A stretch of DNA of 64,000 bases from a virus (IMGVR_UViG_3300031692_000001:358-64357); one strand, 5' to 3'. Shown: positions 1-64,000, numbered from the stretch's first letter. Numbers and translations are program-made. The notes: generated by a model from the letters alone, not told the origin.

Positions 1-210
1 GGAATTAGAAATAGCCTTATTTTATCCTAAATTAGATTTTTATACTTTCTCTTTGCTAACTCCTTATCTTATAAGGAGTTACATCATTTTATATAAAAAT
101 AACCCTTTAAAATTTATTGATAGGAATATACTAATATGGCCTATAAAGTGTCATAGCGGCGATCCTCGTTAAAAGAATTAGGGGTTTAAATGAAGTTTAA
201 GAAAGAGGAA

Positions 211-243
211 TAAAAAACCGGAAAGATTTTACTCTTCCCGGCC
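211..243 (-). terminator. Rho-independent terminator ending the late/lysis operon
   Basis: Minus strand GGCCGGGAAGA-GTAAAA-TCTTTCCGGTT followed by a T-run, just downstream of 282..770. Confidence 0.8.
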
Positions 244-281
244 AAGAAAGAAAGGAATTATGGACATAAGTCCAGTACCAA

Positions 282-770
282 TTATAATAATTTAAATAAT
301 AAAATCCCAGTCCCTACCCCTATTATAAAACAACCAACCCCAATCCCGATTTCTTTAAGGATTTGAAATTTCTCCAAGTGTTTTATAATTTTGATAGAGC
401 AGATTAAATCCTCCTCCAAACTTGGTAGCAAAGTTGATGACTCTTTCAATAGCTTTTCTTCCTTCGTTGTTGATGCTTCCAAGGTCTCTGTCTCTTTTTC
501 TATAATATTCAATGATTTTTCTTGATTGTTTAAGTTCTCTTCTGATTGTTTTATAAGAGATTCGATCAAGCCGGGATATTTTAGCAAATTCATTATTGAT
601 GATAGTAAGTCGTTGTATTGTAATTGTAGCATCTCGAAGTCTGTCTGTAGCTTCAGATAATTTTCCTGAAGTATTGAAATATAACCACCATCCGCATGTG
701 CAAAGTAAGCACAACACAACAACAATCCCGCAATAAATAACCATATTAAAAGTTTTTCTTTCCATTTCAT
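282..770 (-). CDS. Lysis-cassette protein with signal peptide, coiled coil and C-terminal TM helix (spanin-like?)
   Basis: Hydrophobic N-terminus ending AHA-D, heptad-rich middle, C-terminal GxGxG-type hydrophobic helix; follows holin-like genes. Confidence 0.5.
   Translation of the reverse strand: MKWKEKLLIWLFIAGLLLCCAYFAHADGGYISILQENYLKLQTDFEMLQLQYNDLLSSIMNLLKYPGLIESLIKQSEENLNNQEKSLNIIEKETETLEASTTKEEKLLKESSTLLPSLEEDLICSIKIIKHLEKFQILKEIGIGVGCFIIGVGTGILLFKLL
355..765 (-). CDS. Nested out-of-frame membrane-anchored coiled-coil protein (i-spanin-like?)
   Basis: 136-aa ORF fully inside 282..770; N-terminal TM then helical region; shares the GGAGGAG RBS. Confidence 0.45.
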   Translation of the reverse strand: MERKTFNMVIYCGIVVVLCLLCTCGWWLYFNTSGKLSEATDRLRDATITIQRLTIINNEFAKISRLDRISYKTIRRELKQSRKIIEYYRKRDRDLGSINNEGRKAIERVINFATKFGGGFNLLYQNYKTLGEISNP

Positions 771-1019
771 TTACTCCTCCCTTTTATTATATAATTCTGG
801 TTTAAAATTTTGAGAAATAGTTAATTTATCAAAACTATTCCCCCCAATTATAATCCCCGAATTAACAATTTGCGCCCAAACAAGTCCGGATATTACTTGA
901 GGGAATATGTCTTTAGCATAAAATAAAACCAATAAAGACATTCCTACAAATATTATAGTATTGATAATAAATACCATTATTTTCCGGCTTATGTTCTTTT
1001 TACTCATTTTTAAATCCAT
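771..1019 (-). CDS. Putative holin
   Basis: About 80 aa, two hydrophobic helices, charged C-terminal tail, lysis position. Confidence 0.55.
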   Translation of the reverse strand: MDLKMSKKNISRKIMVFIINTIIFVGMSLLVLFYAKDIFPQVISGLVWAQIVNSGIIIGGNSFDKLTISQNFKPELYNKREE

Positions 1020-1342
1020 TTCATTATTTTAGCAATTATCGCAAATATTATAGTCCCAAATAAGGAAGTAAAAAGCCAAAAATAAAAAGCATTCATCCGG
1101 TTAAAAATAATATTTAACGTATTATCTATTTTCTCAAATCTTGCAATATAATTATTTTTGACCTCTCCAGTATCTTCTTTTCTATCTTTTATTTCTTGCT
1201 CTAATTTTTGATTAATATTTGCTTGATTTGCTTCAAGTTTAATTATCTGGATATTACCTTCTGAAAGAGTATTAACAACTTTCATTATTTTTTTTAAATC
1301 ATTTTCAGATACTTCTATTTTACCATTTTTATTCATGCACAT
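1010..1342 (-). CDS. Coiled-coil protein with C-terminal TM helix (XhlA/holin-like)
   Basis: Coiled coil then hydrophobic C-terminus; directly after tail fibre gene. Confidence 0.5.
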   Translation of the reverse strand: MCMNKNGKIEVSENDLKKIMKVVNTLSEGNIQIIKLEANQANINQKLEQEIKDRKEDTGEVKNNYIARFEKIDNTLNIIFNRMNAFYFWLFTSLFGTIIFAIIAKIMKWI

Positions 1343-1352
1343 ATTGCTCCTC

Positions 1353-2336
1353 TTATATTTTTATAATATAATTTAATGACAGATTTGCTGGTCTGGTTTC
1401 ATCATCAGTCTTGACCACGGTGGAGGCGTTGAAAGTAATCTTGGTTCTTGATTCAGAAGCTACATTATGAGTAACACTAAAAGTGCTAACTGTATCTGCC
1501 GACCCGGCAAAAAGACTTGAATCACCTGCAACTATATCGCCACCTATAGAAGTTGCTTTAGCGGTAAAATTACCCGTAATATTTTCAATAGCAAAATCCT
1601 GATAATCTCCAACACTACCTCCTACACTTCCAAGAGTTCCGTTTGTCCCGGCCCCCCTTGGGAATATTCCTCTCATATCCGGAAGATTAAAAGTTGTTGA
1701 CCCATCTCCAACTCCAAATGTCGTACTTATAACTGCGAATAGATCGGCGTAGGTTGTTCGGCTTACTTCGGCACCATCACAAAGAAGGTACCCGGAAGGG
1801 GCTGAGGATCCTGCGTAGGGGCTTATTACTCCGGGGGGTGATACCCCTAATGTAGCTCTTGCTTCCAATGCATTCACGTCATTCAATAGAGTTTTCATAA
1901 AAGCACTTATATTGGATAACACCAACCATTCAGAATTCGTATCATCCCAAATTAACATCATAGTATCCCCGGCAAGCAAAGTATGAGAAGTCACTCCAGT
2001 AGTAACTGCTTCCACATATACCGAATTTCCTACTCCTACAACTTGAATAAGTACCATAGCTCCGTCCCTGGTTGAACCGTTAAACAACCCAAGGGTAATA
2101 TCTCCGGCTGTGGGATTTACAAATAATTTATGATCCTGCTCCAGGTCCGCTGCCGCATAATCTACATCAGCAATAACTGTACTAATTACATCGGCCCAAT
2201 CAGAATTCCGGCTTACAAACTCTGCTAATAGATTCATGGTGATACTTTTACTCACTGAACCTTGAAAAACGTGTGATATATCCGCATTTGCTACAGATGC
2301 GGCAACTGGCAAATCTCCTAATGTTTTTGTTCCCAT
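1353..2336 (-). CDS. Tail fibre protein with tail-collar domain
   Basis: PPGVISPYAGSSAPSGYLLCDG...FGVGDGSTTFNLPDMRGIFPRG collar motif; C-terminal ETRPxNxSLNYIIK. Confidence 0.9.
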   Translation of the reverse strand: MGTKTLGDLPVAASVANADISHVFQGSVSKSITMNLLAEFVSRNSDWADVISTVIADVDYAAADLEQDHKLFVNPTAGDITLGLFNGSTRDGAMVLIQVVGVGNSVYVEAVTTGVTSHTLLAGDTMMLIWDDTNSEWLVLSNISAFMKTLLNDVNALEARATLGVSPPGVISPYAGSSAPSGYLLCDGAEVSRTTYADLFAVISTTFGVGDGSTTFNLPDMRGIFPRGAGTNGTLGSVGGSVGDYQDFAIENITGNFTAKATSIGGDIVAGDSSLFAGSADTVSTFSVTHNVASESRTKITFNASTVVKTDDETRPANLSLNYIIKI

Positions 2337-2349
2337 AATTTCCTCCTAA

Positions 2350-2982
2350 TTATTCTATAAAAAAGGTACTTACTATGTAAGAACCATCATCTGTTATAAT
2401 AAAATTTCCTATATCGTCAATAATAAAATCTGAAAATAGTAATCCTACCCCGGAAGGAATTAAACCTAAAAGAAAAGATAAAGATGTTAAATTCTCCACT
2501 TCCAATATAATAAGATTTCCTAAATCATCTACAATATTATTTCCCAAATCATCTACCAATTCATAACTATCAGTAATTGGGAAATTTCCTCCAACCCATA
2601 TCCTTACTTTTGCGGGATACATGGGATGATATTCAATTATATTTGTATCGAATAAAACCCGGATAGCTGAGATTAAAGCTTCCGGCTCCCCGGAAGAAAT
2701 ATTGATTTGTATTTGAGCTCTAATTATAGTCCTATAAGTTTCATCATTTCTCCCGTTCCGAATAACTCCAATATGTTTTCCTACTACATCTAATTGTTCC
2801 CCAACAGCATCATCCAACCAAACATATAATAACATGGTAAACAAAGCATTTTCTAAATCCTCAAATTGTCGATCGGAAGATTCTAAAATTGGTATTATAT
2901 TTGACTCTTTAAAAAATTCAATCAACCAAGGGTTTTTATTGAATTGGAAATAATTAGTTATTTCTTTTCCTTCAATACTCAT
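2350..2982 (-). CDS. Baseplate wedge protein (DUF2612-like)
   Basis: LDDAVGEQLDVVGKHIGVIR...DETYR motif after baseplate J; repeated xxDDxGN motifs at C-terminus. Confidence 0.75.
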   Translation of the reverse strand: MSIEGKEITNYFQFNKNPWLIEFFKESNIIPILESSDRQFEDLENALFTMLLYVWLDDAVGEQLDVVGKHIGVIRNGRNDETYRTIIRAQIQINISSGEPEALISAIRVLFDTNIIEYHPMYPAKVRIWVGGNFPITDSYELVDDLGNNIVDDLGNLIILEVENLTSLSFLLGLIPSGVGLLFSDFIIDDIGNFIITDDGSYIVSTFFIE

Positions 2983-2990
2983 ATCTTTCC

Positions 2991-4439
2991 TTATACTAAA
3001 GTTAATACAATTCTGTCCACATTAAATATGGCTATTTCATTTGAAGCTATTACAATATTTGCTTCTGAATACGCTCCTGCCGGACCTATTGCCGCCGCAC
3101 TAACTGCTAATTCAACATATATTGTACTTATACCGGGAATAGAATATATTGGAATAGATAATCTCTGATAAATTACGTCATCCCCGGTTTGTATATAAGT
3201 AGTAGCATACTCTACAATTGCGGCTTTGATTAAACTCTCTCCATTTGTTGGAAAACTTTCCTCTGAATTCAGACTATAATCAATATCCAACCATATATAC
3301 ACATTTGTCGGTCTGGAAAATTTCACTGTTTGATTATTTCCCGTAGAGTCTACAACAGTTTCACTTTCACCCCCATAAGATTGAATGCCTGATGGTTGTT
3401 TTTCCCATATTTTATCTGCTATACCTTGATTATCTCCTCCTGAAATAATTGCTTCAAATGAATGAGCAGGTCTACCTTCTCCATCAACTGCATCTATTCT
3501 ATTAGAAACGACCAAAACAGAAGTAACTCCATCAACTTCTTGAAGTAAAGCTGCACGAATTGCTTCATCCGTAGCTGCTCCGATAGCTGTAAGAAGTTCC
3601 CTTCTTCTAATTCTTAATTCTTCATCAGTTTCAACTTCTCTCCCGGAGAATCCAGCAGCAATATTATTAACTTCATCTAATCCTGAAATTGGGTTGACTA
3701 TTATAGTAAGAGTGTTTGCCGGAACTGTTAAAGCTCCGGTATTCACAGCCAAATATTTTCCAGGAGAAGCAAGGACATCAATCTGTAAATTAACATCTAC
3801 TGATAAGGAAAAGGCTTCAATTCCATCATCAGCTTGGATGTTTGCCGTGCCGTCTAAATTATCTGTAAATGTAATTGGCTCTGATCCTAAATCCACAGCA
3901 ACTTTTAATCCGGCAATGATTTCCTCTTCCGTAGCAGTTCCATCGGAAGTAAATGTATAAGCAGTTCCATTTATTGTGATTGTATATAAAGTTGTATCCA
4001 AAACTGTAGAAACTGAAATATCAACATCAATCAAGCTATCTAAAGATAGAGTGACGGCAGTTTCTAATGCAAAATTTTCATTCGTTTCTGTTTGCCTGAT
4101 TAAATGACCGATAGGAATTACAGTGCCCAAAGTCCCATAAAGTGCTTCTGTTACATTAGAAGATGTAGCAGACAATCTTTTCACTCCTACCATAGCAGCA
4201 GCCCCATCCAGACTTTTCCCCTCTGAATTATCGGGATTGAAACTTTCATAAATAGCTTGTAATAATTCCCATTGATTAGAAAACTTTTTAGATAGATTTC
4301 CAATCAATTGCCCGGCTACGGAATCTTCCGATACATCCAAGTCATTTCCATATGAGTTTTTGAAATCTACTTCTAATTCTGATTTGATTGTTTGTAAATC
4401 TTTAATCACAAACCCTTCTAAAGTTATTCCATAAGCCAT
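2991..4439 (-). CDS. Baseplate J/gp47-like protein
   Basis: YGIT..GF N-terminus, GRExETDEELRxR and PAHSFEAIISGG motifs. Confidence 0.9.
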   Translation of the reverse strand: MAYGITLEGFVIKDLQTIKSELEVDFKNSYGNDLDVSEDSVAGQLIGNLSKKFSNQWELLQAIYESFNPDNSEGKSLDGAAAMVGVKRLSATSSNVTEALYGTLGTVIPIGHLIRQTETNENFALETAVTLSLDSLIDVDISVSTVLDTTLYTITINGTAYTFTSDGTATEEEIIAGLKVAVDLGSEPITFTDNLDGTANIQADDGIEAFSLSVDVNLQIDVLASPGKYLAVNTGALTVPANTLTIIVNPISGLDEVNNIAAGFSGREVETDEELRIRRRELLTAIGAATDEAIRAALLQEVDGVTSVLVVSNRIDAVDGEGRPAHSFEAIISGGDNQGIADKIWEKQPSGIQSYGGESETVVDSTGNNQTVKFSRPTNVYIWLDIDYSLNSEESFPTNGESLIKAAIVEYATTYIQTGDDVIYQRLSIPIYSIPGISTIYVELAVSAAAIGPAGAYSEANIVIASNEIAIFNVDRIVLTLV

Positions 4440-4448
4440 AATTTTCCC

Positions 4449-4805
4449 CTATATAGTAATTGCAATTATTTCTCCCTCTAAAGTTTTTACTGAAAATTCA
4501 ATTAAAAGTTCCCTGGTAGAATTTTCATAAGTTAAATTAAAACTTTCCAAAGTGTCTACTCCGGGAGTGGTGATTATTTCAGTTTTTAATAAATCTTCTA
4601 TATAATTAAGATCTGGGTTTTTTATTAAAATTTCTTCAAAATAAGGTATTCCTTTTAAAACATTTAAATACCATTCTCCTAAAAAAAAGCTTAATCTTAT
4701 TTTTAATTTTTGAGCTAAAAAAGAAGAATTATTTTCAGTAAAAGAAAAATCTCTATTTATTAAAGATAAGTTATTTGTGTTTTCTGTTAATAAAAAATCT
4801 TTCAT
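4449..4805 (-). CDS. Baseplate wedge subunit (gp25/DUF2634-like)
   Basis: QKLKIRLSFFLGEWYLN..GIPY motif; precedes baseplate J. Confidence 0.8.
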   Translation of the reverse strand: MKDFLLTENTNNLSLINRDFSFTENNSSFLAQKLKIRLSFFLGEWYLNVLKGIPYFEEILIKNPDLNYIEDLLKTEIITTPGVDTLESFNLTYENSTRELLIEFSVKTLEGEIIAITI

Positions 4806-4814
4806 TTTTCCTTC

Positions 4815-5450
4815 TTATATTTTAATAATGAAATTTATACTTAAATTAGCTGGTCTGGTTTCAGTGTCGGTATTGACAGCTCTGGATGCGTTAAAATTAA
4901 CTATATCTACGGGTCTTGTAATAGCATTAGATGTAGATGTTGGACTATTCCCACCTTGGACAGAAACAAAAACTCCGGTAGCTCCTGGGACTATATTATA
5001 TGTGGATGGGGTTCTTAACGAGAATTGACCAACTATATTTTCAATAGCAAAATCCTGATAATCTCCAACACTACCCCCTACACTCCCGAGAGTTTCGTTT
5101 GTTCCGGCTCCCCTAGGAAATATCCCCCGAAAATCCGGAAGGTTAAAAGTAGTGGAACCGTTACCAGGTCCGAAAGTGGTTCCGATAATAGCAAATAAAT
5201 TCGCATAGATTGTACGACTAACAGCAGCGCCATCACAAAGAAGGTACCCGGATGGAGCAGAAGATCCTCCGTGCATAATAACTGAACCAGAGGGTGTCAA
5301 AATATCAAAAAAAGGTTTTGCCATTTCCTTATACATTTGCAGTCTTTGAGCATTTGATATATTTTTTCTCTCCGATTCACTTAAAGAGGCAATATAATCT
5401 ACCATCTCATTATACCAAGCCAATCCAAGTGCATCACTCGCTGCTGACAT
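4815..5450 (-). CDS. Second tail-collar-domain protein (short fibre)
   Basis: APSGYLLCDGAAVSRT...STTFNLPDFRGIFPRG; paralogous to the C-terminal half of 1353..2336. Confidence 0.85.
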   Translation of the reverse strand: MSAASDALGLAWYNEMVDYIASLSESERKNISNAQRLQMYKEMAKPFFDILTPSGSVIMHGGSSAPSGYLLCDGAAVSRTIYANLFAIIGTTFGPGNGSTTFNLPDFRGIFPRGAGTNETLGSVGGSVGDYQDFAIENIVGQFSLRTPSTYNIVPGATGVFVSVQGGNSPTSTSNAITRPVDIVNFNASRAVNTDTETRPANLSINFIIKI

Positions 5451-5451
5451 A

Positions 5452-6027
5452 TTATGCCCCTTTCAATTTAATAATCCCACCCGTAATTCCTCCATGAGGA
5501 ATTCCAGTCATGGGATCTGTTGTTAATATATTGGGTTGCCACCCTGAAGCATCCCCGGTTTTTAATGTGATTCCTAATTCTCCAATAGATACTTCATAAT
5601 TTTTATATTTCACTTGTAAATTAATTCCATCCCCGACTGCTCCAGGAGAACCAAAAGGAAATAATCCGGGAATACAAATAGCATCTGACAAAGCAAATTT
5701 TCTTTTATCCCCTGCTTCAACCTCCTCTCCGGTAGCAGATAGATATCTTTCCAAGCAAACTTCAGAAAATAAAATTAAACAACCATCCCCTTTTTTAAGA
5801 GGAAAAGTTATAATTGAATCTTTTGTACAAGGAAACATCACTGGAACATCTGTAATAACCGGATAAGAAATAGATCCTGTATCTAATTCTTTTTTTATTC
5901 CCGGTTTCACACTTACTTTCTTTTTTATAGGGTCATAAGTTTCAATAGTTCCGGGAATACAAGTGTGGACATTGCTTGTAAAAGATTGAAAAGCTATTTT
6001 TAATACATCGGGCATTTTTAATCTCAT
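5452..6027 (-). CDS. Baseplate central spike (Gp138 N-terminal OB-fold type)
   Basis: VHTCIPGTI..YD, DVPVMFP, FPLKKGDGCLILFSE, FALSDAICIPG motifs. Confidence 0.85.
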   Translation of the reverse strand: MRLKMPDVLKIAFQSFTSNVHTCIPGTIETYDPIKKKVSVKPGIKKELDTGSISYPVITDVPVMFPCTKDSIITFPLKKGDGCLILFSEVCLERYLSATGEEVEAGDKRKFALSDAICIPGLFPFGSPGAVGDGINLQVKYKNYEVSIGELGITLKTGDASGWQPNILTTDPMTGIPHGGITGGIIKLKGA

Positions 6028-6860
6028 ATTTGCACCACCTCTAATTCACAAACAAAATCACCTTCATAATTATCCCCGGAAAAATTAAGAGACTCTATTT
6101 TAAAAGTCCCATTTACAATACTGGATTTAATTTGTATTTCAGATCCTGGGAAAAGTTGAGGATATAGAAGGCTTTTAATTTTCCATCTTTTTGGAACTTC
6201 TTTATTTTCTGTTTGTTTCTCATCTTGATCACTTAGAGCTTCAGGAGTTCCGATCAATCCGGTTTTAGGAGATATTTTTAAACCGCTTCTTTGAACAACT
6301 TCTCCCGGAGATATAATTACTAATTGCTGATTTTGAATAGTCCAGGATTTATTTAATGGAGATAGAATTTCTGTTAATCCCTCTTTTACTTTTCCAATAA
6401 AAGCCCATCCATTAGCAAAAGAACCAGATATTTGAGTTTTAGGGTTCATTAAAGGAAGTCCAAAAGCATATACCAAATCCTGAAATATTTTTTGTTTAGA
6501 AGTTCCCCCCGTATAAGAAATAGAAATGTCTTTATTTTGAATATTAGTTTGCCCATCATAGGCTTCTATTTCTAATATTCTATTTACTCCTTCCTTTTTA
6601 TCCGTGGTTTTTGTTATATCTCCGAAAAATAAATTAACAACCCCTTCATCTGAATATCCAGCTTTTAAAATAATTTTATTTCTTGCTTTAGCTATTTTTT
6701 CAGAAGTATTTAAACTTACATTATAGATTTGAAGAACTAATTTATTTGCAGATTCTTTATCTGATTTTTCAACTGAGAAGTTCATATGTAAATCTTTGAT
6801 CAAAGTTCCGGTTTCCCCTTCGGGGCCAATAGAAACTTCAATTATTCTATTCAGTGCCAT
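6024..6860 (-). CDS. Baseplate hub protein
   Basis: ILKAGY...LFFGDI, WTIQNQQL, TGLIGTP motifs; position before spike. Confidence 0.8.
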   Translation of the reverse strand: MALNRIIEVSIGPEGETGTLIKDLHMNFSVEKSDKESANKLVLQIYNVSLNTSEKIAKARNKIILKAGYSDEGVVNLFFGDITKTTDKKEGVNRILEIEAYDGQTNIQNKDISISYTGGTSKQKIFQDLVYAFGLPLMNPKTQISGSFANGWAFIGKVKEGLTEILSPLNKSWTIQNQQLVIISPGEVVQRSGLKISPKTGLIGTPEALSDQDEKQTENKEVPKRWKIKSLLYPQLFPGSEIQIKSSIVNGTFKIESLNFSGDNYEGDFVCELEVVQI

Positions 6861-7190
6861 TTATAATTCCTCATTTGAAAAAAATAATAATTGATATCTT
6901 TTACCAAAACTATCAAAATCCAAAGTCCCGGTTTCAGGAGTTTGTTGTAAATCCCAACAGATAAATTCCCCTTCCGGTAAAGCATAGGATTTATATTGAT
7001 TTAATAATAAATAATTTGGGACTATTTTAATTCCTAATAAAATATTATTTTGATCTTGGTCCTGGATATCCATGTACCAAGCTTCTTCTCTGGCATTCCA
7101 AGAAAAAAGTAAATGCCATATATCCCTCGCCAATTCAATATCAAATTCATACCTGGAACTTCTGTCTTGGAAAGTTGGAATAGTTATCAT
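6861..7190 (-). CDS. Small baseplate protein
   Basis: WNxREEAWYMDI...GIKIVPN motif typical of this tail module. Confidence 0.65.
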   Translation of the reverse strand: MITIPTFQDRSSRYEFDIELARDIWHLLFSWNAREEAWYMDIQDQDQNNILLGIKIVPNYLLLNQYKSYALPEGEFICWDLQQTPETGTLDFDSFGKRYQLLFFSNEEL

Positions 7191-7771
7191 TTTTTCACCA
7201 CCCCAAATATTTCATCTATTTGAGCATCAATTTGGTCTAAAAAATTAGAACCTTCTGCTATTTTTTGAGTTTGCCCGTTTGTTACTTTTCCCGCATTTTG
7301 TTTTGCTTGGGCTTGCTTATTTGTTACTTCATCGGCATCAGAAATTTGAGAATTGGGGATTGTTACCGCTTGAGAAGAGACCACCCTTATTTCATTCATA
7401 GTAGCTGAAAAATTTAAAGAAGCTCCGTTTTGAGCTGTCCGGGGAATTACTAATGAAGTTATAATCATATTAGTATATACTTTCAATCCTGATACTACAG
7501 TCAAAACCTCTTTACTCTTCATTATTTTATCTAATTCAAGAAAGGAGGAAACAATATTTGACCCATCTTTTACCGGGGAAATCATACCTGTTACTGATAG
7601 ACTTTTTGGTTGCTCTTGAATATGGTCTGAAATATCAGAACCATTTTCTACAGGGTATACTGATATAGCATTAGATCGACTATGAGTTTCTGAAATAAAA
7701 GCATCTATTACTAAGCTCCCAATCTTTTTTTCTGTGTTAGTTTTAAATATTAGTCTTGCTTGCTCTGCCAT
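7187..7771 (-). CDS. Tail tube initiator / Dit-like baseplate protein
   Basis: IDA..SETH...YPVENGSDISDH motif immediately after tape measure gene. Confidence 0.75.
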   Translation of the reverse strand: MAEQARLIFKTNTEKKIGSLVIDAFISETHSRSNAISVYPVENGSDISDHIQEQPKSLSVTGMISPVKDGSNIVSSFLELDKIMKSKEVLTVVSGLKVYTNMIITSLVIPRTAQNGASLNFSATMNEIRVVSSQAVTIPNSQISDADEVTNKQAQAKQNAGKVTNGQTQKIAEGSNFLDQIDAQIDEIFGVVKK

Positions 7772-7773
7772 AT

Positions 7774-9495
7774 TTATTTTGGACTATTTGCAGTCACTTC
7801 TCCCATTACCGTTCCCCATTGATCGGTTATTATTTTTTTCATTCTGAATTCCATTTCTTTTGCTTGCTCTTCTGTAGTTCCCGGGGGAAGGTTCACATTT
7901 ATTTTACTCCTTACATCAAAATTATTCATATTAGAAGAAGATGAACCCGATGTTTTATTTTCCATTGTAGGTTTTGCTTTTCCTCCTCCGAATAAACCTC
8001 CAAAAAAATCCCCCACTCCTGCTGCTACGTCTGCTACACCATTTATGAAAGTCATAAGCCCTTCCCAAAGTCCGGTAATAAATTTCACAGTTCCTTCCCA
8101 GACTGATTTTATTCCTGCCACTATTCCATCCCAAATCCCTAATATGTTGGTGGAGATCCCCTCCCAAACCTTTCCTATCCAATCAGCAAAAGCACTCCAT
8201 AATTTCATCATTACTTCTCCTGCTTTTTTTAAAAAATTGATTGACCCCATCCAGAGATCAACAAAAAATCCTGCAAATCCTTCCCATAAACCTTTTAAAA
8301 AAGTAATAACAGCATCCCAATTATCTATAAGTAATTTTATTGCTACAATTAAAGCAAAAATTGCTATTATAATTAAAGTAATAGGATTTAAAGACATGAT
8401 AAAATGTAAAATTGCTTGAACTACTCCCCAAAGTTGAATTGCGGCTATTATCCCTATTATTATAGGAAGGAGTACTTCCAGTACTTTTTCCCACCCACCA
8501 AAAAAATTAACAACATCATTTACTAAATCAATAACAAATAACAAAACTTTTCCTGCTATTTTTCCTACAGTAAGTAAAACCCTTCCTATGGTTTTTAAAA
8601 TATTCATAAACCCAGAGGTTAATTTTTCCAATCCCCCTAAATGTTCTATAAGCCTTTGAATAAAACGAATTACAAAAACCACAACATAAGCTAAACCTTT
8701 AAACAAATCAACCAGTCCAGATTTCATTATTCCCTGAGAAGCCGCTAAAAAGTCTAAAAAAGCTCTTCCCAATTCTTTTCCGATTGGTAATAATTCTTGA
8801 CCTACTGCATTCATAAAATTAGTGAAGAAATCCCCTATATTGGATAAAATACCTAAAAAACTTTTTGATTGTTTTTCCATGAGTCCCGCAAATCTTCCTG
8901 TCCCGGTCCCCATATTGGTTAGTGCTTGATTTACTTCTTTAAAAGAAACTTTCCCAGCACTAACCATTTTAAAAAGTTCTTGAGTAGTTACCCCATAATT
9001 TTTTGCTAACTCATCTAATATAGGCACCCCGGCTTCCAACATCATATTAAGCTCTTCCATAGATGCTTTTCCCTTTGCCCGGATTTTTCCCAATGCTGCT
9101 ACAATAGTTGGCAATTTGTCTTTTCCTACTCCAGCAGCGATATTCCCCATAGTGGTCATAGTTGGAATTATTTCCTCAGCAGCAAATCCAAAAGCAAGAA
9201 GTTGTTTAGATGATTTTACCAACCCAGTTAATTCAAAAGGAGTAGTAGCAGCAAATTTTGTAATATCTTCTATGAGGTCATTAGCAGCCTCAGCAGATCC
9301 TAACATGGTTTCAAAAGCAATTTGAACTTGTTCCATATCTCCGGCTGTTTTGAGAGCTATTCCACCCAAAACACTTATACCAAGTACTGCCATTTTTCCA
9401 ATGTCCATTACTTTTTTTAAAGCATTTCCATATTTATTGAGTCCTTTATCATCTGACTGAAATCCAAGTAATGTAAGTAAAGACCTTACTACCAT
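7774..9495 (-). CDS. Tape measure protein
   Basis: FETMLGSAEAA...FAATTPFE tape-measure domain; Trp-periodic amphipathic repeats. Confidence 0.9.
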   Translation of the reverse strand: MVVRSLLTLLGFQSDDKGLNKYGNALKKVMDIGKMAVLGISVLGGIALKTAGDMEQVQIAFETMLGSAEAANDLIEDITKFAATTPFELTGLVKSSKQLLAFGFAAEEIIPTMTTMGNIAAGVGKDKLPTIVAALGKIRAKGKASMEELNMMLEAGVPILDELAKNYGVTTQELFKMVSAGKVSFKEVNQALTNMGTGTGRFAGLMEKQSKSFLGILSNIGDFFTNFMNAVGQELLPIGKELGRAFLDFLAASQGIMKSGLVDLFKGLAYVVVFVIRFIQRLIEHLGGLEKLTSGFMNILKTIGRVLLTVGKIAGKVLLFVIDLVNDVVNFFGGWEKVLEVLLPIIIGIIAAIQLWGVVQAILHFIMSLNPITLIIIAIFALIVAIKLLIDNWDAVITFLKGLWEGFAGFFVDLWMGSINFLKKAGEVMMKLWSAFADWIGKVWEGISTNILGIWDGIVAGIKSVWEGTVKFITGLWEGLMTFINGVADVAAGVGDFFGGLFGGGKAKPTMENKTSGSSSSNMNNFDVRSKINVNLPPGTTEEQAKEMEFRMKKIITDQWGTVMGEVTANSPK

Positions 9496-9496
9496 T

Positions 9497-9793
9497 TTAT
9501 TTCTTTCCTCTATTTGATTCTATAAAACCATTATAAACATTTTTATAATCTTCCTCCATATCTAAAAGGGCATTGGCCTTCAAAAGATCGGGATAAGTCC
9601 ATTCATGTTTTAATTCATGAAGACTTATCCCTTTGGCCAACCATATTCTCCAGAGAAGAAACTCATTTTCAATTTCTGAAGAAACCTTTCCAACTTCTCC
9701 TATTTTTTCAAAGTCGGCTCTATATTTTCGTTTGTGTACTTGCCGATAAAAGTTTTTAGTTGGTTGCCAAAACCCCCGACCATTAAAAAAAAA
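9497..9793 (-). CDS. -1 frameshift extension of tail assembly chaperone (G-T type)
   Basis: -1 frame is open from the T9 tract (9785-9793) to TAA at 9497, reading ...EFLLWRIWLAKGISLHELKHEWTYPDLLKANALLDMEED...; fills the gap before the tape measure gene. Confidence 0.75.
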   Translation of the reverse strand, partial: FFFNGRGFWQPTKNFYRQVHKRKYRADFEKIGEVGKVSSEIENEFLLWRIWLAKGISLHELKHEWTYPDLLKANALLDMEEDYKNVYNGFIESNRGKK

Positions 9794-10230
9794 TCCGGGT
9801 AGTTTACTTTTAATACTTCAAAAATTAAAGGGTATATAGAAAAAATCTTGCCTTGAAATATTTTATTTATTCCCTGTTCCGTATTCAATTGGATAGTTCC
9901 TTTAGTCGGAATAACAGCAATGGTGTTTTTTAAGAATCTTTTAATAAGAGACAAAAATTCCTCTTCCCCCAATTCCAAAAATAAAGACTCTAAAGCTTGA
10001 GCAATACTATCCCCATTTATTTTATTATCTAATAAATTTTTTCCTTTTTCTATATTGTCAATACTTCCAAATAAATGCCCAGCAGCCGGAGCTAATTTTT
10101 TAAGCAATGTGGCTTTGAGTTTTAAGGCTTCTATAGCAGAAAAGGGATGAATTGCAAATTCCATCCCTGCTATTTCTATTTTTTTTGGTATGAACTTATT
10201 TTCTCTTTCTGAATCTTGATTTAATATCAT
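9700..10230 (-). CDS. Tail assembly chaperone
   Basis: Lies between tube and tape measure genes; LIFEVLKVNYPDFF motif at the slippery tract. Confidence 0.8.
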   Translation of the reverse strand: MILNQDSERENKFIPKKIEIAGMEFAIHPFSAIEALKLKATLLKKLAPAAGHLFGSIDNIEKGKNLLDNKINGDSIAQALESLFLELGEEEFLSLIKRFLKNTIAVIPTKGTIQLNTEQGINKIFQGKIFSIYPLIFEVLKVNYPDFFLMVGGFGNQLKTFIGKYTNENIEPTLKK

Positions 10231-10661
10231 TAGAAATTACCTCCAAAGTTTTCAATATCAATTTGCCCGGTATCTAATACCCAAGCTCTTTCTCCTGTTT
10301 CTTTCCCCTCATCTAATACTGGAGGAGTTTTTATCCAAGCTTGAGACCAGGCAAGTAAAGTAGTTCCTAACATGTCTTTAATCATCAATGGTAATTTCCC
10401 ATCATTAGATAATTTATCCAAATTTAAAACCCCGGATAAATAATCATTGGATATAGAAGTCTGCATCAGAGTCAAAGTTACTTCAGAAGTATTGTCATTG
10501 CTTTTACTTCGTGATACTTCCCCGTCTGCGCCAACTCCTTTTCCATACCTATCCCCGGCTGGAGAAACAGATACAAAAGTACCATCCGCAAATCCGGTAA
10601 TAGGTACTCCACCATATATTACAATAATACTTTTAGGATCATATGTTTTTACTGCTCCCAT
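10230..10661 (-). CDS. Tail tube protein (DUF3277-like)
   Basis: TYDPK..GG.PITGFADGTFV...VGADGEV...TLMQTS.SN motifs. Confidence 0.85.
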   Translation of the reverse strand: MGAVKTYDPKSIIVIYGGVPITGFADGTFVSVSPAGDRYGKGVGADGEVSRSKSNDNTSEVTLTLMQTSISNDYLSGVLNLDKLSNDGKLPLMIKDMLGTTLLAWSQAWIKTPPVLDEGKETGERAWVLDTGQIDIENFGGNF

Positions 10662-10685
10662 TATTTTTTCTCCTTTCCTTTATTT

Positions 10686-11768
10686 TTATAATCCTACAAA
10701 TCCATTGATTGTAGTTTTGTTTATTGCTCCCTGTAAAGTCGCTCTGAAAGTTATTCCGGGAAGATTCCTTGCCAATTTATTTGTGGCAGAAACAGCAGAT
10801 GCTAATGAAGCACTAACTGTATATCCGTTTTCTTCATCTTCTGCTCCTATAATCAGTCCCACATCGGCTGCTTCTTGAAGGGCTGCTGAAATCTGACTCA
10901 CTATAGATTGAATACCCGCATCTATAAAAGGAATTTTTTCATTATTCAAAAATGAATTAAAAACCTTTTCTTGTATTTTTGCTTCCAACCAATCTATACC
11001 TCGGATAATATCAATATATTCTCCACTTCCTACAGTTCCATATCTTGTAACACTTACTCCGGCAATTGCTTCAAACAAATTACATTGTTTTCCAAATGCC
11101 GTGGTTCTTTGAGCTGAAGTAATTTCATAAGCAACAACTCCTTTAAGAGTTTTATATGCCCAATTGGAACTTCCCGGAGCTTTAGGGAATTGTAATCCCA
11201 TCCATGCAGCCCCCATACAAGTATCAGTCGTAGCAAAATCAGCAACATCAGAATAAATAACAACGGTTCTATCATAATCTTGAGTATTAACATATTCAGC
11301 AATATCTCCGGTAGAATCTATAATATTGGCGTCATCATCAGAAATCATAAAAAGTTTTTTATTTAACTCTGCCCAGGCTGCTACTGCTTGAAGATCAGCC
11401 AAAGTTTTATCCCCAATACAGAAACCATACCATGCGGAACTATCTGCGGCAATTAAAGGCATTGCCTCCACCCATGTTTCTGTCCCATCTACTCCTTTAA
11501 GTTTCCTTCCAATATATACTTCTCCGGGATTAGGATTTTGACGGAAAATAGCTTGGGCCATTAAATAAACTGGATCTGCTGTTGTAAATCCGGCTGTAGC
11601 CATTTCCGTAAGTGATGTGTATCTCCTTACTCTTTCAGAAAAAACAGGAGTAATATCAGCCATAAGAATTTCTTGAGCTAAAAGAATACCGTTAAAACTT
11701 GCAACATTCGCTGCTTGTGTCTGTCTTGTTATGGTTATATCAACCACTTCATCTAATAATGATGACAT
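10686..11768 (-). CDS. Tail sheath protein (DUF3383-like)
   Basis: PGSSNWAYKTLKGV, GEYIDIIRGIDWL, KIPF.DAG, LQGAI motifs. Confidence 0.9.
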   Translation of the reverse strand: MSSLLDEVVDITITRQTQAANVASFNGILLAQEILMADITPVFSERVRRYTSLTEMATAGFTTADPVYLMAQAIFRQNPNPGEVYIGRKLKGVDGTETWVEAMPLIAADSSAWYGFCIGDKTLADLQAVAAWAELNKKLFMISDDDANIIDSTGDIAEYVNTQDYDRTVVIYSDVADFATTDTCMGAAWMGLQFPKAPGSSNWAYKTLKGVVAYEITSAQRTTAFGKQCNLFEAIAGVSVTRYGTVGSGEYIDIIRGIDWLEAKIQEKVFNSFLNNEKIPFIDAGIQSIVSQISAALQEAADVGLIIGAEDEENGYTVSASLASAVSATNKLARNLPGITFRATLQGAINKTTINGFVGL

Positions 11769-11782
11769 AAAAACCTCCTCTA

Positions 11783-12268
11783 TTATATTGGTTCATTATA
11801 TGTTGGGGTATACTCTATAGTTTCAATAATTCCTACTGTCTCATTAAAACTATAACCAAACCCCATAGTAATTTCAAATAAAAATCTTTTTTCTATTACT
11901 TCATCAATAACTGTAGAAATATCCGTGATCAATGAAGTATCTCTGATAACTATATTATTTCCTCTCATAGATTCCTGAATACTTTCTTTTTCAAAAGTTA
12001 TTTTTAAATTTTGTAAATTATCTTGAGTTCCTCTCCCATAAGAAATTAAAGATACTACAAAATCTTCATGAATAGCTGATTGCCTTATTCCAGTAATTTC
12101 ATTTGGAATAGTATAATCTTTTTGACCCACTTTATTAAAAGAAGTTATTTTCAATGTAAGATAATTCCCATCTGGTCTTACACCATTTTCATCTGAAAAT
12201 ATTACTGAAAGAGAAGTATTACCTGATATTAAAGTATACAAATATGCTTCTAATTCAGAATATGTCAT
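11783..12268 (-). CDS. Tail terminator / neck protein
   Basis: Position before sheath; size; ENGVRP motif. Confidence 0.65.
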   Translation of the reverse strand: MTYSELEAYLYTLISGNTSLSVIFSDENGVRPDGNYLTLKITSFNKVGQKDYTIPNEITGIRQSAIHEDFVVSLISYGRGTQDNLQNLKITFEKESIQESMRGNNIVIRDTSLITDISTVIDEVIEKRFLFEITMGFGYSFNETVGIIETIEYTPTYNEPI

Positions 12269-12621
12269 GAAGTTCCCTCCTTCTCTCTCATAACCATAAA
12301 TTTATAATGGTTGATAAGATTATTTTGATAAGGAGCTACAAAAATTACTCTGTAATTACTTCCATCCGGTCCCACAATAACATCTTCTTTTTCTAAAGTT
12401 TCTGGATTTACTGTTTGCACTTTTATTTTTGGATAACCTTTGAAAATAGAACTTTGTCTCATTCCTTCTTCCAATGCCTGTAAATCTCTTCCATTAGCTG
12501 GCTGCCAAGAGGTTTGAATAGTAAAATCCGGAGATGCTGAACCATTAACCCACCTTCCATTTACATAACTCCCGGCTGCTTTTCTGAAAACATTTAAGGT
12601 AAATGTTTTTAATAAACTCAT
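12265..12621 (-). CDS. Head-closure protein
   Basis: GSYVNGRWV...SWQP..GRDLQALEEG.R motif. Confidence 0.7.
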   Translation of the reverse strand: MSLLKTFTLNVFRKAAGSYVNGRWVNGSASPDFTIQTSWQPANGRDLQALEEGMRQSSIFKGYPKIKVQTVNPETLEKEDVIVGPDGSNYRVIFVAPYQNNLINHYKFMVMREKEGTS

Positions 12622-13133
12622 AAAATACCTCCTTGTCTTTCAGGAGGAGTACCAAAACCTATTTTATAATTTATACTATTCATCATTTGTCCAGTATCAA
12701 TTAAAGGACTGGAACTTTTTTTCATTCTTATAGTTGAAAAGGCATTTGGGGGATTTTGTAAACCTCTAATAGATCTTTTTAATTCCCCAACCGCCCAAAC
12801 TCCTATTCTTTTAAGAGCAGTTTCTGCATTTATCCTTCCTTGTTTAATTAGATTAGTCATTTGAATAAATATTTTTTCTATTTTTTTTCTATTAGAATCA
12901 AACCAAGATCGCATCCAGGACCGCTCCGGAATTCTTACCCCACCTAATTTATTAAAAGTACCAAATTCATTCCAAAACCCTATTAAAGCCACAGTGGTTG
13001 TGGAATCAATATGCTCTTCCCCTTCTTGCAATCCTACTAATATCCAACCTTTCCCGAATTTAGAAAGTTCTTTGGCTATTTTTTTTAGTTTTGAGTCATC
13101 CAATTTGTATTTTACAGTAGGTTTGGCAGCCAT
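12618..13133 (-). CDS. Neck / tail completion protein
   Basis: WNEFGT..IPERSWMR, PPNA.STI..KKSSSPLIDTGQM motifs. Confidence 0.8.
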   Translation of the reverse strand: MAAKPTVKYKLDDSKLKKIAKELSKFGKGWILVGLQEGEEHIDSTTTVALIGFWNEFGTFNKLGGVRIPERSWMRSWFDSNRKKIEKIFIQMTNLIKQGRINAETALKRIGVWAVGELKRSIRGLQNPPNAFSTIRMKKSSSPLIDTGQMMNSINYKIGFGTPPERQGGIL

Positions 13134-13152
13134 ATTTCCTTTCTTTTAAAAT

Positions 13153-13428
13153 TTAAATATTGATTTTAAGGTTTCCCTTTTCTATATCCTTTTCCATCTT
13201 TTTTATTTTCTTTTCCTCATAATTTTCAACTTCAATTTCCCCTCTTTCTATAAGTTTCTTCAACCAAGGACCGCCTGAAAGTTGATCCCATATATTTTCA
13301 TCGATAAAGTTTTTTCCTGGGTTAAGAATTATTCCTCCTCTGATTCGATAATCCCGGAAGGATAACCATTGAGATTTATCCAATTTGTTATCTACTTTAA
13401 TCATTTTATCTTTGTTCATTTTGCTCAT
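13153..13428 (-). CDS. Hypothetical virion-module protein
   Basis: RBS-led ORF; ILNPGKNFIDENIW resembles ILFPGVNEISDKVW of 13828..14286. Confidence 0.5.
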   Translation of the reverse strand: MSKMNKDKMIKVDNKLDKSQWLSFRDYRIRGGIILNPGKNFIDENIWDQLSGGPWLKKLIERGEIEVENYEEKKIKKMEKDIEKGNLKINI

Positions 13429-13440
13429 TTTCTCCCCCTT

Positions 13441-13827
13441 TTAAATTAAATTATAACCATTGCTGGATACTTCTCTATTACCATACCCTGTAATACTTGA
13501 TCCTCCAGGACCACTTTTAATAAGATACATCAACTTTTTTCCATAATTGGTTTGAGATAAATCTTCATCCCCTTCTACTTTTGAAGTAGCATAAGCAATA
13601 GCCAAATCCCCTTCTTTGATAGAAGAGATTTGTCCAGCTTGTCCTGCATTCCGTTGATCCAAAGTATAATCATGACACGCCCTTAAGGCTATGGCTAATT
13701 GATAATTACTGCCAAAAAAACAGGAGTCAGATAATTGAGTGGCCATTTCGATATACATGGATAAATTAGCATCAGCATATAATCCAGGGCATTTCACTTG
13801 TATTATCTGACTCGCTGTTGATCCCAT
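13441..13827 (-). CDS. Head-tail adaptor (DUF4054-like)
   Basis: AIALRACH, GQISSIKEGDLAIAY, LSQTNYG motifs. Confidence 0.8.
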   Translation of the reverse strand: MGSTASQIIQVKCPGLYADANLSMYIEMATQLSDSCFFGSNYQLAIALRACHDYTLDQRNAGQAGQISSIKEGDLAIAYATSKVEGDEDLSQTNYGKKLMYLIKSGPGGSSITGYGNREVSSNGYNLI

Positions 13828-14286
13828 TTATTTTTTTACCTTCTTTTTACTTTTCTTTTTATTCACATAATCATTTACCTCTGCAATTCGTTCAGCAAGT
13901 GCTATACGAATCTCATCCCTGGTTTCTGATTTTTTCCAAATCTCCAAAGTAGGAAGGTTATTGGTTTGAGCAATCAACCCTAAACATTCCTCCGGATCTA
14001 AATCAGTAAACTTTTTTGAAACAGATATTTTTTCTTTTATTTTTTCTTTCTTCCCGTCTTTATTCGGTTTACCTTCTTCTTCAATTATTTTAACCTCTTC
14101 TATTGCTACCAAATTCCCAGCATTCAAATGAGCTATTAAAGAAGGTTTTATTTTTTCCCAAACCTTATCCGAGATTTCATTCACTCCCGGAAATAGGATA
14201 ATCGAATCTGCATCATATCCCGGTATAGGTTTTCCTGCCGGGATAGGTACTACATTTAAATGTTGTGGTTTCCAATTTAAAATCAT
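13828..14286 (-). CDS. Hypothetical protein after major capsid gene
   Basis: RBS-led ORF in head-neck cluster. Confidence 0.55.
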   Translation of the reverse strand: MILNWKPQHLNVVPIPAGKPIPGYDADSIILFPGVNEISDKVWEKIKPSLIAHLNAGNLVAIEEVKIIEEEGKPNKDGKKEKIKEKISVSKKFTDLDPEECLGLIAQTNNLPTLEIWKKSETRDEIRIALAERIAEVNDYVNKKKSKKKVKK

Positions 14287-14309
14287 AATATTCCTTTCCT
14301 TTCTATTAT

Positions 14310-15251
14310 TTAAATTCCATCCGCAAAGGCGATGGATAATGGATAATAAACTAATACACCAGCTGTCTCAGCGTGACAAGGAATTTCAAACTCCATTCCT
14401 TTCTGCTGAGGAGGAAACTGTTCAAATGGTTGAGGGAGTTCCATGGTGAGATTGTTTTCATCCTTTGGATACACCATCATCCGGGTTGTTGAACCCGTTC
14501 CGGCTGTGCTTAATTCTGCAACCCATTCAATCTGCTTTATAAAAGGATTATTTTCCATTATATATTGCATGATTGTTTTTGAGTTTCCATCTGTCATTCT
14601 TGTATTCGCAATATACAAATATTGAGTAAGAGGAAGAATGAGAATGGTCGGGATTTCCTTTCCATTAGTTGGAACAACAACAGCACTTACTAATCCAGTG
14701 ACATCCCTTACTATTTGATCAGGTGTTTTGGCAGCCCAGGTTTTGCTTGCCCCAACACCATCCGCAATAAGAGTATACTCAGTCATTCCGGAATAATTAA
14801 GAAGTCCGGTGAGTCCAAAATCAGAATTCCCTACTAAACCAATAGAATTAATTTCCTGCTCAATTGCTTGTTTGGCTGTCTTTGCCCGTCTTTGATCCAA
14901 TCGAGTTCCTGCCATTTGGGAGCTACGGATTTCTTTTATAGAATATCCAAATGAATCTCCCACCCCTTTAATCTTAATCGTGACTTCCTCTCCATACACA
15001 TCTACCCTGGGGAAGTCCTGAGCATAATCAGATATAATCTGAGCAAAACCTACCCCTGTAAATTTCCTGTATGTAATTTGAGTTGCTCCATTCGGAGCTT
15101 CCGTGGAAATAGGAATAAGCATATATGCTTTCAGGTCTTTATATTTTGTATCATAAGTTTTCGCTTTGATGTATTCCAATTGTCTCGCAAAAATAGCAGA
15201 CTCATTCGCATCCAAACGGAAACTATCTTTTCTTGTCTGTTTTCCAGGCAT
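14310..15251 (-). CDS. Major capsid protein (DUF2184 family, HK97 fold)
   Basis: FARQLEYI, DFPRVD, GLTGLLN, GVLVYYPLSIAFADGI C-terminus. Confidence 0.9.
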   Translation of the reverse strand: MPGKQTRKDSFRLDANESAIFARQLEYIKAKTYDTKYKDLKAYMLIPISTEAPNGATQITYRKFTGVGFAQIISDYAQDFPRVDVYGEEVTIKIKGVGDSFGYSIKEIRSSQMAGTRLDQRRAKTAKQAIEQEINSIGLVGNSDFGLTGLLNYSGMTEYTLIADGVGASKTWAAKTPDQIVRDVTGLVSAVVVPTNGKEIPTILILPLTQYLYIANTRMTDGNSKTIMQYIMENNPFIKQIEWVAELSTAGTGSTTRMMVYPKDENNLTMELPQPFEQFPPQQKGMEFEIPCHAETAGVLVYYPLSIAFADGI

Positions 15252-15277
15252 ATTATTTCTCCTTTACTTTAAAATAA

Positions 15278-16051
15278 TTACGGAGTAGCATCAAGCTGTT
15301 GTCCGTTCACTTCCACCAATACCAATCCGGCTACAGTGGTAGTTTTCCTAAATCTACAACCAACATCATAATTATTTGTAGATGTTCCAGTAAATGTTTT
15401 TTGATTTGCGGAAGTTCCATCCCATATTACGTATGCCGCTGTATTCGCATTAACCGCTACTGAAGCATTCACCCATATTTGACCTCTAGTTAATACATTA
15501 AGGCTATCGTTTTCTACATAATATCCTACTGAATCCACCCGTACTGCTATTTGAGTGAATAAAGCGATTCCTAAGAATACTTGACCATTATCATACGCAA
15601 TAACTACTCCGGCTTGACCACCTCCGGCAGTTACTGCGGAGGCAACCAAAGACATATTCACTCCCTTATAAGTCAGTGTGAATACTCTGTTAGTTGATAC
15701 ATCTGTATAAGTAACAGCCAACCCATCAAAGGCTGCTTCAAGTGCATTCCCATGAGCAGTCATAGTAGTATCATGGTCCGTTATAAAAGTTGTTGCTACA
15801 GCTGCTTGAGCAACTCCGTCAATCGTAATTATAGTTGTAATTACATTAGCTGTGACTAAATCCGCATCCAATGTAATAGTTGCGATATCCTGTTTTACAT
15901 TATATGCATTAAGAGGATCCCCGGCATAACCGAATACGGGAGCACCAAAAAGAATAGTTTCTGCTGCTTTCCATACTCCCTCCACACGGGACATATCCAC
16001 GCCGATTTTCAACCCGGCTATGGCTGTATCAAGACTGTTATATGCTCCCAT
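15278..16051 (-). CDS. Head decoration / cement protein
   Basis: Between scaffold and capsid genes; ILFGAPV, FLGIA, VLTRGQIWV motifs. Confidence 0.7.
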   Translation of the reverse strand: MGAYNSLDTAIAGLKIGVDMSRVEGVWKAAETILFGAPVFGYAGDPLNAYNVKQDIATITLDADLVTANVITTIITIDGVAQAAVATTFITDHDTTMTAHGNALEAAFDGLAVTYTDVSTNRVFTLTYKGVNMSLVASAVTAGGGQAGVVIAYDNGQVFLGIALFTQIAVRVDSVGYYVENDSLNVLTRGQIWVNASVAVNANTAAYVIWDGTSANQKTFTGTSTNNYDVGCRFRKTTTVAGLVLVEVNGQQLDATP

Positions 16052-16054
16052 AGT

Positions 16055-17545
16055 TTACTCCTTCCCTTCATTTTTGGTAAATGAACGGCTATCTTTTTTA
16101 ATTTTTTTAATATAGTTTTCTCTTGCTTCATCAGCATTAAGATTTTCATCATCATTGTCGTCATCCATATTGTCAGAGTCGGGATTTCCAGGAAGAGCAC
16201 TTCCATTTACGGCAGCTCTATTCCCGGCATTCTTCTTCTCTTGAAGAAGTTCAACAGCTCCATCAAAACGGGCATCAATGTAGATTTGATCTTTATTATC
16301 TAATTGGGCTTGAGGAAAAACTTTTATAATAACCGCTTTTTGGATTTCCAATTCAGTGTCTTTTTCATCCACTTTAATCTCAGCGGCATCCGCAGCGGAT
16401 AAGATTTTTAATCTTTTCTCAACTGCTTCATTGATCCGGGTTTCATCAAGTTCAGAATCTTTCAATTCTTTCAATTCTTTTTCCAATTGATCAACCCGAT
16501 CCTTCAAAGTATCTCTCTCGGCTGTGAGTTTGGTAAAATCTGTATTGAGAGTATCTACTTTAGATTGAATCTCATTCAATTCTGTACTTTTTTGGTTAAG
16601 GGTTTTTATGACTTCGCCTTCTGCTTCATAATCAACCCCATCCAGCTTAATTTTTTTAAGATTAGGCATGGTATCCTCCTCTATTTTAATTTCATGCTTT
16701 TCGTAATAAGCACTATTAGAATCCATTCTTATTCTTGCAGCATCCCCGGCTCTTCCAAAAGGAACTATTGCAATATGATTATATTTTATTTCTCTTTGAA
16801 TAGCATCATATTGAGTTCCCAAATAATTCCCTGATGCTTCTTCCAAGGCCAAACTATAGCCGGCTGATAATCCTCTTTTTCCGGCTTTGATTTCCTGTAT
16901 GGTTTCCTGATCTGTTATAGTAAGAGAAACAGATACATGATAATTATCTTCTCGGACCACATCCCCAGTAAAACCTACCTGGTGCTTTTTTATATTCTCC
17001 GCTGTAATTTCTTCATCTGGATGAAGATTGGAAATAGGTTTCATTTTTAGACTTTCTAAAGATTCCGGTTTAAAAACCTCTTCCGGCAATCTTAATTCTC
17101 TGTGAATTGAACCATCCGCATTAAGATAAGGAAATACTCCTATATTAGTAACAATTGCTCTTCCAGTCAAATATCCTTCTGTTGTCATATGGAAAGATTC
17201 TATCATATAAGAATTTGAATTTTCATCGATAAAATTACCTAAATAATCATATCTTTGAATTGTTGTTATAGCTTCATCCTTTTCTTCTTTTTTCTTTTTC
17301 TCTGCTCTCAATTTTACATCCGCTGCTTTATGACAGGAAATACAAAGCCACTGAACATCCAATTGATGTTCTTCATCATATCCTTTATGGTGATGAGCTT
17401 CGAGAGGAGTTTTTGCTCCGCATTTATCGCATTTATCTGGCTTTTTTATCTTTCCTGATTTTAAAGAATTTACTACTTTATTTTTTGCAGCTTTAACTTC
17501 AGGTGAATCATTATCACCATCTGTAATTTCTAATTCATTAGCCAT
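16055..17545 (-). CDS. DUF2213 head maturation protease/scaffold with N-terminal HNH-like Zn domain
   Basis: TEGYL...GVFPY...ELRLPEEVF..ESL, LSAGY, QREIKYNHIAIV..GRAG; coiled-coil tail; N-terminal CDKC...AHH...WLCISCH. Confidence 0.85.
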   Translation of the reverse strand: MANELEITDGDNDSPEVKAAKNKVVNSLKSGKIKKPDKCDKCGAKTPLEAHHHKGYDEEHQLDVQWLCISCHKAADVKLRAEKKKKEEKDEAITTIQRYDYLGNFIDENSNSYMIESFHMTTEGYLTGRAIVTNIGVFPYLNADGSIHRELRLPEEVFKPESLESLKMKPISNLHPDEEITAENIKKHQVGFTGDVVREDNYHVSVSLTITDQETIQEIKAGKRGLSAGYSLALEEASGNYLGTQYDAIQREIKYNHIAIVPFGRAGDAARIRMDSNSAYYEKHEIKIEEDTMPNLKKIKLDGVDYEAEGEVIKTLNQKSTELNEIQSKVDTLNTDFTKLTAERDTLKDRVDQLEKELKELKDSELDETRINEAVEKRLKILSAADAAEIKVDEKDTELEIQKAVIIKVFPQAQLDNKDQIYIDARFDGAVELLQEKKNAGNRAAVNGSALPGNPDSDNMDDDNDDENLNADEARENYIKKIKKDSRSFTKNEGKE

Positions 17546-17562
17546 TTATTCTTTCCTTAATT

Positions 17563-18084
17563 TTAAGATAATTCAATTCCAAAAACTCCAACAAAAAAAC
17601 TAATAGTTGCATTATCTACTGCATTTTTACATTGCAACCATATTTTATACCCATTTTCTAGTTGAGGTAAAATTATATTAAATGGAACAGAAGCAAAATT
17701 ATCATAAGTTAATATTAAACCTGTGTATTGTTCTGCCGCTATAGCTTCCTCTATAGTACCCTCCCCATAAACAATTCTAAAAGCATAGGGAGTAGTTTCA
17801 CTTGAATTTGTAATGGCTATTCTGAATACTTTAAAATGAGTTTGACTTGTAAATAAAGGAGTATCCCCTGTTCCTATAATTTGAGCTTCATCCCCTTCAT
17901 CAACCCCAAATATTCCATTTCCAGATATAGCTGTAAAAGGAGTTAATGAAGATTCCTCTGCCCAATCGGTTTCTGTTTGTACTGCTTTTTTTCCAAACCA
18001 AACTTCTCTATTGTTTACATATTCTAATAATAATGAAGAATTTATTAAAATCTGTTTATTATTAGCATCTTTCCATACACCCAT
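17563..18084 (-). CDS. Hypothetical structural/accessory protein
   Basis: GAGGAG RBS before ATG at 18084 (preferred over the 18222 start). Confidence 0.6.
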   Translation of the reverse strand: MGVWKDANNKQILINSSLLLEYVNNREVWFGKKAVQTETDWAEESSLTPFTAISGNGIFGVDEGDEAQIIGTGDTPLFTSQTHFKVFRIAITNSSETTPYAFRIVYGEGTIEEAIAAEQYTGLILTYDNFASVPFNIILPQLENGYKIWLQCKNAVDNATISFFVGVFGIELS

Positions 18085-18098
18085 TTTTACTCCTCTTT

Positions 18099-18467
18099 TT
18101 ATCTGTGAACTATTATTGTCATAACTGTAGAACCTGAAACATTCACCTGTCTTATTGCAGACGGTCCCTTGACTGAATCTTGAGTAATAGCTGCTACAAC
18201 TCCCGCATCCCAATCTACCCAATTCACGGCATCAGGGTCCGCAAGAACATCCGCATAAGGGTCATAAGTTGCTTGTATTTTTCCGCTTCCCGCTGTAGGA
18301 ATTAAAGTTACCTGAACGTCTAATGATCCAGGAGGTATTAAAACCGCATCCCCATCTCCGGGTGCTGCTAAAGCATCACTTTTATAATCCCAAGCCCTAA
18401 CATATGTTAATTGGGTTTCATATTGAGATATAAAAACTGGATTCATATAAACTACTTCTGTTGCCAT
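18099..18467 (-). CDS. Hypothetical beta-rich virion protein
   Basis: RBS-led, tightly packed in late operon. Confidence 0.55.
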   Translation of the reverse strand: MATEVVYMNPVFISQYETQLTYVRAWDYKSDALAAPGDGDAVLIPPGSLDVQVTLIPTAGSGKIQATYDPYADVLADPDAVNWVDWDAGVVAAITQDSVKGPSAIRQVNVSGSTVMTIIVHR

Positions 18468-18812
18468 TTACTTTTCCCCTATTTCTACTTTATTTACCAA
18501 GGAATCATATAGATAATAATACTCCATCGGAAGTTTCTTTTCGCTATCTAATTTTTTAAGTAAATCAGATATGAAATCCAATCCCAAAACACTAATAAAT
18601 ATTTCTTTTTCTTTATCTTTTGAAATATCCCATTTTACTCTTGAAGCATTTAATTCCGGCACAAAAACTTCCGTGATTTTACATTCTTTTATTTCTTCCT
18701 CTGTAAAAGTTAAATTCTCCCGGATAGACTTGATTATTTTTAAGTTGAGGAAACTCCCAGACTTAGGTAAAATATTTTCAATTAAAATTCTATCTTGTAT
18801 AGTTAAATTCAT
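18468..18812 (-). CDS. Hypothetical protein (possible fibre chaperone)
   Basis: RBS-led ORF following a Gly/Ala-rich structural gene. Confidence 0.5.
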   Translation of the reverse strand: MNLTIQDRILIENILPKSGSFLNLKIIKSIRENLTFTEEEIKECKITEVFVPELNASRVKWDISKDKEKEIFISVLGLDFISDLLKKLDSEKKLPMEYYYLYDSLVNKVEIGEK

Positions 18813-18842
18813 ATTATCTTTCCTTTCTTCTTTCTTTATATT

Positions 18843-19586
18843 TTAAGCATTTTCAGAATCCCAATATCTGAGATACCTTGCTACATACCCGGATCCTTCA
18901 TCAACTAAAATCCGGATACTTCCATTTGACTCGGCTGCTCCGGTGGAGTTGTTATTGTAGATCATGTTTCCAGTTCCACAACCTCCCTTAAAAGCAAATG
19001 CATTTTTTACCGTAAGAATTGCTGTAGCATCCCCGTTGGCAACAATTGAATGAATGGCATGAGAAGTGACCGCTGCAATACTCGCTGAAGCTGCAATATA
19101 TATTTCTGATTGACCCGCAAAATAAGTTCCCCCGGCAGGCAAAGCATCTGCAATCATGAGTTGACCATCTAAACCTACTCCAAGACCTGTAACACTTCCT
19201 AATGCAGATAATTCAAGAGATATCTGAGCACCCCTGGCAGTTCCTAATGCAGCAGTTCCGTATGTAGAGGCTCTTAAACATTCTCCACCTCCTCCGGCCC
19301 CAGATTGTTCAAATCTAAGATAAGCAAGTCTGTTATCCCCACTTTGAGCGGAATTTTTACATCGAAGTTCAACAAACTTGGAATCTGCTTCATCTGTGGT
19401 ATTAGGTAAAAGAGCAGTTCCACTCCCCATTATAATCCCACTTGCAGAATCCCCAATTGTAGTCCCTTTAAATTTTAAAGACCCTGATTCCTCTATATCT
19501 AACCAAGTACTATATCCTCCTATAAAAGCTTCATTGCTCTGTAAAAGCCCATTGTTAAGGCTATTTCTCATCATTTCTCCAGCCAT
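18843..19586 (-). CDS. Gly/Ala/Ser-rich structural protein (head-fibre-like)
   Basis: Composition; C-terminal GSIRILVD...RYLRYW; strong AAGGAGG RBS. Confidence 0.55.
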   Translation of the reverse strand: MAGEMMRNSLNNGLLQSNEAFIGGYSTWLDIEESGSLKFKGTTIGDSASGIIMGSGTALLPNTTDEADSKFVELRCKNSAQSGDNRLAYLRFEQSGAGGGGECLRASTYGTAALGTARGAQISLELSALGSVTGLGVGLDGQLMIADALPAGGTYFAGQSEIYIAASASIAAVTSHAIHSIVANGDATAILTVKNAFAFKGGCGTGNMIYNNNSTGAAESNGSIRILVDEGSGYVARYLRYWDSENA

Positions 19587-19603
19587 ATATCCTCCTTAAA
19601 ATA

Positions 19604-19645
19604 GAAAAAGCCGGATACCTTATGGAAGGCACCGGCTTCTTTTTT
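19604..19645. terminator. Bidirectional hairpin with T-tracts in the leader of the structural operon
   Basis: AAGCCGG-ATACCTT-ATGG-AAGG-CA-CCGGCTT flanked by A-run and T-run. Confidence 0.7.
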
Positions 19646-19674
19646 GATCACCCAAAATATAAATTATTTAATAA

Positions 19675-19706
19675 AATACTATACCTATCGGTATACAAAA
19701 GTAAAG
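19675..19706 (-). promoter_or_regulatory. Putative sigma70-like promoter for structural genes
   Basis: TTTACT-N16-TATAGT on minus strand; same -35 hexamer as the other phage promoters. Confidence 0.45.
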
Positions 19707-19739
19707 ACTTTTATCTTTTATTTCTTACTTTTTTTAATT

Positions 19740-19785
19740 ATTTTTAAAAAAGTACTTTACTTTTATTAAAAAAGGTAGTATATTA
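19740..19785 (+). promoter_or_regulatory. Early promoter (module C, promoter part only)
   Basis: AAAAAAGTAC-TTTACT-N17-TATATT, also found at 29.7, 33.9 and 53.7 kb. Confidence 0.75.
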
Positions 19786-19837
19786 TAAATAAGATGATTA
19801 AATAAAGATCATCAATTTTGAGTTAAGGAGAGCGAAT

Positions 19838-20512
19838 ATGAAAATTAAAGCTAATGAGATTAAGAGTGAAACCATACAAGAAGCTATCAGAGAGATAGAA
19901 GAAAAATATGGTATTACCGGGGACAAAGCCGAGGCAATAGCCTCCCACATCGTGTATACAGATGAGGACTGGACCGATGAGGAATCGGAAGAAACAGAAA
20001 AAGAAATAGTTCCCTTAGAAAAGTTCGTGAAAATTGCAAGTGAATTTGACAACGCGAACTATTACACAGACAAGGGCTGGACAATCCCCAATGGAACCGG
20101 TCCGAGTGATGAAGCATATGGTAAGGCACTTATGCAAGATTATCTTGACAGTGAATATCAAACTTTGCAGGAATGGGAAAACCATCTTGACAATTCTCTC
20201 ACGGAATCGAATGAATATTATGATATGTGGGAAGAATTATTCACTGAAGGTGAAGAAGAGCCGAAAGAAGATATAAAGAAATACAGTTATACAATTGAGA
20301 AAGATGAGAACGGTTACTTTGGCAATTGTGATCAGCTTGATGGGTGTTTCGCACAAGGAAACACAAAAGAAGAATTAAGAAAAAATATGGAAGATGTAAT
20401 TACTCTGCATCTCGAGGACAGAGGAATTACATCAGAGACTATTCATTTCGAAGAAATAATGTGCGACGTAGAAAGCGTTATAGTATCAGAAGGTACCATA
20501 GAAAAAAATTAA
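19838..20512 (+). CDS. Acidic protein with C-terminal HicB-like antitoxin domain
   Basis: KYSYTIEKDENGYFGNCDQLDGCFAQGNTKEELRKNMEDVITLHLE matches the HicB N-terminal domain pattern; very Asp/Glu-rich. Confidence 0.75.
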   Translation: MKIKANEIKSETIQEAIREIEEKYGITGDKAEAIASHIVYTDEDWTDEESEETEKEIVPLEKFVKIASEFDNANYYTDKGWTIPNGTGPSDEAYGKALMQDYLDSEYQTLQEWENHLDNSLTESNEYYDMWEELFTEGEEEPKEDIKKYSYTIEKDENGYFGNCDQLDGCFAQGNTKEELRKNMEDVITLHLEDRGITSETIHFEEIMCDVESVIVSEGTIEKN

Positions 20513-20515
20513 AAT

Positions 20516-20592
20516 CCACCATCCCCGGAGAGCAATAGCTAAGCTCTCCTATTTTACCCGGCCTCATTCGTTGAGTGGGGCTGAGCGAAATA
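20516..20592 (+). repeat. Repeat module B copy 1 (two hairpins)
   Basis: GGAGAGC-N9-GCTCTCCTATTTTACCCGGCCTCATTCGTTGAGTGGGGCTGAGCGAAATA; inverted copies at 29107-29196 and 29390-29485. Confidence 0.9.
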
Positions 20593-20605
20593 AAGGAGAA
20601 TGAAT

Positions 20606-20776
20606 ATGCAGACAAAAAAGGAAATGAAAGAATACACAAATTTAGGAGTAGAAACAGGCGTGAAAATATCTAATATAGTGTATTGGTTTTTCAATGCTAC
20701 CAGAATTATTGCGGCATTTAAAAAAGCCAAATCATCGGAAACCGACATAGAGCGGGACCGGAGATGTCATAGTTAA
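20606..20776 (+). CDS. 56-aa cassette protein (not in ORF track)
   Basis: AAGGAG RBS; MQTKKEMKEY...SETDIERDRRCHS; bounded by modules B and A. Confidence 0.6.
   Translation: MQTKKEMKEYTNLGVETGVKISNIVYWFFNATRIIAAFKKAKSSETDIERDRRCHS
20731..20765 (+). repeat. Repeat module D copy 1
   Basis: 30-bp CGGAAACCGACATAGAGCGGGACCGGAGAT identical (inverted) to 63464-63493. Confidence 0.9.
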
Positions 20777-20808
20777 TAACACCCAGCACCCAGGGAAAGG
20801 GTAAAGGA
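20776..20808 (+). repeat. Repeat core A copy
   Basis: ACACCCAGCACCCAGGGAAAGGGTAAAGGA directly before ATG at 20811. Confidence 0.85.
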
Positions 20809-20810
20809 AT

Positions 20811-20990
20811 ATGAGTATGAAAATAATTAAAAAAATTAGGGGGGTGATTAATTTTATTATAGATAATATAGGACCAGAGGAATATGAAAATAGCATGGAG
20901 TGGTGTTCTAAACATGATAAGTGTTATGAAGAAGCACGTAAAGAACATAACAGAGTCCAAATCTATATAAATAGGTCCAAAAGAATATAA
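20811..20990 (+). CDS. 59-aa cassette protein (not in ORF track)
   Basis: MSMKIIKKIRG...NRSKRI; RBS supplied by core A. Confidence 0.6.
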   Translation: MSMKIIKKIRGVINFIIDNIGPEEYENSMEWCSKHDKCYEEARKEHNRVQIYINRSKRI

Positions 20991-21017
20991 AAATAAACCA
21001 ATAACCGGGAGGATAAT

Positions 21018-21194
21018 ATGATTATTTTAGATAAATGCAAAGTGAAAACAAAAACAGCCAAATTTTCAGATGGAGATTTAATATATTTCACTTGTTGTTG
21101 TCCTAACTGTAATACGCATAATAGACTTAAATATAAAGGGAAATTTATTTGTCGCTTTTGTGGAAAATTGATTTCTATACAACGTATAAATTAA
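21018..21194 (+). CDS. 58-aa zinc-ribbon protein (not in ORF track)
   Basis: GGAGG RBS; CPNC...CRFC; followed by terminator. Confidence 0.7.
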   Translation: MIILDKCKVKTKTAKFSDGDLIYFTCCCPNCNTHNRLKYKGKFICRFCGKLISIQRIN

Positions 21195-21200
21195 ACCAAT

Positions 21201-21227
21201 AGCCGGGAATAACCCCCGGCTTTTTTT
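21201..21227 (+). terminator. Terminator closing the plus-strand island
   Basis: AGCCGGG-AATAACC-CCCGGCT followed by T-run. Confidence 0.85.
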
Positions 21228-21359
21228 AATCTTTCTCTGGTTTGTGATAATTACATATAAAGTCAAAGATTATCCACATAAGGTGTAAATTGATTCTTTT
21301 CTGAACACCTGTGGATTTCTGACAGATCTTTAAAATGATGTTTACAATTCCTGCAAGAT

Positions 21360-21557
21360 TTAATTTCCTTCATCCTTTCTTATCACTCTCTTGTATGCTT
21401 TCACAACAGGTTTCTCTTTCTCAAATCTTTTTCTATTCTCCACAATCACATCAATTTTATCCGATGTTCCTACCAGTTCAATTGTTATTTTCCCATAAGG
21501 CACATTCTGGATTTCCTCTTTGATATAATTTAATAAATTCTCTGATACTTCTCTCAT
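21360..21557 (-). CDS. DUF2292/YezD-like small protein
   Basis: YIKEEIQNVPYGKITIEL...VENRKRF pattern. Confidence 0.5.
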   Translation of the reverse strand: MREVSENLLNYIKEEIQNVPYGKITIELVGTSDKIDVIVENRKRFEKEKPVVKAYKRVIRKDEGN

Positions 21558-22588
21558 ATATTTCCTCCCTTTTCTTGATCAATTTCTTTATCCATCTCAT
21601 CAATCAATTCTGAATAATAAGGGGTTGCTCCACACCGGCATTGAATTTCTTCTCCGGGAATAGCTTTGGGCATTTTTCCTGTCCTGGGTTTCCAACTTAT
21701 CTTTCCTTTTTCAATTTCTGATATTTCCGCATAGACATAATTATTATCCCATTTACATAATTTATTTTCCATTAACCAGTGAGAAGGATTTGCCTTGGGA
21801 TATCTTCCCCCCGGTCTTCCCCTTACTCTCTCATCAAGAGCTGTCATCCATATGTATAGATTTAATCCGGCTTCAGTCATTCTTTTTTTAGTTATTTGAC
21901 CGTTCAATTTCCCCACCTGGTCCCTGGCTATGAGTTTGGCTCTTTTCTTAGAAAATACTTTATGATCAATCCCTCTTATATCTTTCATTATCTCTTTATA
22001 AGACATTCCATTTCTAATTCCCCGATATACTGTTTCATTTATACTATTGATATAATCAGATGTTAAATCCTTGAAAAAATTAAAATTCTCCTCTGACCAG
22101 GCTTTGAAAACATCATCCCACCAACCATCATCAGTAAAATATTCAAATCCTAATATAGCAGAAGTGACTTTACCCCATTGCTTCTTATTAAAAGTGTAAA
22201 CCGCTCCGGCTATAAGCAAAATGGTTTCCCAAACAATAGTACTTTCCGGAGTATCCCCATCAGCTCCAAGAAACTCTGTGGCTTTTTTCCTTAATGTGTT
22301 TAGTAATTCCCGTATTTCATCAATCCAAGAATCCTTTCTTATTTCATCATTCCTTTTTTTCTCTTCTATCCATTCAGAGAGATTCATTTGTAAATTAGCA
22401 TTAACTATATCCACCAGAGGTTTCCTGATTAGTTTCATCATCTCTAAAAAATACCTGTTTTCTTGAGCTGTGGGATATAGCCAATTAGGGGATTTTAAAT
22501 TTTTAGTTTTCTTCCGGTTTCCTGCTCCCATAGAACGTCTCTTAACTTTTAATGTTTCTTTAAAATTGATTGCATATTCATTAGACAT
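21554..22588 (-). CDS. Minor head morphogenesis protein (Mu gpF / SPP1 gp7-like)
   Basis: RAKLIARDQVGKLN, YIW.TALDERVR, PGEEIQCRC. Confidence 0.9.
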   Translation of the reverse strand: MSNEYAINFKETLKVKRRSMGAGNRKKTKNLKSPNWLYPTAQENRYFLEMMKLIRKPLVDIVNANLQMNLSEWIEEKKRNDEIRKDSWIDEIRELLNTLRKKATEFLGADGDTPESTIVWETILLIAGAVYTFNKKQWGKVTSAILGFEYFTDDGWWDDVFKAWSEENFNFFKDLTSDYINSINETVYRGIRNGMSYKEIMKDIRGIDHKVFSKKRAKLIARDQVGKLNGQITKKRMTEAGLNLYIWMTALDERVRGRPGGRYPKANPSHWLMENKLCKWDNNYVYAEISEIEKGKISWKPRTGKMPKAIPGEEIQCRCGATPYYSELIDEMDKEIDQEKGGNI

Positions 22589-22591
22589 AAT

Positions 22592-22888
22592 TTAATTCCT
22601 TTTCTCTTTGGGTAATAAAACCACTTGCCATTTAAGAAATACAAATTCTCTCCACCCGTCAACTTTTAAAGTTTTGGGGACTCTCCGGCATATTTCCAAC
22701 CATTTATCTTCTAATAGATATAGTATTTCTATTACCTGTTCTTTTGTGACTACTTGAGATTTGATTAAAGTATCCCCCTCCTCTTTGAGACAGGATAAAA
22801 GCCAAGTGGCCATTTTGTCTCTTCCCTCCTGGGAATTATCTTTCATTTTAAAACCTTTTAATTTTCTCACGTATTTATTTAATTGCAT
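22592..22888 (-). CDS. Hypothetical protein
   Basis: RBS-led ORF between portal and gpF genes. Confidence 0.5.
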   Translation of the reverse strand: MQLNKYVRKLKGFKMKDNSQEGRDKMATWLLSCLKEEGDTLIKSQVVTKEQVIEILYLLEDKWLEICRRVPKTLKVDGWREFVFLKWQVVLLPKEKRN

Positions 22889-22940
22889 TTTCTTTCTCTC
22901 CTGGTTTTTTTATTTCTTCCTTTTCCGGCTCTTCCTTTTC

Positions 22941-24224
22941 CTACGGCATTTCTGGCCTACTTTCATATGATTCCGTTACTTCCGGAAATTGGGTTTCCTG
23001 AATAAATTGGGCGTCATATATTCCCAAATTTATATTAATGTTATAAGTCTCGGCTTTAAGTTTCCCTATCTCCGCCAATTCTTTTTCAGTCATTTGTACT
23101 AAAGGATTAAATTTAATCAAATGATCACCCGGAACTTTCTCCACCATAGCAATTAAATTAACTAATCTTTGAAGTAGGTGTTTCAATTCGTTCCTTTGCT
23201 TGGCTATAATCTTGTCATAATAATTATTCATGTCACTTTCTCCAGTGGCATTTAATCCAGCTGGAGCACGGCCAAATAATTTTGTCAATGGAATCCCTGT
23301 TACTCCGGATAAGAAAAGACATAGCATTTCCATCAATTTATCCAACCCTGCAACATTAGCGGAATCCCTGACATAGTTCTCCCCTTCATCCAGCAATACA
23401 GCATTGATAACCGATTTATACATATTGATTATTTCCATTCTCTGTATTACTTTGGATTCTTGACCAGTTGCTAATTTTTGGGCCAACCCCTTCAAGGTAT
23501 ATTTTCCAATTATGAATTCATATAATATATTCATAACGGCCTGAGAAGATCCGCCCAAATTCCTTAATTGATCCCAACAAGATTGAAGAACAGATGAGCC
23601 CCAATATTGTGTTTCTTGATCCACAGCCACAGTATTAGAGGAGGGAACCAACTCCCCAAAAAACTCCACTACTCTACTGCGATGAACTTTAAATTCCTTT
23701 TGAGATAATCCTAATCTAACAGTGTACACTTTAGGTTTTCCAAATTCTGAATTCATAGGATCTTCTTCAAACTCCGATGTAAATAAATCTATTTCAGTTC
23801 TATCCACAGGCTTCAACCATTCAATAGCAGATATCCTTTTTTCATTCAAGGGTTGATCCAATCCATTTCCATCTGCAGCTCCTATGATTATAATAGATCC
23901 TCCGTATAATCGTTGCCATTTGAGTGCTGCTGTATAGATAGATTCCGCTTTAATTGATTCTAATCTGGTTTGAATCTTATTATCGTTATCATTAGATATT
24001 TCAATCCATTTCCCAGTCATGTCCTCTGCAACTACATCAATCACGGTCCTGGGAAAACCCCCTCCCATATAAGCATTTCCCAATTCCTGATCAGTGAGAA
24101 AAATAGAAAAGTTAGCGTTTGTATACCGAGATTTGTCTTGAGCTTTTCCTAATCCCACTAATAAATTTTCCCAACCATCCTTTCTTTGAATAGAATTTCT
24201 CTTTCTTCTTCTTCTATTATTCAT
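22941..24224 (-). CDS. Portal protein (DUF1073 family)
   Basis: KDGWENLLVGLG, WQRLYGG, VHRSR, TGIPLTKLFG.APAGLNATGESD..NYYD; AAGGAGG RBS before 24224. Confidence 0.9.
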   Translation of the reverse strand: MNNRRRRKRNSIQRKDGWENLLVGLGKAQDKSRYTNANFSIFLTDQELGNAYMGGGFPRTVIDVVAEDMTGKWIEISNDNDNKIQTRLESIKAESIYTAALKWQRLYGGSIIIIGAADGNGLDQPLNEKRISAIEWLKPVDRTEIDLFTSEFEEDPMNSEFGKPKVYTVRLGLSQKEFKVHRSRVVEFFGELVPSSNTVAVDQETQYWGSSVLQSCWDQLRNLGGSSQAVMNILYEFIIGKYTLKGLAQKLATGQESKVIQRMEIINMYKSVINAVLLDEGENYVRDSANVAGLDKLMEMLCLFLSGVTGIPLTKLFGRAPAGLNATGESDMNNYYDKIIAKQRNELKHLLQRLVNLIAMVEKVPGDHLIKFNPLVQMTEKELAEIGKLKAETYNININLGIYDAQFIQETQFPEVTESYESRPEMP

Positions 24225-24240
24225 ATTATATTTCCTCCTT

Positions 24241-25530
24241 TTAATTTTCCCATAATGCTTCTTCATATGCATTAGTGGTACTGAAACAATGCTGAACTAA
24301 ACTTCCTGCGGAATCCGGACAATCATCTGGCTCCGTTCCTAACTCATAATCTATTATTTGCTCCATGTATTCATCATCTGTATCATTATCCCATTCAATG
24401 TCTTTATATCTATCATATAGATGAGTAGTAATTTTTACATGTTTATTCATTGGTTCCCAATAATCCTGAACATTCATTCCCCTATCAGATAATAAACTTG
24501 CAGTATATCCTTTATCTGTATTAGTTTCTACCCATATTTCATCACACCTTCTCTTCCTGTACTCGGCTTCAATTACATCCAACCAATCCTTTACATTTCC
24601 TGGAAAACATTTTCCATGAGCTTGAATCTTTCCCGGCTTGGATGGTATCTCTGCCATGAAAGTTAATCCACAAGTATCAATCCCATCAAATGCCGCATCT
24701 ATATGGGCTTTAACTTTACGGATACTATATATCCATTTTCCATAAATAGGATCTGAAAAAAGTTTCCCATCTGCTGTGGTATGTTTCAATAAATAATTAG
24801 CTGCAAATAAACTTGGTGTGGTTTTTAATCTTTTTTCTTCAATCTGTTCTTCAGTAAGGATCTTACAATCATAGATATCAAATGTCATAGGAGGAGGAAG
24901 GATCGACCATGCATCATCTTTATGCCAAGGTGTTCCAATAAATCCAACTGATTTTCCAGTCTCAATAATATTGGTTCTTATTTCCCGGATTGTTTCTTTT
25001 GTTTTTTCTCTCTCAGATTTACTTATCCTATCTTTAAGAGTAACAAAGTCATCACATAAGATTTTATCATAATGTTTTCCAGTTATTCCGGTATCAATTC
25101 CCAGAGCATTGATACTTCCTTCTGGGGTAGAGGTTGTTTTGAAAGTGAATTCAAGTTTTCCTTCTCTTTGAATTTTAAAATTAGGATAAGTACCATGAGC
25201 AAATTTAAAAAGCTCCCTAATCTCTAGGAGTTTCATCAATTGCTTAATCATGTGTACTACTTCCGCAGCATCACTATATTTTTTTCTTATTAAAGCTATA
25301 CGATCATCAGGATGAAATAATAACCACCACATAGCTCCTATGGCCATAATAGCTGTTGTCTTGTAAGAATCCCGGTGAGCTTGTAGGCATCTATCTACAT
25401 CAGAATCCCAAATATAAAGCATCCATTCAGAATGTATTTGAGATAATCTTGTTTTACCAGCTATATGCCCAAGAAGGTGAGGTTGTTCCCGGAGGGACAC
25501 TAAATGTTGATCTGTATAAATACCGCTCAA
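24241..25530 (-). CDS. Terminase large subunit
   Basis: Walker A variant HRDSYKTT, ITGKHYDKILCDD, IGTPWH, HIDAA, DDCPDS nuclease motif. Confidence 0.9.
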   Translation of the reverse strand: MSGIYTDQHLVSLREQPHLLGHIAGKTRLSQIHSEWMLYIWDSDVDRCLQAHRDSYKTTAIMAIGAMWWLLFHPDDRIALIRKKYSDAAEVVHMIKQLMKLLEIRELFKFAHGTYPNFKIQREGKLEFTFKTTSTPEGSINALGIDTGITGKHYDKILCDDFVTLKDRISKSEREKTKETIREIRTNIIETGKSVGFIGTPWHKDDAWSILPPPMTFDIYDCKILTEEQIEEKRLKTTPSLFAANYLLKHTTADGKLFSDPIYGKWIYSIRKVKAHIDAAFDGIDTCGLTFMAEIPSKPGKIQAHGKCFPGNVKDWLDVIEAEYRKRRCDEIWVETNTDKGYTASLLSDRGMNVQDYWEPMNKHVKITTHLYDRYKDIEWDNDTDDEYMEQIIDYELGTEPDDCPDSAGSLVQHCFSTTNAYEEALWEN

Positions 25531-25553
25531 CTATTGTTTTTTTAATTACTCCT

Positions 25554-25841
25554 TTATTCTATTTCAATTTCTTCTATTTCTTTTTTATTAACAGAAGACT
25601 TCAAATTATTATAAGCTGCTTTATAATAAAATATAGATCCTTCGTAATCCCTTTCAGATGCTTTTTGTTCTGCTATTCTAAAATGATCCCCGGCTATTTC
25701 TAAGGTTGAAGCGAGAGTATAAATTTTATACTTATCTCCCATATTTTTTAAAGTTTCTGCGCATATACATAAATCTAGACAACCATTCCCGCATTCCAAA
25801 CAAAGATTTGTTATAAAATTATCAATCGTTATTGGTTTCAT
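25554..25841 (-). CDS. Hypothetical protein
   Basis: AAGGAG RBS; Cys-rich N-terminus. Confidence 0.5.
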   Translation of the reverse strand: MKPITIDNFITNLCLECGNGCLDLCICAETLKNMGDKYKIYTLASTLEIAGDHFRIAEQKASERDYEGSIFYYKAAYNNLKSSVNKKEIEEIEIE

Positions 25842-25891
25842 TCTTTATCTCCTTTTTTAAATAATATATTATATATTCTTAAAAGTAAAGC

Positions 25892-26248
25892 TTATTTTAA
25901 ATCATCTGGATTTGGTGTTCCGTTATGTTCATAAAATATAGGAATATTCTTTTTTTTAGTTAAATAAATTTCTTGCCCCGCTCCTGGAGAATCCAACCAG
26001 CCTTCTATAGCAAATAAAGCATCACATCTGCTTAATATTTCTAAATCACACTGCATAAATAATTTATAATCCAAACTCTCATAAACAGCCCCATATATTT
26101 CATAATGGGAGTAATTCTTATGGGGGGTTATTACGCACCACCCAGCTGCTAATAACTTAATGGACACCTCTTCAGCCTTTCTTATATTATCATCAATCTC
26201 TGAATAAGTTTTGCCATTGTATTTACCAGCTACATAAATAATTTTCAT
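25892..26248 (-). CDS. DUF4406/DUF1937-like (nucleoside deoxyribosyltransferase fold) protein
   Basis: IIYVAGKY, TPH, LSRCDAL..EGW..SPGA..E. Confidence 0.75.
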   Translation of the reverse strand: MKIIYVAGKYNGKTYSEIDDNIRKAEEVSIKLLAAGWCVITPHKNYSHYEIYGAVYESLDYKLFMQCDLEILSRCDALFAIEGWLDSPGAGQEIYLTKKKNIPIFYEHNGTPNPDDLK

Positions 26249-26330
26249 ATTATCCTCCTGACTTTACTTTTCCATAATTCTTCCTTCAAATTAGTTTCCA
26301 TTCAATCCCCTCCTCTTTCATTCCAAATTT

Positions 26331-26855
26331 TCATTCCTTTTTCCCCTTATAAATTATAGGTTCCAAATCGTTTTTCAGATACAAAGGATGAATAGGACTT
26401 CTATCTTTATTCAACCCCAAACAATAACAGGGTTTCACCATATCAGATACCTCTTTCAATCGTCTCAACTCTGCTCTTCCCCCGCAAGCTATAATGGTTT
26501 TGTTACAAAATCTATTATGATCTTGAATAACCTGGTTATTGATAGGACCAATATAATTAATACTCTTATCCCTCAATAATTTCCTTGAATCCGTTTCTAT
26601 CCAGGAATATAAATTACAGACATATAATCCATCATACCCCCATCTTTTAGAAAATCCAATAATTCTTCTAATAGTAGGATCGTCTTTTATATCATCGGCC
26701 GTGGAGGGATTAAGCATGATCCATAAAACTAAATTGGATCTATTACCAGGAGAAGTTTCTTTCCAGATCCTGGACAACCAATAACGGTAATTGTCTACTA
26801 TCAAAGCTTTTCTTTCCATGTCCTGAATTAGATCGTCATTATTAACTTTGCTCAT
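26331..26855 (-). CDS. DUF1643 family protein
   Basis: YRYWLSRIW, IMLNPSTAD...DDPTIRR, P.HPLY. Confidence 0.85.
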   Translation of the reverse strand: MSKVNNDDLIQDMERKALIVDNYRYWLSRIWKETSPGNRSNLVLWIMLNPSTADDIKDDPTIRRIIGFSKRWGYDGLYVCNLYSWIETDSRKLLRDKSINYIGPINNQVIQDHNRFCNKTIIACGGRAELRRLKEVSDMVKPCYCLGLNKDRSPIHPLYLKNDLEPIIYKGKKE

Positions 26856-27057
26856 AAAGATCCTCCTTCATAGCTATAACTGTATTTTTCAATAGTCTTA
26901 TTCCATCTAATCGGGATAGATTAGTGACCCACTGGAAATTGTTCAACATAGAATGAGGATCAACAAAAACAATTCCCATTCCAATCCTTTTTTTAGTCTC
27001 ATAAAACTCCTGGATTTGATTTTCTATATTTTCTATTAACTTTGTTAAATCTTTCAT
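26842..27057 (-). CDS. Hypothetical protein
   Basis: GGAGG RBS; tightly packed. Confidence 0.5.
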   Translation of the reverse strand: MKDLTKLIENIENQIQEFYETKKRIGMGIVFVDPHSMLNNFQWVTNLSRLDGIRLLKNTVIAMKEDLYEQS

Positions 27058-27096
27058 TTATATATTACCTCCGATTTATTAAATTAACTTTTGCTA

Positions 27097-27213
27097 TCAT
27101 TTTTTACTCCTATGCCTTTTATTCTCAGGTTTCCGTCCACTCATCGAGGAAACCAATAAACCCCCCCAAATAATCAATTCGATAACCACTATAAAAATTA
27201 AAGTTCCCTGCAT
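27097..27213 (-). CDS. 38-aa membrane micropeptide (not in ORF track)
   Basis: AGGAGG RBS; MQGTLIFIVVIELIIWGGLLVSSMSGRKPENKRHRSKK. Confidence 0.5.
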   Translation of the reverse strand: MQGTLIFIVVIELIIWGGLLVSSMSGRKPENKRHRSKK

Positions 27214-27264
27214 ATTCGCCTCCTATATCGAATGGCCTATATAGTTCCCCTCCCAGGGTTTTAT

Positions 27265-27513
27265 TTACGCCTTTTCCCTTGCTACCATTTCCTTCATTCT
27301 GCTTACAATTGGAGCTATATCGGCAGAAAGTTTCTCATTTATTTTTTTATGGGTTGATGCTATGTCCCCTATTCGTTTGAATATTTTCCCCATATACTTA
27401 TCAATTTCTTTTCTTTTTATTGTCTCTTTCAGAATATCAGGTAGTGTACCTATTTCTTCAATTACTTCCTGCTGTATGTAATCATCTTGCTCATTCTTCA
27501 CAATAGCTATCAT
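27265..27513 (-). CDS. Hypothetical protein
   Basis: AAGGAG RBS; ATGA overlap with upstream gene. Confidence 0.55.
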   Translation of the reverse strand: MIAIVKNEQDDYIQQEVIEEIGTLPDILKETIKRKEIDKYMGKIFKRIGDIASTHKKINEKLSADIAPIVSRMKEMVAREKA

Positions 27514-27731
27514 AATGTTTCTCCTTCTTCCCTTACCGGGCTTGTCTGATTTGAACGTTTCAGATTATCAATTTCCTCATCGATATCTGTTACACTCATA
27601 ACGTCCTCTGGCTCGCAACCCCTATAGATTGCTCCACACCTTGCACTTTCTTTCGCTGATTCCAAGTTGTCCGCACCAACTATAAATGTTTCATACTTTT
27701 TTATTTCAAGTGTTACTTCGTAATGGTTCAT
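27510..27731 (-). CDS. Hypothetical cassette protein
   Basis: RBS supplied by core A at 27738. Confidence 0.6.
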   Translation of the reverse strand: MNHYEVTLEIKKYETFIVGADNLESAKESARCGAIYRGCEPEDVMSVTDIDEEIDNLKRSNQTSPVREEGETL

Positions 27732-27737
27732 GATTTA

Positions 27738-27810
27738 CTCCTTACCCTTAACCCTGGGCGCCGGGTAGTAAGCCGGGGAATTAAACCCCGGTAAACCGCT
27801 CTGACTATTC
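27738..27810 (-). repeat. Long repeat: tRNA-elbow-like module T plus core A
   Basis: 27738-27802 is identical to 28740-28804 (65 bp); related copies at 61761-61840 and 62759-62844. Confidence 0.95.
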
Positions 27811-27813
27811 TTG

Positions 27814-28188
27814 CTATTTTATGTCAAGTTCAATTTTCTGGTTGTTGTCTTTGAGGTCGTTTTCAGTTCTTATCAATTTGTCAATAGTACCCCCTGCCCA
27901 GAATACCTCATCTGCGGTGTATTCGGTACCATATTGATTATTGATAATTTTTGCCTTTGTTTCAGCGCCTTTATAACCTGGAATTATAATCGCAAAAACT
28001 ATAAACCAGATTATGGCAATAACAAGGAATAAACATCCGATCCATGTCAAAAAACTGTCCTCATCGCCATTCAATTTAAAGGACAAAATTATACAGGCAA
28101 TTCCTGCGCCGATTAAAAAGATAATTCCTGCAACTCCTAAAACTATTAATGTTAACATATTCATTCTCCTTATTCTTACCGAAAACAT
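27814..28188 (-). CDS. Membrane protein with two TM helices
   Basis: Two hydrophobic segments; true start probably a downstream Met near 28158-28164. Confidence 0.6.
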   Translation of the reverse strand: MFSVRIRRMNMLTLIVLGVAGIIFLIGAGIACIILSFKLNGDEDSFLTWIGCLFLVIAIIWFIVFAIIIPGYKGAETKAKIINNQYGTEYTADEVFWAGGTIDKLIRTENDLKDNNQKIELDIK

Positions 28189-28514
28189 GAATCCGGTAGT
28201 TTTTTGAGGAAATAGAAATCATACCCTATTTCCTCAATTTCTTTGATTGATAATATCTTTCCTTCTTCTGGTCGTTTTCTTAATTGAAAGACAACTCCTA
28301 TATCATCCGTTCCCTGAACATAATTGACTCTATTACATTCAACCTCTACGCCGAGAAGTTTTGACATAATCTCAGCAGTGCTCTGATGCCCTACTGCAGA
28401 AAAAATCGAATCTACAAAACCGAGCTTAGCTTTAATCTCGCTGATGGAGGTTTTTCTTTTCGAGAAAAACCCTTCGGAAGTAATGATACTACAATTCATC
28501 CATACTATTTTCAT
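28176..28514 (-). CDS. acrIII-1: DUF1874 / AcrIII-1-like cyclic oligoadenylate ring nuclease (anti-type III CRISPR)
   Basis: 112 aa; SAVGHQSTAEIMS.LLG, NR, FQLRKRPEEGKILS..EIEEIGYDF match the YddF / STIV B116 family. Confidence 0.85.
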   Translation of the reverse strand: MKIVWMNCSIITSEGFFSKRKTSISEIKAKLGFVDSIFSAVGHQSTAEIMSKLLGVEVECNRVNYVQGTDDIGVVFQLRKRPEEGKILSIKEIEEIGYDFYFLKKLPDSCFR

Positions 28515-28738
28515 TATTTTTCTCCCCTTTCGCATTTCTGACATAATCCGTTAAGGCCATATGATTTTTCTATACTTCCGCACTTTTCGCATTTTCTTGT
28601 TAAATAGTTTCCTGGGATAGAAACTATTTCCCCGGATTCAAGTTCAAGTTGAATCCAACCATCATACCGGTAGTTATCCCAGGCTATAAAAGTTTCCTCA
28701 AAAAATTGTACTTGTCTTGCTTTTCTTATCATACTCAC
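28514..28738 (-). CDS. Small Zn-finger cassette protein
   Basis: CEKC...LCQKC; RBS from core A (ATG probably at 28732). Confidence 0.6.
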   Translation of the reverse strand: MSMIRKARQVQFFEETFIAWDNYRYDGWIQLELESGEIVSIPGNYLTRKCEKCGSIEKSYGLNGLCQKCERGEK

Positions 28739-28810
28739 TCTCCTTACCCTTAACCCTGGGCGCCGGGTAGTAAGCCGGGGAATTAAACCCCGGTAAACCG
28801 CTCTAACTAT
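28738..28810 (-). repeat. Long repeat: module T plus core A
   Basis: 65 bp identical to 27738-27802. Confidence 0.95.
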
Positions 28811-29091
28811 ATTACAGACTCATACATTTTACTGAAATCTTTCCTGGTTTTTTCTATCGATTGATTCCAATGTAACGCACAACTAATAAGTGTTTTTTCT
28901 TCTGAAATAACCTCATTAAATTTAATTCCTGCATTAATGTTATCATCTTCTGTCCATACCGCAGATGAATTAACTCTCCACATTCTTGCATCTATTATTT
29001 GTTGTTTTTCTTTTGCAGTAAAAGACAAGCCTGTAAAAGTAATATCCTTTTCTACATCTTTTCTTGCTTCGTTTTCTGATAAATATCTCAT
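28807..29091 (-). CDS. Hypothetical cassette protein
   Basis: AAGGAGAG RBS at end of module B; stop codon overlaps module T. Confidence 0.65.
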   Translation of the reverse strand: MRYLSENEARKDVEKDITFTGLSFTAKEKQQIIDARMWRVNSSAVWTEDDNINAGIKFNEVISEEKTLISCALHWNQSIEKTRKDFSKMYESVI

Positions 29092-29106
29092 AATTTCTCT
29101 CCTTAT

Positions 29107-29206
29107 CTCGCTTAAAGCCCGTCGGCTATATTTCGCTCAGCCTCACACGCTGTATGAGGCCGGGTAAAATAGGAGAGCTTACGTATTGCTCTCCGGGATG
29201 ATGGGT
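29107..29206 (-). repeat. Repeat module B copy 2
   Basis: Direct repeat of 29390-29485 with compensatory changes in hairpin 2. Confidence 0.9.
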
Positions 29207-29207
29207 A

Positions 29208-29378
29208 TTATATTGATTTAATTTTTCGTATAAATGTAATAGTGAGTCTATCAACACCGAAAAAAGTAATATGCTGACAAAACTCATCATTTCCAGGACA
29301 TCCCCACCAATACATTAACTTTGATGTAGTCCAAGATTCGGGAATCAAACCTATAATAAACTCAATTATTGCTCTCAT
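29208..29378 (-). CDS. 56-aa cassette protein, duplicated at 63880 to beyond 64000 (not in ORF track)
   Basis: AAGGAGAG RBS; MRAIIEFIIGLIPESWTTSKLMYWWGCPGNDEFCQHITFFGVDRLTITFIRKIKSI. Confidence 0.75.
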   Translation of the reverse strand: MRAIIEFIIGLIPESWTTSKLMYWWGCPGNDEFCQHITFFGVDRLTITFIRKIKSI

Positions 29379-29389
29379 GCTTCTCTCCT

Positions 29390-29485
29390 TCTCGCTTAAA
29401 GCCCGTCGGCTATATTTCGCTCAGCCCCACTCAACGAATGAGGCCGGGTAAAATAGGAGAGCTTACGTATTGCTCTCCTGGGTGC
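29390..29485 (-). repeat. Repeat module B copy 3
   Basis: GCACCCAGGAGAGCAATACGTAAGCTCTCC...GGGCTTTAAGCGAG. Confidence 0.9.
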
Positions 29486-29683
29486 TTAGAGCTTAACGCC
29501 CATTTTTTGACACCATGCAACCATTAGATCATCGTCGCCTGAATCAACTACTTGTTGTGCGCTTTCTCTAATTCTTTGCATGTTTTCAACCCGGTCGCCC
29601 TGGGCTATTTTTATATCACAAAGGGCAATAATTTTCCTGATTTGCCCCTCAACTATTGCACTAATTATTGTATTGTCTATCAT
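29486..29683 (-). CDS. Hypothetical early protein
   Basis: First gene after promoter module C; GGAGGAG RBS. Confidence 0.65.
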   Translation of the reverse strand: MIDNTIISAIVEGQIRKIIALCDIKIAQGDRVENMQRIRESAQQVVDSGDDDLMVAWCQKMGVKL

Positions 29684-29691
29684 CTTTGCTC

Positions 29692-29785
29692 TCCTCCGTA
29701 AAATTAGTATATAAGGTTTTTCTCTTAACCTCTAATACTAATATAAACCTTTTTTATAAAAAAGTAAAGTACTTTTTTAAAAATA
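29692..29785 (-). promoter_or_regulatory. Promoter + stem-loop leader + RBS (module C)
   Basis: AAAAAAGTAC-TTTACT-spacer-TATATT-AGTATTAGAGGTTAAGAGAAAAACCTTATATACTAATTTTACGGAGG. Confidence 0.85.
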
Positions 29786-29786
29786 A

Positions 29787-30008
29787 TTAATTATTTTTTT
29801 GTTCCTCTTCTATTTCCTCTATAAATTCCGGGTCCACTGATATTAAAATAGTTCCATCAACTAATTGAATATCATATCTCTCAGACAATAAATGAGTTGG
29901 GGCATGAATAAAAATAATAGTTCCTTTTTCCAAATGAAAGTATTTTAAATCAGAAGAGTGTATTTTAACTTTAACTTTCATTCCAATTGATATATTTTCC
30001 GGCAACAT
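29787..30008 (-). CDS. Small SH3/KOW-like hypothetical protein
   Basis: IGMKVKVK...GTI...YDIQL pattern; GGAGG RBS. Confidence 0.5.
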   Translation of the reverse strand: MLPENISIGMKVKVKIHSSDLKYFHLEKGTIIFIHAPTHLLSERYDIQLVDGTILISVDPEFIEEIEEEQKNN

Positions 30009-30022
30009 AAAACCTCCTATAT

Positions 30023-30211
30023 TTACTCATCATTACCTTTAAAGGTCGTGACTATCCCCTCTGTCATTAAAATTTCGTGAGTCCCGGAGGAGGTTGTAAT
30101 ATTTCCGTAAATGCAAGGCGCTTCATCCGCTGCTAATTTAATATTATAATCCAAGGCATTCTCTTCCTTCATTATCAATTTACCTGTTTTTGACCAAACA
30201 TATACTTTCAT
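30023..30211 (-). CDS. Hypothetical protein
   Basis: TAATG coupling with upstream gene. Confidence 0.5.
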   Translation of the reverse strand: MKVYVWSKTGKLIMKEENALDYNIKLAADEAPCIYGNITTSSGTHEILMTEGIVTTFKGNDE

Positions 30212-30594
30212 TATTTTCCCTTCCTTTCTTTTTCAATAAACTTGTTCCAACCATTCAATTCTATTTTCTCTTTCACCCAAAATATTACTTGATTAGCAAA
30301 TAAGGGGTTTTCAATCCTATCTATCAACTCCATAACATTCCAAGAGTACATTAAAGAAACACACAAACCCCCAATTACAATCCCCAAAACAAAAAAAGAC
30401 CCTGTAAAAAAAGAGAATACCGGGGAAGATATTTCAACACATACGATATTATCAACCAATACTCCTATCTGCTTAAATATAATTGTTTGGGATAATGCAT
30501 ATATTCCTATACTCAATAAAATTAAAAACACCAATATAAATCTATTTCTTGTTTTGGGAATTATACTTTTATTCATCGTTTTCCTCCGGTTCAA
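30211..30594 (-). CDS. Membrane protein
   Basis: Two hydrophobic segments. Confidence 0.55.
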   Translation of the reverse strand: MNRRKTMNKSIIPKTRNRFILVFLILLSIGIYALSQTIIFKQIGVLVDNIVCVEISSPVFSFFTGSFFVLGIVIGGLCVSLMYSWNVMELIDRIENPLFANQVIFWVKEKIELNGWNKFIEKERKGK

Positions 30595-30776
30595 TTTCTA
30601 CCAAACCATTAAGTAAAACAAACCTGTCGTAATTTTTTCTATGCTCACAATTTTCTATTCCTTTTTCTCCCATAGACATACATCCATCCCCCCACCTGAT
30701 AGAGTAGGCACAACAAAACTTATTTTTACATTTAATCATCTTTCCCTTTCTCCTTTTTCTGCAGTATTTTTATTCA

Positions 30777-31448
30777 TCACTTTCCTCCCTTATTATGAAA
30801 TGGTATCATCTTCCTTCCCTCCTGGGTTAGGCCATTCTTCCTATTGAATATGTCTTCAATCCTTTTCCGGGACTCTTCTGGTAAGCTACTCCCCCCTTCT
30901 TTTCGATAGACATTAAACACATATTCCCACAAGGTCCGCAAGGATTCCGATCTTACTCCTAATTTATATTCAACTACTTTTACCCCTTCTTTCCACTTCT
31001 CCTCTATCCCATCAATAACAACAATCAAATCTTTATCTATCTCATCCAGTTCCTTTCTCTTCCCATCTTCGTGATAAAAATCACTTACCTTATAGAATGC
31101 TCTTTTATAATATGTGTCCAAAAGAAGTACTTCTAAACGCTCCCTATAGGGCTTGATAATAACTTCCATAAACCTCTTAATAGCTTCCTGTATTCTATCC
31201 CTGGACATAATCTCTGATGCTCTGCTATCAGCTATAGCATTAGTTTTTCCTTTATACCCGGCTTCATAATACGCCTTTCTTTGGTTAAATCCATTGGTAC
31301 AATAGCCCGCTACATATCTAAACTCGCGTCCGTTAAGTTGTAGGTCTGATATATCTAATGGTATTAATTTTTTTGCTTCCGGTAAGGATAATATGTCTTT
31401 TTTCTTCTTTTTCTTAGGTTTTTTCTTTTCTATAGGGAGGTTTTCCAA
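30777..31448 (-). CDS. Terminase small subunit
   Basis: LNGREFRYV..Y..NGFNQRKAYYEAGY....ASEIM...IQEAI (Terminase_2-like HTH). Confidence 0.75.
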   Translation of the reverse strand: MENLPIEKKKPKKKKKKDILSLPEAKKLIPLDISDLQLNGREFRYVAGYCTNGFNQRKAYYEAGYKGKTNAIADSRASEIMSRDRIQEAIKRFMEVIIKPYRERLEVLLLDTYYKRAFYKVSDFYHEDGKRKELDEIDKDLIVVIDGIEEKWKEGVKVVEYKLGVRSESLRTLWEYVFNVYRKEGGSSLPEESRKRIEDIFNRKNGLTQEGRKMIPFHNKGGK

Positions 31449-31560
31449 TGTTTTTACTCCTTTTCTCTCTATTTCTTTTAAATATACTATATTTTTATTC
31501 TAAAAGATAGTTTTTTCTATATAGGTAAATTAGGTTTTTGCTCCCTTTACATTTCATATT

Positions 31561-31725
31561 TTACTCCTCTTCCTCTTCTTTTACTTCAATCAAATCTTTC
31601 CAGTCTCTCCCGTAAGAATCAATCTCTTCTTCTTCTACGTATGAAATAAATTTTTCCCTTGCTTTTTCCCAGGACTCAGCCTCAACGGAATAATAACCAC
31701 CCCACGTTACTGTAAATATTGCCAT
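31561..31725 (-). CDS. 54-aa acidic protein (not in ORF track)
   Basis: AAGGAG RBS; MAIFTVTWGGYYSVEAESWEKAREKF...EEEEE. Confidence 0.6.
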   Translation of the reverse strand: MAIFTVTWGGYYSVEAESWEKAREKFISYVEEEEIDSYGRDWKDLIEVKEEEEE

Positions 31726-31729
31726 CGTT

Positions 31730-32023
31730 TTACTCCTTTACCTTTCCACTCAAATCATAATTAGTCAAATTCCTATCTATTTTTTCATAAAAATATAAAG
31801 CAATCGCTATTGTTTCCTTACTATTTATTTTTGTTTCTATCTTTTTACACATATCATTTAATTCTTTTAATATTTGTTTTTCCTGCCAATATAAACTTCT
31901 TCCTTTTATTTTAACAGCTATTTCTTCAATTTCTTCAATTTCCATTTGTATTCCTCCACTTAACCTTTTGCTTAACAATCGGATATTGATTTTTTCCCAC
32001 TCATATATCCCTTCTCCTTTCAT
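31730..32023 (-). CDS. Hypothetical protein
   Basis: Probable start at internal MEIEE after GGAGG. Confidence 0.45.
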   Translation of the reverse strand: MKGEGIYEWEKINIRLLSKRLSGGIQMEIEEIEEIAVKIKGRSLYWQEKQILKELNDMCKKIETKINSKETIAIALYFYEKIDRNLTNYDLSGKVKE

Positions 32024-32024
32024 A

Positions 32025-32062
32025 AAAAGGGAAAGGGCTGAAAACTATACAGCCCTTTCCCT
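32025..32062 (-). terminator. Terminator
   Basis: AGGGAAAGGGCTG / CAGCCCTTTCCCT perfect stem plus T-run. Confidence 0.8.
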
Positions 32063-32103
32063 ATATAATATATATTTTTAGATTATAGTAAAATAAAAAC
32101 AAT

Positions 32104-32445
32104 CTAACACCTCATTTTATAAGTCGGAGCTTTTACATACATTATATTATTCATGTCAGCAGGTCCATTATCACTAACTACCAGATTATTATATTTATTT
32201 AAATTTGTATTTCTGTCCAAAGAGTTATTATATTGGACATAAGAATTTCGATTCACTATATTACTCAAATTGTAATCAAATGAATCTTCCATAATTATAT
32301 TAGTAGAGACGCCCTCCATATTATTGAAGAGCTTAACCACACCCATACAATCAATTCCCTCTTCACTATTGACCGTATCTGCTAATAGATTAGCGCTTAA
32401 TAGCACAAACCCAATCAACAGAATCAGAAAAAGTATTTTTTTCAT
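32104..32445 (-). CDS. Secreted hypothetical protein
   Basis: Signal peptide MKKILFLILLIGFVLLSANLLA; GAGGAGG RBS. Confidence 0.6.
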   Translation of the reverse strand: MKKILFLILLIGFVLLSANLLADTVNSEEGIDCMGVVKLFNNMEGVSTNIIMEDSFDYNLSNIVNRNSYVQYNNSLDRNTNLNKYNNLVVSDNGPADMNNIMYVKAPTYKMRC

Positions 32446-32495
32446 ACTCTTTTCCTCCTCTTATTTATATTTCATAACCCATACAGGAAATGTTT

Positions 32496-32696
32496 TTATT
32501 CAATTTTCTCAAAAATCCTATTTAACCATTTGGATTCTCTGATGGAAATCGTTTCATTTAATCTCCTCTTTTTTTTTGTAATGCTTTTTAAAAATTTTGG
32601 TTCTTCTAGGTATAAAAAAACAAGACCCTTTTTCTTCGCTTCCCATATAGTTTTAATTTTATCGTTCCATTTATCTTTTGTTTCTTGACTTATCAT
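32496..32696 (-). CDS. Hypothetical protein
   Basis: Tightly packed ORF. Confidence 0.45.
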   Translation of the reverse strand: MISQETKDKWNDKIKTIWEAKKKGLVFLYLEEPKFLKSITKKKRRLNETISIRESKWLNRIFEKIE

Positions 32697-32697
32697 T

Positions 32698-33033
32698 TTA
32701 TAATAATCCCACTAATTTTCTTGCACACTTATAAGAACAAGTTGGAAATCTTCCTTGCATAACAGCTTCCTCTTCCTTTATTACTTTTTCACATTGTTCA
32801 CATTCAACAGTCCCATCAAACTCAGTATAAAATTCTTTAATTCCATTTGAAGGAAATTGTAATTTTGATGGATCATATATATTCCCTTCCTTATCTACAC
32901 ACCACCAATGTTGTTCTTTTCTATCCCAAAGGGGTTCATAATAATATCCCCGGACTAAAGTATAATTTTCTTTATCAGCTAATTGTTGAGCCAATTCTTT
33001 ACAATTACCCCGAAATTCTAAATAATTACTCAT
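32698..33033 (-). CDS. Conserved phage protein with C-terminal Zn finger
   Basis: RGNC...LVRG.Y...HWWC...IYDP..QF; CEQC...CSYKC. Confidence 0.6.
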   Translation of the reverse strand: MSNYLEFRGNCKELAQQLADKENYTLVRGYYYEPLWDRKEQHWWCVDKEGNIYDPSKLQFPSNGIKEFYTEFDGTVECEQCEKVIKEEEAVMQGRFPTCSYKCARKLVGLL

Positions 33034-33304
33034 TCTCTTTCCTTTTCAATAGATAGCCAAGGAGGAGGAGTACTACTACCCCCCCCGGCTATATCTTTTT
33101 TAGATTCTTAGAATTAAAGTTTTATAATGGAATCCTCCTATATAATTTATTTTCTTACTAAACTGTCAACGACAGTTTAAATGATTTTATAAATATTTAA
33201 AAGCATAATTAATACTATCTATATGCTCAAATATTTTAAAAAGATCCTTTTATCTTTTCCCGTTCTTCCTCTGTAATAGAAGGTTTTAATTTCTCCATGA
33301 TTAT

Positions 33305-33493
33305 CTACCCCTTTACTATTTTTTGTAAATCTATTAAGCTAAAATTCTCTTGTGTCAATTGGGTACTTAAACAAGAAGGAATTTCAAACCCTACTCTTAA
33401 CAAAGACTTTGCCATTTTTTGAAGATATAAATATTTCTCTCTCGGTGTATCCCCCGGTAAAAGTCTAATAATCACCTTTTCATATGATTCCAT
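33305..33493 (-). CDS. Hypothetical protein
   Basis: AAGGAG RBS. Confidence 0.5.
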   Translation of the reverse strand: MESYEKVIIRLLPGDTPREKYLYLQKMAKSLLRVGFEIPSCLSTQLTQENFSLIDLQKIVKG

Positions 33494-33516
33494 AGTTCTT
33501 TACTCCTTATTTTTCC

Positions 33517-33828
33517 TTAATCATAATATTTTCTTACACACTGTCTTATAATAGTGTATGCAAAATCAAAAATACCATCTGTTGAATTATTGATAATCAT
33601 TTCATAAGTAATGCTATCAATAATATTATCTATAATATTTTTGATTCCTGTGATTTCTTCTTCATTTCTGTTATTTTCATAACTTTTATCATCTTCAATT
33701 GCATATTTGAACATATCAACAATATCTTCATTTGATACTGTTGTTTTCTCACCATCAAAATAACAAGTATTATTACTATATATTTTCCCGTTGAACTTTG
33801 TTATTGCCTTATATTCTTCTCTCTTCAT
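33517..33828 (-). CDS. Hypothetical early protein
   Basis: First gene after module C at 33837. Confidence 0.6.
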   Translation of the reverse strand: MKREEYKAITKFNGKIYSNNTCYFDGEKTTVSNEDIVDMFKYAIEDDKSYENNRNEEEITGIKNIIDNIIDSITYEMIINNSTDGIFDFAYTIIRQCVRKYYD

Positions 33829-33836
33829 AATCTCAA

Positions 33837-33929
33837 TCCTCCGTAAAATTAGTATAAAAGGTTTTCTCTTAACCTCTAATACTAATATACTACCTTTCTT
33901 AATAAAAATAAAGTACTTTTTTAAAATAA
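33837..33929 (-). promoter_or_regulatory. Promoter + stem-loop leader + RBS (module C)
   Basis: Near-identical to 29692-29785. Confidence 0.85.
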
Positions 33930-33940
33930 ATCAATTATTT

Positions 33941-34396
33941 TTATATATCATCTTCTTCTAAAGCTCTGGATATTTGGGGAAAAATAAATTGAATAGCTTC
34001 TAAAACATGCAAAGCACTCGGCGCTCTTTTCTTTTTATCCAATAAATCTAAAAATAGAATACTATATAGTTTCATTTTAGAAGATGTCATTTGATTTTTA
34101 AATTTTTTCATATTAAAAAAATATTCTTCTCCTCTCTCTCCCATTTTACCAATTCTATAAGTAACAGAAGATTTGCAAAGCTCAGATATTTCCTTAATAT
34201 CAATTTCATACTTTTCTAATCCCTGATTTAAAGTCAATATGGGATTATTTTTTAATTCTTTTATTATTTTATCTATCAATTCTATAGATAATTCACACCA
34301 TAATCTTTTCATTTTATTATCCTTTATAATGTTTACACCAAAATTTTCTGTCTGATAATTGCCCTCCATAAGAACAATATCCATTCTCCTCTTCAA
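33941..34396 (-). CDS. Hypothetical protein
   Basis: Open ORF; start uncertain. Confidence 0.5.
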   Translation of the reverse strand: MKRRMDIVLMEGNYQTENFGVNIIKDNKMKRLWCELSIELIDKIIKELKNNPILTLNQGLEKYEIDIKEISELCKSSVTYRIGKMGERGEEYFFNMKKFKNQMTSSKMKLYSILFLDLLDKKKRAPSALHVLEAIQFIFPQISRALEEDDI

Positions 34397-34498
34397 AACA
34401 ACTCCCGCAATTAAAACCCATTATTGAAGGAATTTTATAATAAGACCTAAAAAAATTATAAATCTTATTTTTCAATCTCACCCATATTGGTTTTTTCT

Positions 34499-35008
34499 TC
34501 ATTCCCCTTTCTCCTCTCTTTTATTAAATAATTTTTGAAATGTTTCCCAATACATCATCACTAAAGGTTGTTTAAACGCCTTTTTATTATGAACTATTAT
34601 CCAATCTGTTTGTGAAATTAAATTATTTTCCACCTGAGCAATAGTCGAACCTATGGAAAAACCTTCTGTATTTTTGCATTCTATTGTAAAAGGAAATCTC
34701 TTCAAAGCCTTTCCCCTCAAAATAACATCAACCCCAGCTTGTCCCATTTCCCTGGAATGAATAAGACATTGATCATCCTGTTGATCATAGGGAAAGTTTA
34801 TCATTTCAGATATCTTTTTACATACCCATTTTTGCAATTCCCTTCCTTTAGCTTTTGCTGATGATGTTTTTATAGGTTTTAAAGCCCTTTTTAATTTTCT
34901 CATTATTTTTTTTCTTAATTCACAATTAGGTTTTATAAAAGGAGGACCAAGAAAAATATTTTGTATATACTCAATCTCCTTTTTTTCTAATATAATGGAC
35001 TTGGACAT
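34499..35008 (-). CDS. Holliday junction resolvase (PD-(D/E)XK)
   Basis: SAKAKGRELQ, GQAGVDV, FTIECKN. Confidence 0.8.
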   Translation of the reverse strand: MSKSIILEKKEIEYIQNIFLGPPFIKPNCELRKKIMRKLKRALKPIKTSSAKAKGRELQKWVCKKISEMINFPYDQQDDQCLIHSREMGQAGVDVILRGKALKRFPFTIECKNTEGFSIGSTIAQVENNLISQTDWIIVHNKKAFKQPLVMMYWETFQKLFNKREEKGE

Positions 35009-35277
35009 AAAACCTCCTTATCAAATCTCTCCGATATCTCCGTAACTCCTACAAAAAAGAAAAAATAAATAACCCCTATTTTAATTAAACCTCTATCCAC
35101 CATAATAGAGAGTTTACTCATAATTAAAATATGATTATTCCCTTCCGCTCTTAATGACAAATATATTTTCCATACTTCATAAATCTCTTCTTTTGTCACC
35201 AATAATGATTCCATTAAAGATGGATTTAATATTTCTTTTTTCGATTCGTTTTTATTTCCTGCTCTATCATTTCCCAT
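34987..35277 (-). CDS. Hypothetical protein
   Basis: ORF between RecA-like gene and resolvase; start uncertain. Confidence 0.4.
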   Translation of the reverse strand: MGNDRAGNKNESKKEILNPSLMESLLVTKEEIYEVWKIYLSLRAEGNNHILIMSKLSIMVDRGLIKIGVIYFFFFVGVTEISERFDKEVLCPSPLY

Positions 35278-36422
35278 TTTTCCCTCACTCTAAGCGTTAA
35301 TTCTTTTTGGAGTCCTTCTGACTCTATATATTCAATAAGTTCATCCCTTGTCCGGGATATCCCAAACTTTTTTACAAATTGATCTTTATAATTTTTTTCA
35401 AACCACTCGGCCTGAACTTGTTTTTTATCATCCCCTTTCAGGGTACTCCTGGAAAACTTATTTTTAAATTCCTCAATTACTCCTATTTCCTCTGCAAACA
35501 ACCTTAAACTTTTTATGGAGATATTTTCACTCCCTCCTTCCCAAACTATACTTTGAGATTTTTTCAATAAGTTTAAATCTTCTCCTCTCAAATCAAATAA
35601 AAAATCAAGATTAGATCCTATATTGTCCAAACCATAATCAAACAAAAGAGAAAAGGAACATTCCCGGAATGGCCTGGGGGTTTTACTTTTTTTTGCATGA
35701 GCCTTAACTATTACTCCAACAGCCCTTCCTTTTTTCTTAATTTTATAATATGAATTCAACCATAAAACTGTATGACAATAAAAATCCATAGCTCTTCCTC
35801 CAGCTCTGGATTGAGCTTTAAACATAGAATCTATTTTATCACGGATTTGAGAAATAATAATTAAAAAACCATTAGACTCTTCAATTAAATCAGCTATGGG
35901 AGGAAAAAATTCTTGGCTTAAAAACTTTGCTTTTCCCATCTGATAACTACCGTCTTTGAAATCTTTCCCTTTTTTAAAAGAATTATGACGATCATCCCCT
36001 CTCTTTTGTAATTCTTTAGAAGTTAATCCATCTAAAGAATCAACCACATAAATTCCGAATTCCCCTGGTTTAAGAGATTCAAAAAACATCCGGCAATTAC
36101 TATAAAGATCCTCTACTGTTTTACTCCGAGTTTGTTTTTTTCTATCCAAAGGAAGTATTTCAAAACCATATAAAGATTGAGTATCAAAAGTAAATCCACT
36201 TTCACAATTATCAAATTTCCATTTTAATTCCTCTTTTAATTTATAACGAGCTGCTGCGAGTATTTCGCAAGCCAAAAAGGTTTTTCCGGAACTTTTATCC
36301 CCTACAATATTTATAATTTTTTGAATTGGATACCCATATCCCTCTCCCCCACCTACAACCAAATCCAATAAATCAGATCCTGAAGATAATCTCATTATTT
36401 CATTTTCCTTTTTTTCTTTCAT
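35226..36422 (-). CDS. RecA/UvsX-like recombinase
   Basis: SSGSDLLDLVVGGG, Walker A GDKSSGKT, YVVDSL, IIISQIRDKI, GGRAMDFY. Confidence 0.9.
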   Translation of the reverse strand: MKEKKENEIMRLSSGSDLLDLVVGGGEGYGYPIQKIINIVGDKSSGKTFLACEILAAARYKLKEELKWKFDNCESGFTFDTQSLYGFEILPLDRKKQTRSKTVEDLYSNCRMFFESLKPGEFGIYVVDSLDGLTSKELQKRGDDRHNSFKKGKDFKDGSYQMGKAKFLSQEFFPPIADLIEESNGFLIIISQIRDKIDSMFKAQSRAGGRAMDFYCHTVLWLNSYYKIKKKGRAVGVIVKAHAKKSKTPRPFRECSFSLLFDYGLDNIGSNLDFLFDLRGEDLNLLKKSQSIVWEGGSENISIKSLRLFAEEIGVIEEFKNKFSRSTLKGDDKKQVQAEWFEKNYKDQFVKKFGISRTRDELIEYIESEGLQKELTLRVREKWEMIEQEIKTNRKKKY

Positions 36423-36780
36423 TATTACTCCCTGTATACTTTTCATAATATTCATCAAACTCTTCTCTCTTAAAGACCACCGCATTTTTGAATTTTCTCC
36501 TTTCAATATTGGAAGAATTTAGAATTCTATAGATTTTAGCTACATGGACATTATATCGGACAGCTGTCTGTTGAACAGTTTCCCATTCTTCCCCTATATT
36601 AGCGCTATTCAACCATTTCAAAAGAAAAGGTTTAAAATACCTCCAATGAACCCCATCCATATCCTTTTCAGCGAATTTGTGAGTCAATCCCGCATATAAA
36701 ATACCCGGCCGGGAAATATCCCGGCCATTTTCTTTACAAAGTTCAATTGCTTCTTTTGTTTTAATCCATTCCATTTCCAT
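36400..36780 (-). CDS. Putative DNA-binding protein (tandem excisionase/MerR-like HTH)
   Basis: Two repeats EWIKTKEA / EWETVQQTA. Confidence 0.5.
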   Translation of the reverse strand: MEMEWIKTKEAIELCKENGRDISRPGILYAGLTHKFAEKDMDGVHWRYFKPFLLKWLNSANIGEEWETVQQTAVRYNVHVAKIYRILNSSNIERRKFKNAVVFKREEFDEYYEKYTGSNNERKKGK

Positions 36781-36783
36781 AAT

Positions 36784-37788
36784 TTAATTTTCCTCTGATG
36801 CATCTGAACATTCATCCCAAATCTTACAAGTATCACATTCATCGTGTTTATCGCAATCTTTCCCAAATTTAAAACCTTTTGGGCATTCCTGAGATTTCCC
36901 TTTTTTCTTCTCCTCCGGTTCTTCCTTTTTACTAGATTTCTTTTTTACAAGTTCCTCTTCTTCCGGTTCATCATCATCGTCATCATCCTGTTTTTTCTTC
37001 TTCCCCACTTTTTCTTTTTTTACCGTTTTCTCTTCATCATCGTCATCATCCGGTTCTCCCAAATAAATTGCTTCAATTTCCGTATAGGTAAGAACTTCCA
37101 TAATTTCATCAAAACTGATAGTATCTTCTACAATATCAACATCAAACTCCACTTCCCGGTCCTCAAACCTAAAAGATTTAAATTCCAGAAATTCCGACTT
37201 TCCCCTATTCCCCAGTATAGGTATAGAAGTCATACTTGCCCGGAAAGATATCACCTTTCCCTCTTCTATATCCGCAAAATCCAAAGTTTGCTTATCCCCG
37301 GATTCACTCCGGGCTTCTTCAATCAATTCTTTTTCAAATAGATAATGGGAAGTTGAAAAAACCATTAAACCAGCATCAATATTTCTTTCATTAACAACAT
37401 TATAAAATACTCTCCGGGATGCCTTAAGAGCTTTGGCTTCCTTCTCTTTTCCCTTATCAGCAAACTCACTGGAAGCATCACACAAAGGGCATTTTTTACC
37501 GTAATTCTTTTTCAGACAAACAACATCCTTGTCCCCAGCTCCAACACTTCTATGAACCCAAATATCCATAACATAATCCCAATCACCAATTTCCATATCC
37601 CCTAATTTTACCAGAGGATGATTCTTAGATTTCACCACATAAGGAATAATATTGATTTTATTTTTTCCTTCTTTGGCCTTAAAAAACTTCACATCTGATT
37701 TAAAATTAAATACTCCTCCGGTATTACTCCCGGCAGTTTTCTCACTATGAGCATATCTTTTACCTAATCCTTTTCTTTTCTTTGCCAT
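36784..37788 (-). CDS. Single-stranded DNA-binding protein (T4 gp32-like)
   Basis: WVH...VCLKKNYGKKCPLC, RRVFYNV; acidic tail; C-terminal Cys cluster. Confidence 0.8.
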   Translation of the reverse strand: MAKKRKGLGKRYAHSEKTAGSNTGGVFNFKSDVKFFKAKEGKNKINIIPYVVKSKNHPLVKLGDMEIGDWDYVMDIWVHRSVGAGDKDVVCLKKNYGKKCPLCDASSEFADKGKEKEAKALKASRRVFYNVVNERNIDAGLMVFSTSHYLFEKELIEEARSESGDKQTLDFADIEEGKVISFRASMTSIPILGNRGKSEFLEFKSFRFEDREVEFDVDIVEDTISFDEIMEVLTYTEIEAIYLGEPDDDDDEEKTVKKEKVGKKKKQDDDDDDEPEEEELVKKKSSKKEEPEEKKKGKSQECPKGFKFGKDCDKHDECDTCKIWDECSDASEEN

Positions 37789-37792
37789 ACTC

Positions 37793-38398
37793 TTATTTCC
37801 CCTCTTTCTTATTTAATTTTTTCCGAGCATCCATAGATGCCTCTGTATTCCCGTCTTTCCTCACTCCTACAGGTAATGAAAAATAATTATTCCCGTAAAG
37901 CTTCACCAAATTATCCAGATCTGCCCGTCTTTGTTGAAATGATTCCACCGCTGCTTCCAAATGATAAATAACTTTTTCCACCTGAACCAATTCATCATTT
38001 ATCTTTACAATAGTTTCATGGGTTGTTAATAAAGCAGTCATGGAACTGATTGTAATTTTTACTCCTTCCGGAGTAATTCCTTTTTCATTGGTTGTAGATA
38101 AAATATCCAATTCTATTTTGGATGAAAAGAATTTTAGTCTATTTTTTAAAATCCCTTTTTCCGTTTTCATGTCAGCTAACTGAGTTGAATAATAATTATA
38201 TAAATTGGGTTGATTTTCACATTCATCATCCAACTTATATTTATTTATTTTCAACTCGGCTTCTATATCTCTATTTGTCTTTTTTACTTTCTTCTTTTCC
38301 TCCTTATTTTCATCTGTCAATTTAAATTTAGATTCAATTGAATTATCTTCCAATTCTTCTTTCCCTTCTTTACTTAATCCTTGATCTTTTGTTTCCAT
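37793..38398 (-). CDS. UvsY-like recombination mediator
   Basis: LKINKYKLDDECENQP..Y helical protein adjacent to SSB and RecA-like genes. Confidence 0.6.
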   Translation of the reverse strand: METKDQGLSKEGKEELEDNSIESKFKLTDENKEEKKKVKKTNRDIEAELKINKYKLDDECENQPNLYNYYSTQLADMKTEKGILKNRLKFFSSKIELDILSTTNEKGITPEGVKITISSMTALLTTHETIVKINDELVQVEKVIYHLEAAVESFQQRRADLDNLVKLYGNNYFSLPVGVRKDGNTEASMDARKKLNKKEGK

Positions 38399-38453
38399 AA
38401 TTTAATTTATTCTCCTATAAAAAAAGTCTTATCCTCACAACGTAAGGAAAGGA

Positions 38454-38651
38454 TTATAACCATCCTGTTAACATATCTCTTACTTGTTTGGTAATTGCAG
38501 TTTTACCCTGCTTGTCCAGATCTTTAAGGCATATTTCAACACCTTTTTTAATATCCCTATCACTTTCAGCCCCGTCAATAAGAACACACCCCTCATGATC
38601 ATAACCTAAAGCATCAACCAATAATAATAATGCATCTGTTATTTTGTCCAT
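38454..38651 (-). CDS. Hypothetical protein
   Basis: GAGG RBS. Confidence 0.5.
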   Translation of the reverse strand: MDKITDALLLLVDALGYDHEGCVLIDGAESDRDIKKGVEICLKDLDKQGKTAITKQVRDMLTGWL

Positions 38652-38694
38652 AATTTCCTCCTATACTATTATAGATTTATATTATCAGAATTTA

Positions 38695-39612
38695 CTATTC
38701 TGAGAAAAAAACTTGATAACAAGCCAATGTAATTCCCGGTTTTCCCATCTGATAAAAAGGCTCTGAAAAAAACTCCAAAGTCAAAGCAGCCCTTCTGTTT
38801 TCCTTCCCGGATAATAATGTAGCATTAGCATACCCCATAACTGCTCTTCTCACCTGTTCTGGATCTTCTGTAATACTTTTAATAATATTACAAGTATCCC
38901 CCCAGGAGGATTTATTGTTGACTAAACATCGACATAAATCCTTTACCTCTGCACTATTCTCTTCCAAATCAGAGGAAACTAATTTCATTGCTTTTTCTGG
39001 TCCCATTTCCAATACTTTTTCTAACCATACTAAAGCCTTTCTTGGTGAACCATCACTATTATCGGCTATCTCTTCCAATACCTCTTTATCCAACCCCCCT
39101 TCCTCTGCTTTATTGACTTTGTATAATAATTTATACAATTGAATAGGTTTTAAAGAGGAGAAAGTAAAAGAAGAACATCTATTTTTAAAAGCTTTTAATA
39201 ATTTTTGAGGATCCGTGGTACATAGAAAAAAGTAAACATGTTCCGGGGTGTCCTCTAAAAGTTTTAACATAGCATTCTGCCAATCCTTAGTTGTCTGATG
39301 GCATTCATCAATTATAAACACCCAATATTCCCCGTCATTCGGGTAAGTTCTACATTGTTCAATAATCTGTCTTGCCGTATCTATTCCCCGATTATTGGAA
39401 GAATTTACTTCTACTGTAGAAAGTTCCCCAGCTCCTATCTTTTTTGCGCATATCCTGGCCACTGTGGTTTTTCCACATCCTGATTCCCCGGTAAAAAGAT
39501 ATACATGTGGACGGTCTTTTTTATCAAAGGTGTTTTGAAGACTTTCAAGCTCTTCTTTATTCCCTATCATTTGATCAAATTCTGTTGGTCTATACTTCCG
39601 ATATAAATTCAT
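38695..39612 (-). CDS. Clamp loader AAA+ subunit (DnaX gamma/tau-like)
   Basis: LYRKYRP..F, GESGCGKTT, IIDECH, NAMLKLLED. Confidence 0.9.
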   Translation of the reverse strand: MNLYRKYRPTEFDQMIGNKEELESLQNTFDKKDRPHVYLFTGESGCGKTTVARICAKKIGAGELSTVEVNSSNNRGIDTARQIIEQCRTYPNDGEYWVFIIDECHQTTKDWQNAMLKLLEDTPEHVYFFLCTTDPQKLLKAFKNRCSSFTFSSLKPIQLYKLLYKVNKAEEGGLDKEVLEEIADNSDGSPRKALVWLEKVLEMGPEKAMKLVSSDLEENSAEVKDLCRCLVNNKSSWGDTCNIIKSITEDPEQVRRAVMGYANATLLSGKENRRAALTLEFFSEPFYQMGKPGITLACYQVFFSE

Positions 39613-39669
39613 TTTCTCTCCTTTCTTATTTTAAAAATCATTCCTTTGTCCATTCATTATTCTCCCTAT

Positions 39670-39873
39670 TTACTCCTCTTTATTTTTAAAATAATTCCTA
39701 ATTACTTGATGAATTCTTCTTCTTAATTCCAGATCATCAAAATTATCTTTATCCCCATAAATATCACAAATGGTTTGTCTATTCTTTTTATCCTCAAAAA
39801 AAACTTTTGATCCACCATTAGGATGTATATTAAAGTTTAGATTTTCAAATTTATATAAGTCTTTCATTATCAC
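39670..39873 (-). CDS. Hypothetical protein
   Basis: Tightly packed ORF. Confidence 0.45.
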   Translation of the reverse strand: MIMKDLYKFENLNFNIHPNGGSKVFFEDKKNRQTICDIYGDKDNFDDLELRRRIHQVIRNYFKNKEE

Positions 39874-39893
39874 ATACCTTTCGTTTTATATAA

Positions 39894-40154
39894 TTATTGC
39901 CACGCTATATTTATAGAGCATTTCATTTGATCAGCTAATGGCTTAAGATATCCCGTTATAGTTGCCGCAAATTGTTTGTTTCCGCAAAACAAAGTAAAAG
40001 GAATATCAAAACAATGCCAACAACCCTCTTTTATTTTAATACTTACATTCTCTTGCCTTGTATCATTCATAATCCTTTTAAGCTCTTCCGGAAACTTAAT
40101 ATTTAATCTATTTTCTATTTTATCAATAGATAAATTCCCCATCATAATTGACAT
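39894..40154 (-). CDS. Hypothetical protein
   Basis: GGAGAGG RBS; WHCFDIPF motif. Confidence 0.55.
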   Translation of the reverse strand: MSIMMGNLSIDKIENRLNIKFPEELKRIMNDTRQENVSIKIKEGCWHCFDIPFTLFCGNKQFAATITGYLKPLADQMKCSINIAWQ

Positions 40155-40174
40155 ATTTCCTCTCCTTTCTTATT

Positions 40175-42679
40175 TTATTTATTCATCAAACCGCAATCTT
40201 CCATTTCACTCCAATCCCCATCTATAGCGGATCTTTTTTTTTCCAATTTTAAAGGTACAATAATCCATTTCCAGTGATCCCTTACTTTTCCAAGTCCCCA
40301 TTCTGTCATCAATTCATCAAATAATTCCTCTTCCTCTTCATGAGCATTTCCTATTGCAGAATCATGGATTTGCCCTATAAAAAAACTTCTTTTAATCTTT
40401 CTTCTTTTCAATTCTTTATGAACATAAATCAAAGTCCATAATAAAACATGAAAAGCCGGGCCTTGGATTTGATAATTAATTATATCGTTTCTTCCCATCG
40501 GACCATAACAACGAAATCCAGTCATCAAATCTACGTATCCTTTTCTTTCGTAATTTTTAAAAGTTTTATTTTTCCATTCAGCAAATACAGGGAATTTTTC
40601 CCTCCATAATATATTTTCTACTTTTTCTACATGATGAGTAAAATCTCTTTCTGTTTTAATTCCTTTTTTCAATAAATGAGATTTTGTATAATCTGGTAAA
40701 ACACCCCACATTTCCGGTCCTGCTTGTTCCCAATATCCTCCATAAAACTCCCGGAAAACAAATTGATTTTTAGCAATATATCTTTCTATTTTATCAATAT
40801 CTTTTCCAGGTTTCAAAAATAATTCTTCCCCCATATCACGATGCATATCCTTAGTAGGATCGCAAACATAATCAATCAAATTAGGATCTTCCGTTCTACA
40901 AGCTGCCACTATTACTTCATGTTGACCATAATCCCATTCTATCAATCTACATCCTGGTCTTGGCTCTAAAAGAGACCTAATAATTTTTGTTGTTTGTTTT
41001 TCCCGGTGAGGAATATTTTGAGGGTTAGGATCACTTGCTGAAGATCGGAATGTAACAACCCCGTTCAAATTATAAAAAGGATATATTAAATTCCCTACTT
41101 TCTCTCTTTCAAATTGAGCCATATAAGTACCAACTATTTTTTCCCATTTTCTGTATTCCATAATTCTATCTACAAATGGATGATCTATATCAGATAAAGT
41201 TTCTTTATCTATTGATGGTTTTCCTCCTGAAGTTTTCTTTTTAGATTTTAAACCCATAATATCAAATAATAAATGAGGCAAATCTTTATTGGAAGTAAAA
41301 GAAAATGGTTTTTTTCCATCCCATTTCTCTACTTCCGGACTATCATAAATCCTTTTTGAAATTAAATTGGTTTTTCTTACTATTTTATTTTGCCAATATT
41401 CCATCTTTTCAGAATTGATTTGAATCCCTTTCAAATGAACCTCTGCCAAAACCTGGTCCCCTTCAGATAAAAAAAGAAATCCTTCCAAAAACTCTTTTTT
41501 TAATTTCACAGCTTGAATTTTATATAGCCAAAAAGTAAACAATGAGTCCAATCCATTATAATATAAAATATCCTCCTCTGGAGCTTCATCAATCCTATTA
41601 AAAGAATTCTTTGATTTAGGGTCTTCCCCCAACCTGACTTTTGTTATGTATTTATCTATTGAATTATCATATCCCAATATCCCAAAAACAGTATAAGTCA
41701 AAAATTTTAAAGATGTCTTTTTTTTATTATCCAAACAATGGGCTCCTATACTGGTACACCAAAAGGGTTTCCTTACATAATACCCATTTATAAATTTTGT
41801 CCAAATAGTTTCAAATCTTTTTGAATGAGCAGTTTTTATTATATTAGGGGACTTCAAAAACTTCTTCCAACTATTTCTAAAATCAACCCCTTCAAAAAAA
41901 GGAAATGCCCAAGCTCTTTCCCCATCGGATACAGAAGCATAATAAATTTTATGTCCTTCTCTCTGAGGTTTTATCCCGTCTGTTTCATAATCAAAAGCCA
42001 ATGCCTTTCTATTTTTTCTCAAATCATCAATTATATTAGTAGCTTCTTCCTCTTCCTTAACTATTATAACTTTTTTAGAATAGTCTATAATTTCTATATC
42101 CTTTTTCATTTTTTCCACAAAAGACAATAAATGGTTTTTAAATATCTTTTTTAAAACTTTATCCCATTTAAATTTCTGTATATGATAAAATTCATATGTC
42201 ACCCCTACCCAACTTTTAAATTCCTGGTCCGGGATACACTCTCCGATAAAATCATTAAATTTTACCTTTGATAATCTTCCAGACATCCGGTATCCTAAAA
42301 AACTATCATAAGCCGAGTGTCCCAAAAGAATAACTCCCTTGGGACTTAACTCATTAAAAGTACTCATGACATTTTTTCTACAAGCATTTATCTGAACAGG
42401 GGTAAAGGAATAGCCTTTTAAAAGTTTACACTTTATTGGGGGTATTTTCCAAAAATCCTTATCCAAATTAAAACCTAATTCTTCCAATAATAAACTTAAT
42501 TCATTTTCAGAATTATTTAAAAAATCTGAAATTATAAGAATTTCCTTTTTTCCCTCTCCTCTATACATATTTCTATATGAATGATCTGAAGTTTTTAAAC
42601 CACAATCCAAACAAGTATATTCTTTTCCTTTTTTATCATTGGTTTCAATTATCCCTAATTCTTCAAAAAAACCTTCCAT
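40175..42679 (-). CDS. Family A DNA polymerase with N-terminal UDG-like domain and 3'-5' exonuclease
   Basis: AFDYET exonuclease; NPQNIP, DYGQHE (motif A), RYIAKNQFVF..FYG (B), QIHDS (C); N-terminal CLDCGL...KC...INAC...ILLG. Confidence 0.9.
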   Translation of the reverse strand: MEGFFEELGIIETNDKKGKEYTCLDCGLKTSDHSYRNMYRGEGKKEILIISDFLNNSENELSLLLEELGFNLDKDFWKIPPIKCKLLKGYSFTPVQINACRKNVMSTFNELSPKGVILLGHSAYDSFLGYRMSGRLSKVKFNDFIGECIPDQEFKSWVGVTYEFYHIQKFKWDKVLKKIFKNHLLSFVEKMKKDIEIIDYSKKVIIVKEEEEATNIIDDLRKNRKALAFDYETDGIKPQREGHKIYYASVSDGERAWAFPFFEGVDFRNSWKKFLKSPNIIKTAHSKRFETIWTKFINGYYVRKPFWCTSIGAHCLDNKKKTSLKFLTYTVFGILGYDNSIDKYITKVRLGEDPKSKNSFNRIDEAPEEDILYYNGLDSLFTFWLYKIQAVKLKKEFLEGFLFLSEGDQVLAEVHLKGIQINSEKMEYWQNKIVRKTNLISKRIYDSPEVEKWDGKKPFSFTSNKDLPHLLFDIMGLKSKKKTSGGKPSIDKETLSDIDHPFVDRIMEYRKWEKIVGTYMAQFEREKVGNLIYPFYNLNGVVTFRSSASDPNPQNIPHREKQTTKIIRSLLEPRPGCRLIEWDYGQHEVIVAACRTEDPNLIDYVCDPTKDMHRDMGEELFLKPGKDIDKIERYIAKNQFVFREFYGGYWEQAGPEMWGVLPDYTKSHLLKKGIKTERDFTHHVEKVENILWREKFPVFAEWKNKTFKNYERKGYVDLMTGFRCYGPMGRNDIINYQIQGPAFHVLLWTLIYVHKELKRRKIKRSFFIGQIHDSAIGNAHEEEEELFDELMTEWGLGKVRDHWKWIIVPLKLEKKRSAIDGDWSEMEDCGLMNK

Positions 42680-42987
42680 TATTTCTCCCTTTCTTTATCA
42701 CCTAAATAAATTCTACGTGTGCTTTTATAATAAGAAAATTCAGATAACCCCTTCACATTTATAAAATAACCTTTCCCACTTTTATAAACACTTTTAAAAG
42801 ATAAAACTTGTTCCCTTTCATTCCATACAACAACTTGAGCATCCGTTTTATTATTAATAGTTGTTATAAACTCATTCCCTTTCACTGCAATAATTACAAA
42901 ATTAAAATTATTATCAAAAGGATCTTTATAATCAGTTCCTTTTTTTAAACACTCCGTAAAATAATCAAATTTAATTAATTTTCCCAT
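42679..42987 (-). CDS. Hypothetical protein
   Basis: TAATG coupling at both ends. Confidence 0.5.
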   Translation of the reverse strand: MGKLIKFDYFTECLKKGTDYKDPFDNNFNFVIIAVKGNEFITTINNKTDAQVVVWNEREQVLSFKSVYKSGKGYFINVKGLSEFSYYKSTRRIYLGDKEREK

Positions 42988-44057
42988 TATTTTTCCTTTG
43001 TGAACAAAGATGCAATATGAATAAACTTATCTCCGTGAAAGATAATCCGGGTTTTCCCTGAAGCAGTTTTCTTTATAAAAAACTTTGGTGATCGGCTTAA
43101 ACCATAACTCAAAATAGATAAATCCAAATAAATAGAGAATGGTTCAAACTCCTCCTTTGGTCCTTTTTCCTCTCCCCAATCCACTCTTTCCGTAAATTTC
43201 CCTGTGGATCTTTCTGAATGGATCATTATATTTTCTTTAGAGAAAAGAATTTCCACTGACTCATTTCCATTTACATTCATGGATAATGAAAAAGCTCTAT
43301 CCACGGCTTCTTTAATACTCATAGGCAATTCCCCGGATAAATCCCCTTTTTCCTGCTGATATTCGTTTATAAGAGACAATACTTTGTCATATGGATAATT
43401 ATCCTCATTCAATTTCCGACAGGAAAAATAAACCTCTTCTGAGGATTCAAAAGATATCCAATTGGGGCTTACTCTATATTTTTTCAATCCCTGGATTTTT
43501 GATATTTCTATTACCGATAAATCAGAAACCCAAAAACAATCCATTTCACTATTGAGAGTAAAAAGATTCATTTTTCTTCCGTCAGTAGAAATCACTTTGT
43601 CCTCTTTGATGAAAACTCCAGAAAAAGCAATACCATTACAAGGAATTCTTACGCAATTCAAAGATGGTATGAAATCCTCCGGAAGTTCCTTCCATTCCCC
43701 TTTCTGGTTGTTTAAATCTAAAATAAAGGATGTAACAGAATCCTCTTTCATAGATAATTCAATTTTTGCTTTTCCGCATTTAATAACCCATAACTTTTCT
43801 TTCATGGATAACATGATTTTTTCTTCCGGGAGTTTGGAAATAATTTTATACAATTCATCCGCTTTTATCACTCCCTTTAATCCATTCATACTTTCTACTA
43901 ATTTTACCGATACTGATATTGTACCATTATAAGTATGAACATATTCTCCATCAAATAGAAAAGTGTCGGCTCCTTCCAATAATAAATTGTCTTTAGTTTC
44001 TACTCCAGACAAACACTTTTTCAGAATTGAAATCATTTTAGATTTTTCAATTATCAT
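42987..44057 (-). CDS. Sliding clamp (DNA Pol III beta-like)
   Basis: 356 aa; FSGVFI....ISTDGRKM, NYPY..V motifs; near clamp loader. Confidence 0.8.
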   Translation of the reverse strand: MIIEKSKMISILKKCLSGVETKDNLLLEGADTFLFDGEYVHTYNGTISVSVKLVESMNGLKGVIKADELYKIISKLPEEKIMLSMKEKLWVIKCGKAKIELSMKEDSVTSFILDLNNQKGEWKELPEDFIPSLNCVRIPCNGIAFSGVFIKEDKVISTDGRKMNLFTLNSEMDCFWVSDLSVIEISKIQGLKKYRVSPNWISFESSEEVYFSCRKLNEDNYPYDKVLSLINEYQQEKGDLSGELPMSIKEAVDRAFSLSMNVNGNESVEILFSKENIMIHSERSTGKFTERVDWGEEKGPKEEFEPFSIYLDLSILSYGLSRSPKFFIKKTASGKTRIIFHGDKFIHIASLFTKEK

Positions 44058-44839
44058 ATCTTTCCTCCATATATTTTATTTATTTCAATTGGGTTTAATT
44101 TTTCTTTGTATTTATACAAAGAAGATATTCCCAAAGATCCTCCGTCATTAACTAATTTCCCCGGCCTAATTGAGTTAATATACCGATAGAAAAGAACTCT
44201 ACAAGTATCACTCAAACCTCTTCCTTCTGAATTATTAACTATACAATATCTAAAATTAACATATTTCCAATTTTCATCCCAACAAATAATTCCTTTTACT
44301 TCTTCTTGATTATTTTCAACCAATAATCTATTTTTTCCAAAACAAACATATTTTAAAAGTACTTCTGGGTCATATAATTCTTTTCCTTCAATACTATCTA
44401 CCCACTTATCCAAAAAACAACCCCCTTTTAATCGGTCCTGGTCCCGATCTCCATAAGTAACATAAACATATAATTTCCCAAAATCCTCTCTACACCATTT
44501 TAGATTCTTCCTTGCCTTTTTCCATTTATTCCCAGATAAAGATATAAACTGAGAAGGATCATAAATAAATTCATAATCTAAAAAATTCAATTTAATATTT
44601 TCTTTAAAACAAATAGAATTTAAATTACTAAAACCCACATAAAAAGAAGAAGATAAAAAACGAATAGAATCTAAATCTATAACAGGTAACATTATATGGG
44701 ATTTTGAAGAATCAAATATAATTATCACATTTTCTTCATCCCAATCTTCTATCCATCCAGCTTTTTCAAAATACTCCTCTGAACAATAAAAATTAGGAGG
44801 TATATTTCTTTTCTTCAACTCTCCTAAATATCTACTCAT
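44054..44839 (-). CDS. DUF2156 / MprF-C-terminal-like GNAT-fold transferase
   Basis: DYEFIYD...LSGNKWKKARKNL and VNDGGSLGISSLYKYKEKLNP motifs. Confidence 0.6.
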   Translation of the reverse strand: MSRYLGELKKRNIPPNFYCSEEYFEKAGWIEDWDEENVIIIFDSSKSHIMLPVIDLDSIRFLSSSFYVGFSNLNSICFKENIKLNFLDYEFIYDPSQFISLSGNKWKKARKNLKWCREDFGKLYVYVTYGDRDQDRLKGGCFLDKWVDSIEGKELYDPEVLLKYVCFGKNRLLVENNQEEVKGIICWDENWKYVNFRYCIVNNSEGRGLSDTCRVLFYRYINSIRPGKLVNDGGSLGISSLYKYKEKLNPIEINKIYGGKI

Positions 44840-45452
44840 CTTTTTTCTCCTGTTTTACATTCAACTTAAAATTTTCATCCGGAGATGATGATGAATGTTC
44901 TTCATCCTGAAGAGACATAATAGCAATCTGTATAGAAACGTCTTTATTATGAAATGACCAAGCATGTGCCTTATCAATTCTAATAGTATATTCATCTTTA
45001 GGAATCTTTTTAAAACTTTCTTCTGGAATCACTGTAAACTTAGTACATGCCTGGTCAATAGCTCTACATATAATCTTAGCGTAACTATTTACATCCGAAT
45101 GAATTGTAATAACATCCATAGAATATTGCGGATTTATTATTGTTTTCCAACTTTTAGGAAATTCAATTGCTTTTTCATTATAAAAAAGAAAGTAATCTTT
45201 GCCCGACATAATTAATTCATATGAACCAGTTTGAAAAGTATCAACACAACGATTTGTTAATGGGAATTGATAAGGGTCTTTTAATTGAAACTGGATTATA
45301 CATTTCCCATCACTTGCCACAGCATATACTTTTTTATTATCAGAATCATCGAAAACATAAACATGTCTAAGTGCATCACGTCCTATATATTGATATGTAA
45401 AGTTTTTTAAAATTGTAAACTCTTTCTTTGTTAATTCAATCTTTGTTTTCAT
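44832..45452 (-). CDS. Beta-clamp-like domain protein
   Basis: RDALRHVYV...AVASDGK, FP..W..II. Confidence 0.5.
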   Translation of the reverse strand: MKTKIELTKKEFTILKNFTYQYIGRDALRHVYVFDDSDNKKVYAVASDGKCIIQFQLKDPYQFPLTNRCVDTFQTGSYELIMSGKDYFLFYNEKAIEFPKSWKTIINPQYSMDVITIHSDVNSYAKIICRAIDQACTKFTVIPEESFKKIPKDEYTIRIDKAHAWSFHNKDVSIQIAIMSLQDEEHSSSSPDENFKLNVKQEKKDE

Positions 45453-45538
45453 AATTTTAATCCTCTCTTAATATATTATAGATTCCAAATTCGTTCTTTT
45501 ACGTCTTTTAAAGAAAAAATTATTTATTTTTCCCCCAT

Positions 45539-45748
45539 CTATCTTTTTTCTCCCAATAATCCCAAATAATGACCATCATCTGTTTCATAAATAGGTAATA
45601 AAAATGTAATAGTAATAAGTTGAGAATTAAATTCTGTTCTTTTAAGATTCAATCTTCTTGCCAATTCTTTTTTAGAAATCATATTTTTTCCATTTTCTCT
45701 CTTATAATCTCTCATTACTTTTTTCCATTCCTCTACCCAATTATTCAC
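45539..45748 (-). CDS. Small HTH-like protein
   Basis: ISKKELARRLNL; GTGA overlap. Confidence 0.45.
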   Translation of the reverse strand: MNNWVEEWKKVMRDYKRENGKNMISKKELARRLNLKRTEFNSQLITITFLLPIYETDDGHYLGLLGEKR

Positions 45749-47142
45749 CTTTCCACCTCATCATTATACCGGGAATCCAAATATGGACGGCCTATGCTTA
45801 GACATTGAAGAACCAAAGCCTGTCTATAATTCCTCCTGCCATCTCTCTCTGCTAATTGAGCAATCCTACAAGCACTCAATTTTTGATCTTCCAAATCTGA
45901 ATTTATACTTACCATTTTAGAAGTATGAGCAATTTTTCGGATATCTTCCACAATAGTTTCCTCTGTGGCATCCTTCTTTGAGGCTCTTCTCCCAGCTTGA
46001 GATGCTGTTACCATAAGTATGTTTCTTTCTTGAGCAATTCTCCTAAGCTTTTTCCAAATATCATCTATTTGATGCCTGTATTCATTCCAGGATTTTGACG
46101 GGGCAATTATATCAGCATAATCAATAATTACCACATCCGGGATATATTCTTCATAATAATACATATTATCCAAATGGGCTTCAATATCCTCTACTGTAGC
46201 AGAATATGCCAATAATGGAATAATCTTAATTCCCCCGGACCTGAATTGTTTTCTAAAATGTTGCTGTAATTTTTTTATGTTTGGTAAATCAACCCCTTCC
46301 TTTTTTTCCTTTTTAAAAAGAACTTCCCATTTTGATTTTTCATCTTCCTCGTCTATTTTTGAAAAATATGGGATATTCAATTCCATAGATTTTCTAGATT
46401 GAGCTGTTAATGAAATCCATCCCCTTCTTATTATCTGATTTTCAGTCATTTCGAGAGTAAAAAAAACTACCTTAAAACCAAAATACATAGCTAATTGACC
46501 TACATACCATTGCCACCAGGTTTTCCCTCTCTTAGCAAATGCCAAAAATGCCGCCAAATCCCCTCTCATAAATGGGCCAATTATTTCTCCCAATACTCCA
46601 GGGAACGAAAACATATATTCTTCTTCCGATAGAAAAGCAGCGCATATTTTTCTATCATCCTTTAGTATAGATATTCCCTCTGTGGCACTGGATTCTACAC
46701 GGGAAAAATTAGCAATCTCTGATTCGGCTCCTAAAGGATCGGAATCCAGCAAAGCGCTTTCCAATTTATTTTTTAATAAAAATATAGATCGTATTTTCAA
46801 GAAATGAATTGAATTTTTTATCACAAAATCTATATTCTGGATTTTCTTTTGTTTTTCCCAATCCTTTGATAATTGAAGTAAAAACTCTTTTACAATTTCC
46901 ACTTCCTCTTCTTCTCTTATAAATTTACTTTTTCTGTTATAAATATCCTGGATATGTTTTTCAGGAGCTTCTTTAAATTCATTAAAATATTCTATTACCC
47001 ATTCACTCACTAATCTTCCATAAATGGATTCAAAATATTTAGGCTTTACTACTGGAACAATCCTTCTTAAGAAATCGGAGTTTATAATCATATAGGTAAT
47101 GATTTGACGTTCCTGAAATAAATCTATTCTTTTTCTTTTCAT
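45745..47142 (-). CDS. Replicative DnaB-like helicase
   Basis: Walker A AFAKRGKT, FFTLEM, VVIIDYADI, VTASQ. Confidence 0.9.
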   Translation of the reverse strand: MKRKRIDLFQERQIITYMIINSDFLRRIVPVVKPKYFESIYGRLVSEWVIEYFNEFKEAPEKHIQDIYNRKSKFIREEEEVEIVKEFLLQLSKDWEKQKKIQNIDFVIKNSIHFLKIRSIFLLKNKLESALLDSDPLGAESEIANFSRVESSATEGISILKDDRKICAAFLSEEEYMFSFPGVLGEIIGPFMRGDLAAFLAFAKRGKTWWQWYVGQLAMYFGFKVVFFTLEMTENQIIRRGWISLTAQSRKSMELNIPYFSKIDEEDEKSKWEVLFKKEKKEGVDLPNIKKLQQHFRKQFRSGGIKIIPLLAYSATVEDIEAHLDNMYYYEEYIPDVVIIDYADIIAPSKSWNEYRHQIDDIWKKLRRIAQERNILMVTASQAGRRASKKDATEETIVEDIRKIAHTSKMVSINSDLEDQKLSACRIAQLAERDGRRNYRQALVLQCLSIGRPYLDSRYNDEVER

Positions 47143-47846
47143 GATTCCAGTTCCCATATTTCATTATAAGATACTCTTTTTTTTCCTTGTTTCAATAAAT
47201 GTCTTTTAAATCTATCCTCTTGGGCTTGCCAGTAGTCCGGGTCATTTTCACAACCGATGAAATCAAACCCCATATCATAACAGGCTATCCTCGATGATCC
47301 AGATCCAACGTGAGAATCAAATATTTTCCATCCGGGTTGAGCGTAGTTTTGCAATAGCCATTTGTAGAGGGCTATGGGTTTTTGCGTGGGGTGAATTCGT
47401 TTTTCTTTATTTTTCATGTTTTCTTGTAACAAACCATGCCATCTATATTTTAATTTTCTCGTAGCTGTTTCAAAAGAAGTCCATGCAAGTTCACAATCTG
47501 CCTGATCGCTATTTCCGTTGTCTTTGTCCCATACTATGAAACAAGATGTGTTCTTTAAATATTCAAGAAAATAATTTCCACCCCATATTATTTGATTTTT
47601 TGAAATTCTAAAGAGTTCGTCAAAGTACTTTTTATCTGGTATTTTTGAGTCATCAAAATTAGACATATAATATTGTTTTTCTATTATTGTTTTTTTGCTA
47701 CCACTAAAATTGGTTTTTAATTCTCCCGTTATACCACCTCCCATTCCAATACCATACGGAGGATCAACCGGTGCCAAATCAAAAAACTTATCCGGTAGCG
47801 TCGACATATACTCCATATTGTCAACATAGTATACTTCACTCACCAT
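47139..47846 (-). CDS. DNA N6-adenine / N4-cytosine methyltransferase (beta class)
   Basis: DPPY, QIIWGGNYF, HPTQKP, FDSHVGSGS. Confidence 0.9.
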   Translation of the reverse strand: MVSEVYYVDNMEYMSTLPDKFFDLAPVDPPYGIGMGGGITGELKTNFSGSKKTIIEKQYYMSNFDDSKIPDKKYFDELFRISKNQIIWGGNYFLEYLKNTSCFIVWDKDNGNSDQADCELAWTSFETATRKLKYRWHGLLQENMKNKEKRIHPTQKPIALYKWLLQNYAQPGWKIFDSHVGSGSSRIACYDMGFDFIGCENDPDYWQAQEDRFKRHLLKQGKKRVSYNEIWELES

Positions 47847-47864
47847 CTTTTCATCTTCCCCTTT

Positions 47865-48536
47865 TCATGATTCCAGTTCCCATATTTCATTATAAGATAC
47901 TCTTTCCCTACCCTGTTTTATCAAATGTCTTTGAAATCTATCCTCTTGAAAATCAAAAGGAATTTTTTCTATTTCACAACCTACAAAATCAAACCCCAAA
48001 TCCCAACAAGCTATTCTCAAAGACCCAGATCCTACTCCAGGATCAAAAATAATTTGTCCCGGTTTTGCATCTAATTTTAAAAGCCAATAATATAATGCTA
48101 CTGGTTTTTGACAACTATGTAATATCTTTTCCCCACGTTCAGAATCCTTAAAAGCTCCACACCATTGATGAGAAAAAATTCTCATAGCTCCTTTTTTAAA
48201 AGAAGTCCAAGCCATTTCCCCATCAGCAAAATAATTTCTTCCGGTTTTTTTATGCCAAATTCGGGGAGCAACGCATTTTCCCAAATAATCCAGAAAATAA
48301 TTACCTCCCCAAATAATTACCTCTTTACATACTCTTTGAACCTCTTTAAAATAATACGGTCCAGGAGGATTATCATTTTCTGGAATCCAACTATTAAATC
48401 TTTTTTTTGCAAAACCAGTTAACTGTTGATTCATTCTTAACCCATACCATGGGTCACAAATTCCTAACCCATATGTGTTATCTCTACAACCCTTCATATG
48501 AATCATGCAATCAATAAAATAAGTTTCACTTATCAT
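47865..48536 (-). CDS. Second DNA methyltransferase paralog (DPWY variant)
   Basis: DPWY, IIWGGNYF, HSCQKP, FDPGVGSGS; same C-terminus RVSYNEIWELES. Confidence 0.85.
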   Translation of the reverse strand: MISETYFIDCMIHMKGCRDNTYGLGICDPWYGLRMNQQLTGFAKKRFNSWIPENDNPPGPYYFKEVQRVCKEVIIWGGNYFLDYLGKCVAPRIWHKKTGRNYFADGEMAWTSFKKGAMRIFSHQWCGAFKDSERGEKILHSCQKPVALYYWLLKLDAKPGQIIFDPGVGSGSLRIACWDLGFDFVGCEIEKIPFDFQEDRFQRHLIKQGRERVSYNEIWELES

Positions 48537-48544
48537 TCTTTACC

Positions 48545-50215
48545 TTATACTTTTATCAGTTTTTTTAATATGGAAGAATCAAAAAAATCCTTTTCTTCCC
48601 CGTCTAAAAAACTACTTAAAACATTATTCTTTTCTTGAATCATTTCTGCTATAGAAACATCAATCGTTCCATTTCCAACAAGATAATAAGCAAAAACCGC
48701 ATCCGCTTCTTGTCCTATCCTATGTACCCTGTCCTCTGCTTGATCATGAGTTCCAGGATTCCAATCAAATTCTATAGTAACTGTTGCTGAAGCTACAGTC
48801 AAAGTTAATCCCTCCCCGGCTGCCCTTATCTGTCCGATAAATAATGGCACTTTCCCATTCTGAAATTTATCCACAGCTTTATCTCTATTTATCATTGAGA
48901 CACTTCCATCTACAACTACACTATCCGAGAAAGAACTTTTTAAATCCTCTATTACCTTTCTATGATATGCAAACACAACCAATTTATTTTCAATAGATAG
49001 ATATTCTTTTATCCAATCAATCACTGAATCTCTCTTGGCAATATATGCTAATTGTTTCAAATAACTTATTTTATTTTTTACATCTAATTTTTTTCTTTTT
49101 TCTTTACTCCACTCCAAAAACTCTTCTGAAGCTTTATTATAAACTTTCATCCCGGAAGAAGAACATTCCAAGGAAACTATTATTTTTGTCTTTTTAGGAA
49201 GGTCCAGAAGAACGTCTTTTTTAAACCTTCTTATCATCACGCTTTGAACTTTCTCCCTTAACTCCTCTATGTTTGTTGCCCCATTAAATTCCCAACCAAA
49301 TCCATTACGTTTAGGGTCACAATATCTCATTTTATATTTCCATTCATTAGAAAATAATGTTTTGTTCAGAAGTTTTAAAGCAGTAAAAAACTCTTTTGGC
49401 CTATTTTTAATAGGAGTTCCTGACAAAAATATTTTATTTTTTATAGAAACAGCTAACTTTTTAAAAGCTTTGGTTTTAAAAGCTGTTGAATTAGAAATAT
49501 GATGAATCTCATCTGCTATAACTATTTTTGATTTAATTTTCCGTAAAGTGTTCCACCAACCCTCTTCCAATAAAATCCTCTTGGTTTTTATTACCCCTTT
49601 TTTATTTTTTACTTTTTTTATTTCCCCTTTCCCTAAAATATCATAATTAATAATATAAATAGAAAAGGAAGAATGATTAAAACAATCCGTTTTTCTTCCA
49701 AACAAAACCTCTGAATCTTCTCCTAACCATTTTTTAATTTCCTTTTGCCAATTCAATTTTAATGAAGCCGGACAAACAATTATCACAGGCCTCAATTCAG
49801 GATGGATTTTCAAATATCCCAAAGCCTGTATTGTTTTTCCCAATCCCATTTCATCACCAATTAAAGCACTCCCATTTTTAATTTCTATAAATCTCACCCC
49901 CTCTTTCTGAAAAGGATAAAATCCTGACAAGGATTCTTCATCTATAATAATTTTCTGCTCTGGATTATCTCCTTTTTTCAATTTTTCATAAAGAAAAGTA
50001 ACATCTTCATCAAAAACAAAACCCTTCTGAAATAAATAATCCAAATTTGATTTTAAAGGTAATACTTCCCAATATTTTTTTATTGGGTTAAATTCCCTAT
50101 CCGGAAGAGGAAGATCTTGGACCTCTTTGAGAATCTCTCTCCACTTTTCTTGACTTTTAGAAAAAAACCGTACTACCAATACATCATTTTCCAAATAAAC
50201 CTTTTTGGTTGTCAT
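48545..50215 (-). CDS. SNF2-family helicase
   Basis: DEMGLGKT, DEIH, LSGTP, GEGLTL, QAEDRVHRIGQ. Confidence 0.9.
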   Translation of the reverse strand: MTTKKVYLENDVLVVRFFSKSQEKWREILKEVQDLPLPDREFNPIKKYWEVLPLKSNLDYLFQKGFVFDEDVTFLYEKLKKGDNPEQKIIIDEESLSGFYPFQKEGVRFIEIKNGSALIGDEMGLGKTIQALGYLKIHPELRPVIIVCPASLKLNWQKEIKKWLGEDSEVLFGRKTDCFNHSSFSIYIINYDILGKGEIKKVKNKKGVIKTKRILLEEGWWNTLRKIKSKIVIADEIHHISNSTAFKTKAFKKLAVSIKNKIFLSGTPIKNRPKEFFTALKLLNKTLFSNEWKYKMRYCDPKRNGFGWEFNGATNIEELREKVQSVMIRRFKKDVLLDLPKKTKIIVSLECSSSGMKVYNKASEEFLEWSKEKRKKLDVKNKISYLKQLAYIAKRDSVIDWIKEYLSIENKLVVFAYHRKVIEDLKSSFSDSVVVDGSVSMINRDKAVDKFQNGKVPLFIGQIRAAGEGLTLTVASATVTIEFDWNPGTHDQAEDRVHRIGQEADAVFAYYLVGNGTIDVSIAEMIQEKNNVLSSFLDGEEKDFFDSSILKKLIKV

Positions 50216-51099
50216 AATTTTAATTCCTTTCTTATATATTTCACCTCTTCCTCCGATCTTTCTCCTGGATCTTTTTCCCCTCCCAAATCAATTATCTCCG
50301 TAAAAATCCCAAAGGCACTCACAGATCGGGCATAATTCTCCGCTCTTTCCTGGGCTTCTTTTCCGGGATCAAATATAAAAAACACAGTGTTATATTTGGA
50401 TAAAATTTTAATTTGATAATCTGTCATACCCGTTCCTAAAGTCGCAATAAAATTATCCCCAAACCTCCATACATCAGGAGCACCCTCCATTACAGCTATT
50501 CTTCCCCCCCGGCAATTATCCAAATTATAAAATATCTGTTTGGGGGAAATGATACTCAAATCATCTTTTAAAGTTTTATATCTCAACTTTGCTTTATTCG
50601 TATAATCCCTGCCTTGAAAAGAAACTAACCTATTGTTGAAATAGATAGGAATAATAATTCTATACTTCCATTCCCCTACAAAATTAGTTCCTAAAAGATT
50701 ATACTTTTTCATTAAAAAATCAGAATCATAATTTTTATTTTTTAAATACTTTCTATGAGGATTTTTTAATTTCTCCCCTGGAAGATCTACTTTTAAAACT
50801 TCTTTCTTTTCTTTTTTGTTTAAAATATTCAAAACACGATTTCTTCCTGAATACTCTTTTACTATTTCTGATGCTTTATAATAATTTACCCCTAAAAGAT
50901 TTTTTATGATTATTTCTAATCTTTTGGGTCCACATTTCCAACAATTATAATAAGCTTTGGAAATATTAAAACCTCCGTGATTAGAAGAATCTGAGCAAAA
51001 AGGACAACGAATGTTAACCCATCCGGGTTGCGTATTCGGACCTTCTACCCAATATATAATTTTATAATCTTTCACAAATGACAGAGCATCAAAACTCAT
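50212..51099 (-). CDS. DNA primase
   Basis: CPFC...CWKC Zn domain; RIIIPI, FQGR, EGAPD TOPRIM, KDPG. Confidence 0.85.
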   Translation of the reverse strand: MSFDALSFVKDYKIIYWVEGPNTQPGWVNIRCPFCSDSSNHGGFNISKAYYNCWKCGPKRLEIIIKNLLGVNYYKASEIVKEYSGRNRVLNILNKKEKKEVLKVDLPGEKLKNPHRKYLKNKNYDSDFLMKKYNLLGTNFVGEWKYRIIIPIYFNNRLVSFQGRDYTNKAKLRYKTLKDDLSIISPKQIFYNLDNCRGGRIAVMEGAPDVWRFGDNFIATLGTGMTDYQIKILSKYNTVFFIFDPGKEAQERAENYARSVSAFGIFTEIIDLGGEKDPGERSEEEVKYIRKELKL

Positions 51100-51577
51100 A
51101 AGACAACCACCAAATCTCTACTTCCTTCCAGAATTTATTTACTTTCCCAATACTCCAATTATAGAGACCGTGAAAATATCTATAAGCCCCATGTACAGTG
51201 GGTTTTTTCTTCCCCCCATAACTCAAAATAAATCCAAGAATATTTTGAGCTTCCTCCGATAACTCTGTTGTAGCAGAATCGTAAAATTCTAAAGTTTTAA
51301 TAAATCTATCTGTTATATCGGAAGGTAAATTATCAAATTGCCTATCGTCCCAATTATCTAAAAGATTATTTTTTAAACAATATTTATGTAAATCCTTTAA
51401 AGTCAAAAATAGATAAGTTGAAAAACTGGATTTTTCTTTTTCCCATTTATTCACGGCCTTTACAAATAGATAAAATGCTTGGGCTTCAGCTTCCTCATAC
51501 TCTATCCTGTATTTTTGGGAGGCTATATGGGATGCTTTGTACACCATGTTTTTGTATTTTTCATAAAGGTTCTTCAT
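51089..51577 (-). CDS. Sigma-factor-like protein
   Basis: LYEKYKNMVYK...EAEAQA..LFVKAV.KW.....SFSTYL region-2 pattern. Confidence 0.65.
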   Translation of the reverse strand: MKNLYEKYKNMVYKASHIASQKYRIEYEEAEAQAFYLFVKAVNKWEKEKSSFSTYLFLTLKDLHKYCLKNNLLDNWDDRQFDNLPSDITDRFIKTLEFYDSATTELSEEAQNILGFILSYGGKKKPTVHGAYRYFHGLYNWSIGKVNKFWKEVEIWWLSYEF

Positions 51578-51727
51578 TTACTCCTCCTCATCATATCCTA
51601 AATCCCAATCATCCTCCTCCCCTAACTCATCCACTTCAATAACAATCCCGCAAAAAGTACATTTTAATGTTTGGTCATCCCCGAACATTTCCAAATTATC
51701 TGTACCGCAACCAGGACACTTTTTCAT
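51578..51727 (-). CDS. 49-aa Zn-ribbon protein (not in ORF track)
   Basis: GGAG RBS; MKKCPGCG...LKCTFCG plus acidic tail. Confidence 0.65.
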   Translation of the reverse strand: MKKCPGCGTDNLEMFGDDQTLKCTFCGIVIEVDELGEEDDWDLGYDEEE

Positions 51728-51741
51728 AATTTATTCTCCTC

Positions 51742-52323
51742 TTATTTATTTACTTTTAATTCCTCAAACACTTTCCAATTTATTCTAAAATATTTATACC
51801 GAGTAACATCTTGAAAAATACGACCTGAAACTTTTTCAAATGATTCCAAGTTCCAATATCTGGTTGTTGTTTTGGATTTGGGATTAAACCGGAAATCTCC
51901 ACCTGAACCTTCCGTAGTTATAATATTATTTTCCTTTTTTGAATAAATATCTTTCCCCACAAATGTCATAACATGATTCCATACTCCATAAACTGGATAC
52001 CCATCTAAATCATACATCACATCCCCATTAACATCTTTTGCGGGAATGTCAACGAAAATTAGATCACCCATTTGAAGCGACGATTCGCTCATTGATAAAA
52101 GCCAGGGAGCTGCCATCATCCCTGGTACATTACGAGGAATAAGATTTATTCCTGTAACTTGCTTTAGGGCATACATAATACCACCGCAACAATCAAAACC
52201 CACCCAATTTCCATTCTTATCCAGGTTGTTTAATCCCTGATAAGTTTTCATTTGACCTCCCCCCAAGGCATAACGTCTGCCAATTTGTTTTTTCAATTCC
52301 TTTACAAATAATTTATTATTCAT
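51742..52323 (-). CDS. NlpC/P60 cysteine peptidase (candidate endolysin)
   Basis: YALGG, GFDCCG, LQMGDLIF, NHV. Confidence 0.75.
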   Translation of the reverse strand: MNNKLFVKELKKQIGRRYALGGGQMKTYQGLNNLDKNGNWVGFDCCGGIMYALKQVTGINLIPRNVPGMMAAPWLLSMSESSLQMGDLIFVDIPAKDVNGDVMYDLDGYPVYGVWNHVMTFVGKDIYSKKENNIITTEGSGGDFRFNPKSKTTTRYWNLESFEKVSGRIFQDVTRYKYFRINWKVFEELKVNK

Positions 52324-52348
52324 ACTTTACTCTCCTTTTAATAATTTA

Positions 52349-52606
52349 TTATTTCAATTTTAATAAAGGACACCACTTTGGGCGGTCCCTGTGTGGTTGG
52401 GATATTGGTTGTTTGTTCTTTCCTTTACAACGATAAGAAATATATTTTTTATCTAATTTTTCCAACCAATAACAAATTTTTGCTTCCTGTAATTCTTTAC
52501 AAGAAATATATATACACCCCTCAATATTTTCCTGAGTGATTATAGTATCGATTCTATAGCTTTTCTTTTTAAGTTTTAAATGTTTATGTTTTTCTATTTG
52601 TTTCAT
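52349..52606 (-). CDS. Hypothetical Cys-rich protein
   Basis: RPKWCPL C-terminal motif. Confidence 0.5.
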   Translation of the reverse strand: MKQIEKHKHLKLKKKSYRIDTIITQENIEGCIYISCKELQEAKICYWLEKLDKKYISYRCKGKNKQPISQPHRDRPKWCPLLKLK

Positions 52607-52998
52607 TTAATACCCACCTCCAGTATATCTTGTTTTACACTTTCAATAGCATCCTTCATGTATAATTCATCAAAACATAACCGGGATTCTGGACCATCAT
52701 TGCGCAGCATAACAGTATTCACTTCTATCCATCCTTTAGTAATATACAATTTTTTATTGCCGTAAATCCTTAATCCTGTTGGTTTTCTTTTACTTTTCAA
52801 TTGAAAACAAATATTGATACATTCCGAATATTGGGCATAAGATCCTATACTCAATTTCAAAAACCTTATATGTCTATGATAAGGAAACCCCCATTCTGTG
52901 AATCCAAATATAGTGTATTTCTCATTTGGAATTAAATAATTACATTCCTCTCCTTCTTTTAATTCCTCTTTAATATTTCCTTTAATCAGTCTAAACAT
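52603..52998 (-). CDS. Hypothetical protein
   Basis: Translationally coupled ORF. Confidence 0.5.
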   Translation of the reverse strand: MFRLIKGNIKEELKEGEECNYLIPNEKYTIFGFTEWGFPYHRHIRFLKLSIGSYAQYSECINICFQLKSKRKPTGLRIYGNKKLYITKGWIEVNTVMLRNDGPESRLCFDELYMKDAIESVKQDILEVGIK

Positions 52999-53314
52999 AA
53001 TTTTTACTTCCTTCCTCTTCTATAATTCTTTTAATATCACTCTGAAATATCCAATTTTTTTCACTATTTTTAAATGATCTATTTTGTTTTGTTAACTTTA
53101 AACCCCAATATTTACATTCCGGGTATGGTAATGCAAGAATACAATAATTCATTTCTATTTTTTCAATTAAAATTCTTTGATAATGGTCCTCTATGATCTG
53201 TCCTACTTTATAAGGATTATTAGCAAAAGCATAATGCTTCCTTACCTGATTTCTCATATTATTCATAACATTATCAATCTTCTTCATTTCTTCGTTATAT
53301 TCTTCTTTTGTCAT
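52991..53314 (-). CDS. Hypothetical protein
   Basis: GGAGG RBS; NPYKVGQII.D motif. Confidence 0.55.
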   Translation of the reverse strand: MTKEEYNEEMKKIDNVMNNMRNQVRKHYAFANNPYKVGQIIEDHYQRILIEKIEMNYCILALPYPECKYWGLKLTKQNRSFKNSEKNWIFQSDIKRIIEEEGSKNYV

Positions 53315-53383
53315 AATTAATCCTCCCGGCTATTAATTTATAAAATTCCCCTACCCGCTATGGGAAGGGGTGCCTGTTTATGG

Positions 53384-53632
53384 TTAGTCATTCTCAAGTC
53401 TAAAATACCATGAATCTAAATTACCGCTATATTTAACATCTATTTTATTAATGTTTTTTACTGAATTAAATCTTTTATATAAACGTAAACAGGCAATTTC
53501 ACTCCCATAAGCATAAATTATAGACGTGTCATGATTAGGAAGATCAATTGTAATGGCTGTTTTTGAATATTCCTGCCAAGTACTTCTAATTTTCTTTTTT
53601 TGTTCTGACTCACTCATTTTAATATTGCTCAT
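53384..53632 (-). CDS. Hypothetical early protein (moron-like)
   Basis: Between module C promoter and hairpin at 53347-53371. Confidence 0.6.
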   Translation of the reverse strand: MSNIKMSESEQKKKIRSTWQEYSKTAITIDLPNHDTSIIYAYGSEIACLRLYKRFNSVKNINKIDVKYSGNLDSWYFRLEND

Positions 53633-53640
53633 AATTTTAA

Positions 53641-53727
53641 TCCTCCGTAAAAAGTTTATAAGGTTTTTCTCTTAACCTCTAATACTAAGTTACTACTTTT
53701 TTATATAAAAGTAAAGTACTTTTTTAT
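53641..53727 (-). promoter_or_regulatory. Promoter + leader + RBS (module C)
   Basis: AAAAAAGTACTTTACTTTT...TAGTATTAGAGGTTAAGAGAAAAACCTT...TTTTACGGAGG. Confidence 0.85.
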
Positions 53728-54335
53728 TTATTTTCCATTTCTTTTACCATTGAAACCAGCCCTTCTTTCTTTACGATAAAAACCTTATCTGAAACATCTT
53801 CCATTTCCTGATTATGAGTCACCATAATTATTTGAAGCTCCAATTTCTCACTTAATTTCTTCAAAATTTCCCCGGCTGAATGATGTAAATTCCGAGATAG
53901 AAACCGGAATGGCTCATCCAATATTATAACTCTATCAGTTTTCCCCAAACTCCAAACCGCAATCCGTAAAGCAAAAGCAGCCAAGTCCACAACTCCTCCC
54001 CCAGATGCATCAACAGGATCCACAGGAATTCCATTTTTCATAAAAACTAAAGACGCTTCTGTTTGTCCTCTTTTAATTTCAAAATTAACCTGAAAAACAT
54101 ATTCTCCAGGAAAACAAGAGTCTATTGCCAATTGAACAATATCCTCTATATGAAATTTTAAATTCTGCTGAGTATCCTTTGCTACTCTTTGAATAAATAC
54201 TTGAGCTATTTCATAATCAACCTTAAATTGTTCCAATTTATTTTTTAATGCTTTTTTAAAATCTAATTGGGACAAAATAGATTTTCTAATTCCTATAGAT
54301 TGCTCCAATTTTTTAGAATATTCTTTAATTTCCAT
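53724..54335 (-). CDS. SbcC/Rad50-like ATPase, C-terminal half
   Basis: ABC signature SGG, Walker B ILDEP, IMVTH. Confidence 0.85.
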   Translation of the reverse strand: MEIKEYSKKLEQSIGIRKSILSQLDFKKALKNKLEQFKVDYEIAQVFIQRVAKDTQQNLKFHIEDIVQLAIDSCFPGEYVFQVNFEIKRGQTEASLVFMKNGIPVDPVDASGGGVVDLAAFALRIAVWSLGKTDRVIILDEPFRFLSRNLHHSAGEILKKLSEKLELQIIMVTHNQEMEDVSDKVFIVKKEGLVSMVKEMENK

Positions 54336-54589
54336 TACACTTCATCCCAATCAGTTAACCCTTCAATTTTCTCTGACAAGGAAATCAGACGTGTTTCACA
54401 TTGATCTATTTCTTTTTTTATCTCTTCTTTTTTCTTCTCCGCTTCTTCTACAGATGTGAATCCAAAATCCTTTTTCCATCTATCCTGGATAGATTCTATG
54501 GTTGTTTCTGCTTTGGTTTTTTTGATTTTCAAAGCTTCCACTTTTTCTTTGATTTCTTCATATCTCTCTAATGTCATTGTTTTACTCAT
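54335..54589 (-). CDS. Small coiled-coil protein of the SbcCD locus
   Basis: Heptad repeats; coupled to both neighbours. Confidence 0.55.
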   Translation of the reverse strand: MSKTMTLERYEEIKEKVEALKIKKTKAETTIESIQDRWKKDFGFTSVEEAEKKKEEIKKEIDQCETRLISLSEKIEGLTDWDEV

Positions 54590-55470
54590 TATTTTATCTC
54601 CTCTAATAATGTTTCAATTGTTGAATAAGAGGGACCAAGCTCCTCTTTATTTAGTTTCATTTCTCTTTCCAAATTCTCAATAAAATTCAAACTGATTTTT
54701 TCTCCGCTTTTCACAGATTCCACAAAAGCATCTATCCTATCATTTCTCTCATTTTCAACAGTAATATATTCATCAGTTACCATTTCCATTTTATCCGGGA
54801 CATCTATGGTTTCAAATTCCCCGGTTTCTGTATCTACAATATAAACCACAGGTTGATAATTAATTTTATCAGAAGTTTGCCGAATTAAACAACCCGGATT
54901 CAATATCAAAGTCCCATCTATTTCCTTTGTCCAACTTGAATGATTATCCCCAGTAAAAATATATTTTGCTTTAGGAAATCTGTCCTTTAAATCCTGGGCT
55001 GTGACCGCTCCTCTTATATATGAGGGAATGGTTTTTTTATATGCTAAAATATGAATACCAACTATTTCCTCATTAGATCCTTCAGGTTCTTTATTCCAAT
55101 GCCCAGCCATTCCAATTTCTGAAAAACTACGAATAAATTTGGAACCGTTTTTAGTCAATGCCCAAAGAGTTCCGAAAGAAGACCTATCTTTATTTTCAAA
55201 ATTATGATAAGGAAAATCATGATTTCCCCCTAAAATATAGGTACTCATCCGTCCAGAATTAGAAATAAATAAAAAATAATTTATTAACACTGGTGAGATA
55301 ATTGATTTATCTGCCCAATCCCCTACAACAACCACATGAGCTTTTTCTTTTTCTGCCAAAGCGTATAACCAAAATATAATTTCCTTTTGGGTTTCTATCC
55401 AATTTTCATCCAGGCGGCACCTGGGTTTTTCTTCCGTCAAATGCCAATCGGCAGAAATTAATAATTTCAT
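54589..55470 (-). CDS. SbcD/Mre11-like metallophosphoesterase nuclease
   Basis: ADWH, GD, GNHD, GDNH, NPG. Confidence 0.9.
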   Translation of the reverse strand: MKLLISADWHLTEEKPRCRLDENWIETQKEIIFWLYALAEKEKAHVVVVGDWADKSIISPVLINYFLFISNSGRMSTYILGGNHDFPYHNFENKDRSSFGTLWALTKNGSKFIRSFSEIGMAGHWNKEPEGSNEEIVGIHILAYKKTIPSYIRGAVTAQDLKDRFPKAKYIFTGDNHSSWTKEIDGTLILNPGCLIRQTSDKINYQPVVYIVDTETGEFETIDVPDKMEMVTDEYITVENERNDRIDAFVESVKSGEKISLNFIENLEREMKLNKEELGPSYSTIETLLEEIK

Positions 55471-55709
55471 TATTTTACCTCCTTTGAAGCAACTTCATTT
55501 AATTTGTTTTTTAATTCCTCTTGATCTATATTATCAAAAGCTTCTTTAAGTCTACTTACTAAAGGATAATAATTTTTCTCGCAAAAATCAATAAACTCAT
55601 CAGACCAACAAAAAAGAATCTTCTTTTTTTTAGTTAAATTATTATAAGCTATTATTTTAATATAATCTTTCATTATTTTCCCCTCTTTCTTTCCCCGCAT
55701 AACGGGCAT
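55470..55709 (-). CDS. Hypothetical protein
   Basis: Probable start at MKDY via TAATG coupling. Confidence 0.45.
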   Translation of the reverse strand: MPVMRGKKEGKIMKDYIKIIAYNNLTKKKKILFCWSDEFIDFCEKNYYPLVSRLKEAFDNIDQEELKNKLNEVASKEVK

Positions 55710-56887
55710 ACATCCGGAAATTGAGACTCCAATTCTTTTATCTCTTCCCCTATCTTTTCTATTTTTTCTTTATAATCAATATAATATTCAATATCCTCTA
55801 ACACATCTTCATAAATATCCTCTTTTTCCTGTTTCTCTTTTAGAAGTATTTTAAACCCGGATAAAGTTTCTTGAATTACTGTTAAATCCTCTTTTTTTAT
55901 AATATCTGAAGAAATAGAATGTTTTTCAATACTCTCCTCTAAAAAAGATAAATCCGCTCCCAAATTAGAATACTTCTGATTTAATTTTTCATATTCCTTC
56001 AAATATTCAAACCCTTTTTCCAAACCCACTTTTTTAATAATATCAACGCAATCAAAATACTTTTCCATTTCCTCTTTAATATTTTCATAAACTGGAGAAA
56101 GGGAAGATAGTTTAATATTTACTTTTTCCCATTTACCCATTACATTTTGAACTTTTTCCAAATCAATAAAATTTAATATCTCTTCCTGGTCTTTGTATAT
56201 TTCTATATTTCCCGATAGATATAAACAATTTTCTTCCTGCTCCCCTTTCATTTTTTCTATTCTCTCGGCTTTGGTAATATATTTTGAAGCTTCTTCTATC
56301 CAATCCAATTTTAATAAACTTTCATCCAATTCTTCTATCAATTTTTCCGTAGCAATCAAATCAACTTTGGACTTCCTTTTTTTACTTTCAACTAAAGAAA
56401 GAATCTTATCTATAACATCCAACCGAATAGTTTTATTCAAAAACCTTGCTACCTCCCCGGAGGAGGAAGACAACAGAAAAGGAGAATCCATTTGTTTTTG
56501 AATATTCACCTCTGTAATGTTTAAAGCATTAACAACCTCTTCCGGCACATCTGTTCCAATTGCGGATAATTCTTTTCCATTTATAGAATATCCATTTATT
56601 CCAGGTTCTTTTTTCTCTCCCTTTTTCCTCCTTCTTTCCACTATACATTTATCTGTTTCAATTAACACAGAAGTAAAATCAATTGGTTCTCCGGTTTTCT
56701 CCTCTGCATTCCAATGAGATACAAATGAAATCCCCATTGGCCTGTTCGTAATTCCCCACAATAATGCCCGGAGTATCGCTGTTTTTCCATTATCTGAACT
56801 ACCTATCAATGTGTTAATCCCCGGATGTAATATCAATTCAGAATATTTATGTGATTGATAATTGTTTATTTCAATTCTTTTGATCAA
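55673..56887 (-). CDS. SbcC/Rad50-like ATPase, N-terminal half
   Basis: INNYQSH, Walker A GSSDNGKT, Q-loop IQKQMD, coiled coil ending in Zn hook CPLC. Confidence 0.85.
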   Translation of the reverse strand: MIKRIEINNYQSHKYSELILHPGINTLIGSSDNGKTAILRALLWGITNRPMGISFVSHWNAEEKTGEPIDFTSVLIETDKCIVERRRKKGEKKEPGINGYSINGKELSAIGTDVPEEVVNALNITEVNIQKQMDSPFLLSSSSGEVARFLNKTIRLDVIDKILSLVESKKRKSKVDLIATEKLIEELDESLLKLDWIEEASKYITKAERIEKMKGEQEENCLYLSGNIEIYKDQEEILNFIDLEKVQNVMGKWEKVNIKLSSLSPVYENIKEEMEKYFDCVDIIKKVGLEKGFEYLKEYEKLNQKYSNLGADLSFLEESIEKHSISSDIIKKEDLTVIQETLSGFKILLKEKQEKEDIYEDVLEDIEYYIDYKEKIEKIGEEIKELESQFPDVCPLCGERKRGK

Positions 56888-57408
56888 AATGGTATACCTC
56901 CTTCAAATGTACCGCAATAAAAATATCTATATGCTTTTTTTAAAGACTCAAATACAATTACTCTACTCTCTTTTGATTCGATCATTTTTTTAAATTTTCC
57001 GTTTCTTTTTAATAAATCTAAAAAAATATTTGTGGCAAATCTCCAACATAAAAATTCCTGATTATCGGTCACAATCAAATTAAAATCCTTATCTTCATAT
57101 AACAAATGAATGGAATTAAATAGCCAATTAGAATTATTAAATTCCTCTCCATAACCTCTATCAAAATATATTTTTGAATAATGCCCTTCTTTTATTTTAT
57201 CCCAATAAGTATAAGTTATTACTAAATCATAATCAGTAGTGTTAATAGTAGGAAGACCAAATGCCCTACTACCTGTAAATAAAGTTTTGTCATCATCCCC
57301 AGAAATAAAATCATCCAAATAATATCCCAAAGGGCTTTTCTTATCTATTTTCAATTTGCTTTCAGAATCACATGTCATTATTTCTTTTCTCCTCCCAATT
57401 GTTTTCAA
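56884..57408 (-). CDS. Nucleotidyltransferase-like protein
   Basis: FTGSRAFG.....TDYD Pol-beta-type motif. Confidence 0.6.
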   Translation of the reverse strand: MKTIGRRKEIMTCDSESKLKIDKKSPLGYYLDDFISGDDDKTLFTGSRAFGLPTINTTDYDLVITYTYWDKIKEGHYSKIYFDRGYGEEFNNSNWLFNSIHLLYEDKDFNLIVTDNQEFLCWRFATNIFLDLLKRNGKFKKMIESKESRVIVFESLKKAYRYFYCGTFEGGIPF

Positions 57409-57434
57409 TCATATAATTCCTCCCCTTCAAATGG

Positions 57435-57767
57435 TTAATTAATTCTATTTTTTAATTCTTTATTTTCTATAGTCAATTCATCAATTTTATTTTTTAATTC
57501 CCATATCTTATCATTATGATCTGTATGCAATTCATTAATCTCTTCCTCATAATCTTTTCTCAATTCAGATATGTTTTTTTCAAATATAGCTTCCTGTTTA
57601 TTTACAATTTTTTCAATTATTTCTTTTTCTATAAAATTATAAAGTTCTTCCCCGATATCTAAATTCCAACCCCATCTATTTCTTTTTTTTAAGATTTCCC
57701 GAACCTTATCCTTCAAAGCTTCTTTTATCTCTCTTTTCTCAAAATAATCTAAACTATAGTCACACAT
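57435..57767 (-). CDS. Hypothetical coiled-coil protein
   Basis: Translationally coupled ORF. Confidence 0.5.
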   Translation of the reverse strand: MCDYSLDYFEKREIKEALKDKVREILKKRNRWGWNLDIGEELYNFIEKEIIEKIVNKQEAIFEKNISELRKDYEEEINELHTDHNDKIWELKNKIDELTIENKELKNRIN

Positions 57768-58734
57768 TCTTTTTTCCTTCCTTTTTCAAAAACATACTCA
57801 CTGCTAAACCCAAAGAAGCAATGATATCTATAAAAATAGCTGGGAAAGTCGACAACCAAAACTGAATAAAAACAGGTTCTATTTTCAATATAGTAGAAAC
57901 CCAAACATAAAAAGAAGCGCTTTGGATTTCTGTTTCCTCCGACATTCCCACTTCCGTTACTTCCTGAGAATTAAATTTTTTTATTTCCTTTCTTTTTTCA
58001 TCTAATAATTTATACAAAGAATTTAATTCTTTTTCCTCTATTTTCATCTTCTTATAAGCATCATTATACTCTTTTATAAATTCCTCTTTTTTTTCCATAT
58101 CAAAAGAATTTAAAATATCATTAGCTGCTTCCAAAGTCTCTTCCTTCCTAATTATTCTTTTTTCCAAACCCCTCTCTTCTTTATTATAGATTTCAGATTC
58201 ACTTTTTTTCTTAATTACTTCAAAATTATTACTTTTATTTTCATTCTCATTTTTTATCCTCTGATTATATTGACCAGCCACAGTAGAAGTCATAGAAAAA
58301 ACTATCACCACCAACCATAAAATAATAAAGGTACTTAAGGAAAAAGCTAAAATTACCGGAAGAGTTTCATTCAACCAAATCCCGGTATAATATATACTCA
58401 AAACAGATGCTCCTATTCCTATAATTCCCATACAAATTCTGATTAAAAAAATTATAAAAGGAGATATAAAAGAAATCTCTTTTTCCTCTTTCTTCTCCTC
58501 CTCCGGAATAACCGGAATTTCCAACTTCTTTTCCTCTACCTGGTAATTAGCATAATTCCGTTTTAAAAATCCCCGCTCCTGAAGGGTCCGGTAATACAAA
58601 AAAGCTTTATCCTTCCCATACTTAAATTTATCAGTTACCAAAGACATAGAAGGGACTTTATGAAACTTTTTAAAATAAGATATGATAAAAAGTTTTAATT
58701 CCTCTATTTCTTTTTCGTAGTTATCTTCTTTCAT
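57760..58734 (-). CDS. Membrane protein with N-terminal wHTH-like domain and coiled coil
   Basis: FHKVPSM...LQERGFL, then TM helices, coiled coil and C-terminal TM. Confidence 0.55.
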   Translation of the reverse strand: MKEDNYEKEIEELKLFIISYFKKFHKVPSMSLVTDKFKYGKDKAFLYYRTLQERGFLKRNYANYQVEEKKLEIPVIPEEEKKEEKEISFISPFIIFLIRICMGIIGIGASVLSIYYTGIWLNETLPVILAFSLSTFIILWLVVIVFSMTSTVAGQYNQRIKNENENKSNNFEVIKKKSESEIYNKEERGLEKRIIRKEETLEAANDILNSFDMEKKEEFIKEYNDAYKKMKIEEKELNSLYKLLDEKRKEIKKFNSQEVTEVGMSEETEIQSASFYVWVSTILKIEPVFIQFWLSTFPAIFIDIIASLGLAVSMFLKKEGKKNV

Positions 58735-60041
58735 TTTCCAGACTCCCTTTTATGATATTCTAAAGCTTTTTGTAAACTTCTATCACTAATATCTAAAATA
58801 ATATTATACTTTTCTCTCATATAAATTATAAATTTCTTCCAAGTAGCGTTATTCAATCCGAAATTCCCAATATTCCAAGTTTCCCAGGTATCAATAAACT
58901 CTTTATATTTATCCAAAAACTTTTTAATATTCCCACAAACTCCATTCCAATCCCCAGATTCATAAATATGATATATATTATAACCTTCTTTTATTTTCTC
59001 ATACCAATTTTCAATTTCAATAGCTTTTTTCCAAAATAAATTTAAATTAGTCCATTCTTTTTTTAACATTTTTCGAGAAATAAAAAGATCCATAGTCTCT
59101 TCTGAAAAATCTATTTCTTCCACATCTTTATCTTCTTCTTTCTTAAAACGATAATTTATACTTTTAGGGTGATTAAATAAACAGTATAGAAACCATGATT
59201 TTTTTGTCCTTGGATTATACAACCAATCCTCTATACTCTTTGTCATTTTAGATTTATCATATGGCCAATTCCCCTCTTTCCTCATCTTCCCAAACCGGGT
59301 GGCTGCTTTGACTAAACAGGATTCTAATTTTCCCGTAAGAATATCCCCATTTAACTCAGTTAAGTTTATTTTGTTCTTAGATAACCATTCATGGTCCAAT
59401 ACATATTCCCTCTCTATAAACCCGGATTGTAAACACTCTATGAACTGAACGGATTTGAGGACCGTGGCTGATGGTAGTTTGGTCCCGATCGGGAGGAGGG
59501 TTGAAAAGTTTCCCTTTTCCTTTACTATACTTAATATTTTTTTTATAGAGATACTTATATTTTTAATAGATGAGGAATTTTCCTTTTCTTTTGAAAAGGC
59601 TTCTTCTTTATCTTCTTTATAATTACTATTTTCTAATAAAAGAATATCTTCTAATGGTTTAGTTTTTTCGATAACGGTTTTACCGTTAAAGGTTTTACCG
59701 GGAACGGTTTTTACAGACATTTCTATAACATTATCAGGAGTAAAAACAAGTTTTTTACCTTTAAATTTTCCTTTTTCCTTTTCCTCTATTATTTCAATCA
59801 TCTGTAATTTTTCTAATATTTTTAATCCTGATGGAATCCATTCTTTAGATAATCCGGAATATGTGGAAATGGAATTTGTATAATATTTAATGTCTTTTCC
59901 ATTAAAATCACTATCCATTTCTGATATAGTGAGATATAAATTCCTTAATTTGGATAATTCTAATTTTTTGAAGTTTCTTCTTAATAGTCTTAAAATTTTT
60001 TTTTCTTGCCAACAAAAAGGTTGTTTTCTAATACTTCTCAT
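58731..60041 (-). CDS. Replication initiator (wHTH) with internal iteron-like repeats
   Basis: LYLTISE...ISTYSGLS..WI..GLK.LE...I HTH; 15-bp periodic repeats at 59655-59717. Confidence 0.65.
   Translation of the reverse strand: MRSIRKQPFCWQEKKILRLLRRNFKKLELSKLRNLYLTISEMDSDFNGKDIKYYTNSISTYSGLSKEWIPSGLKILEKLQMIEIIEEKEKGKFKGKKLVFTPDNVIEMSVKTVPGKTFNGKTVIEKTKPLEDILLLENSNYKEDKEEAFSKEKENSSSIKNISISIKKILSIVKEKGNFSTLLPIGTKLPSATVLKSVQFIECLQSGFIEREYVLDHEWLSKNKINLTELNGDILTGKLESCLVKAATRFGKMRKEGNWPYDKSKMTKSIEDWLYNPRTKKSWFLYCLFNHPKSINYRFKKEEDKDVEEIDFSEETMDLFISRKMLKKEWTNLNLFWKKAIEIENWYEKIKEGYNIYHIYESGDWNGVCGNIKKFLDKYKEFIDTWETWNIGNFGLNNATWKKFIIYMREKYNIILDISDRSLQKALEYHKRESGK
59655..59717 (-). repeat. Iteron-like 15-bp repeats (putative origin)
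   Basis: AAAACCGTTCCCGGT AAAACCTTTAACGGT AAAACCGTTATCGAA AAAACT followed by an A/T-rich tract. Confidence 0.55.
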
Positions 60042-60419
60042 TTATATTATTCCTTTCTTTACATATAATTTATTTCCAATAATAACAGCATTTATTTTAA
60101 TTTTCTTATTTTGAGTTTTATTTTTTATCTTGGTTATATATTTATAATTAGAGTCGTCTATTGTTTGGTTATACTTTGGGGTATATTTAAATATATATTT
60201 AGCTTCTTCTTCATTTAATAAGTTTTGATCTTCTATTGATAAAAAAGTATAAGAATCAAATATTTTTTTACCCTCTGAAACATGAAAATTTATCCTGGAC
60301 ATCATATTTACACTTTTACCTACATAAACAACTACATCTTTATATAATAAAAAATAAATTCCAGAAACCATTTTTTTACTAATTTTTTTTGACTGTTCTC
60401 TTATTTTTTCTATTTCCAT
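60042..60419 (-). CDS. GIY-YIG domain protein
   Basis: SGIYFL....VVYVGKS.N...RI..H, E...I....PKYN. Confidence 0.8.
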   Translation of the reverse strand: MEIEKIREQSKKISKKMVSGIYFLLYKDVVVYVGKSVNMMSRINFHVSEGKKIFDSYTFLSIEDQNLLNEEEAKYIFKYTPKYNQTIDDSNYKYITKIKNKTQNKKIKINAVIIGNKLYVKKGII

Positions 60420-60431
60420 AAAAACCCCAAT

Positions 60432-60590
60432 AAAAAAGGATATTTACTGGCACACCCGGAAAGGTTCAAGATTAGGCAAGGTTAATCTTTTGCACCAGTA
60501 AATATCCTAAGATATCCTTGCCAAGGATTGTAGTGATTGTTTCCGCAATCAGACAATTAAACTATATACTACTCTCCTTTAAAAGTAAAG
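60432..60590 (-). promoter_or_regulatory. Promoter and highly structured leader of the replication operon
   Basis: TTTACT-N17-TATAGT; 18-bp stem AGGAUAUUUACUGGUGCA / UGUGCCAGUAAAUAUCCU followed by U-run. Confidence 0.6.
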
Positions 60591-60600
60591 GAAAAAATAA

Positions 60601-60637
60601 AAAAATAAAAGCCAGGAGCTGAGAATAACTCTCGGCA
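60601..60637 (-). terminator. Terminator of the early transcript
   Basis: GCCGAGAGTT-ATTCTC-AGCTCCTGGC followed by TTTTATTTTTT. Confidence 0.65.
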
Positions 60638-60683
60638 AAATAAGGATTGAAATTCCAGTTTTAGAAAAGATCTGGAAACTCTT

Positions 60684-61058
60684 TTATATTTCTTCTTTTT
60701 CTACCCAATCCGGGTGATAAGACTCTGTATTATTTGAAATATATTTTCCACATCCTTTCCACATAAAAATCAGAAAAGGAGGAAAAATTTCATGATAATA
60801 ATTTCCTTCAGAATCTGAATCATACCCAGACTTTTTTAAAATTTTTTTTATGTCTTTTTCAGATTTTAACTTCCATCTGTACTCAGGGGGTTTTATATTT
60901 CCTTGCCCAATTTGCGAATATAAAAAGTCTTTTAACATATCGCATATTTCTCCTTCTTTTTTATATTCGCAATAAAAACCATCTGGGCCTATATAAGGAC
61001 TTTTTTCACACCCCTCACAAAAATAAAATACTGCTTGTTGTTTGGTTATTGGTTCCAT
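60684..61058 (-). CDS. Hypothetical protein
   Basis: AAGGAG RBS; Cys-rich N-terminus. Confidence 0.55.
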   Translation of the reverse strand: MEPITKQQAVFYFCEGCEKSPYIGPDGFYCEYKKEGEICDMLKDFLYSQIGQGNIKPPEYRWKLKSEKDIKKILKKSGYDSDSEGNYYHEIFPPFLIFMWKGCGKYISNNTESYHPDWVEKEEI

Positions 61059-61086
61059 AATATTTTCCTTTCTCCTTTAAAATAAT

Positions 61087-61728
61087 TTATTTAATATCTT
61101 TAAAAATACTTTTTGCAGCCCATATGCCATTAGATGTATTTTTTCTTTGCCAAGTTCCTAAACTTGGAGTCCACCAGAAGGCATGTTGTTTCAATTTATT
61201 CCTCATATCCTCATCTGGTTTTTCATCAAAAAATATTTGGACTCTTTCCAGGGCTGTATTATTAACAATTTTTATTCCTGGTTTTTGATCAATGATATGA
61301 ATAGAAAAATCACCGCTTTCAACCCGGTCCTGAATAATTTCTTTTTTCTTTATCCTATTTATTCTCTTCCTTATTTCTCCGATAATAGAATAATTACAGA
61401 GAAGTTCAAGGGCTTTATGCTCTGAATCTAATTTTTTTTGATTGCTTCTTACTGGAAAATTAGCAGATCCGGTAATCATAGTAGACATACACCTTGACTT
61501 TTTATTTAACCATTCAATATATATCTTATGATAATAGTCGAAGCATCCCTGGATTATTTCTTTATTTTCTTCATTGTATAATCCCGCATCTTTCACTGCC
61601 TGGATACTGTTATTACAATCTAATTGATAAGATTCGATAATTGAACCAGCTCTTTTTTCAGGATCAAAACTTGTCCCTATATGTGCCTGTCTTGCGGTTT
61701 CATACAGTATTTCTTTTATGTTTATCAT
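61087..61728 (-). CDS. Conserved mobile-element early protein (polyvalent-protein-type domains)
   Basis: TSFDPEKRA, SRCMSTMITG.ANFP, RVQIFFDEKPD...R..LK...F.W.PS...WQR motifs. Confidence 0.6.
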   Translation of the reverse strand: MINIKEILYETARQAHIGTSFDPEKRAGSIIESYQLDCNNSIQAVKDAGLYNEENKEIIQGCFDYYHKIYIEWLNKKSRCMSTMITGSANFPVRSNQKKLDSEHKALELLCNYSIIGEIRKRINRIKKKEIIQDRVESGDFSIHIIDQKPGIKIVNNTALERVQIFFDEKPDEDMRNKLKQHAFWWTPSLGTWQRKNTSNGIWAAKSIFKDIK

Positions 61729-61804
61729 ATTCTTTTTCTCTCCTCCGGTCATTCTATTTTCCCTTAACCCTGGGCGCTAGGTAGTAATACAACCAGCCGG
61801 GGAA

Positions 61805-61963
61805 TTAAACCCCAGTGGACCGTGCTGACTCTTCTGATTCTTCGTCTTCGTCGAGATGCACAGTATCATACTGCTCTTCATAGCAATAGTTGCATAGAAT
61901 TCCATAGTCATCACCACGGAATTTTGCATCGCCTTTTTCTCCCCCACATGTTTCACATATCAT
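61805..61963 (-). CDS. 52-aa Zn-finger cassette protein (not in ORF track)
   Basis: MICETCGG...LCNYCYEE; stop codon lies inside module T. Confidence 0.7.
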   Translation of the reverse strand: MICETCGGEKGDAKFRGDDYGILCNYCYEEQYDTVHLDEDEESEESARSTGV

Positions 61964-62008
61964 TACTTATTCTCCTTACCCTTAACCCTGGGCGCTGGGT
62001 ATTATGTT

Positions 62009-62293
62009 TTAATGGCCATAGCCTTTTTCTCCAAATTCAGGTCTTAAATTAATTATAGCATTTTTACATCTGAATAATTTCTTATCGTCGTGGAAATAGT
62101 GCAATTTTCCACTTCTTATGTTAACACAATTATAAACTTGACTTTTCTTTTTCCCCAAGGGAATTTCTACGGTTTCAATTTTCATGAAAGTTTCCACGGA
62201 TGTCTTGAAATCTTCAATTTCAAATATTTCGCAAATATTTAATTCCCCAAAATAATCACAAACTGTATACCAGAATTCATTTATAATTTTCAT
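62009..62293 (-). CDS. Hypothetical cassette protein
   Basis: Bounded by core A on both sides. Confidence 0.65.
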   Translation of the reverse strand: MKIINEFWYTVCDYFGELNICEIFEIEDFKTSVETFMKIETVEIPLGKKKSQVYNCVNIRSGKLHYFHDDKKLFRCKNAIINLRPEFGEKGYGH

Positions 62294-62313
62294 GCTTTAT
62301 CTCTCCTCTACCC

Positions 62314-62493
62314 TTAACCCTGGGTGCCGGGTGTTATTTTATTTGCACATTTAGGGCATAAATCTTTATTTTTTTTTCTTATCCAGCCTTTTTTCTTTGC
62401 GTTTTTTATTGTTTCAATCATATTATGTCCTGTCATGTCTTCTGTCCATTCTGAACAATTATCGCACCATATTGTATATGTTTTATTTATCAT
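62314..62493 (-). CDS. 59-aa Zn-finger cassette protein (not in ORF track)
   Basis: WCDNC...KKGW...DLCPKC; ends TPGTQG using the repeat's TAA. Confidence 0.75.
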   Translation of the reverse strand: MINKTYTIWCDNCSEWTEDMTGHNMIETIKNAKKKGWIRKKNKDLCPKCANKITPGTQG

Positions 62494-62516
62494 TTCAGCC
62501 TTTACTCTCCTTGCCC

Positions 62517-62753
62517 TTAACCCTGGGTGGTGGGTGTTTCTTCATCACGAAAAGCATATAATACACCCTGTAAAAATCCAAGAATAAATAAAAAATCATC
62601 ACTTTGCATGATATGTGTTTGCCCGCAAAAAATATCATAATTAGGTCCGGAATTTACTTTTTCAACATAAAAGTATTTTCCGGTTTCTCTCCCTATCGTA
62701 ATACAAATATTTTCTGCTCGAACTAAAAATTGCTCTTTTGTTAGTTCTCTCAT
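62517..62753 (-). CDS. 78-aa cassette protein
   Basis: Start MRELTK after core-A RBS; ends EETPTTQG using the repeat's TAA. Confidence 0.7.
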   Translation of the reverse strand: MRELTKEQFLVRAENICITIGRETGKYFYVEKVNSGPNYDIFCGQTHIMQSDDFLFILGFLQGVLYAFRDEETPTTQG

Positions 62754-62832
62754 ACTCACTCTCCTTACCCTTAACCCTGGGCGCTGGGTAATACAGCCAG
62801 CCGGGGAATTAAACCCCGGCGAACCGCTCTGA

Positions 62833-63030
62833 CTATTCTGATTCTCCCTCTCCTTCTGATTCTCGTATTTCCTGCATTTTTTCGTATTCAAATAATACAA
62901 TATTTTTCCTACACATATCTAAAGCTTCTTTTTTATCTTTCCCATCTCCGGTAATTCCTGATGAAATATGAGTACATTGAATGAAATTGGGGTATGGGAA
63001 ATTATTGATCGATTTATATTTGTATTTCAT
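62833..63030 (-). CDS. 65-aa cassette protein
   Basis: RBS from core A; stop at start of module T. Confidence 0.65.
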   Translation of the reverse strand: MKYKYKSINNFPYPNFIQCTHISSGITGDGKDKKEALDMCRKNIVLFEYEKMQEIRESEGEGESE

Positions 63031-63229
63031 GCTTTATCTCTCCTCTCCTCTGCCCTTGACCCTGGGTGGTGGGTGTTTCTTCCCTATCTATATTGAGATA
63101 GATCTCAAATTTTGAATCGTTTCCGCAATCATCACAACCTATAATTGCAATATCAGATAATCTTACGGACCCAGTTTTAAGTAATCGTTTAATTTCTTTT
63201 TCTGTTATATCTAAGTTATAAGCTTCCAT
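63014..63229 (-). CDS. 71-aa cassette protein reading through core A
   Basis: The repeat TAA is CAA in this copy, so the ORF extends through it. Confidence 0.65.
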   Translation of the reverse strand: MEAYNLDITEKEIKRLLKTGSVRLSDIAIIGCDDCGNDSKFEIYLNIDREETPTTQGQGQRRGEIKHEIQI

Positions 63230-63279
63230 GCTTCACTCTCCTCTACCCTACCCTGGGCGCTGGGTAATATCTTATTATA

Positions 63280-63435
63280 TTAAAAACTATTAGGACCGTA
63301 TTCCAATATATAATTAACTCCCTTTTCCTTGAACAGTTCTATTTCTTCGTACATTTCTTCACATGGTTCACATATTTTTTTATCATTTCCCATAGGAGCT
63401 ACTTCTCCACATTCTTCACATTTAGCATATTTCAT
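63280..63435 (-). CDS. 51-aa Zn-finger cassette protein (not in ORF track)
   Basis: AAGGAGAG RBS; CEEC...ICEPC. Confidence 0.7.
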   Translation of the reverse strand: MKYAKCEECGEVAPMGNDKKICEPCEEMYEEIELFKEKGVNYILEYGPNSF

Positions 63436-63455
63436 GATTCTCTCCTTACAAATTA

Positions 63456-63590
63456 TTATGAAAATCTCCGGTCCCGCTCTATGTCGGTTTCCGGCGACTG
63501 TTTTTCTTGTTTTGGAATATATACGAAAAATAGAAAATACAATCTATTATCACTTTCTATTTTTTCAAGTTCGGTCATTCTTGTCTTCAT
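63456..63590 (-). CDS. 44-aa cassette protein (not in ORF track)
   Basis: RBS from core A; ends ETDIERDRRFS, encoded by module D. Confidence 0.6.
   Translation of the reverse strand: MKTRMTELEKIESDNRLYFLFFVYIPKQEKQSPETDIERDRRFS
63464..63498 (-). repeat. Repeat module D copy 2
   Basis: 30 bp identical (inverted) to 20736-20765. Confidence 0.9.
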
Positions 63591-63626
63591 AGCTCTCTCC
63601 TTACCCTTAAACCTGGGTGGTGGGTT

Positions 63627-63842
63627 TCATTTTTGTTCCATAGGAATGGAAATTTTATCTATTTTATAAACTGCTCCTGGAAGAGAAAGACATAAAGATG
63701 TTCTACCTTTTGCCATATCAGGAATAAATTCTTTTTCTAAATATTCATAGACATCTTCTTCAGAGGTTCCACGAGTAGTAAAACAAAACTCTTTTTCTTT
63801 ACCTTTATATGTTCTTATAATGTATACTCTATAATTCTTCAT
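63627..63842 (-). CDS. 71-aa cassette protein
   Basis: Bounded by core A on both sides. Confidence 0.65.
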   Translation of the reverse strand: MKNYRVYIIRTYKGKEKEFCFTTRGTSEEDVYEYLEKEFIPDMAKGRTSLCLSLPGAVYKIDKISIPMEQK

Positions 63843-63879
63843 AATCTCTCCTTTCCTTTAAACCTGGGTGGTGTGGGTA

Positions 63880-64000
63880 TTATATTGATTTAATTTTTCG
63901 TATAAATGTAATAGTGAGTCTATCAACACCGAAAAAAGTAATATGCTGACAAAACTCATCATTTCCAGGACATCCCCACCAATACATTAACTTTGATGTA
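63880..64000 (-). CDS. 3' part of duplicated 56-aa cassette gene (truncated by window edge)
   Basis: 63874-64000 is identical to 29202-29328. Confidence 0.8.
   Translation of the reverse strand, partial: TSKLMYWWGCPGNDEFCQHITFFGVDRLTITFIRKIKSI

Follow-up and report, generated by a model that had tools for sequence, protein, structure and literature searches.

Integrons combine attC sites with the IntI integrase, and the attC sites are imperfect inverted repeats that fold as single-stranded substrates. The PeSL repeats of T4-type phages are described in passages of Arbiol et al. (2010, PMC2839356) as a sigma-70-like promoter plus a terminator stem-loop within a conserved segment of about 100 bp, and PeSL cassettes of these phages are also presented in passages of Comeau et al. 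(2014, PMC4122927). For the SAS/ESAS of Cluster K mycobacteriophages, the 13-bp consensus 5'-GGGATAGGAGCCC is given in the relevant passages of Pope et al. (2011, PMC3203893). A shuffling device at gene junctions has already been described in other phages, and the repeat presented here is a variant of it.

The window, which is the whole 64,000-nt stretch of DNA that was analyzed, comes from an uncultured salt-marsh phage whose contig is a complete circular myovirus-like genome of 64.3 kb (completeness rating, 100%). A comparison of the portal protein with 50,697 deposited phage records gave no identity above 34.3%, and the top hits were phages of 31–44 kb. Three arrays of the genome, at 20 kb, 28 kb, and 61.7–64 kb, carry the motif. 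The last of these is the first operon of the genome. A terminator-like hairpin and then a TTTACT-17-TATATT promoter-like site are found upstream of its first gene, and this site sits inside a promoter-like repeat that is present in four copies. The nine small cassette genes on the - strand span 61805..63842. The pN/pS values are 0.10–0.36 in 9 of the 11 computable families, including those of the 94-, 78-, 71- (F10), and 52-aa genes of the window, and are higher for F1, F3, and F13. Among the 10 proteins encoded at 61.1–63.8 kb, a PHROGs function was obtained for one, the 221/213-aa protein, whose C-terminal region is primase-like. The coordinates of all features are collected in Table 1.

Table 1. 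Motif copies, accessory elements, and genes of the window
Feature	Coordinates	Strand	Remarks
Only + strand motif copy	20778..20808	+	In front of a + strand small gene
Sister array B motif copy	27737..27775	-	t upstream; right-hand member of direct repeat D6
STIV_B116-like/DUF1874 gene (AcrIII-1 family), 122 aa	28176..28544	-	PF08960, E = 4.1e-21, 75.4 bits, cutoff 26
Sister array B motif copy	28739..28777	-	t upstream; left-hand member of direct repeat D6
RusA-like Holliday-junction resolvase	34499..35008	-	phrog_244, E = 3.4e-10
UvsX-like recombinase	35226..36506	-	phrog_97, E = 1.1e-37
UvsY-like recombination mediator	37793..38398	-	phrog_231, E = 1.2e-6, weak match
First larger gene past the array	61087..61752	-	221 aa as longest ORF; 213 aa from SD-backed ATG
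Motif copy 1	61753..61791	-	5' of 221/213-aa gene; family D1; SD part decayed, working SD further downstream
Accessory element t	61790..61830	-	Directly 5' of motif copy 1; overlaps end of 52-aa gene; family D8
Cassette gene, F6, 52 aa	61805..61963	-	Zn-ribbon-like; ORFan
Motif copy 2	61971..62009	-	5' of 52-aa Zn-ribbon-like gene (F6)
Cassette gene, F4, 94 aa	62009..62293	-	ORFan
Motif copy 3	62303..62341	-	5' of 94-aa gene (F4); TAA is stop of upstream 59-aa gene
Cassette gene, F24, 59 aa	62314..62493	-	ORFan
Motif copy 4	62506..62544	-	5' of 59-aa gene (F24); TAA is stop of upstream 78-aa gene
Cassette gene, F2, 78 aa	62517..62753	-	ORFan
Motif copy 5	62760..62798	-	5' of 78-aa gene (F2); preceded by tRNA-like hairpin t
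Accessory element t	62792..62836	-	Hairpin resembling a tRNA minihelix, immediately 5' of motif copy 5
Cassette gene, F23, 65 aa	62833..63030	-	ORFan
Cassette gene, F11, 71 aa	63014..63229	-	ORFan
Motif copy 6, including SD-to-ATG segment	63025..63077	-	5' of 65-aa gene (F23); family D2
Motif copy 7	63236..63274	-	Two bases missing between G runs; 5' of 71-aa gene (F11)
Cassette gene, 51 aa	63280..63435	-	ORFan
Cassette gene, F0, 44 aa	63456..63590	-	ORFan
Motif copy 8	63596..63634	-	GGT for GGG; 5' of 44-aa gene (F0)
Cassette gene, F10, 71 aa	63627..63842	-	ORFan
Motif copy 9	63847..63885	-	Most diverged; 5' of 71-aa gene (F10)
First array gene, 3' part (F22, 56 aa)	63880..64000	-	Extends past window end; repeat family D5

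The window was scanned with the pattern ACCC-N5-CCCAGGGTTAAGGG, allowing up to three mismatches, and the expectation was taken from 100 shuffles. Nine matches were obtained, all on the - strand, versus 0.01 expected. Looser scans extended the set by the copy at 63855, an indel variant at 63246, and the + strand copy at 20789. The region 61761–64000 contains nine copies, and 12 are found in the window when those at 27745, 28747, and 20789(+) are included. An earlier note on this DNA had given the same counts, and its description of the repeat is confirmed, whereas its first interpretation is partly supported. The core starts of the array are 61761, 61979, 62311, 62514, 62768, 63053, 63246, 63604, and 63855. 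The resulting intervals of 218, 332, 203, 254, 285, 193, 358, and 251 bp agree with the spacing of about 195–360 bp that had been noted, as do the one or two ORFs of 44–94 aa, with strong SD and ATG, in each interval. All 12 copies in the window, the single + strand copy included, are co-oriented with the downstream gene. The direct repeat D6 (71 nt, 99% identical) flanks a 1002-bp unit at 27.7–28.8 kb, an arrangement that a single-crossover insertion of a circular cassette would leave. In prokaryotes (one genome per species, 185,579 species) there were no matches to the exact 21-mer pattern. The motif was found only in 5 IMG/VR stretches and 11 metagenome stretches, which together with L006 represent 12 distinct contigs; the motif is phage-specific.

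The motif is a GC-rich element of about 30 bases that reads 5' to 3' on the mRNA sense strand of polycistronic early operons. Its GC box consists of ACCC, four variable bases, CCCAGGG, TTAA, and GGG, and is followed on the 3' side by a strong Shine–Dalgarno sequence (TAAGGAG), a spacer of 5–11 nt, and ATG. In about a third of the copies, the preceding gene contributes its final six codons and its TAA stop on the 5' side. The proposal that the core supplies the ribosome-binding site is borne out by 41 of the 46 distinct instances from the window and its relatives, in which ATG appears 5–11 nt past GGAG; the other five are parse failures, with ATG slightly further downstream. The upstream ORF closes at the motif's own stop in 16 of the 46 instances (15 TAA and 1 TGA) and at a stop just 5' of the motif in 8. 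A promoter scan returned 23 promoter-like sites compared with 15.5 ± 4.3 in shuffles; only one of these (63906–63879) abuts a motif copy, and none lies within the conserved core. None of the four terminator-like sites detected is on the gene (-) strand. A particular gene can do without the GC box: F2, F3, and F10 each have a GC-box leader in certain phages and another leader elsewhere. Judged from its position, the selected role of the motif is most likely in expression.

Twelve related metagenome contigs have the motif, and cassette order and content differ among them. All are short-read assemblies, and chimeric joins at repeats are possible for single contigs. Across these relatives, cassettes have been lost, exchanged for others, reordered, or relocated to another array. 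Neither gene order nor gene content is conserved, and junctions fall in the repeat; the refuting outcome set in the earlier note was not seen. In the cassette maps, F numbers denote gene families, m a motif copy, and t the accessory hairpin. The map of the window is F23-t-m-F2-m-F24-m-F4-m-F6-t-m-F25, and those of contigs L012, L002, and L018 are m-F6-t-m-F2-m-F17, m-F6-t-m-F4-F17, and F9-m-F11-m-F4-m-F17, respectively. At a corresponding place L010 contains F21-m-F5-F9 and L014 contains F5-F9-m-F21.

Contig L006 is 93–97% identical to the window over 11 kb but lacks exactly the F6 plus t cassette; the switch between parents is located inside a common 17-nt core. Three-way alignments were prepared for another eight junctions. 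In the clear ones (F11-m-F4, F4-m-F17, F6-t-m-F2, F24-m-F3, F9-m-F21, F21-m-F1, and F10-m-F1) the left flank is 0.92–1.00 identical to one parent, the right flank tracks the other parent where the spacing permits an ungapped comparison, and the three-way identical block is 6–29 nt. In the eighth junction, F8-m-F5 of L014, neither flank matched and the block is 4 nt. The crossovers fall inside the identical core of 9–29 nt, and the crossover points vary within the motif and reach into the SD-to-ATG segment.

The neighbors of each gene were compared between contigs. Where both contigs had a motif copy behind the gene, 2 neighbors were the same and 32 different; where one had it, 4 and 20; and where neither did, 28 and 45, a difference (45/73) that is inflated by crude gene calls. 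The different/same ratio of 52/6 with the motif versus 45/28 with none gives p = 2.7e-4 in a Fisher test on comparisons that are not independent. Among 29 occurrences of families with a motif behind them, 26 distinct neighbors were counted, versus 21 among 41 occurrences of the other families. The ends of BLAST segments fall within -15 to +30 of the core in 201 of 532 cases, versus 5.7% of random positions.

Exchange is also observed between arrays. Contigs L009 and L015 are collinear with the window at 30.7–25.8 kb, yet they carry F10 (94% and 51% amino acid identity to the window copy, respectively; window site, 63.6 kb) and F2 (87% and 90%, respectively; window site, 62.5 kb). Contig L012 mixes genes found in the window at 19.8, 28.5, 62.8, 27.8, 61.8, and 62.5 kb, with 91–96% amino acid identity. 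Cassettes have been transferred between the arrays of the genome in L009, L015, and L012. Separately assembled DNA contigs from other runs provided nine listed joints, of which 11 of the 18 ends are in motif-to-ATG intervals, which comprise 11% of the stretch; motif-to-motif skips among these contigs are 62299>63053, 62307>62538, and 62773>63059. This test is weak within the array, where almost all gene boundaries bear a motif copy. The 11/18 value is close to the proportion of motif-bearing boundaries, and joints in the motif barely separate a mechanistic role from survival only at gene boundaries.

In addition to the UvsX-, UvsY-, and RusA-like genes of Table 1, SSB-like and SbcCD-like genes were identified in the genome. 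The complete genome gave no matches to PF00589 (control positive in 14/14 reference genomes) or to PF00239 (control positive in 12/14), and the lack of an integrase reported for the window extends to the whole genome. No repressor-like gene was identified among about 65 screened ORFs, many of which lack an assignment. The phage is without an integrase and looks lytic.

The motif is best explained, with a probability of about 0.65, as a lineage-specific composite stop/RBS gene junction that doubles as a short homology patch for cassette shuffling. Each small accessory gene would receive the same stop-and-restart translation start, whatever its neighbor. The motif is the sole sequence common to otherwise unrelated cassettes and may therefore serve as a homology patch of 9–29 nt, or of up to 71 nt with t. 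Neither a tyrosine nor a serine recombinase was found in the genome, whereas UvsX-, UvsY-, SSB-, and RusA-like genes are present, and this combination likewise leads to the homology-patch reading. We infer that homology is causal in these exchanges and that crossover at the motif would be catalyzed by the UvsX-, UvsY-, SSB-, RusA-, and SbcCD-like proteins of the phage, or by those of the host. Such crossovers would delete, insert, replace, or permute cassettes and transfer them among the three arrays. The earlier proposal of a recombination junction or homology seed is supported by relatives that differ in order and content, with junctions in the repeat, and with the presence of the UvsX, UvsY, and resolvase genes. 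Some observations run against the homology-patch reading. Swaps also occur at motif-less boundaries, where 45 of 73 comparisons differ, and 9–29 nt of homology is short for recombination of the UvsX/RecA type. The homology needed in T4 is about 50 bp.

The motif could instead be only a start-associated regulatory signal, with shuffling by illegitimate recombination and selection for intact boundaries. Its position and orientation are tied strictly to start codons, swaps are found at motif-less boundaries (45/73), and two of the three indels between the window and the near-identical L006 are away from the motif. Gene F22 has a second copy at 29202–29378 (176/177 identical), and this duplication starts exactly at ATG, with no leader in common between the copies, and on the 3' side extends only six bases into the motif. 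Such an explanation is nevertheless unlikely: motif boundaries are broken more often (52/58 versus 45/73), families followed by the motif change neighbors more often (26 in 29 versus 21 in 41), the 71-nt direct repeats of D6 flank a unit, and the crossovers resolve to an identical core with clean parental flanks, where random breakage would leave scars or variable junctions. Direct repeats flanking a unit and small promoterless cassettes arrayed behind one promoter are also features of an integron-like system, in which a dedicated phage or host recombinase would excise and insert cassettes as circles at the motif. The integron-like logic of the earlier note did not hold, and a site-specific system of this kind is the least probable of all explanations, given the null searches for PF00589 and PF00239 with positive controls, crossover points that vary in the motif and reach the SD-to-ATG segment, exchanges that happen without the motif (45/73), and leaders that differ from phage to phage. 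The single joint that goes back, 63265>62558 of run X3, follows the permuted order seen in a relative and does not have to reflect an excised circle. Misjoining of co-occurring strains or arrays at repeats by assemblers would make the shuffling an artifact. All relatives are metagenome contigs, three motif copies interrupt the contigs of the likely source run, and L012 combines genes of three window arrays, but this account is very improbable. The motif-flanked cassettes F5, F8, F9, F15, and F17–F21 are absent from the window. Some, and only some, arrangements recur in separate contigs, namely, F2-m-F3 (L001 and L010), F2-m-F24 (window and L015), and F11-m-F4 (L018 and a contig of run X4). Logan contigs span six of the nine motif copies. 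In L009, nonrepeat sequence connects F10 with its upstream neighbor; L015 is less clear, as the GC-rich element upstream of its F10 is also in the window and is not clearly unique. The stoperators of Cluster A mycobacteriophages are asymmetric and orientation-dependent. A DNA operator of this type, at which a phage regulator blocks elongating RNA polymerase and shuts off the early arrays, would match an asymmetric repeat that always faces the same way with respect to transcription and lies in short spaces between genes. A dimer could be accommodated by the ACCC-N8-GGGT arms, and the relevant passages of PMC3203893 name stoperators as the contrasting case. The motif is, however, fused with the SD at fixed spacing, its TAA acts as a stop codon, no repressor-like gene was identified among the screened ORFs, and the phage without an integrase looks lytic, all of which makes an operator highly unlikely.

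What the GC box is selected for is a separate matter, and a small RNA structure 5' of the SD is compatible with the composite junction. This structure, an H-type pseudoknot or a nested hairpin in which the first C run pairs with the second G run, or a factor bound to it, would co-control translation or mRNA stability of the early cassettes, and recombination would be a by-product. The pseudoknot suggested in the earlier note is pairable in 95% of cells (7 pairs, 46 distinct instances), and the nested hairpin in 87%. Substitutions in the first C run are exclusively C to U (5 cells), a change that retains G-U pairing only on the sense strand; the motif occurs strictly in the sense orientation; and passages of PMC3203893 present the Cluster K start-associated sequences as thought to be active in translation initiation. 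The statement that arm changes are often matched was not confirmed, however: among the 46 instances, no pseudoknot pair is changed on both sides, and shuffled controls reach the observed values in 484–500 of 500 runs. One nested pair is changed on both sides, which is equaled in 270 of 500 shuffles, and the only inverted arms of the motif (ACCC/GGGT, 4 nt) are without covariation. The folding energies of eight motif-only stretches (-2.6 to -11.4 kcal/mol) do not improve on those of shuffled sequences (z-scores, -0.41 to +1.59), the SD is free in every predicted fold, and several natural variants break a G run without compensation. Rfam 15 has no match at the gathering score across the 64 kb, and none at E ≤ 10 covers the motif. 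An RNA structure is possible on these grounds, but doubtful. The three stretches that include t gave folding z-scores of -1.04, -1.13, and -2.17, and the best nearby Rfam match, DUF3800-VI on t, is weak (21 bits versus a gathering score of 35, E = 0.53). Still less likely is an array punctuated by a dedicated multipart RNA connector composed of hairpin t, a GC-box mini-pseudoknot, and a tandem SD. Cleavage of t by RNase P/Z-type enzymes would free each cistron, and the mini-pseudoknot would cap and protect the new 5' end or dock a phage regulator. Each cassette would then be autonomous and expressed independently of context, copies in three arrays would make the entire set of accessory and anti-defense genes in this lineage plug-and-play via recombination, and the connector would correspond in nature to the insulator parts of synthetic biology.

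The array had also been viewed as an exchangeable anti-defense library. The AcrIII-1-family gene sits between two motif copies of sister array B, outside 61.7–64 kb, and a ring nuclease role of the AcrIII-1/DUF1874 family is reported (10.1101/778746). This one gene favors the library, but no Pfam family was detected at E ≤ 0.01 for the 10 proteins of 61.1–63.8 kb, and an anti-defense function, which draws on the predicted product of a single sister-array gene, appears mostly unsupported.

The composite stop/RBS junction works like PeSL and resembles a start-associated sequence, and it belongs to neither family. As in integrons, small promoterless cassettes in one orientation share a common promoter, and their content differs between relatives. 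Unlike integrons, there is no integrase near the array or anywhere in the complete genome, the repeat appears to be a translation start region rather than a folded attC site, and the crossover points vary within it. With the SAS, as far as passages of PMC3203893 describe them, the motif has in common a short asymmetric conserved sequence with an SD core a few bases before the start, a single orientation, an association with only nonstructural genes, a strong preference for ATG, absence from host genomes, an occasional extension by an upstream paired element, and a presumed translational role. The SAS are found in Cluster K mycobacteriophages, and the two consensus sequences are unrelated apart from GGAG. 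The present motif supplies stop codons too and marks cassette exchange points, whereas those passages of PMC3203893 do not describe recombination junctions. Unlike PeSL, the present repeat is about 30–40 nt long and contains no promoter hexamers, no terminator, and no stable terminating stem-loop; its components are a stop codon, a GC box, and an SD within a polycistronic unit, and the promoter-like site is in a separate repeat upstream of the array. The phage is also not T4-type, given its 64.3-kb genome and the divergence of its portal from that of any deposited phage. In both systems, repeated intergenic expression signals are located upstream of small ORFans in plastic regions, and repeat-bounded indels, replacements, and permutations are found between close relatives. 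The model for PeSL is homologous recombination between repeats, circle insertion included, and the present phage has a UvsX-type recombination system as well.

The consensus pattern of the junction motif was searched in the window at up to three mismatches, and nine matches were obtained, all on the - strand, against 0.01 expected from 100 shuffles. Looser scans recovered three more: 63855 (diverged), 63246 (an indel variant), and 20789, which is on the + strand. This brings the count to 12 over the whole window, nine of them within 61761-64000 and spaced 193-358 bp apart, and a repeat search of the window placed them in two repeat families, D1 and D2. Between neighbouring copies stand one or two small ORFs, all of which have a strong SD and an ATG. 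The factual statements of the earlier note (nine copies here, 12 in the window, their spacing, the small ORFs, and the RBS) are therefore correct by the pattern scans and ORF calls.

Aligned over 46 distinct instances, drawn from the window and related contigs, the motif has the consensus ACCC, four variable bases (RNYR), CCCAGGG, T, T or C, A or G, A, then GGG, T or C, AAGGAG, 5-11 nt, and ATG. No variation is seen in five columns, and a further 15 are conserved at 90% or above. By our own parse, the ATG appears 5-11 nt downstream of GGAG in 41 of the 46 instances. The upstream ORF is read through the 5' half of the motif in one frame and ends at the motif's own stop codon in 16 (15 TAA and one TGA), the 5' half encoding C-terminal tails, TPTTQG for example. 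The upstream stop codon stands immediately 5' of the motif in 8 of the 46 instances. As read from sequence, the motif is thus a true junction: the upstream gene finishes in its 5' half, and its 3' half forms part of the translation start of the next gene.

Cassette order and content were compared between the window and related metagenome and IMG/VR contigs (denoted by L numbers). The exchange that the earlier note had proposed is borne out by this comparison: order and content are not fixed, differing in nearly every contig, and the switches fall in the motif. Over 11 kb, contig L006 and the window share 93-97% identity, yet L006 lacks exactly the 52-aa gene and t, the tRNA-minihelix-like hairpin found 5' of some motif copies. 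The L006 junction matches the window's left flank as far as the motif and the window's right flank thereafter, around a common core of 17 nt. In seven of eight further three-way comparisons a parent switch was found, with blocks of 6-29 nt identical in all three sequences; the eighth, the motif joint between small-protein families F8 and F5 in L014, has no match on either flank. The same two blocks occur in reversed order in L010 and L014, and the 52-aa gene has a different next gene in each of L002, L012, and the window.

Gene adjacency was counted over all contig pairs with a common family. Where the motif follows the gene in both contigs, the neighbour is the same in 2 cases and different in 32; the corresponding counts are 4 and 20 for the motif in one contig and 28 and 45 for the motif in neither. 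The Fisher test on 52/6 versus 45/28 gives p=2.7e-4, with non-independent comparisons and crude gene calls. Motif-followed families have 26 distinct neighbours in 29 occurrences, versus 21 in 41 for the others. BLAST segment ends fall in the motif in 201 of 532 cases, versus 5.7% for random positions. Nearby gene starts carry the motif in 48 of 150 cases, so the 201/532 figure mainly shows breaks at gene boundaries.

Separately assembled Logan contigs from four sequencing runs gave nine joints against 60000-64000, three of them weak, with a short side of 22-29 letters. The joint ends lie in motif-to-ATG intervals in 11 of 18 cases, and such intervals make up 11% of 60000-64000. Three of the skips begin at one motif copy and end at another. 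One joint, 60041>60551, is unrelated to the motif and corresponds to a difference also present in L006. In L006, about 136 bp stand in place of the 509-bp segment 60042-60551 (125-aa ORF), and a contig of run X2 skips this segment; neither of its ends carries the motif, so gene replacement also occurs without the repeat.

Contigs L009 and L015 are collinear with 30.7-25.8 kb of the window, yet contain homologues of the 63.6-kb and 62.5-kb genes (51-94% amino acid identity). In L012, genes of window positions 19.8, 27.8, 28.5, 61.8, 62.5, and 62.8 kb are mixed, at 91-96% amino acid identity. Judged by these gene contents, cassettes evidently move between arrays. Within the window, a 56-aa gene is duplicated between the two arrays (table); identity of the copies begins exactly at the ATG and ends past the first six motif bases. 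The 1002-bp unit of the sister array at about 28 kb encodes a Zn-ribbon protein, a membrane protein, and a member of the STIV_B116/DUF1874 (AcrIII-1) family; in L012 and L017, a single ORF of 171-182 aa was called for the Zn-ribbon and B116-like parts. Elsewhere in the genome, adjacent paralogous DNA methyltransferase genes occupy 47139-47846 and 47865-48536, with stretches 71-87% identical, and tail/baseplate-region genes have a duplicated stretch (238 nt and 88 nt) at 1351-1816 and 4813-5272.

Coordinates of the duplicated gene, repeat-flanked unit, second leader, and repeats in the window
Feature	Length	Position	Strand	Description
Duplicated 56-aa gene		29202-29378; 63874-64000 (runs past window end)		176/177 identities; copies 34.7 kb apart
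Repeat-flanked unit	1002 bp	27737-28810		71-nt direct repeat on each side (t + motif), 99% identical
Second junction leader	~50 nt	27240-27260	-	from AAAACCCTGGGAGGGGAAC to AGGAGGCAAAT-ATG
Element t	~45 nt	61790-61830; 62792-62836; 27766-27808; 28768-28810	-	directly 5' of motif copies
Four-copy promoter-like repeat	~95 nt	29706-29798; 33850-33942; 53653-53745; genome bases 130-230 (outside window)		TTTACT-17-TATATT, A-tract, conserved leader hairpin

The earlier note had described integron-like logic with no integrase in the window. The latter holds for the complete genome, in which no tyrosine or serine recombinase was found. The motif system is not an integron. The recombination genes present encode a UvsX-like recombinase, a UvsY-like mediator, an SSB, and a RusA-like resolvase, together with SbcCD- and exonuclease-like proteins. 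Crossovers occur at varying positions in the motif and extend into the SD-to-ATG segment. A pair of families can also be linked by a second leader, which is unrelated to the motif and shares only the SD-to-ATG stretch; this leader precedes F2 and F3 in some phages, and elsewhere they stand behind the main motif. It was seen in the window, L001, L009, L010, L014, and L015, and contains the core 9-mer in inverted orientation. The variable crossovers and the second leader fit short-homology recombination, not a site-specific cut. We infer both the enzyme that would act at the crossovers and a causal role for motif homology. A separate GC-rich repeat of about 95 nt (29106-29200, 29390-29484, and 20523-20635) follows stop codons and ends in an SD; the two 29-kb copies are 92% identical, and a related copy is present in L001.

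The motif had alternatively been read as an RBS-proximal H-type pseudoknot. Neither this fold nor the nested fold preferred by ViennaRNA gained support, as compensatory changes were not above controls for either. Single-sequence folds of motif-only stretches were no more stable than those of shuffles. Rfam gave no match in the whole window at the gathering score, and at E≤10 over 61-64 kb only chance-level matches, none on the motif. Promoter and terminator readings were not supported, such features not being found in the motif, and G-quadruplex and i-motif readings were set aside for having too few runs. The GC box, the ACCC...CCCAGGG..GGG part of the motif 5' of the SD, is present before F2, F3, and F10 in some phages and absent in others; it thus belongs to the junction, not to any given gene. 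The motif always faces in the sense direction, is fused with the SD, and serves as a stop codon, and these features point to a function in translation or in the mRNA.

Element t has two stacked stems of 6 bp each, the inner one closed by a 7-nt loop that resembles a T-loop. In L018 the loop sequence (TTCGATT) is that of a textbook T-loop, and in the window (TTTAATT) it is degenerate. Among 12 copies, one pair is altered on both sides and one pair occurs in three forms. ARAGORN called neither tRNA nor tmRNA anywhere in the window, element t included; a weak Rfam match to DUF3800-VI was obtained (E=0.53). Outside the window the element appears in L002, L010, L012 (3 copies), L016, L017, and L018. 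It could be a processing signal.

The genome record of 64,357 bp has a 74-nt terminal overlap, is classed by IMG/VR as having direct terminal repeats, and has a CheckV completeness of 100%; the window is nearly the whole genome. Tailed-phage genes (tape measure, baseplate wedge, portal, terminase, and head protease) and replication genes (DNA polymerase, helicases, primase, clamp, and clamp loader) are present. The portal has at most 34% identity to that of any deposited phage, and megablast of 55-64 kb against deposited phages gave no match. The lineage is uncultured; the separately assembled DNA contigs with parts of the phage genome come from salt-marsh metagenomes, and the sequencing runs listed as containing the sequence include none of RNA.

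Almost all genes, including those of the array region, lie on the - strand. One of the few + strand genes, 19838-20512 in the head module, encodes a 224-aa protein whose C-terminal domain is UPF0150/HicB-like (E=9e-7), and a 103-aa ORF of L012 has 95% amino acid identity to this region. The 283 bases outside the window, upstream of the array, contain a terminator-like hairpin followed by a TTTACT-17-TATATT site. From these two features, the array is the first operon, presumably an early one, with the motif copies inside a polycistronic unit. The site lies within the promoter-like repeat, which has three further copies (29.7, 33.9, and 53.7 kb) and probably marks early promoters heading each array or operon. 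A single-subunit phage RNA polymerase promoter was set aside; the longest ORF (834 aa) is the DNA polymerase. Beside the 53.7-kb copy, 630 bp are absent from L006.

Genes were called with a simple SD-based caller and clustered by BLASTP, and the calls are crude. Uncorrected pN/pS, from equal-length pairs only, is 0.10-0.36 in 9 of 11 families with a computable value; values of 0.46 for F13, 0.56 for F3, and 1.07 for F1 were obtained, and F23 is undefined. Because pN/pS is mostly low, the cassettes look like real genes. Among 10 proteins of 61.1-63.8 kb, Pfam gave no family at E≤0.01 and PHROGs gave no function except for the 221-aa protein, whose C-terminal part has a primase-like match. The 59-aa Zn-ribbon-like protein matches one PHROG, itself of unknown function. 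In Protein Atlas the 94-aa and 78-aa proteins gave scores of 0.84-0.87, leads only by the tool's own level. In the sister array, one gene matches PF08960 (E=4.1e-21), a family that the available portion of 10.1101/778746 describes as the AcrIII-1 ring nuclease; the available portion of a later preprint (10.1101/2023.01.10.523387) questions its role in native systems. This one gene is what makes the anti-defence library proposed in the earlier note plausible.

The exact core with its SD has 0 matches among genomes of 185,579 prokaryote species and was found only in 5 IMG/VR and 11 metagenome stretches, which with L006 represent 12 distinct contigs. In the 20 kb of L007, a distant relative encoding a protein 29% identical to the 221-aa protein, no analogous repeat of its own was seen.

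The array offers a clear natural example in which a short translation-start junction, not a promoter-terminator cassette, marks the exchange points of small early phage genes, with exchange at the junction including movement between distant arrays of one genome. As a practical handle, one 21-mer can fish the cassette pools of the lineage from metagenomes. The motif works like PeSL, as the available portions of PMC2839356 and PMC4122927 describe these repeats, yet it is without the promoter and terminator features that define them. It also looks like the start-associated sequences of Cluster K phages, to the extent that the available portion of PMC3203893 presents them, and differs from them in its consensus and in its documented junction role.
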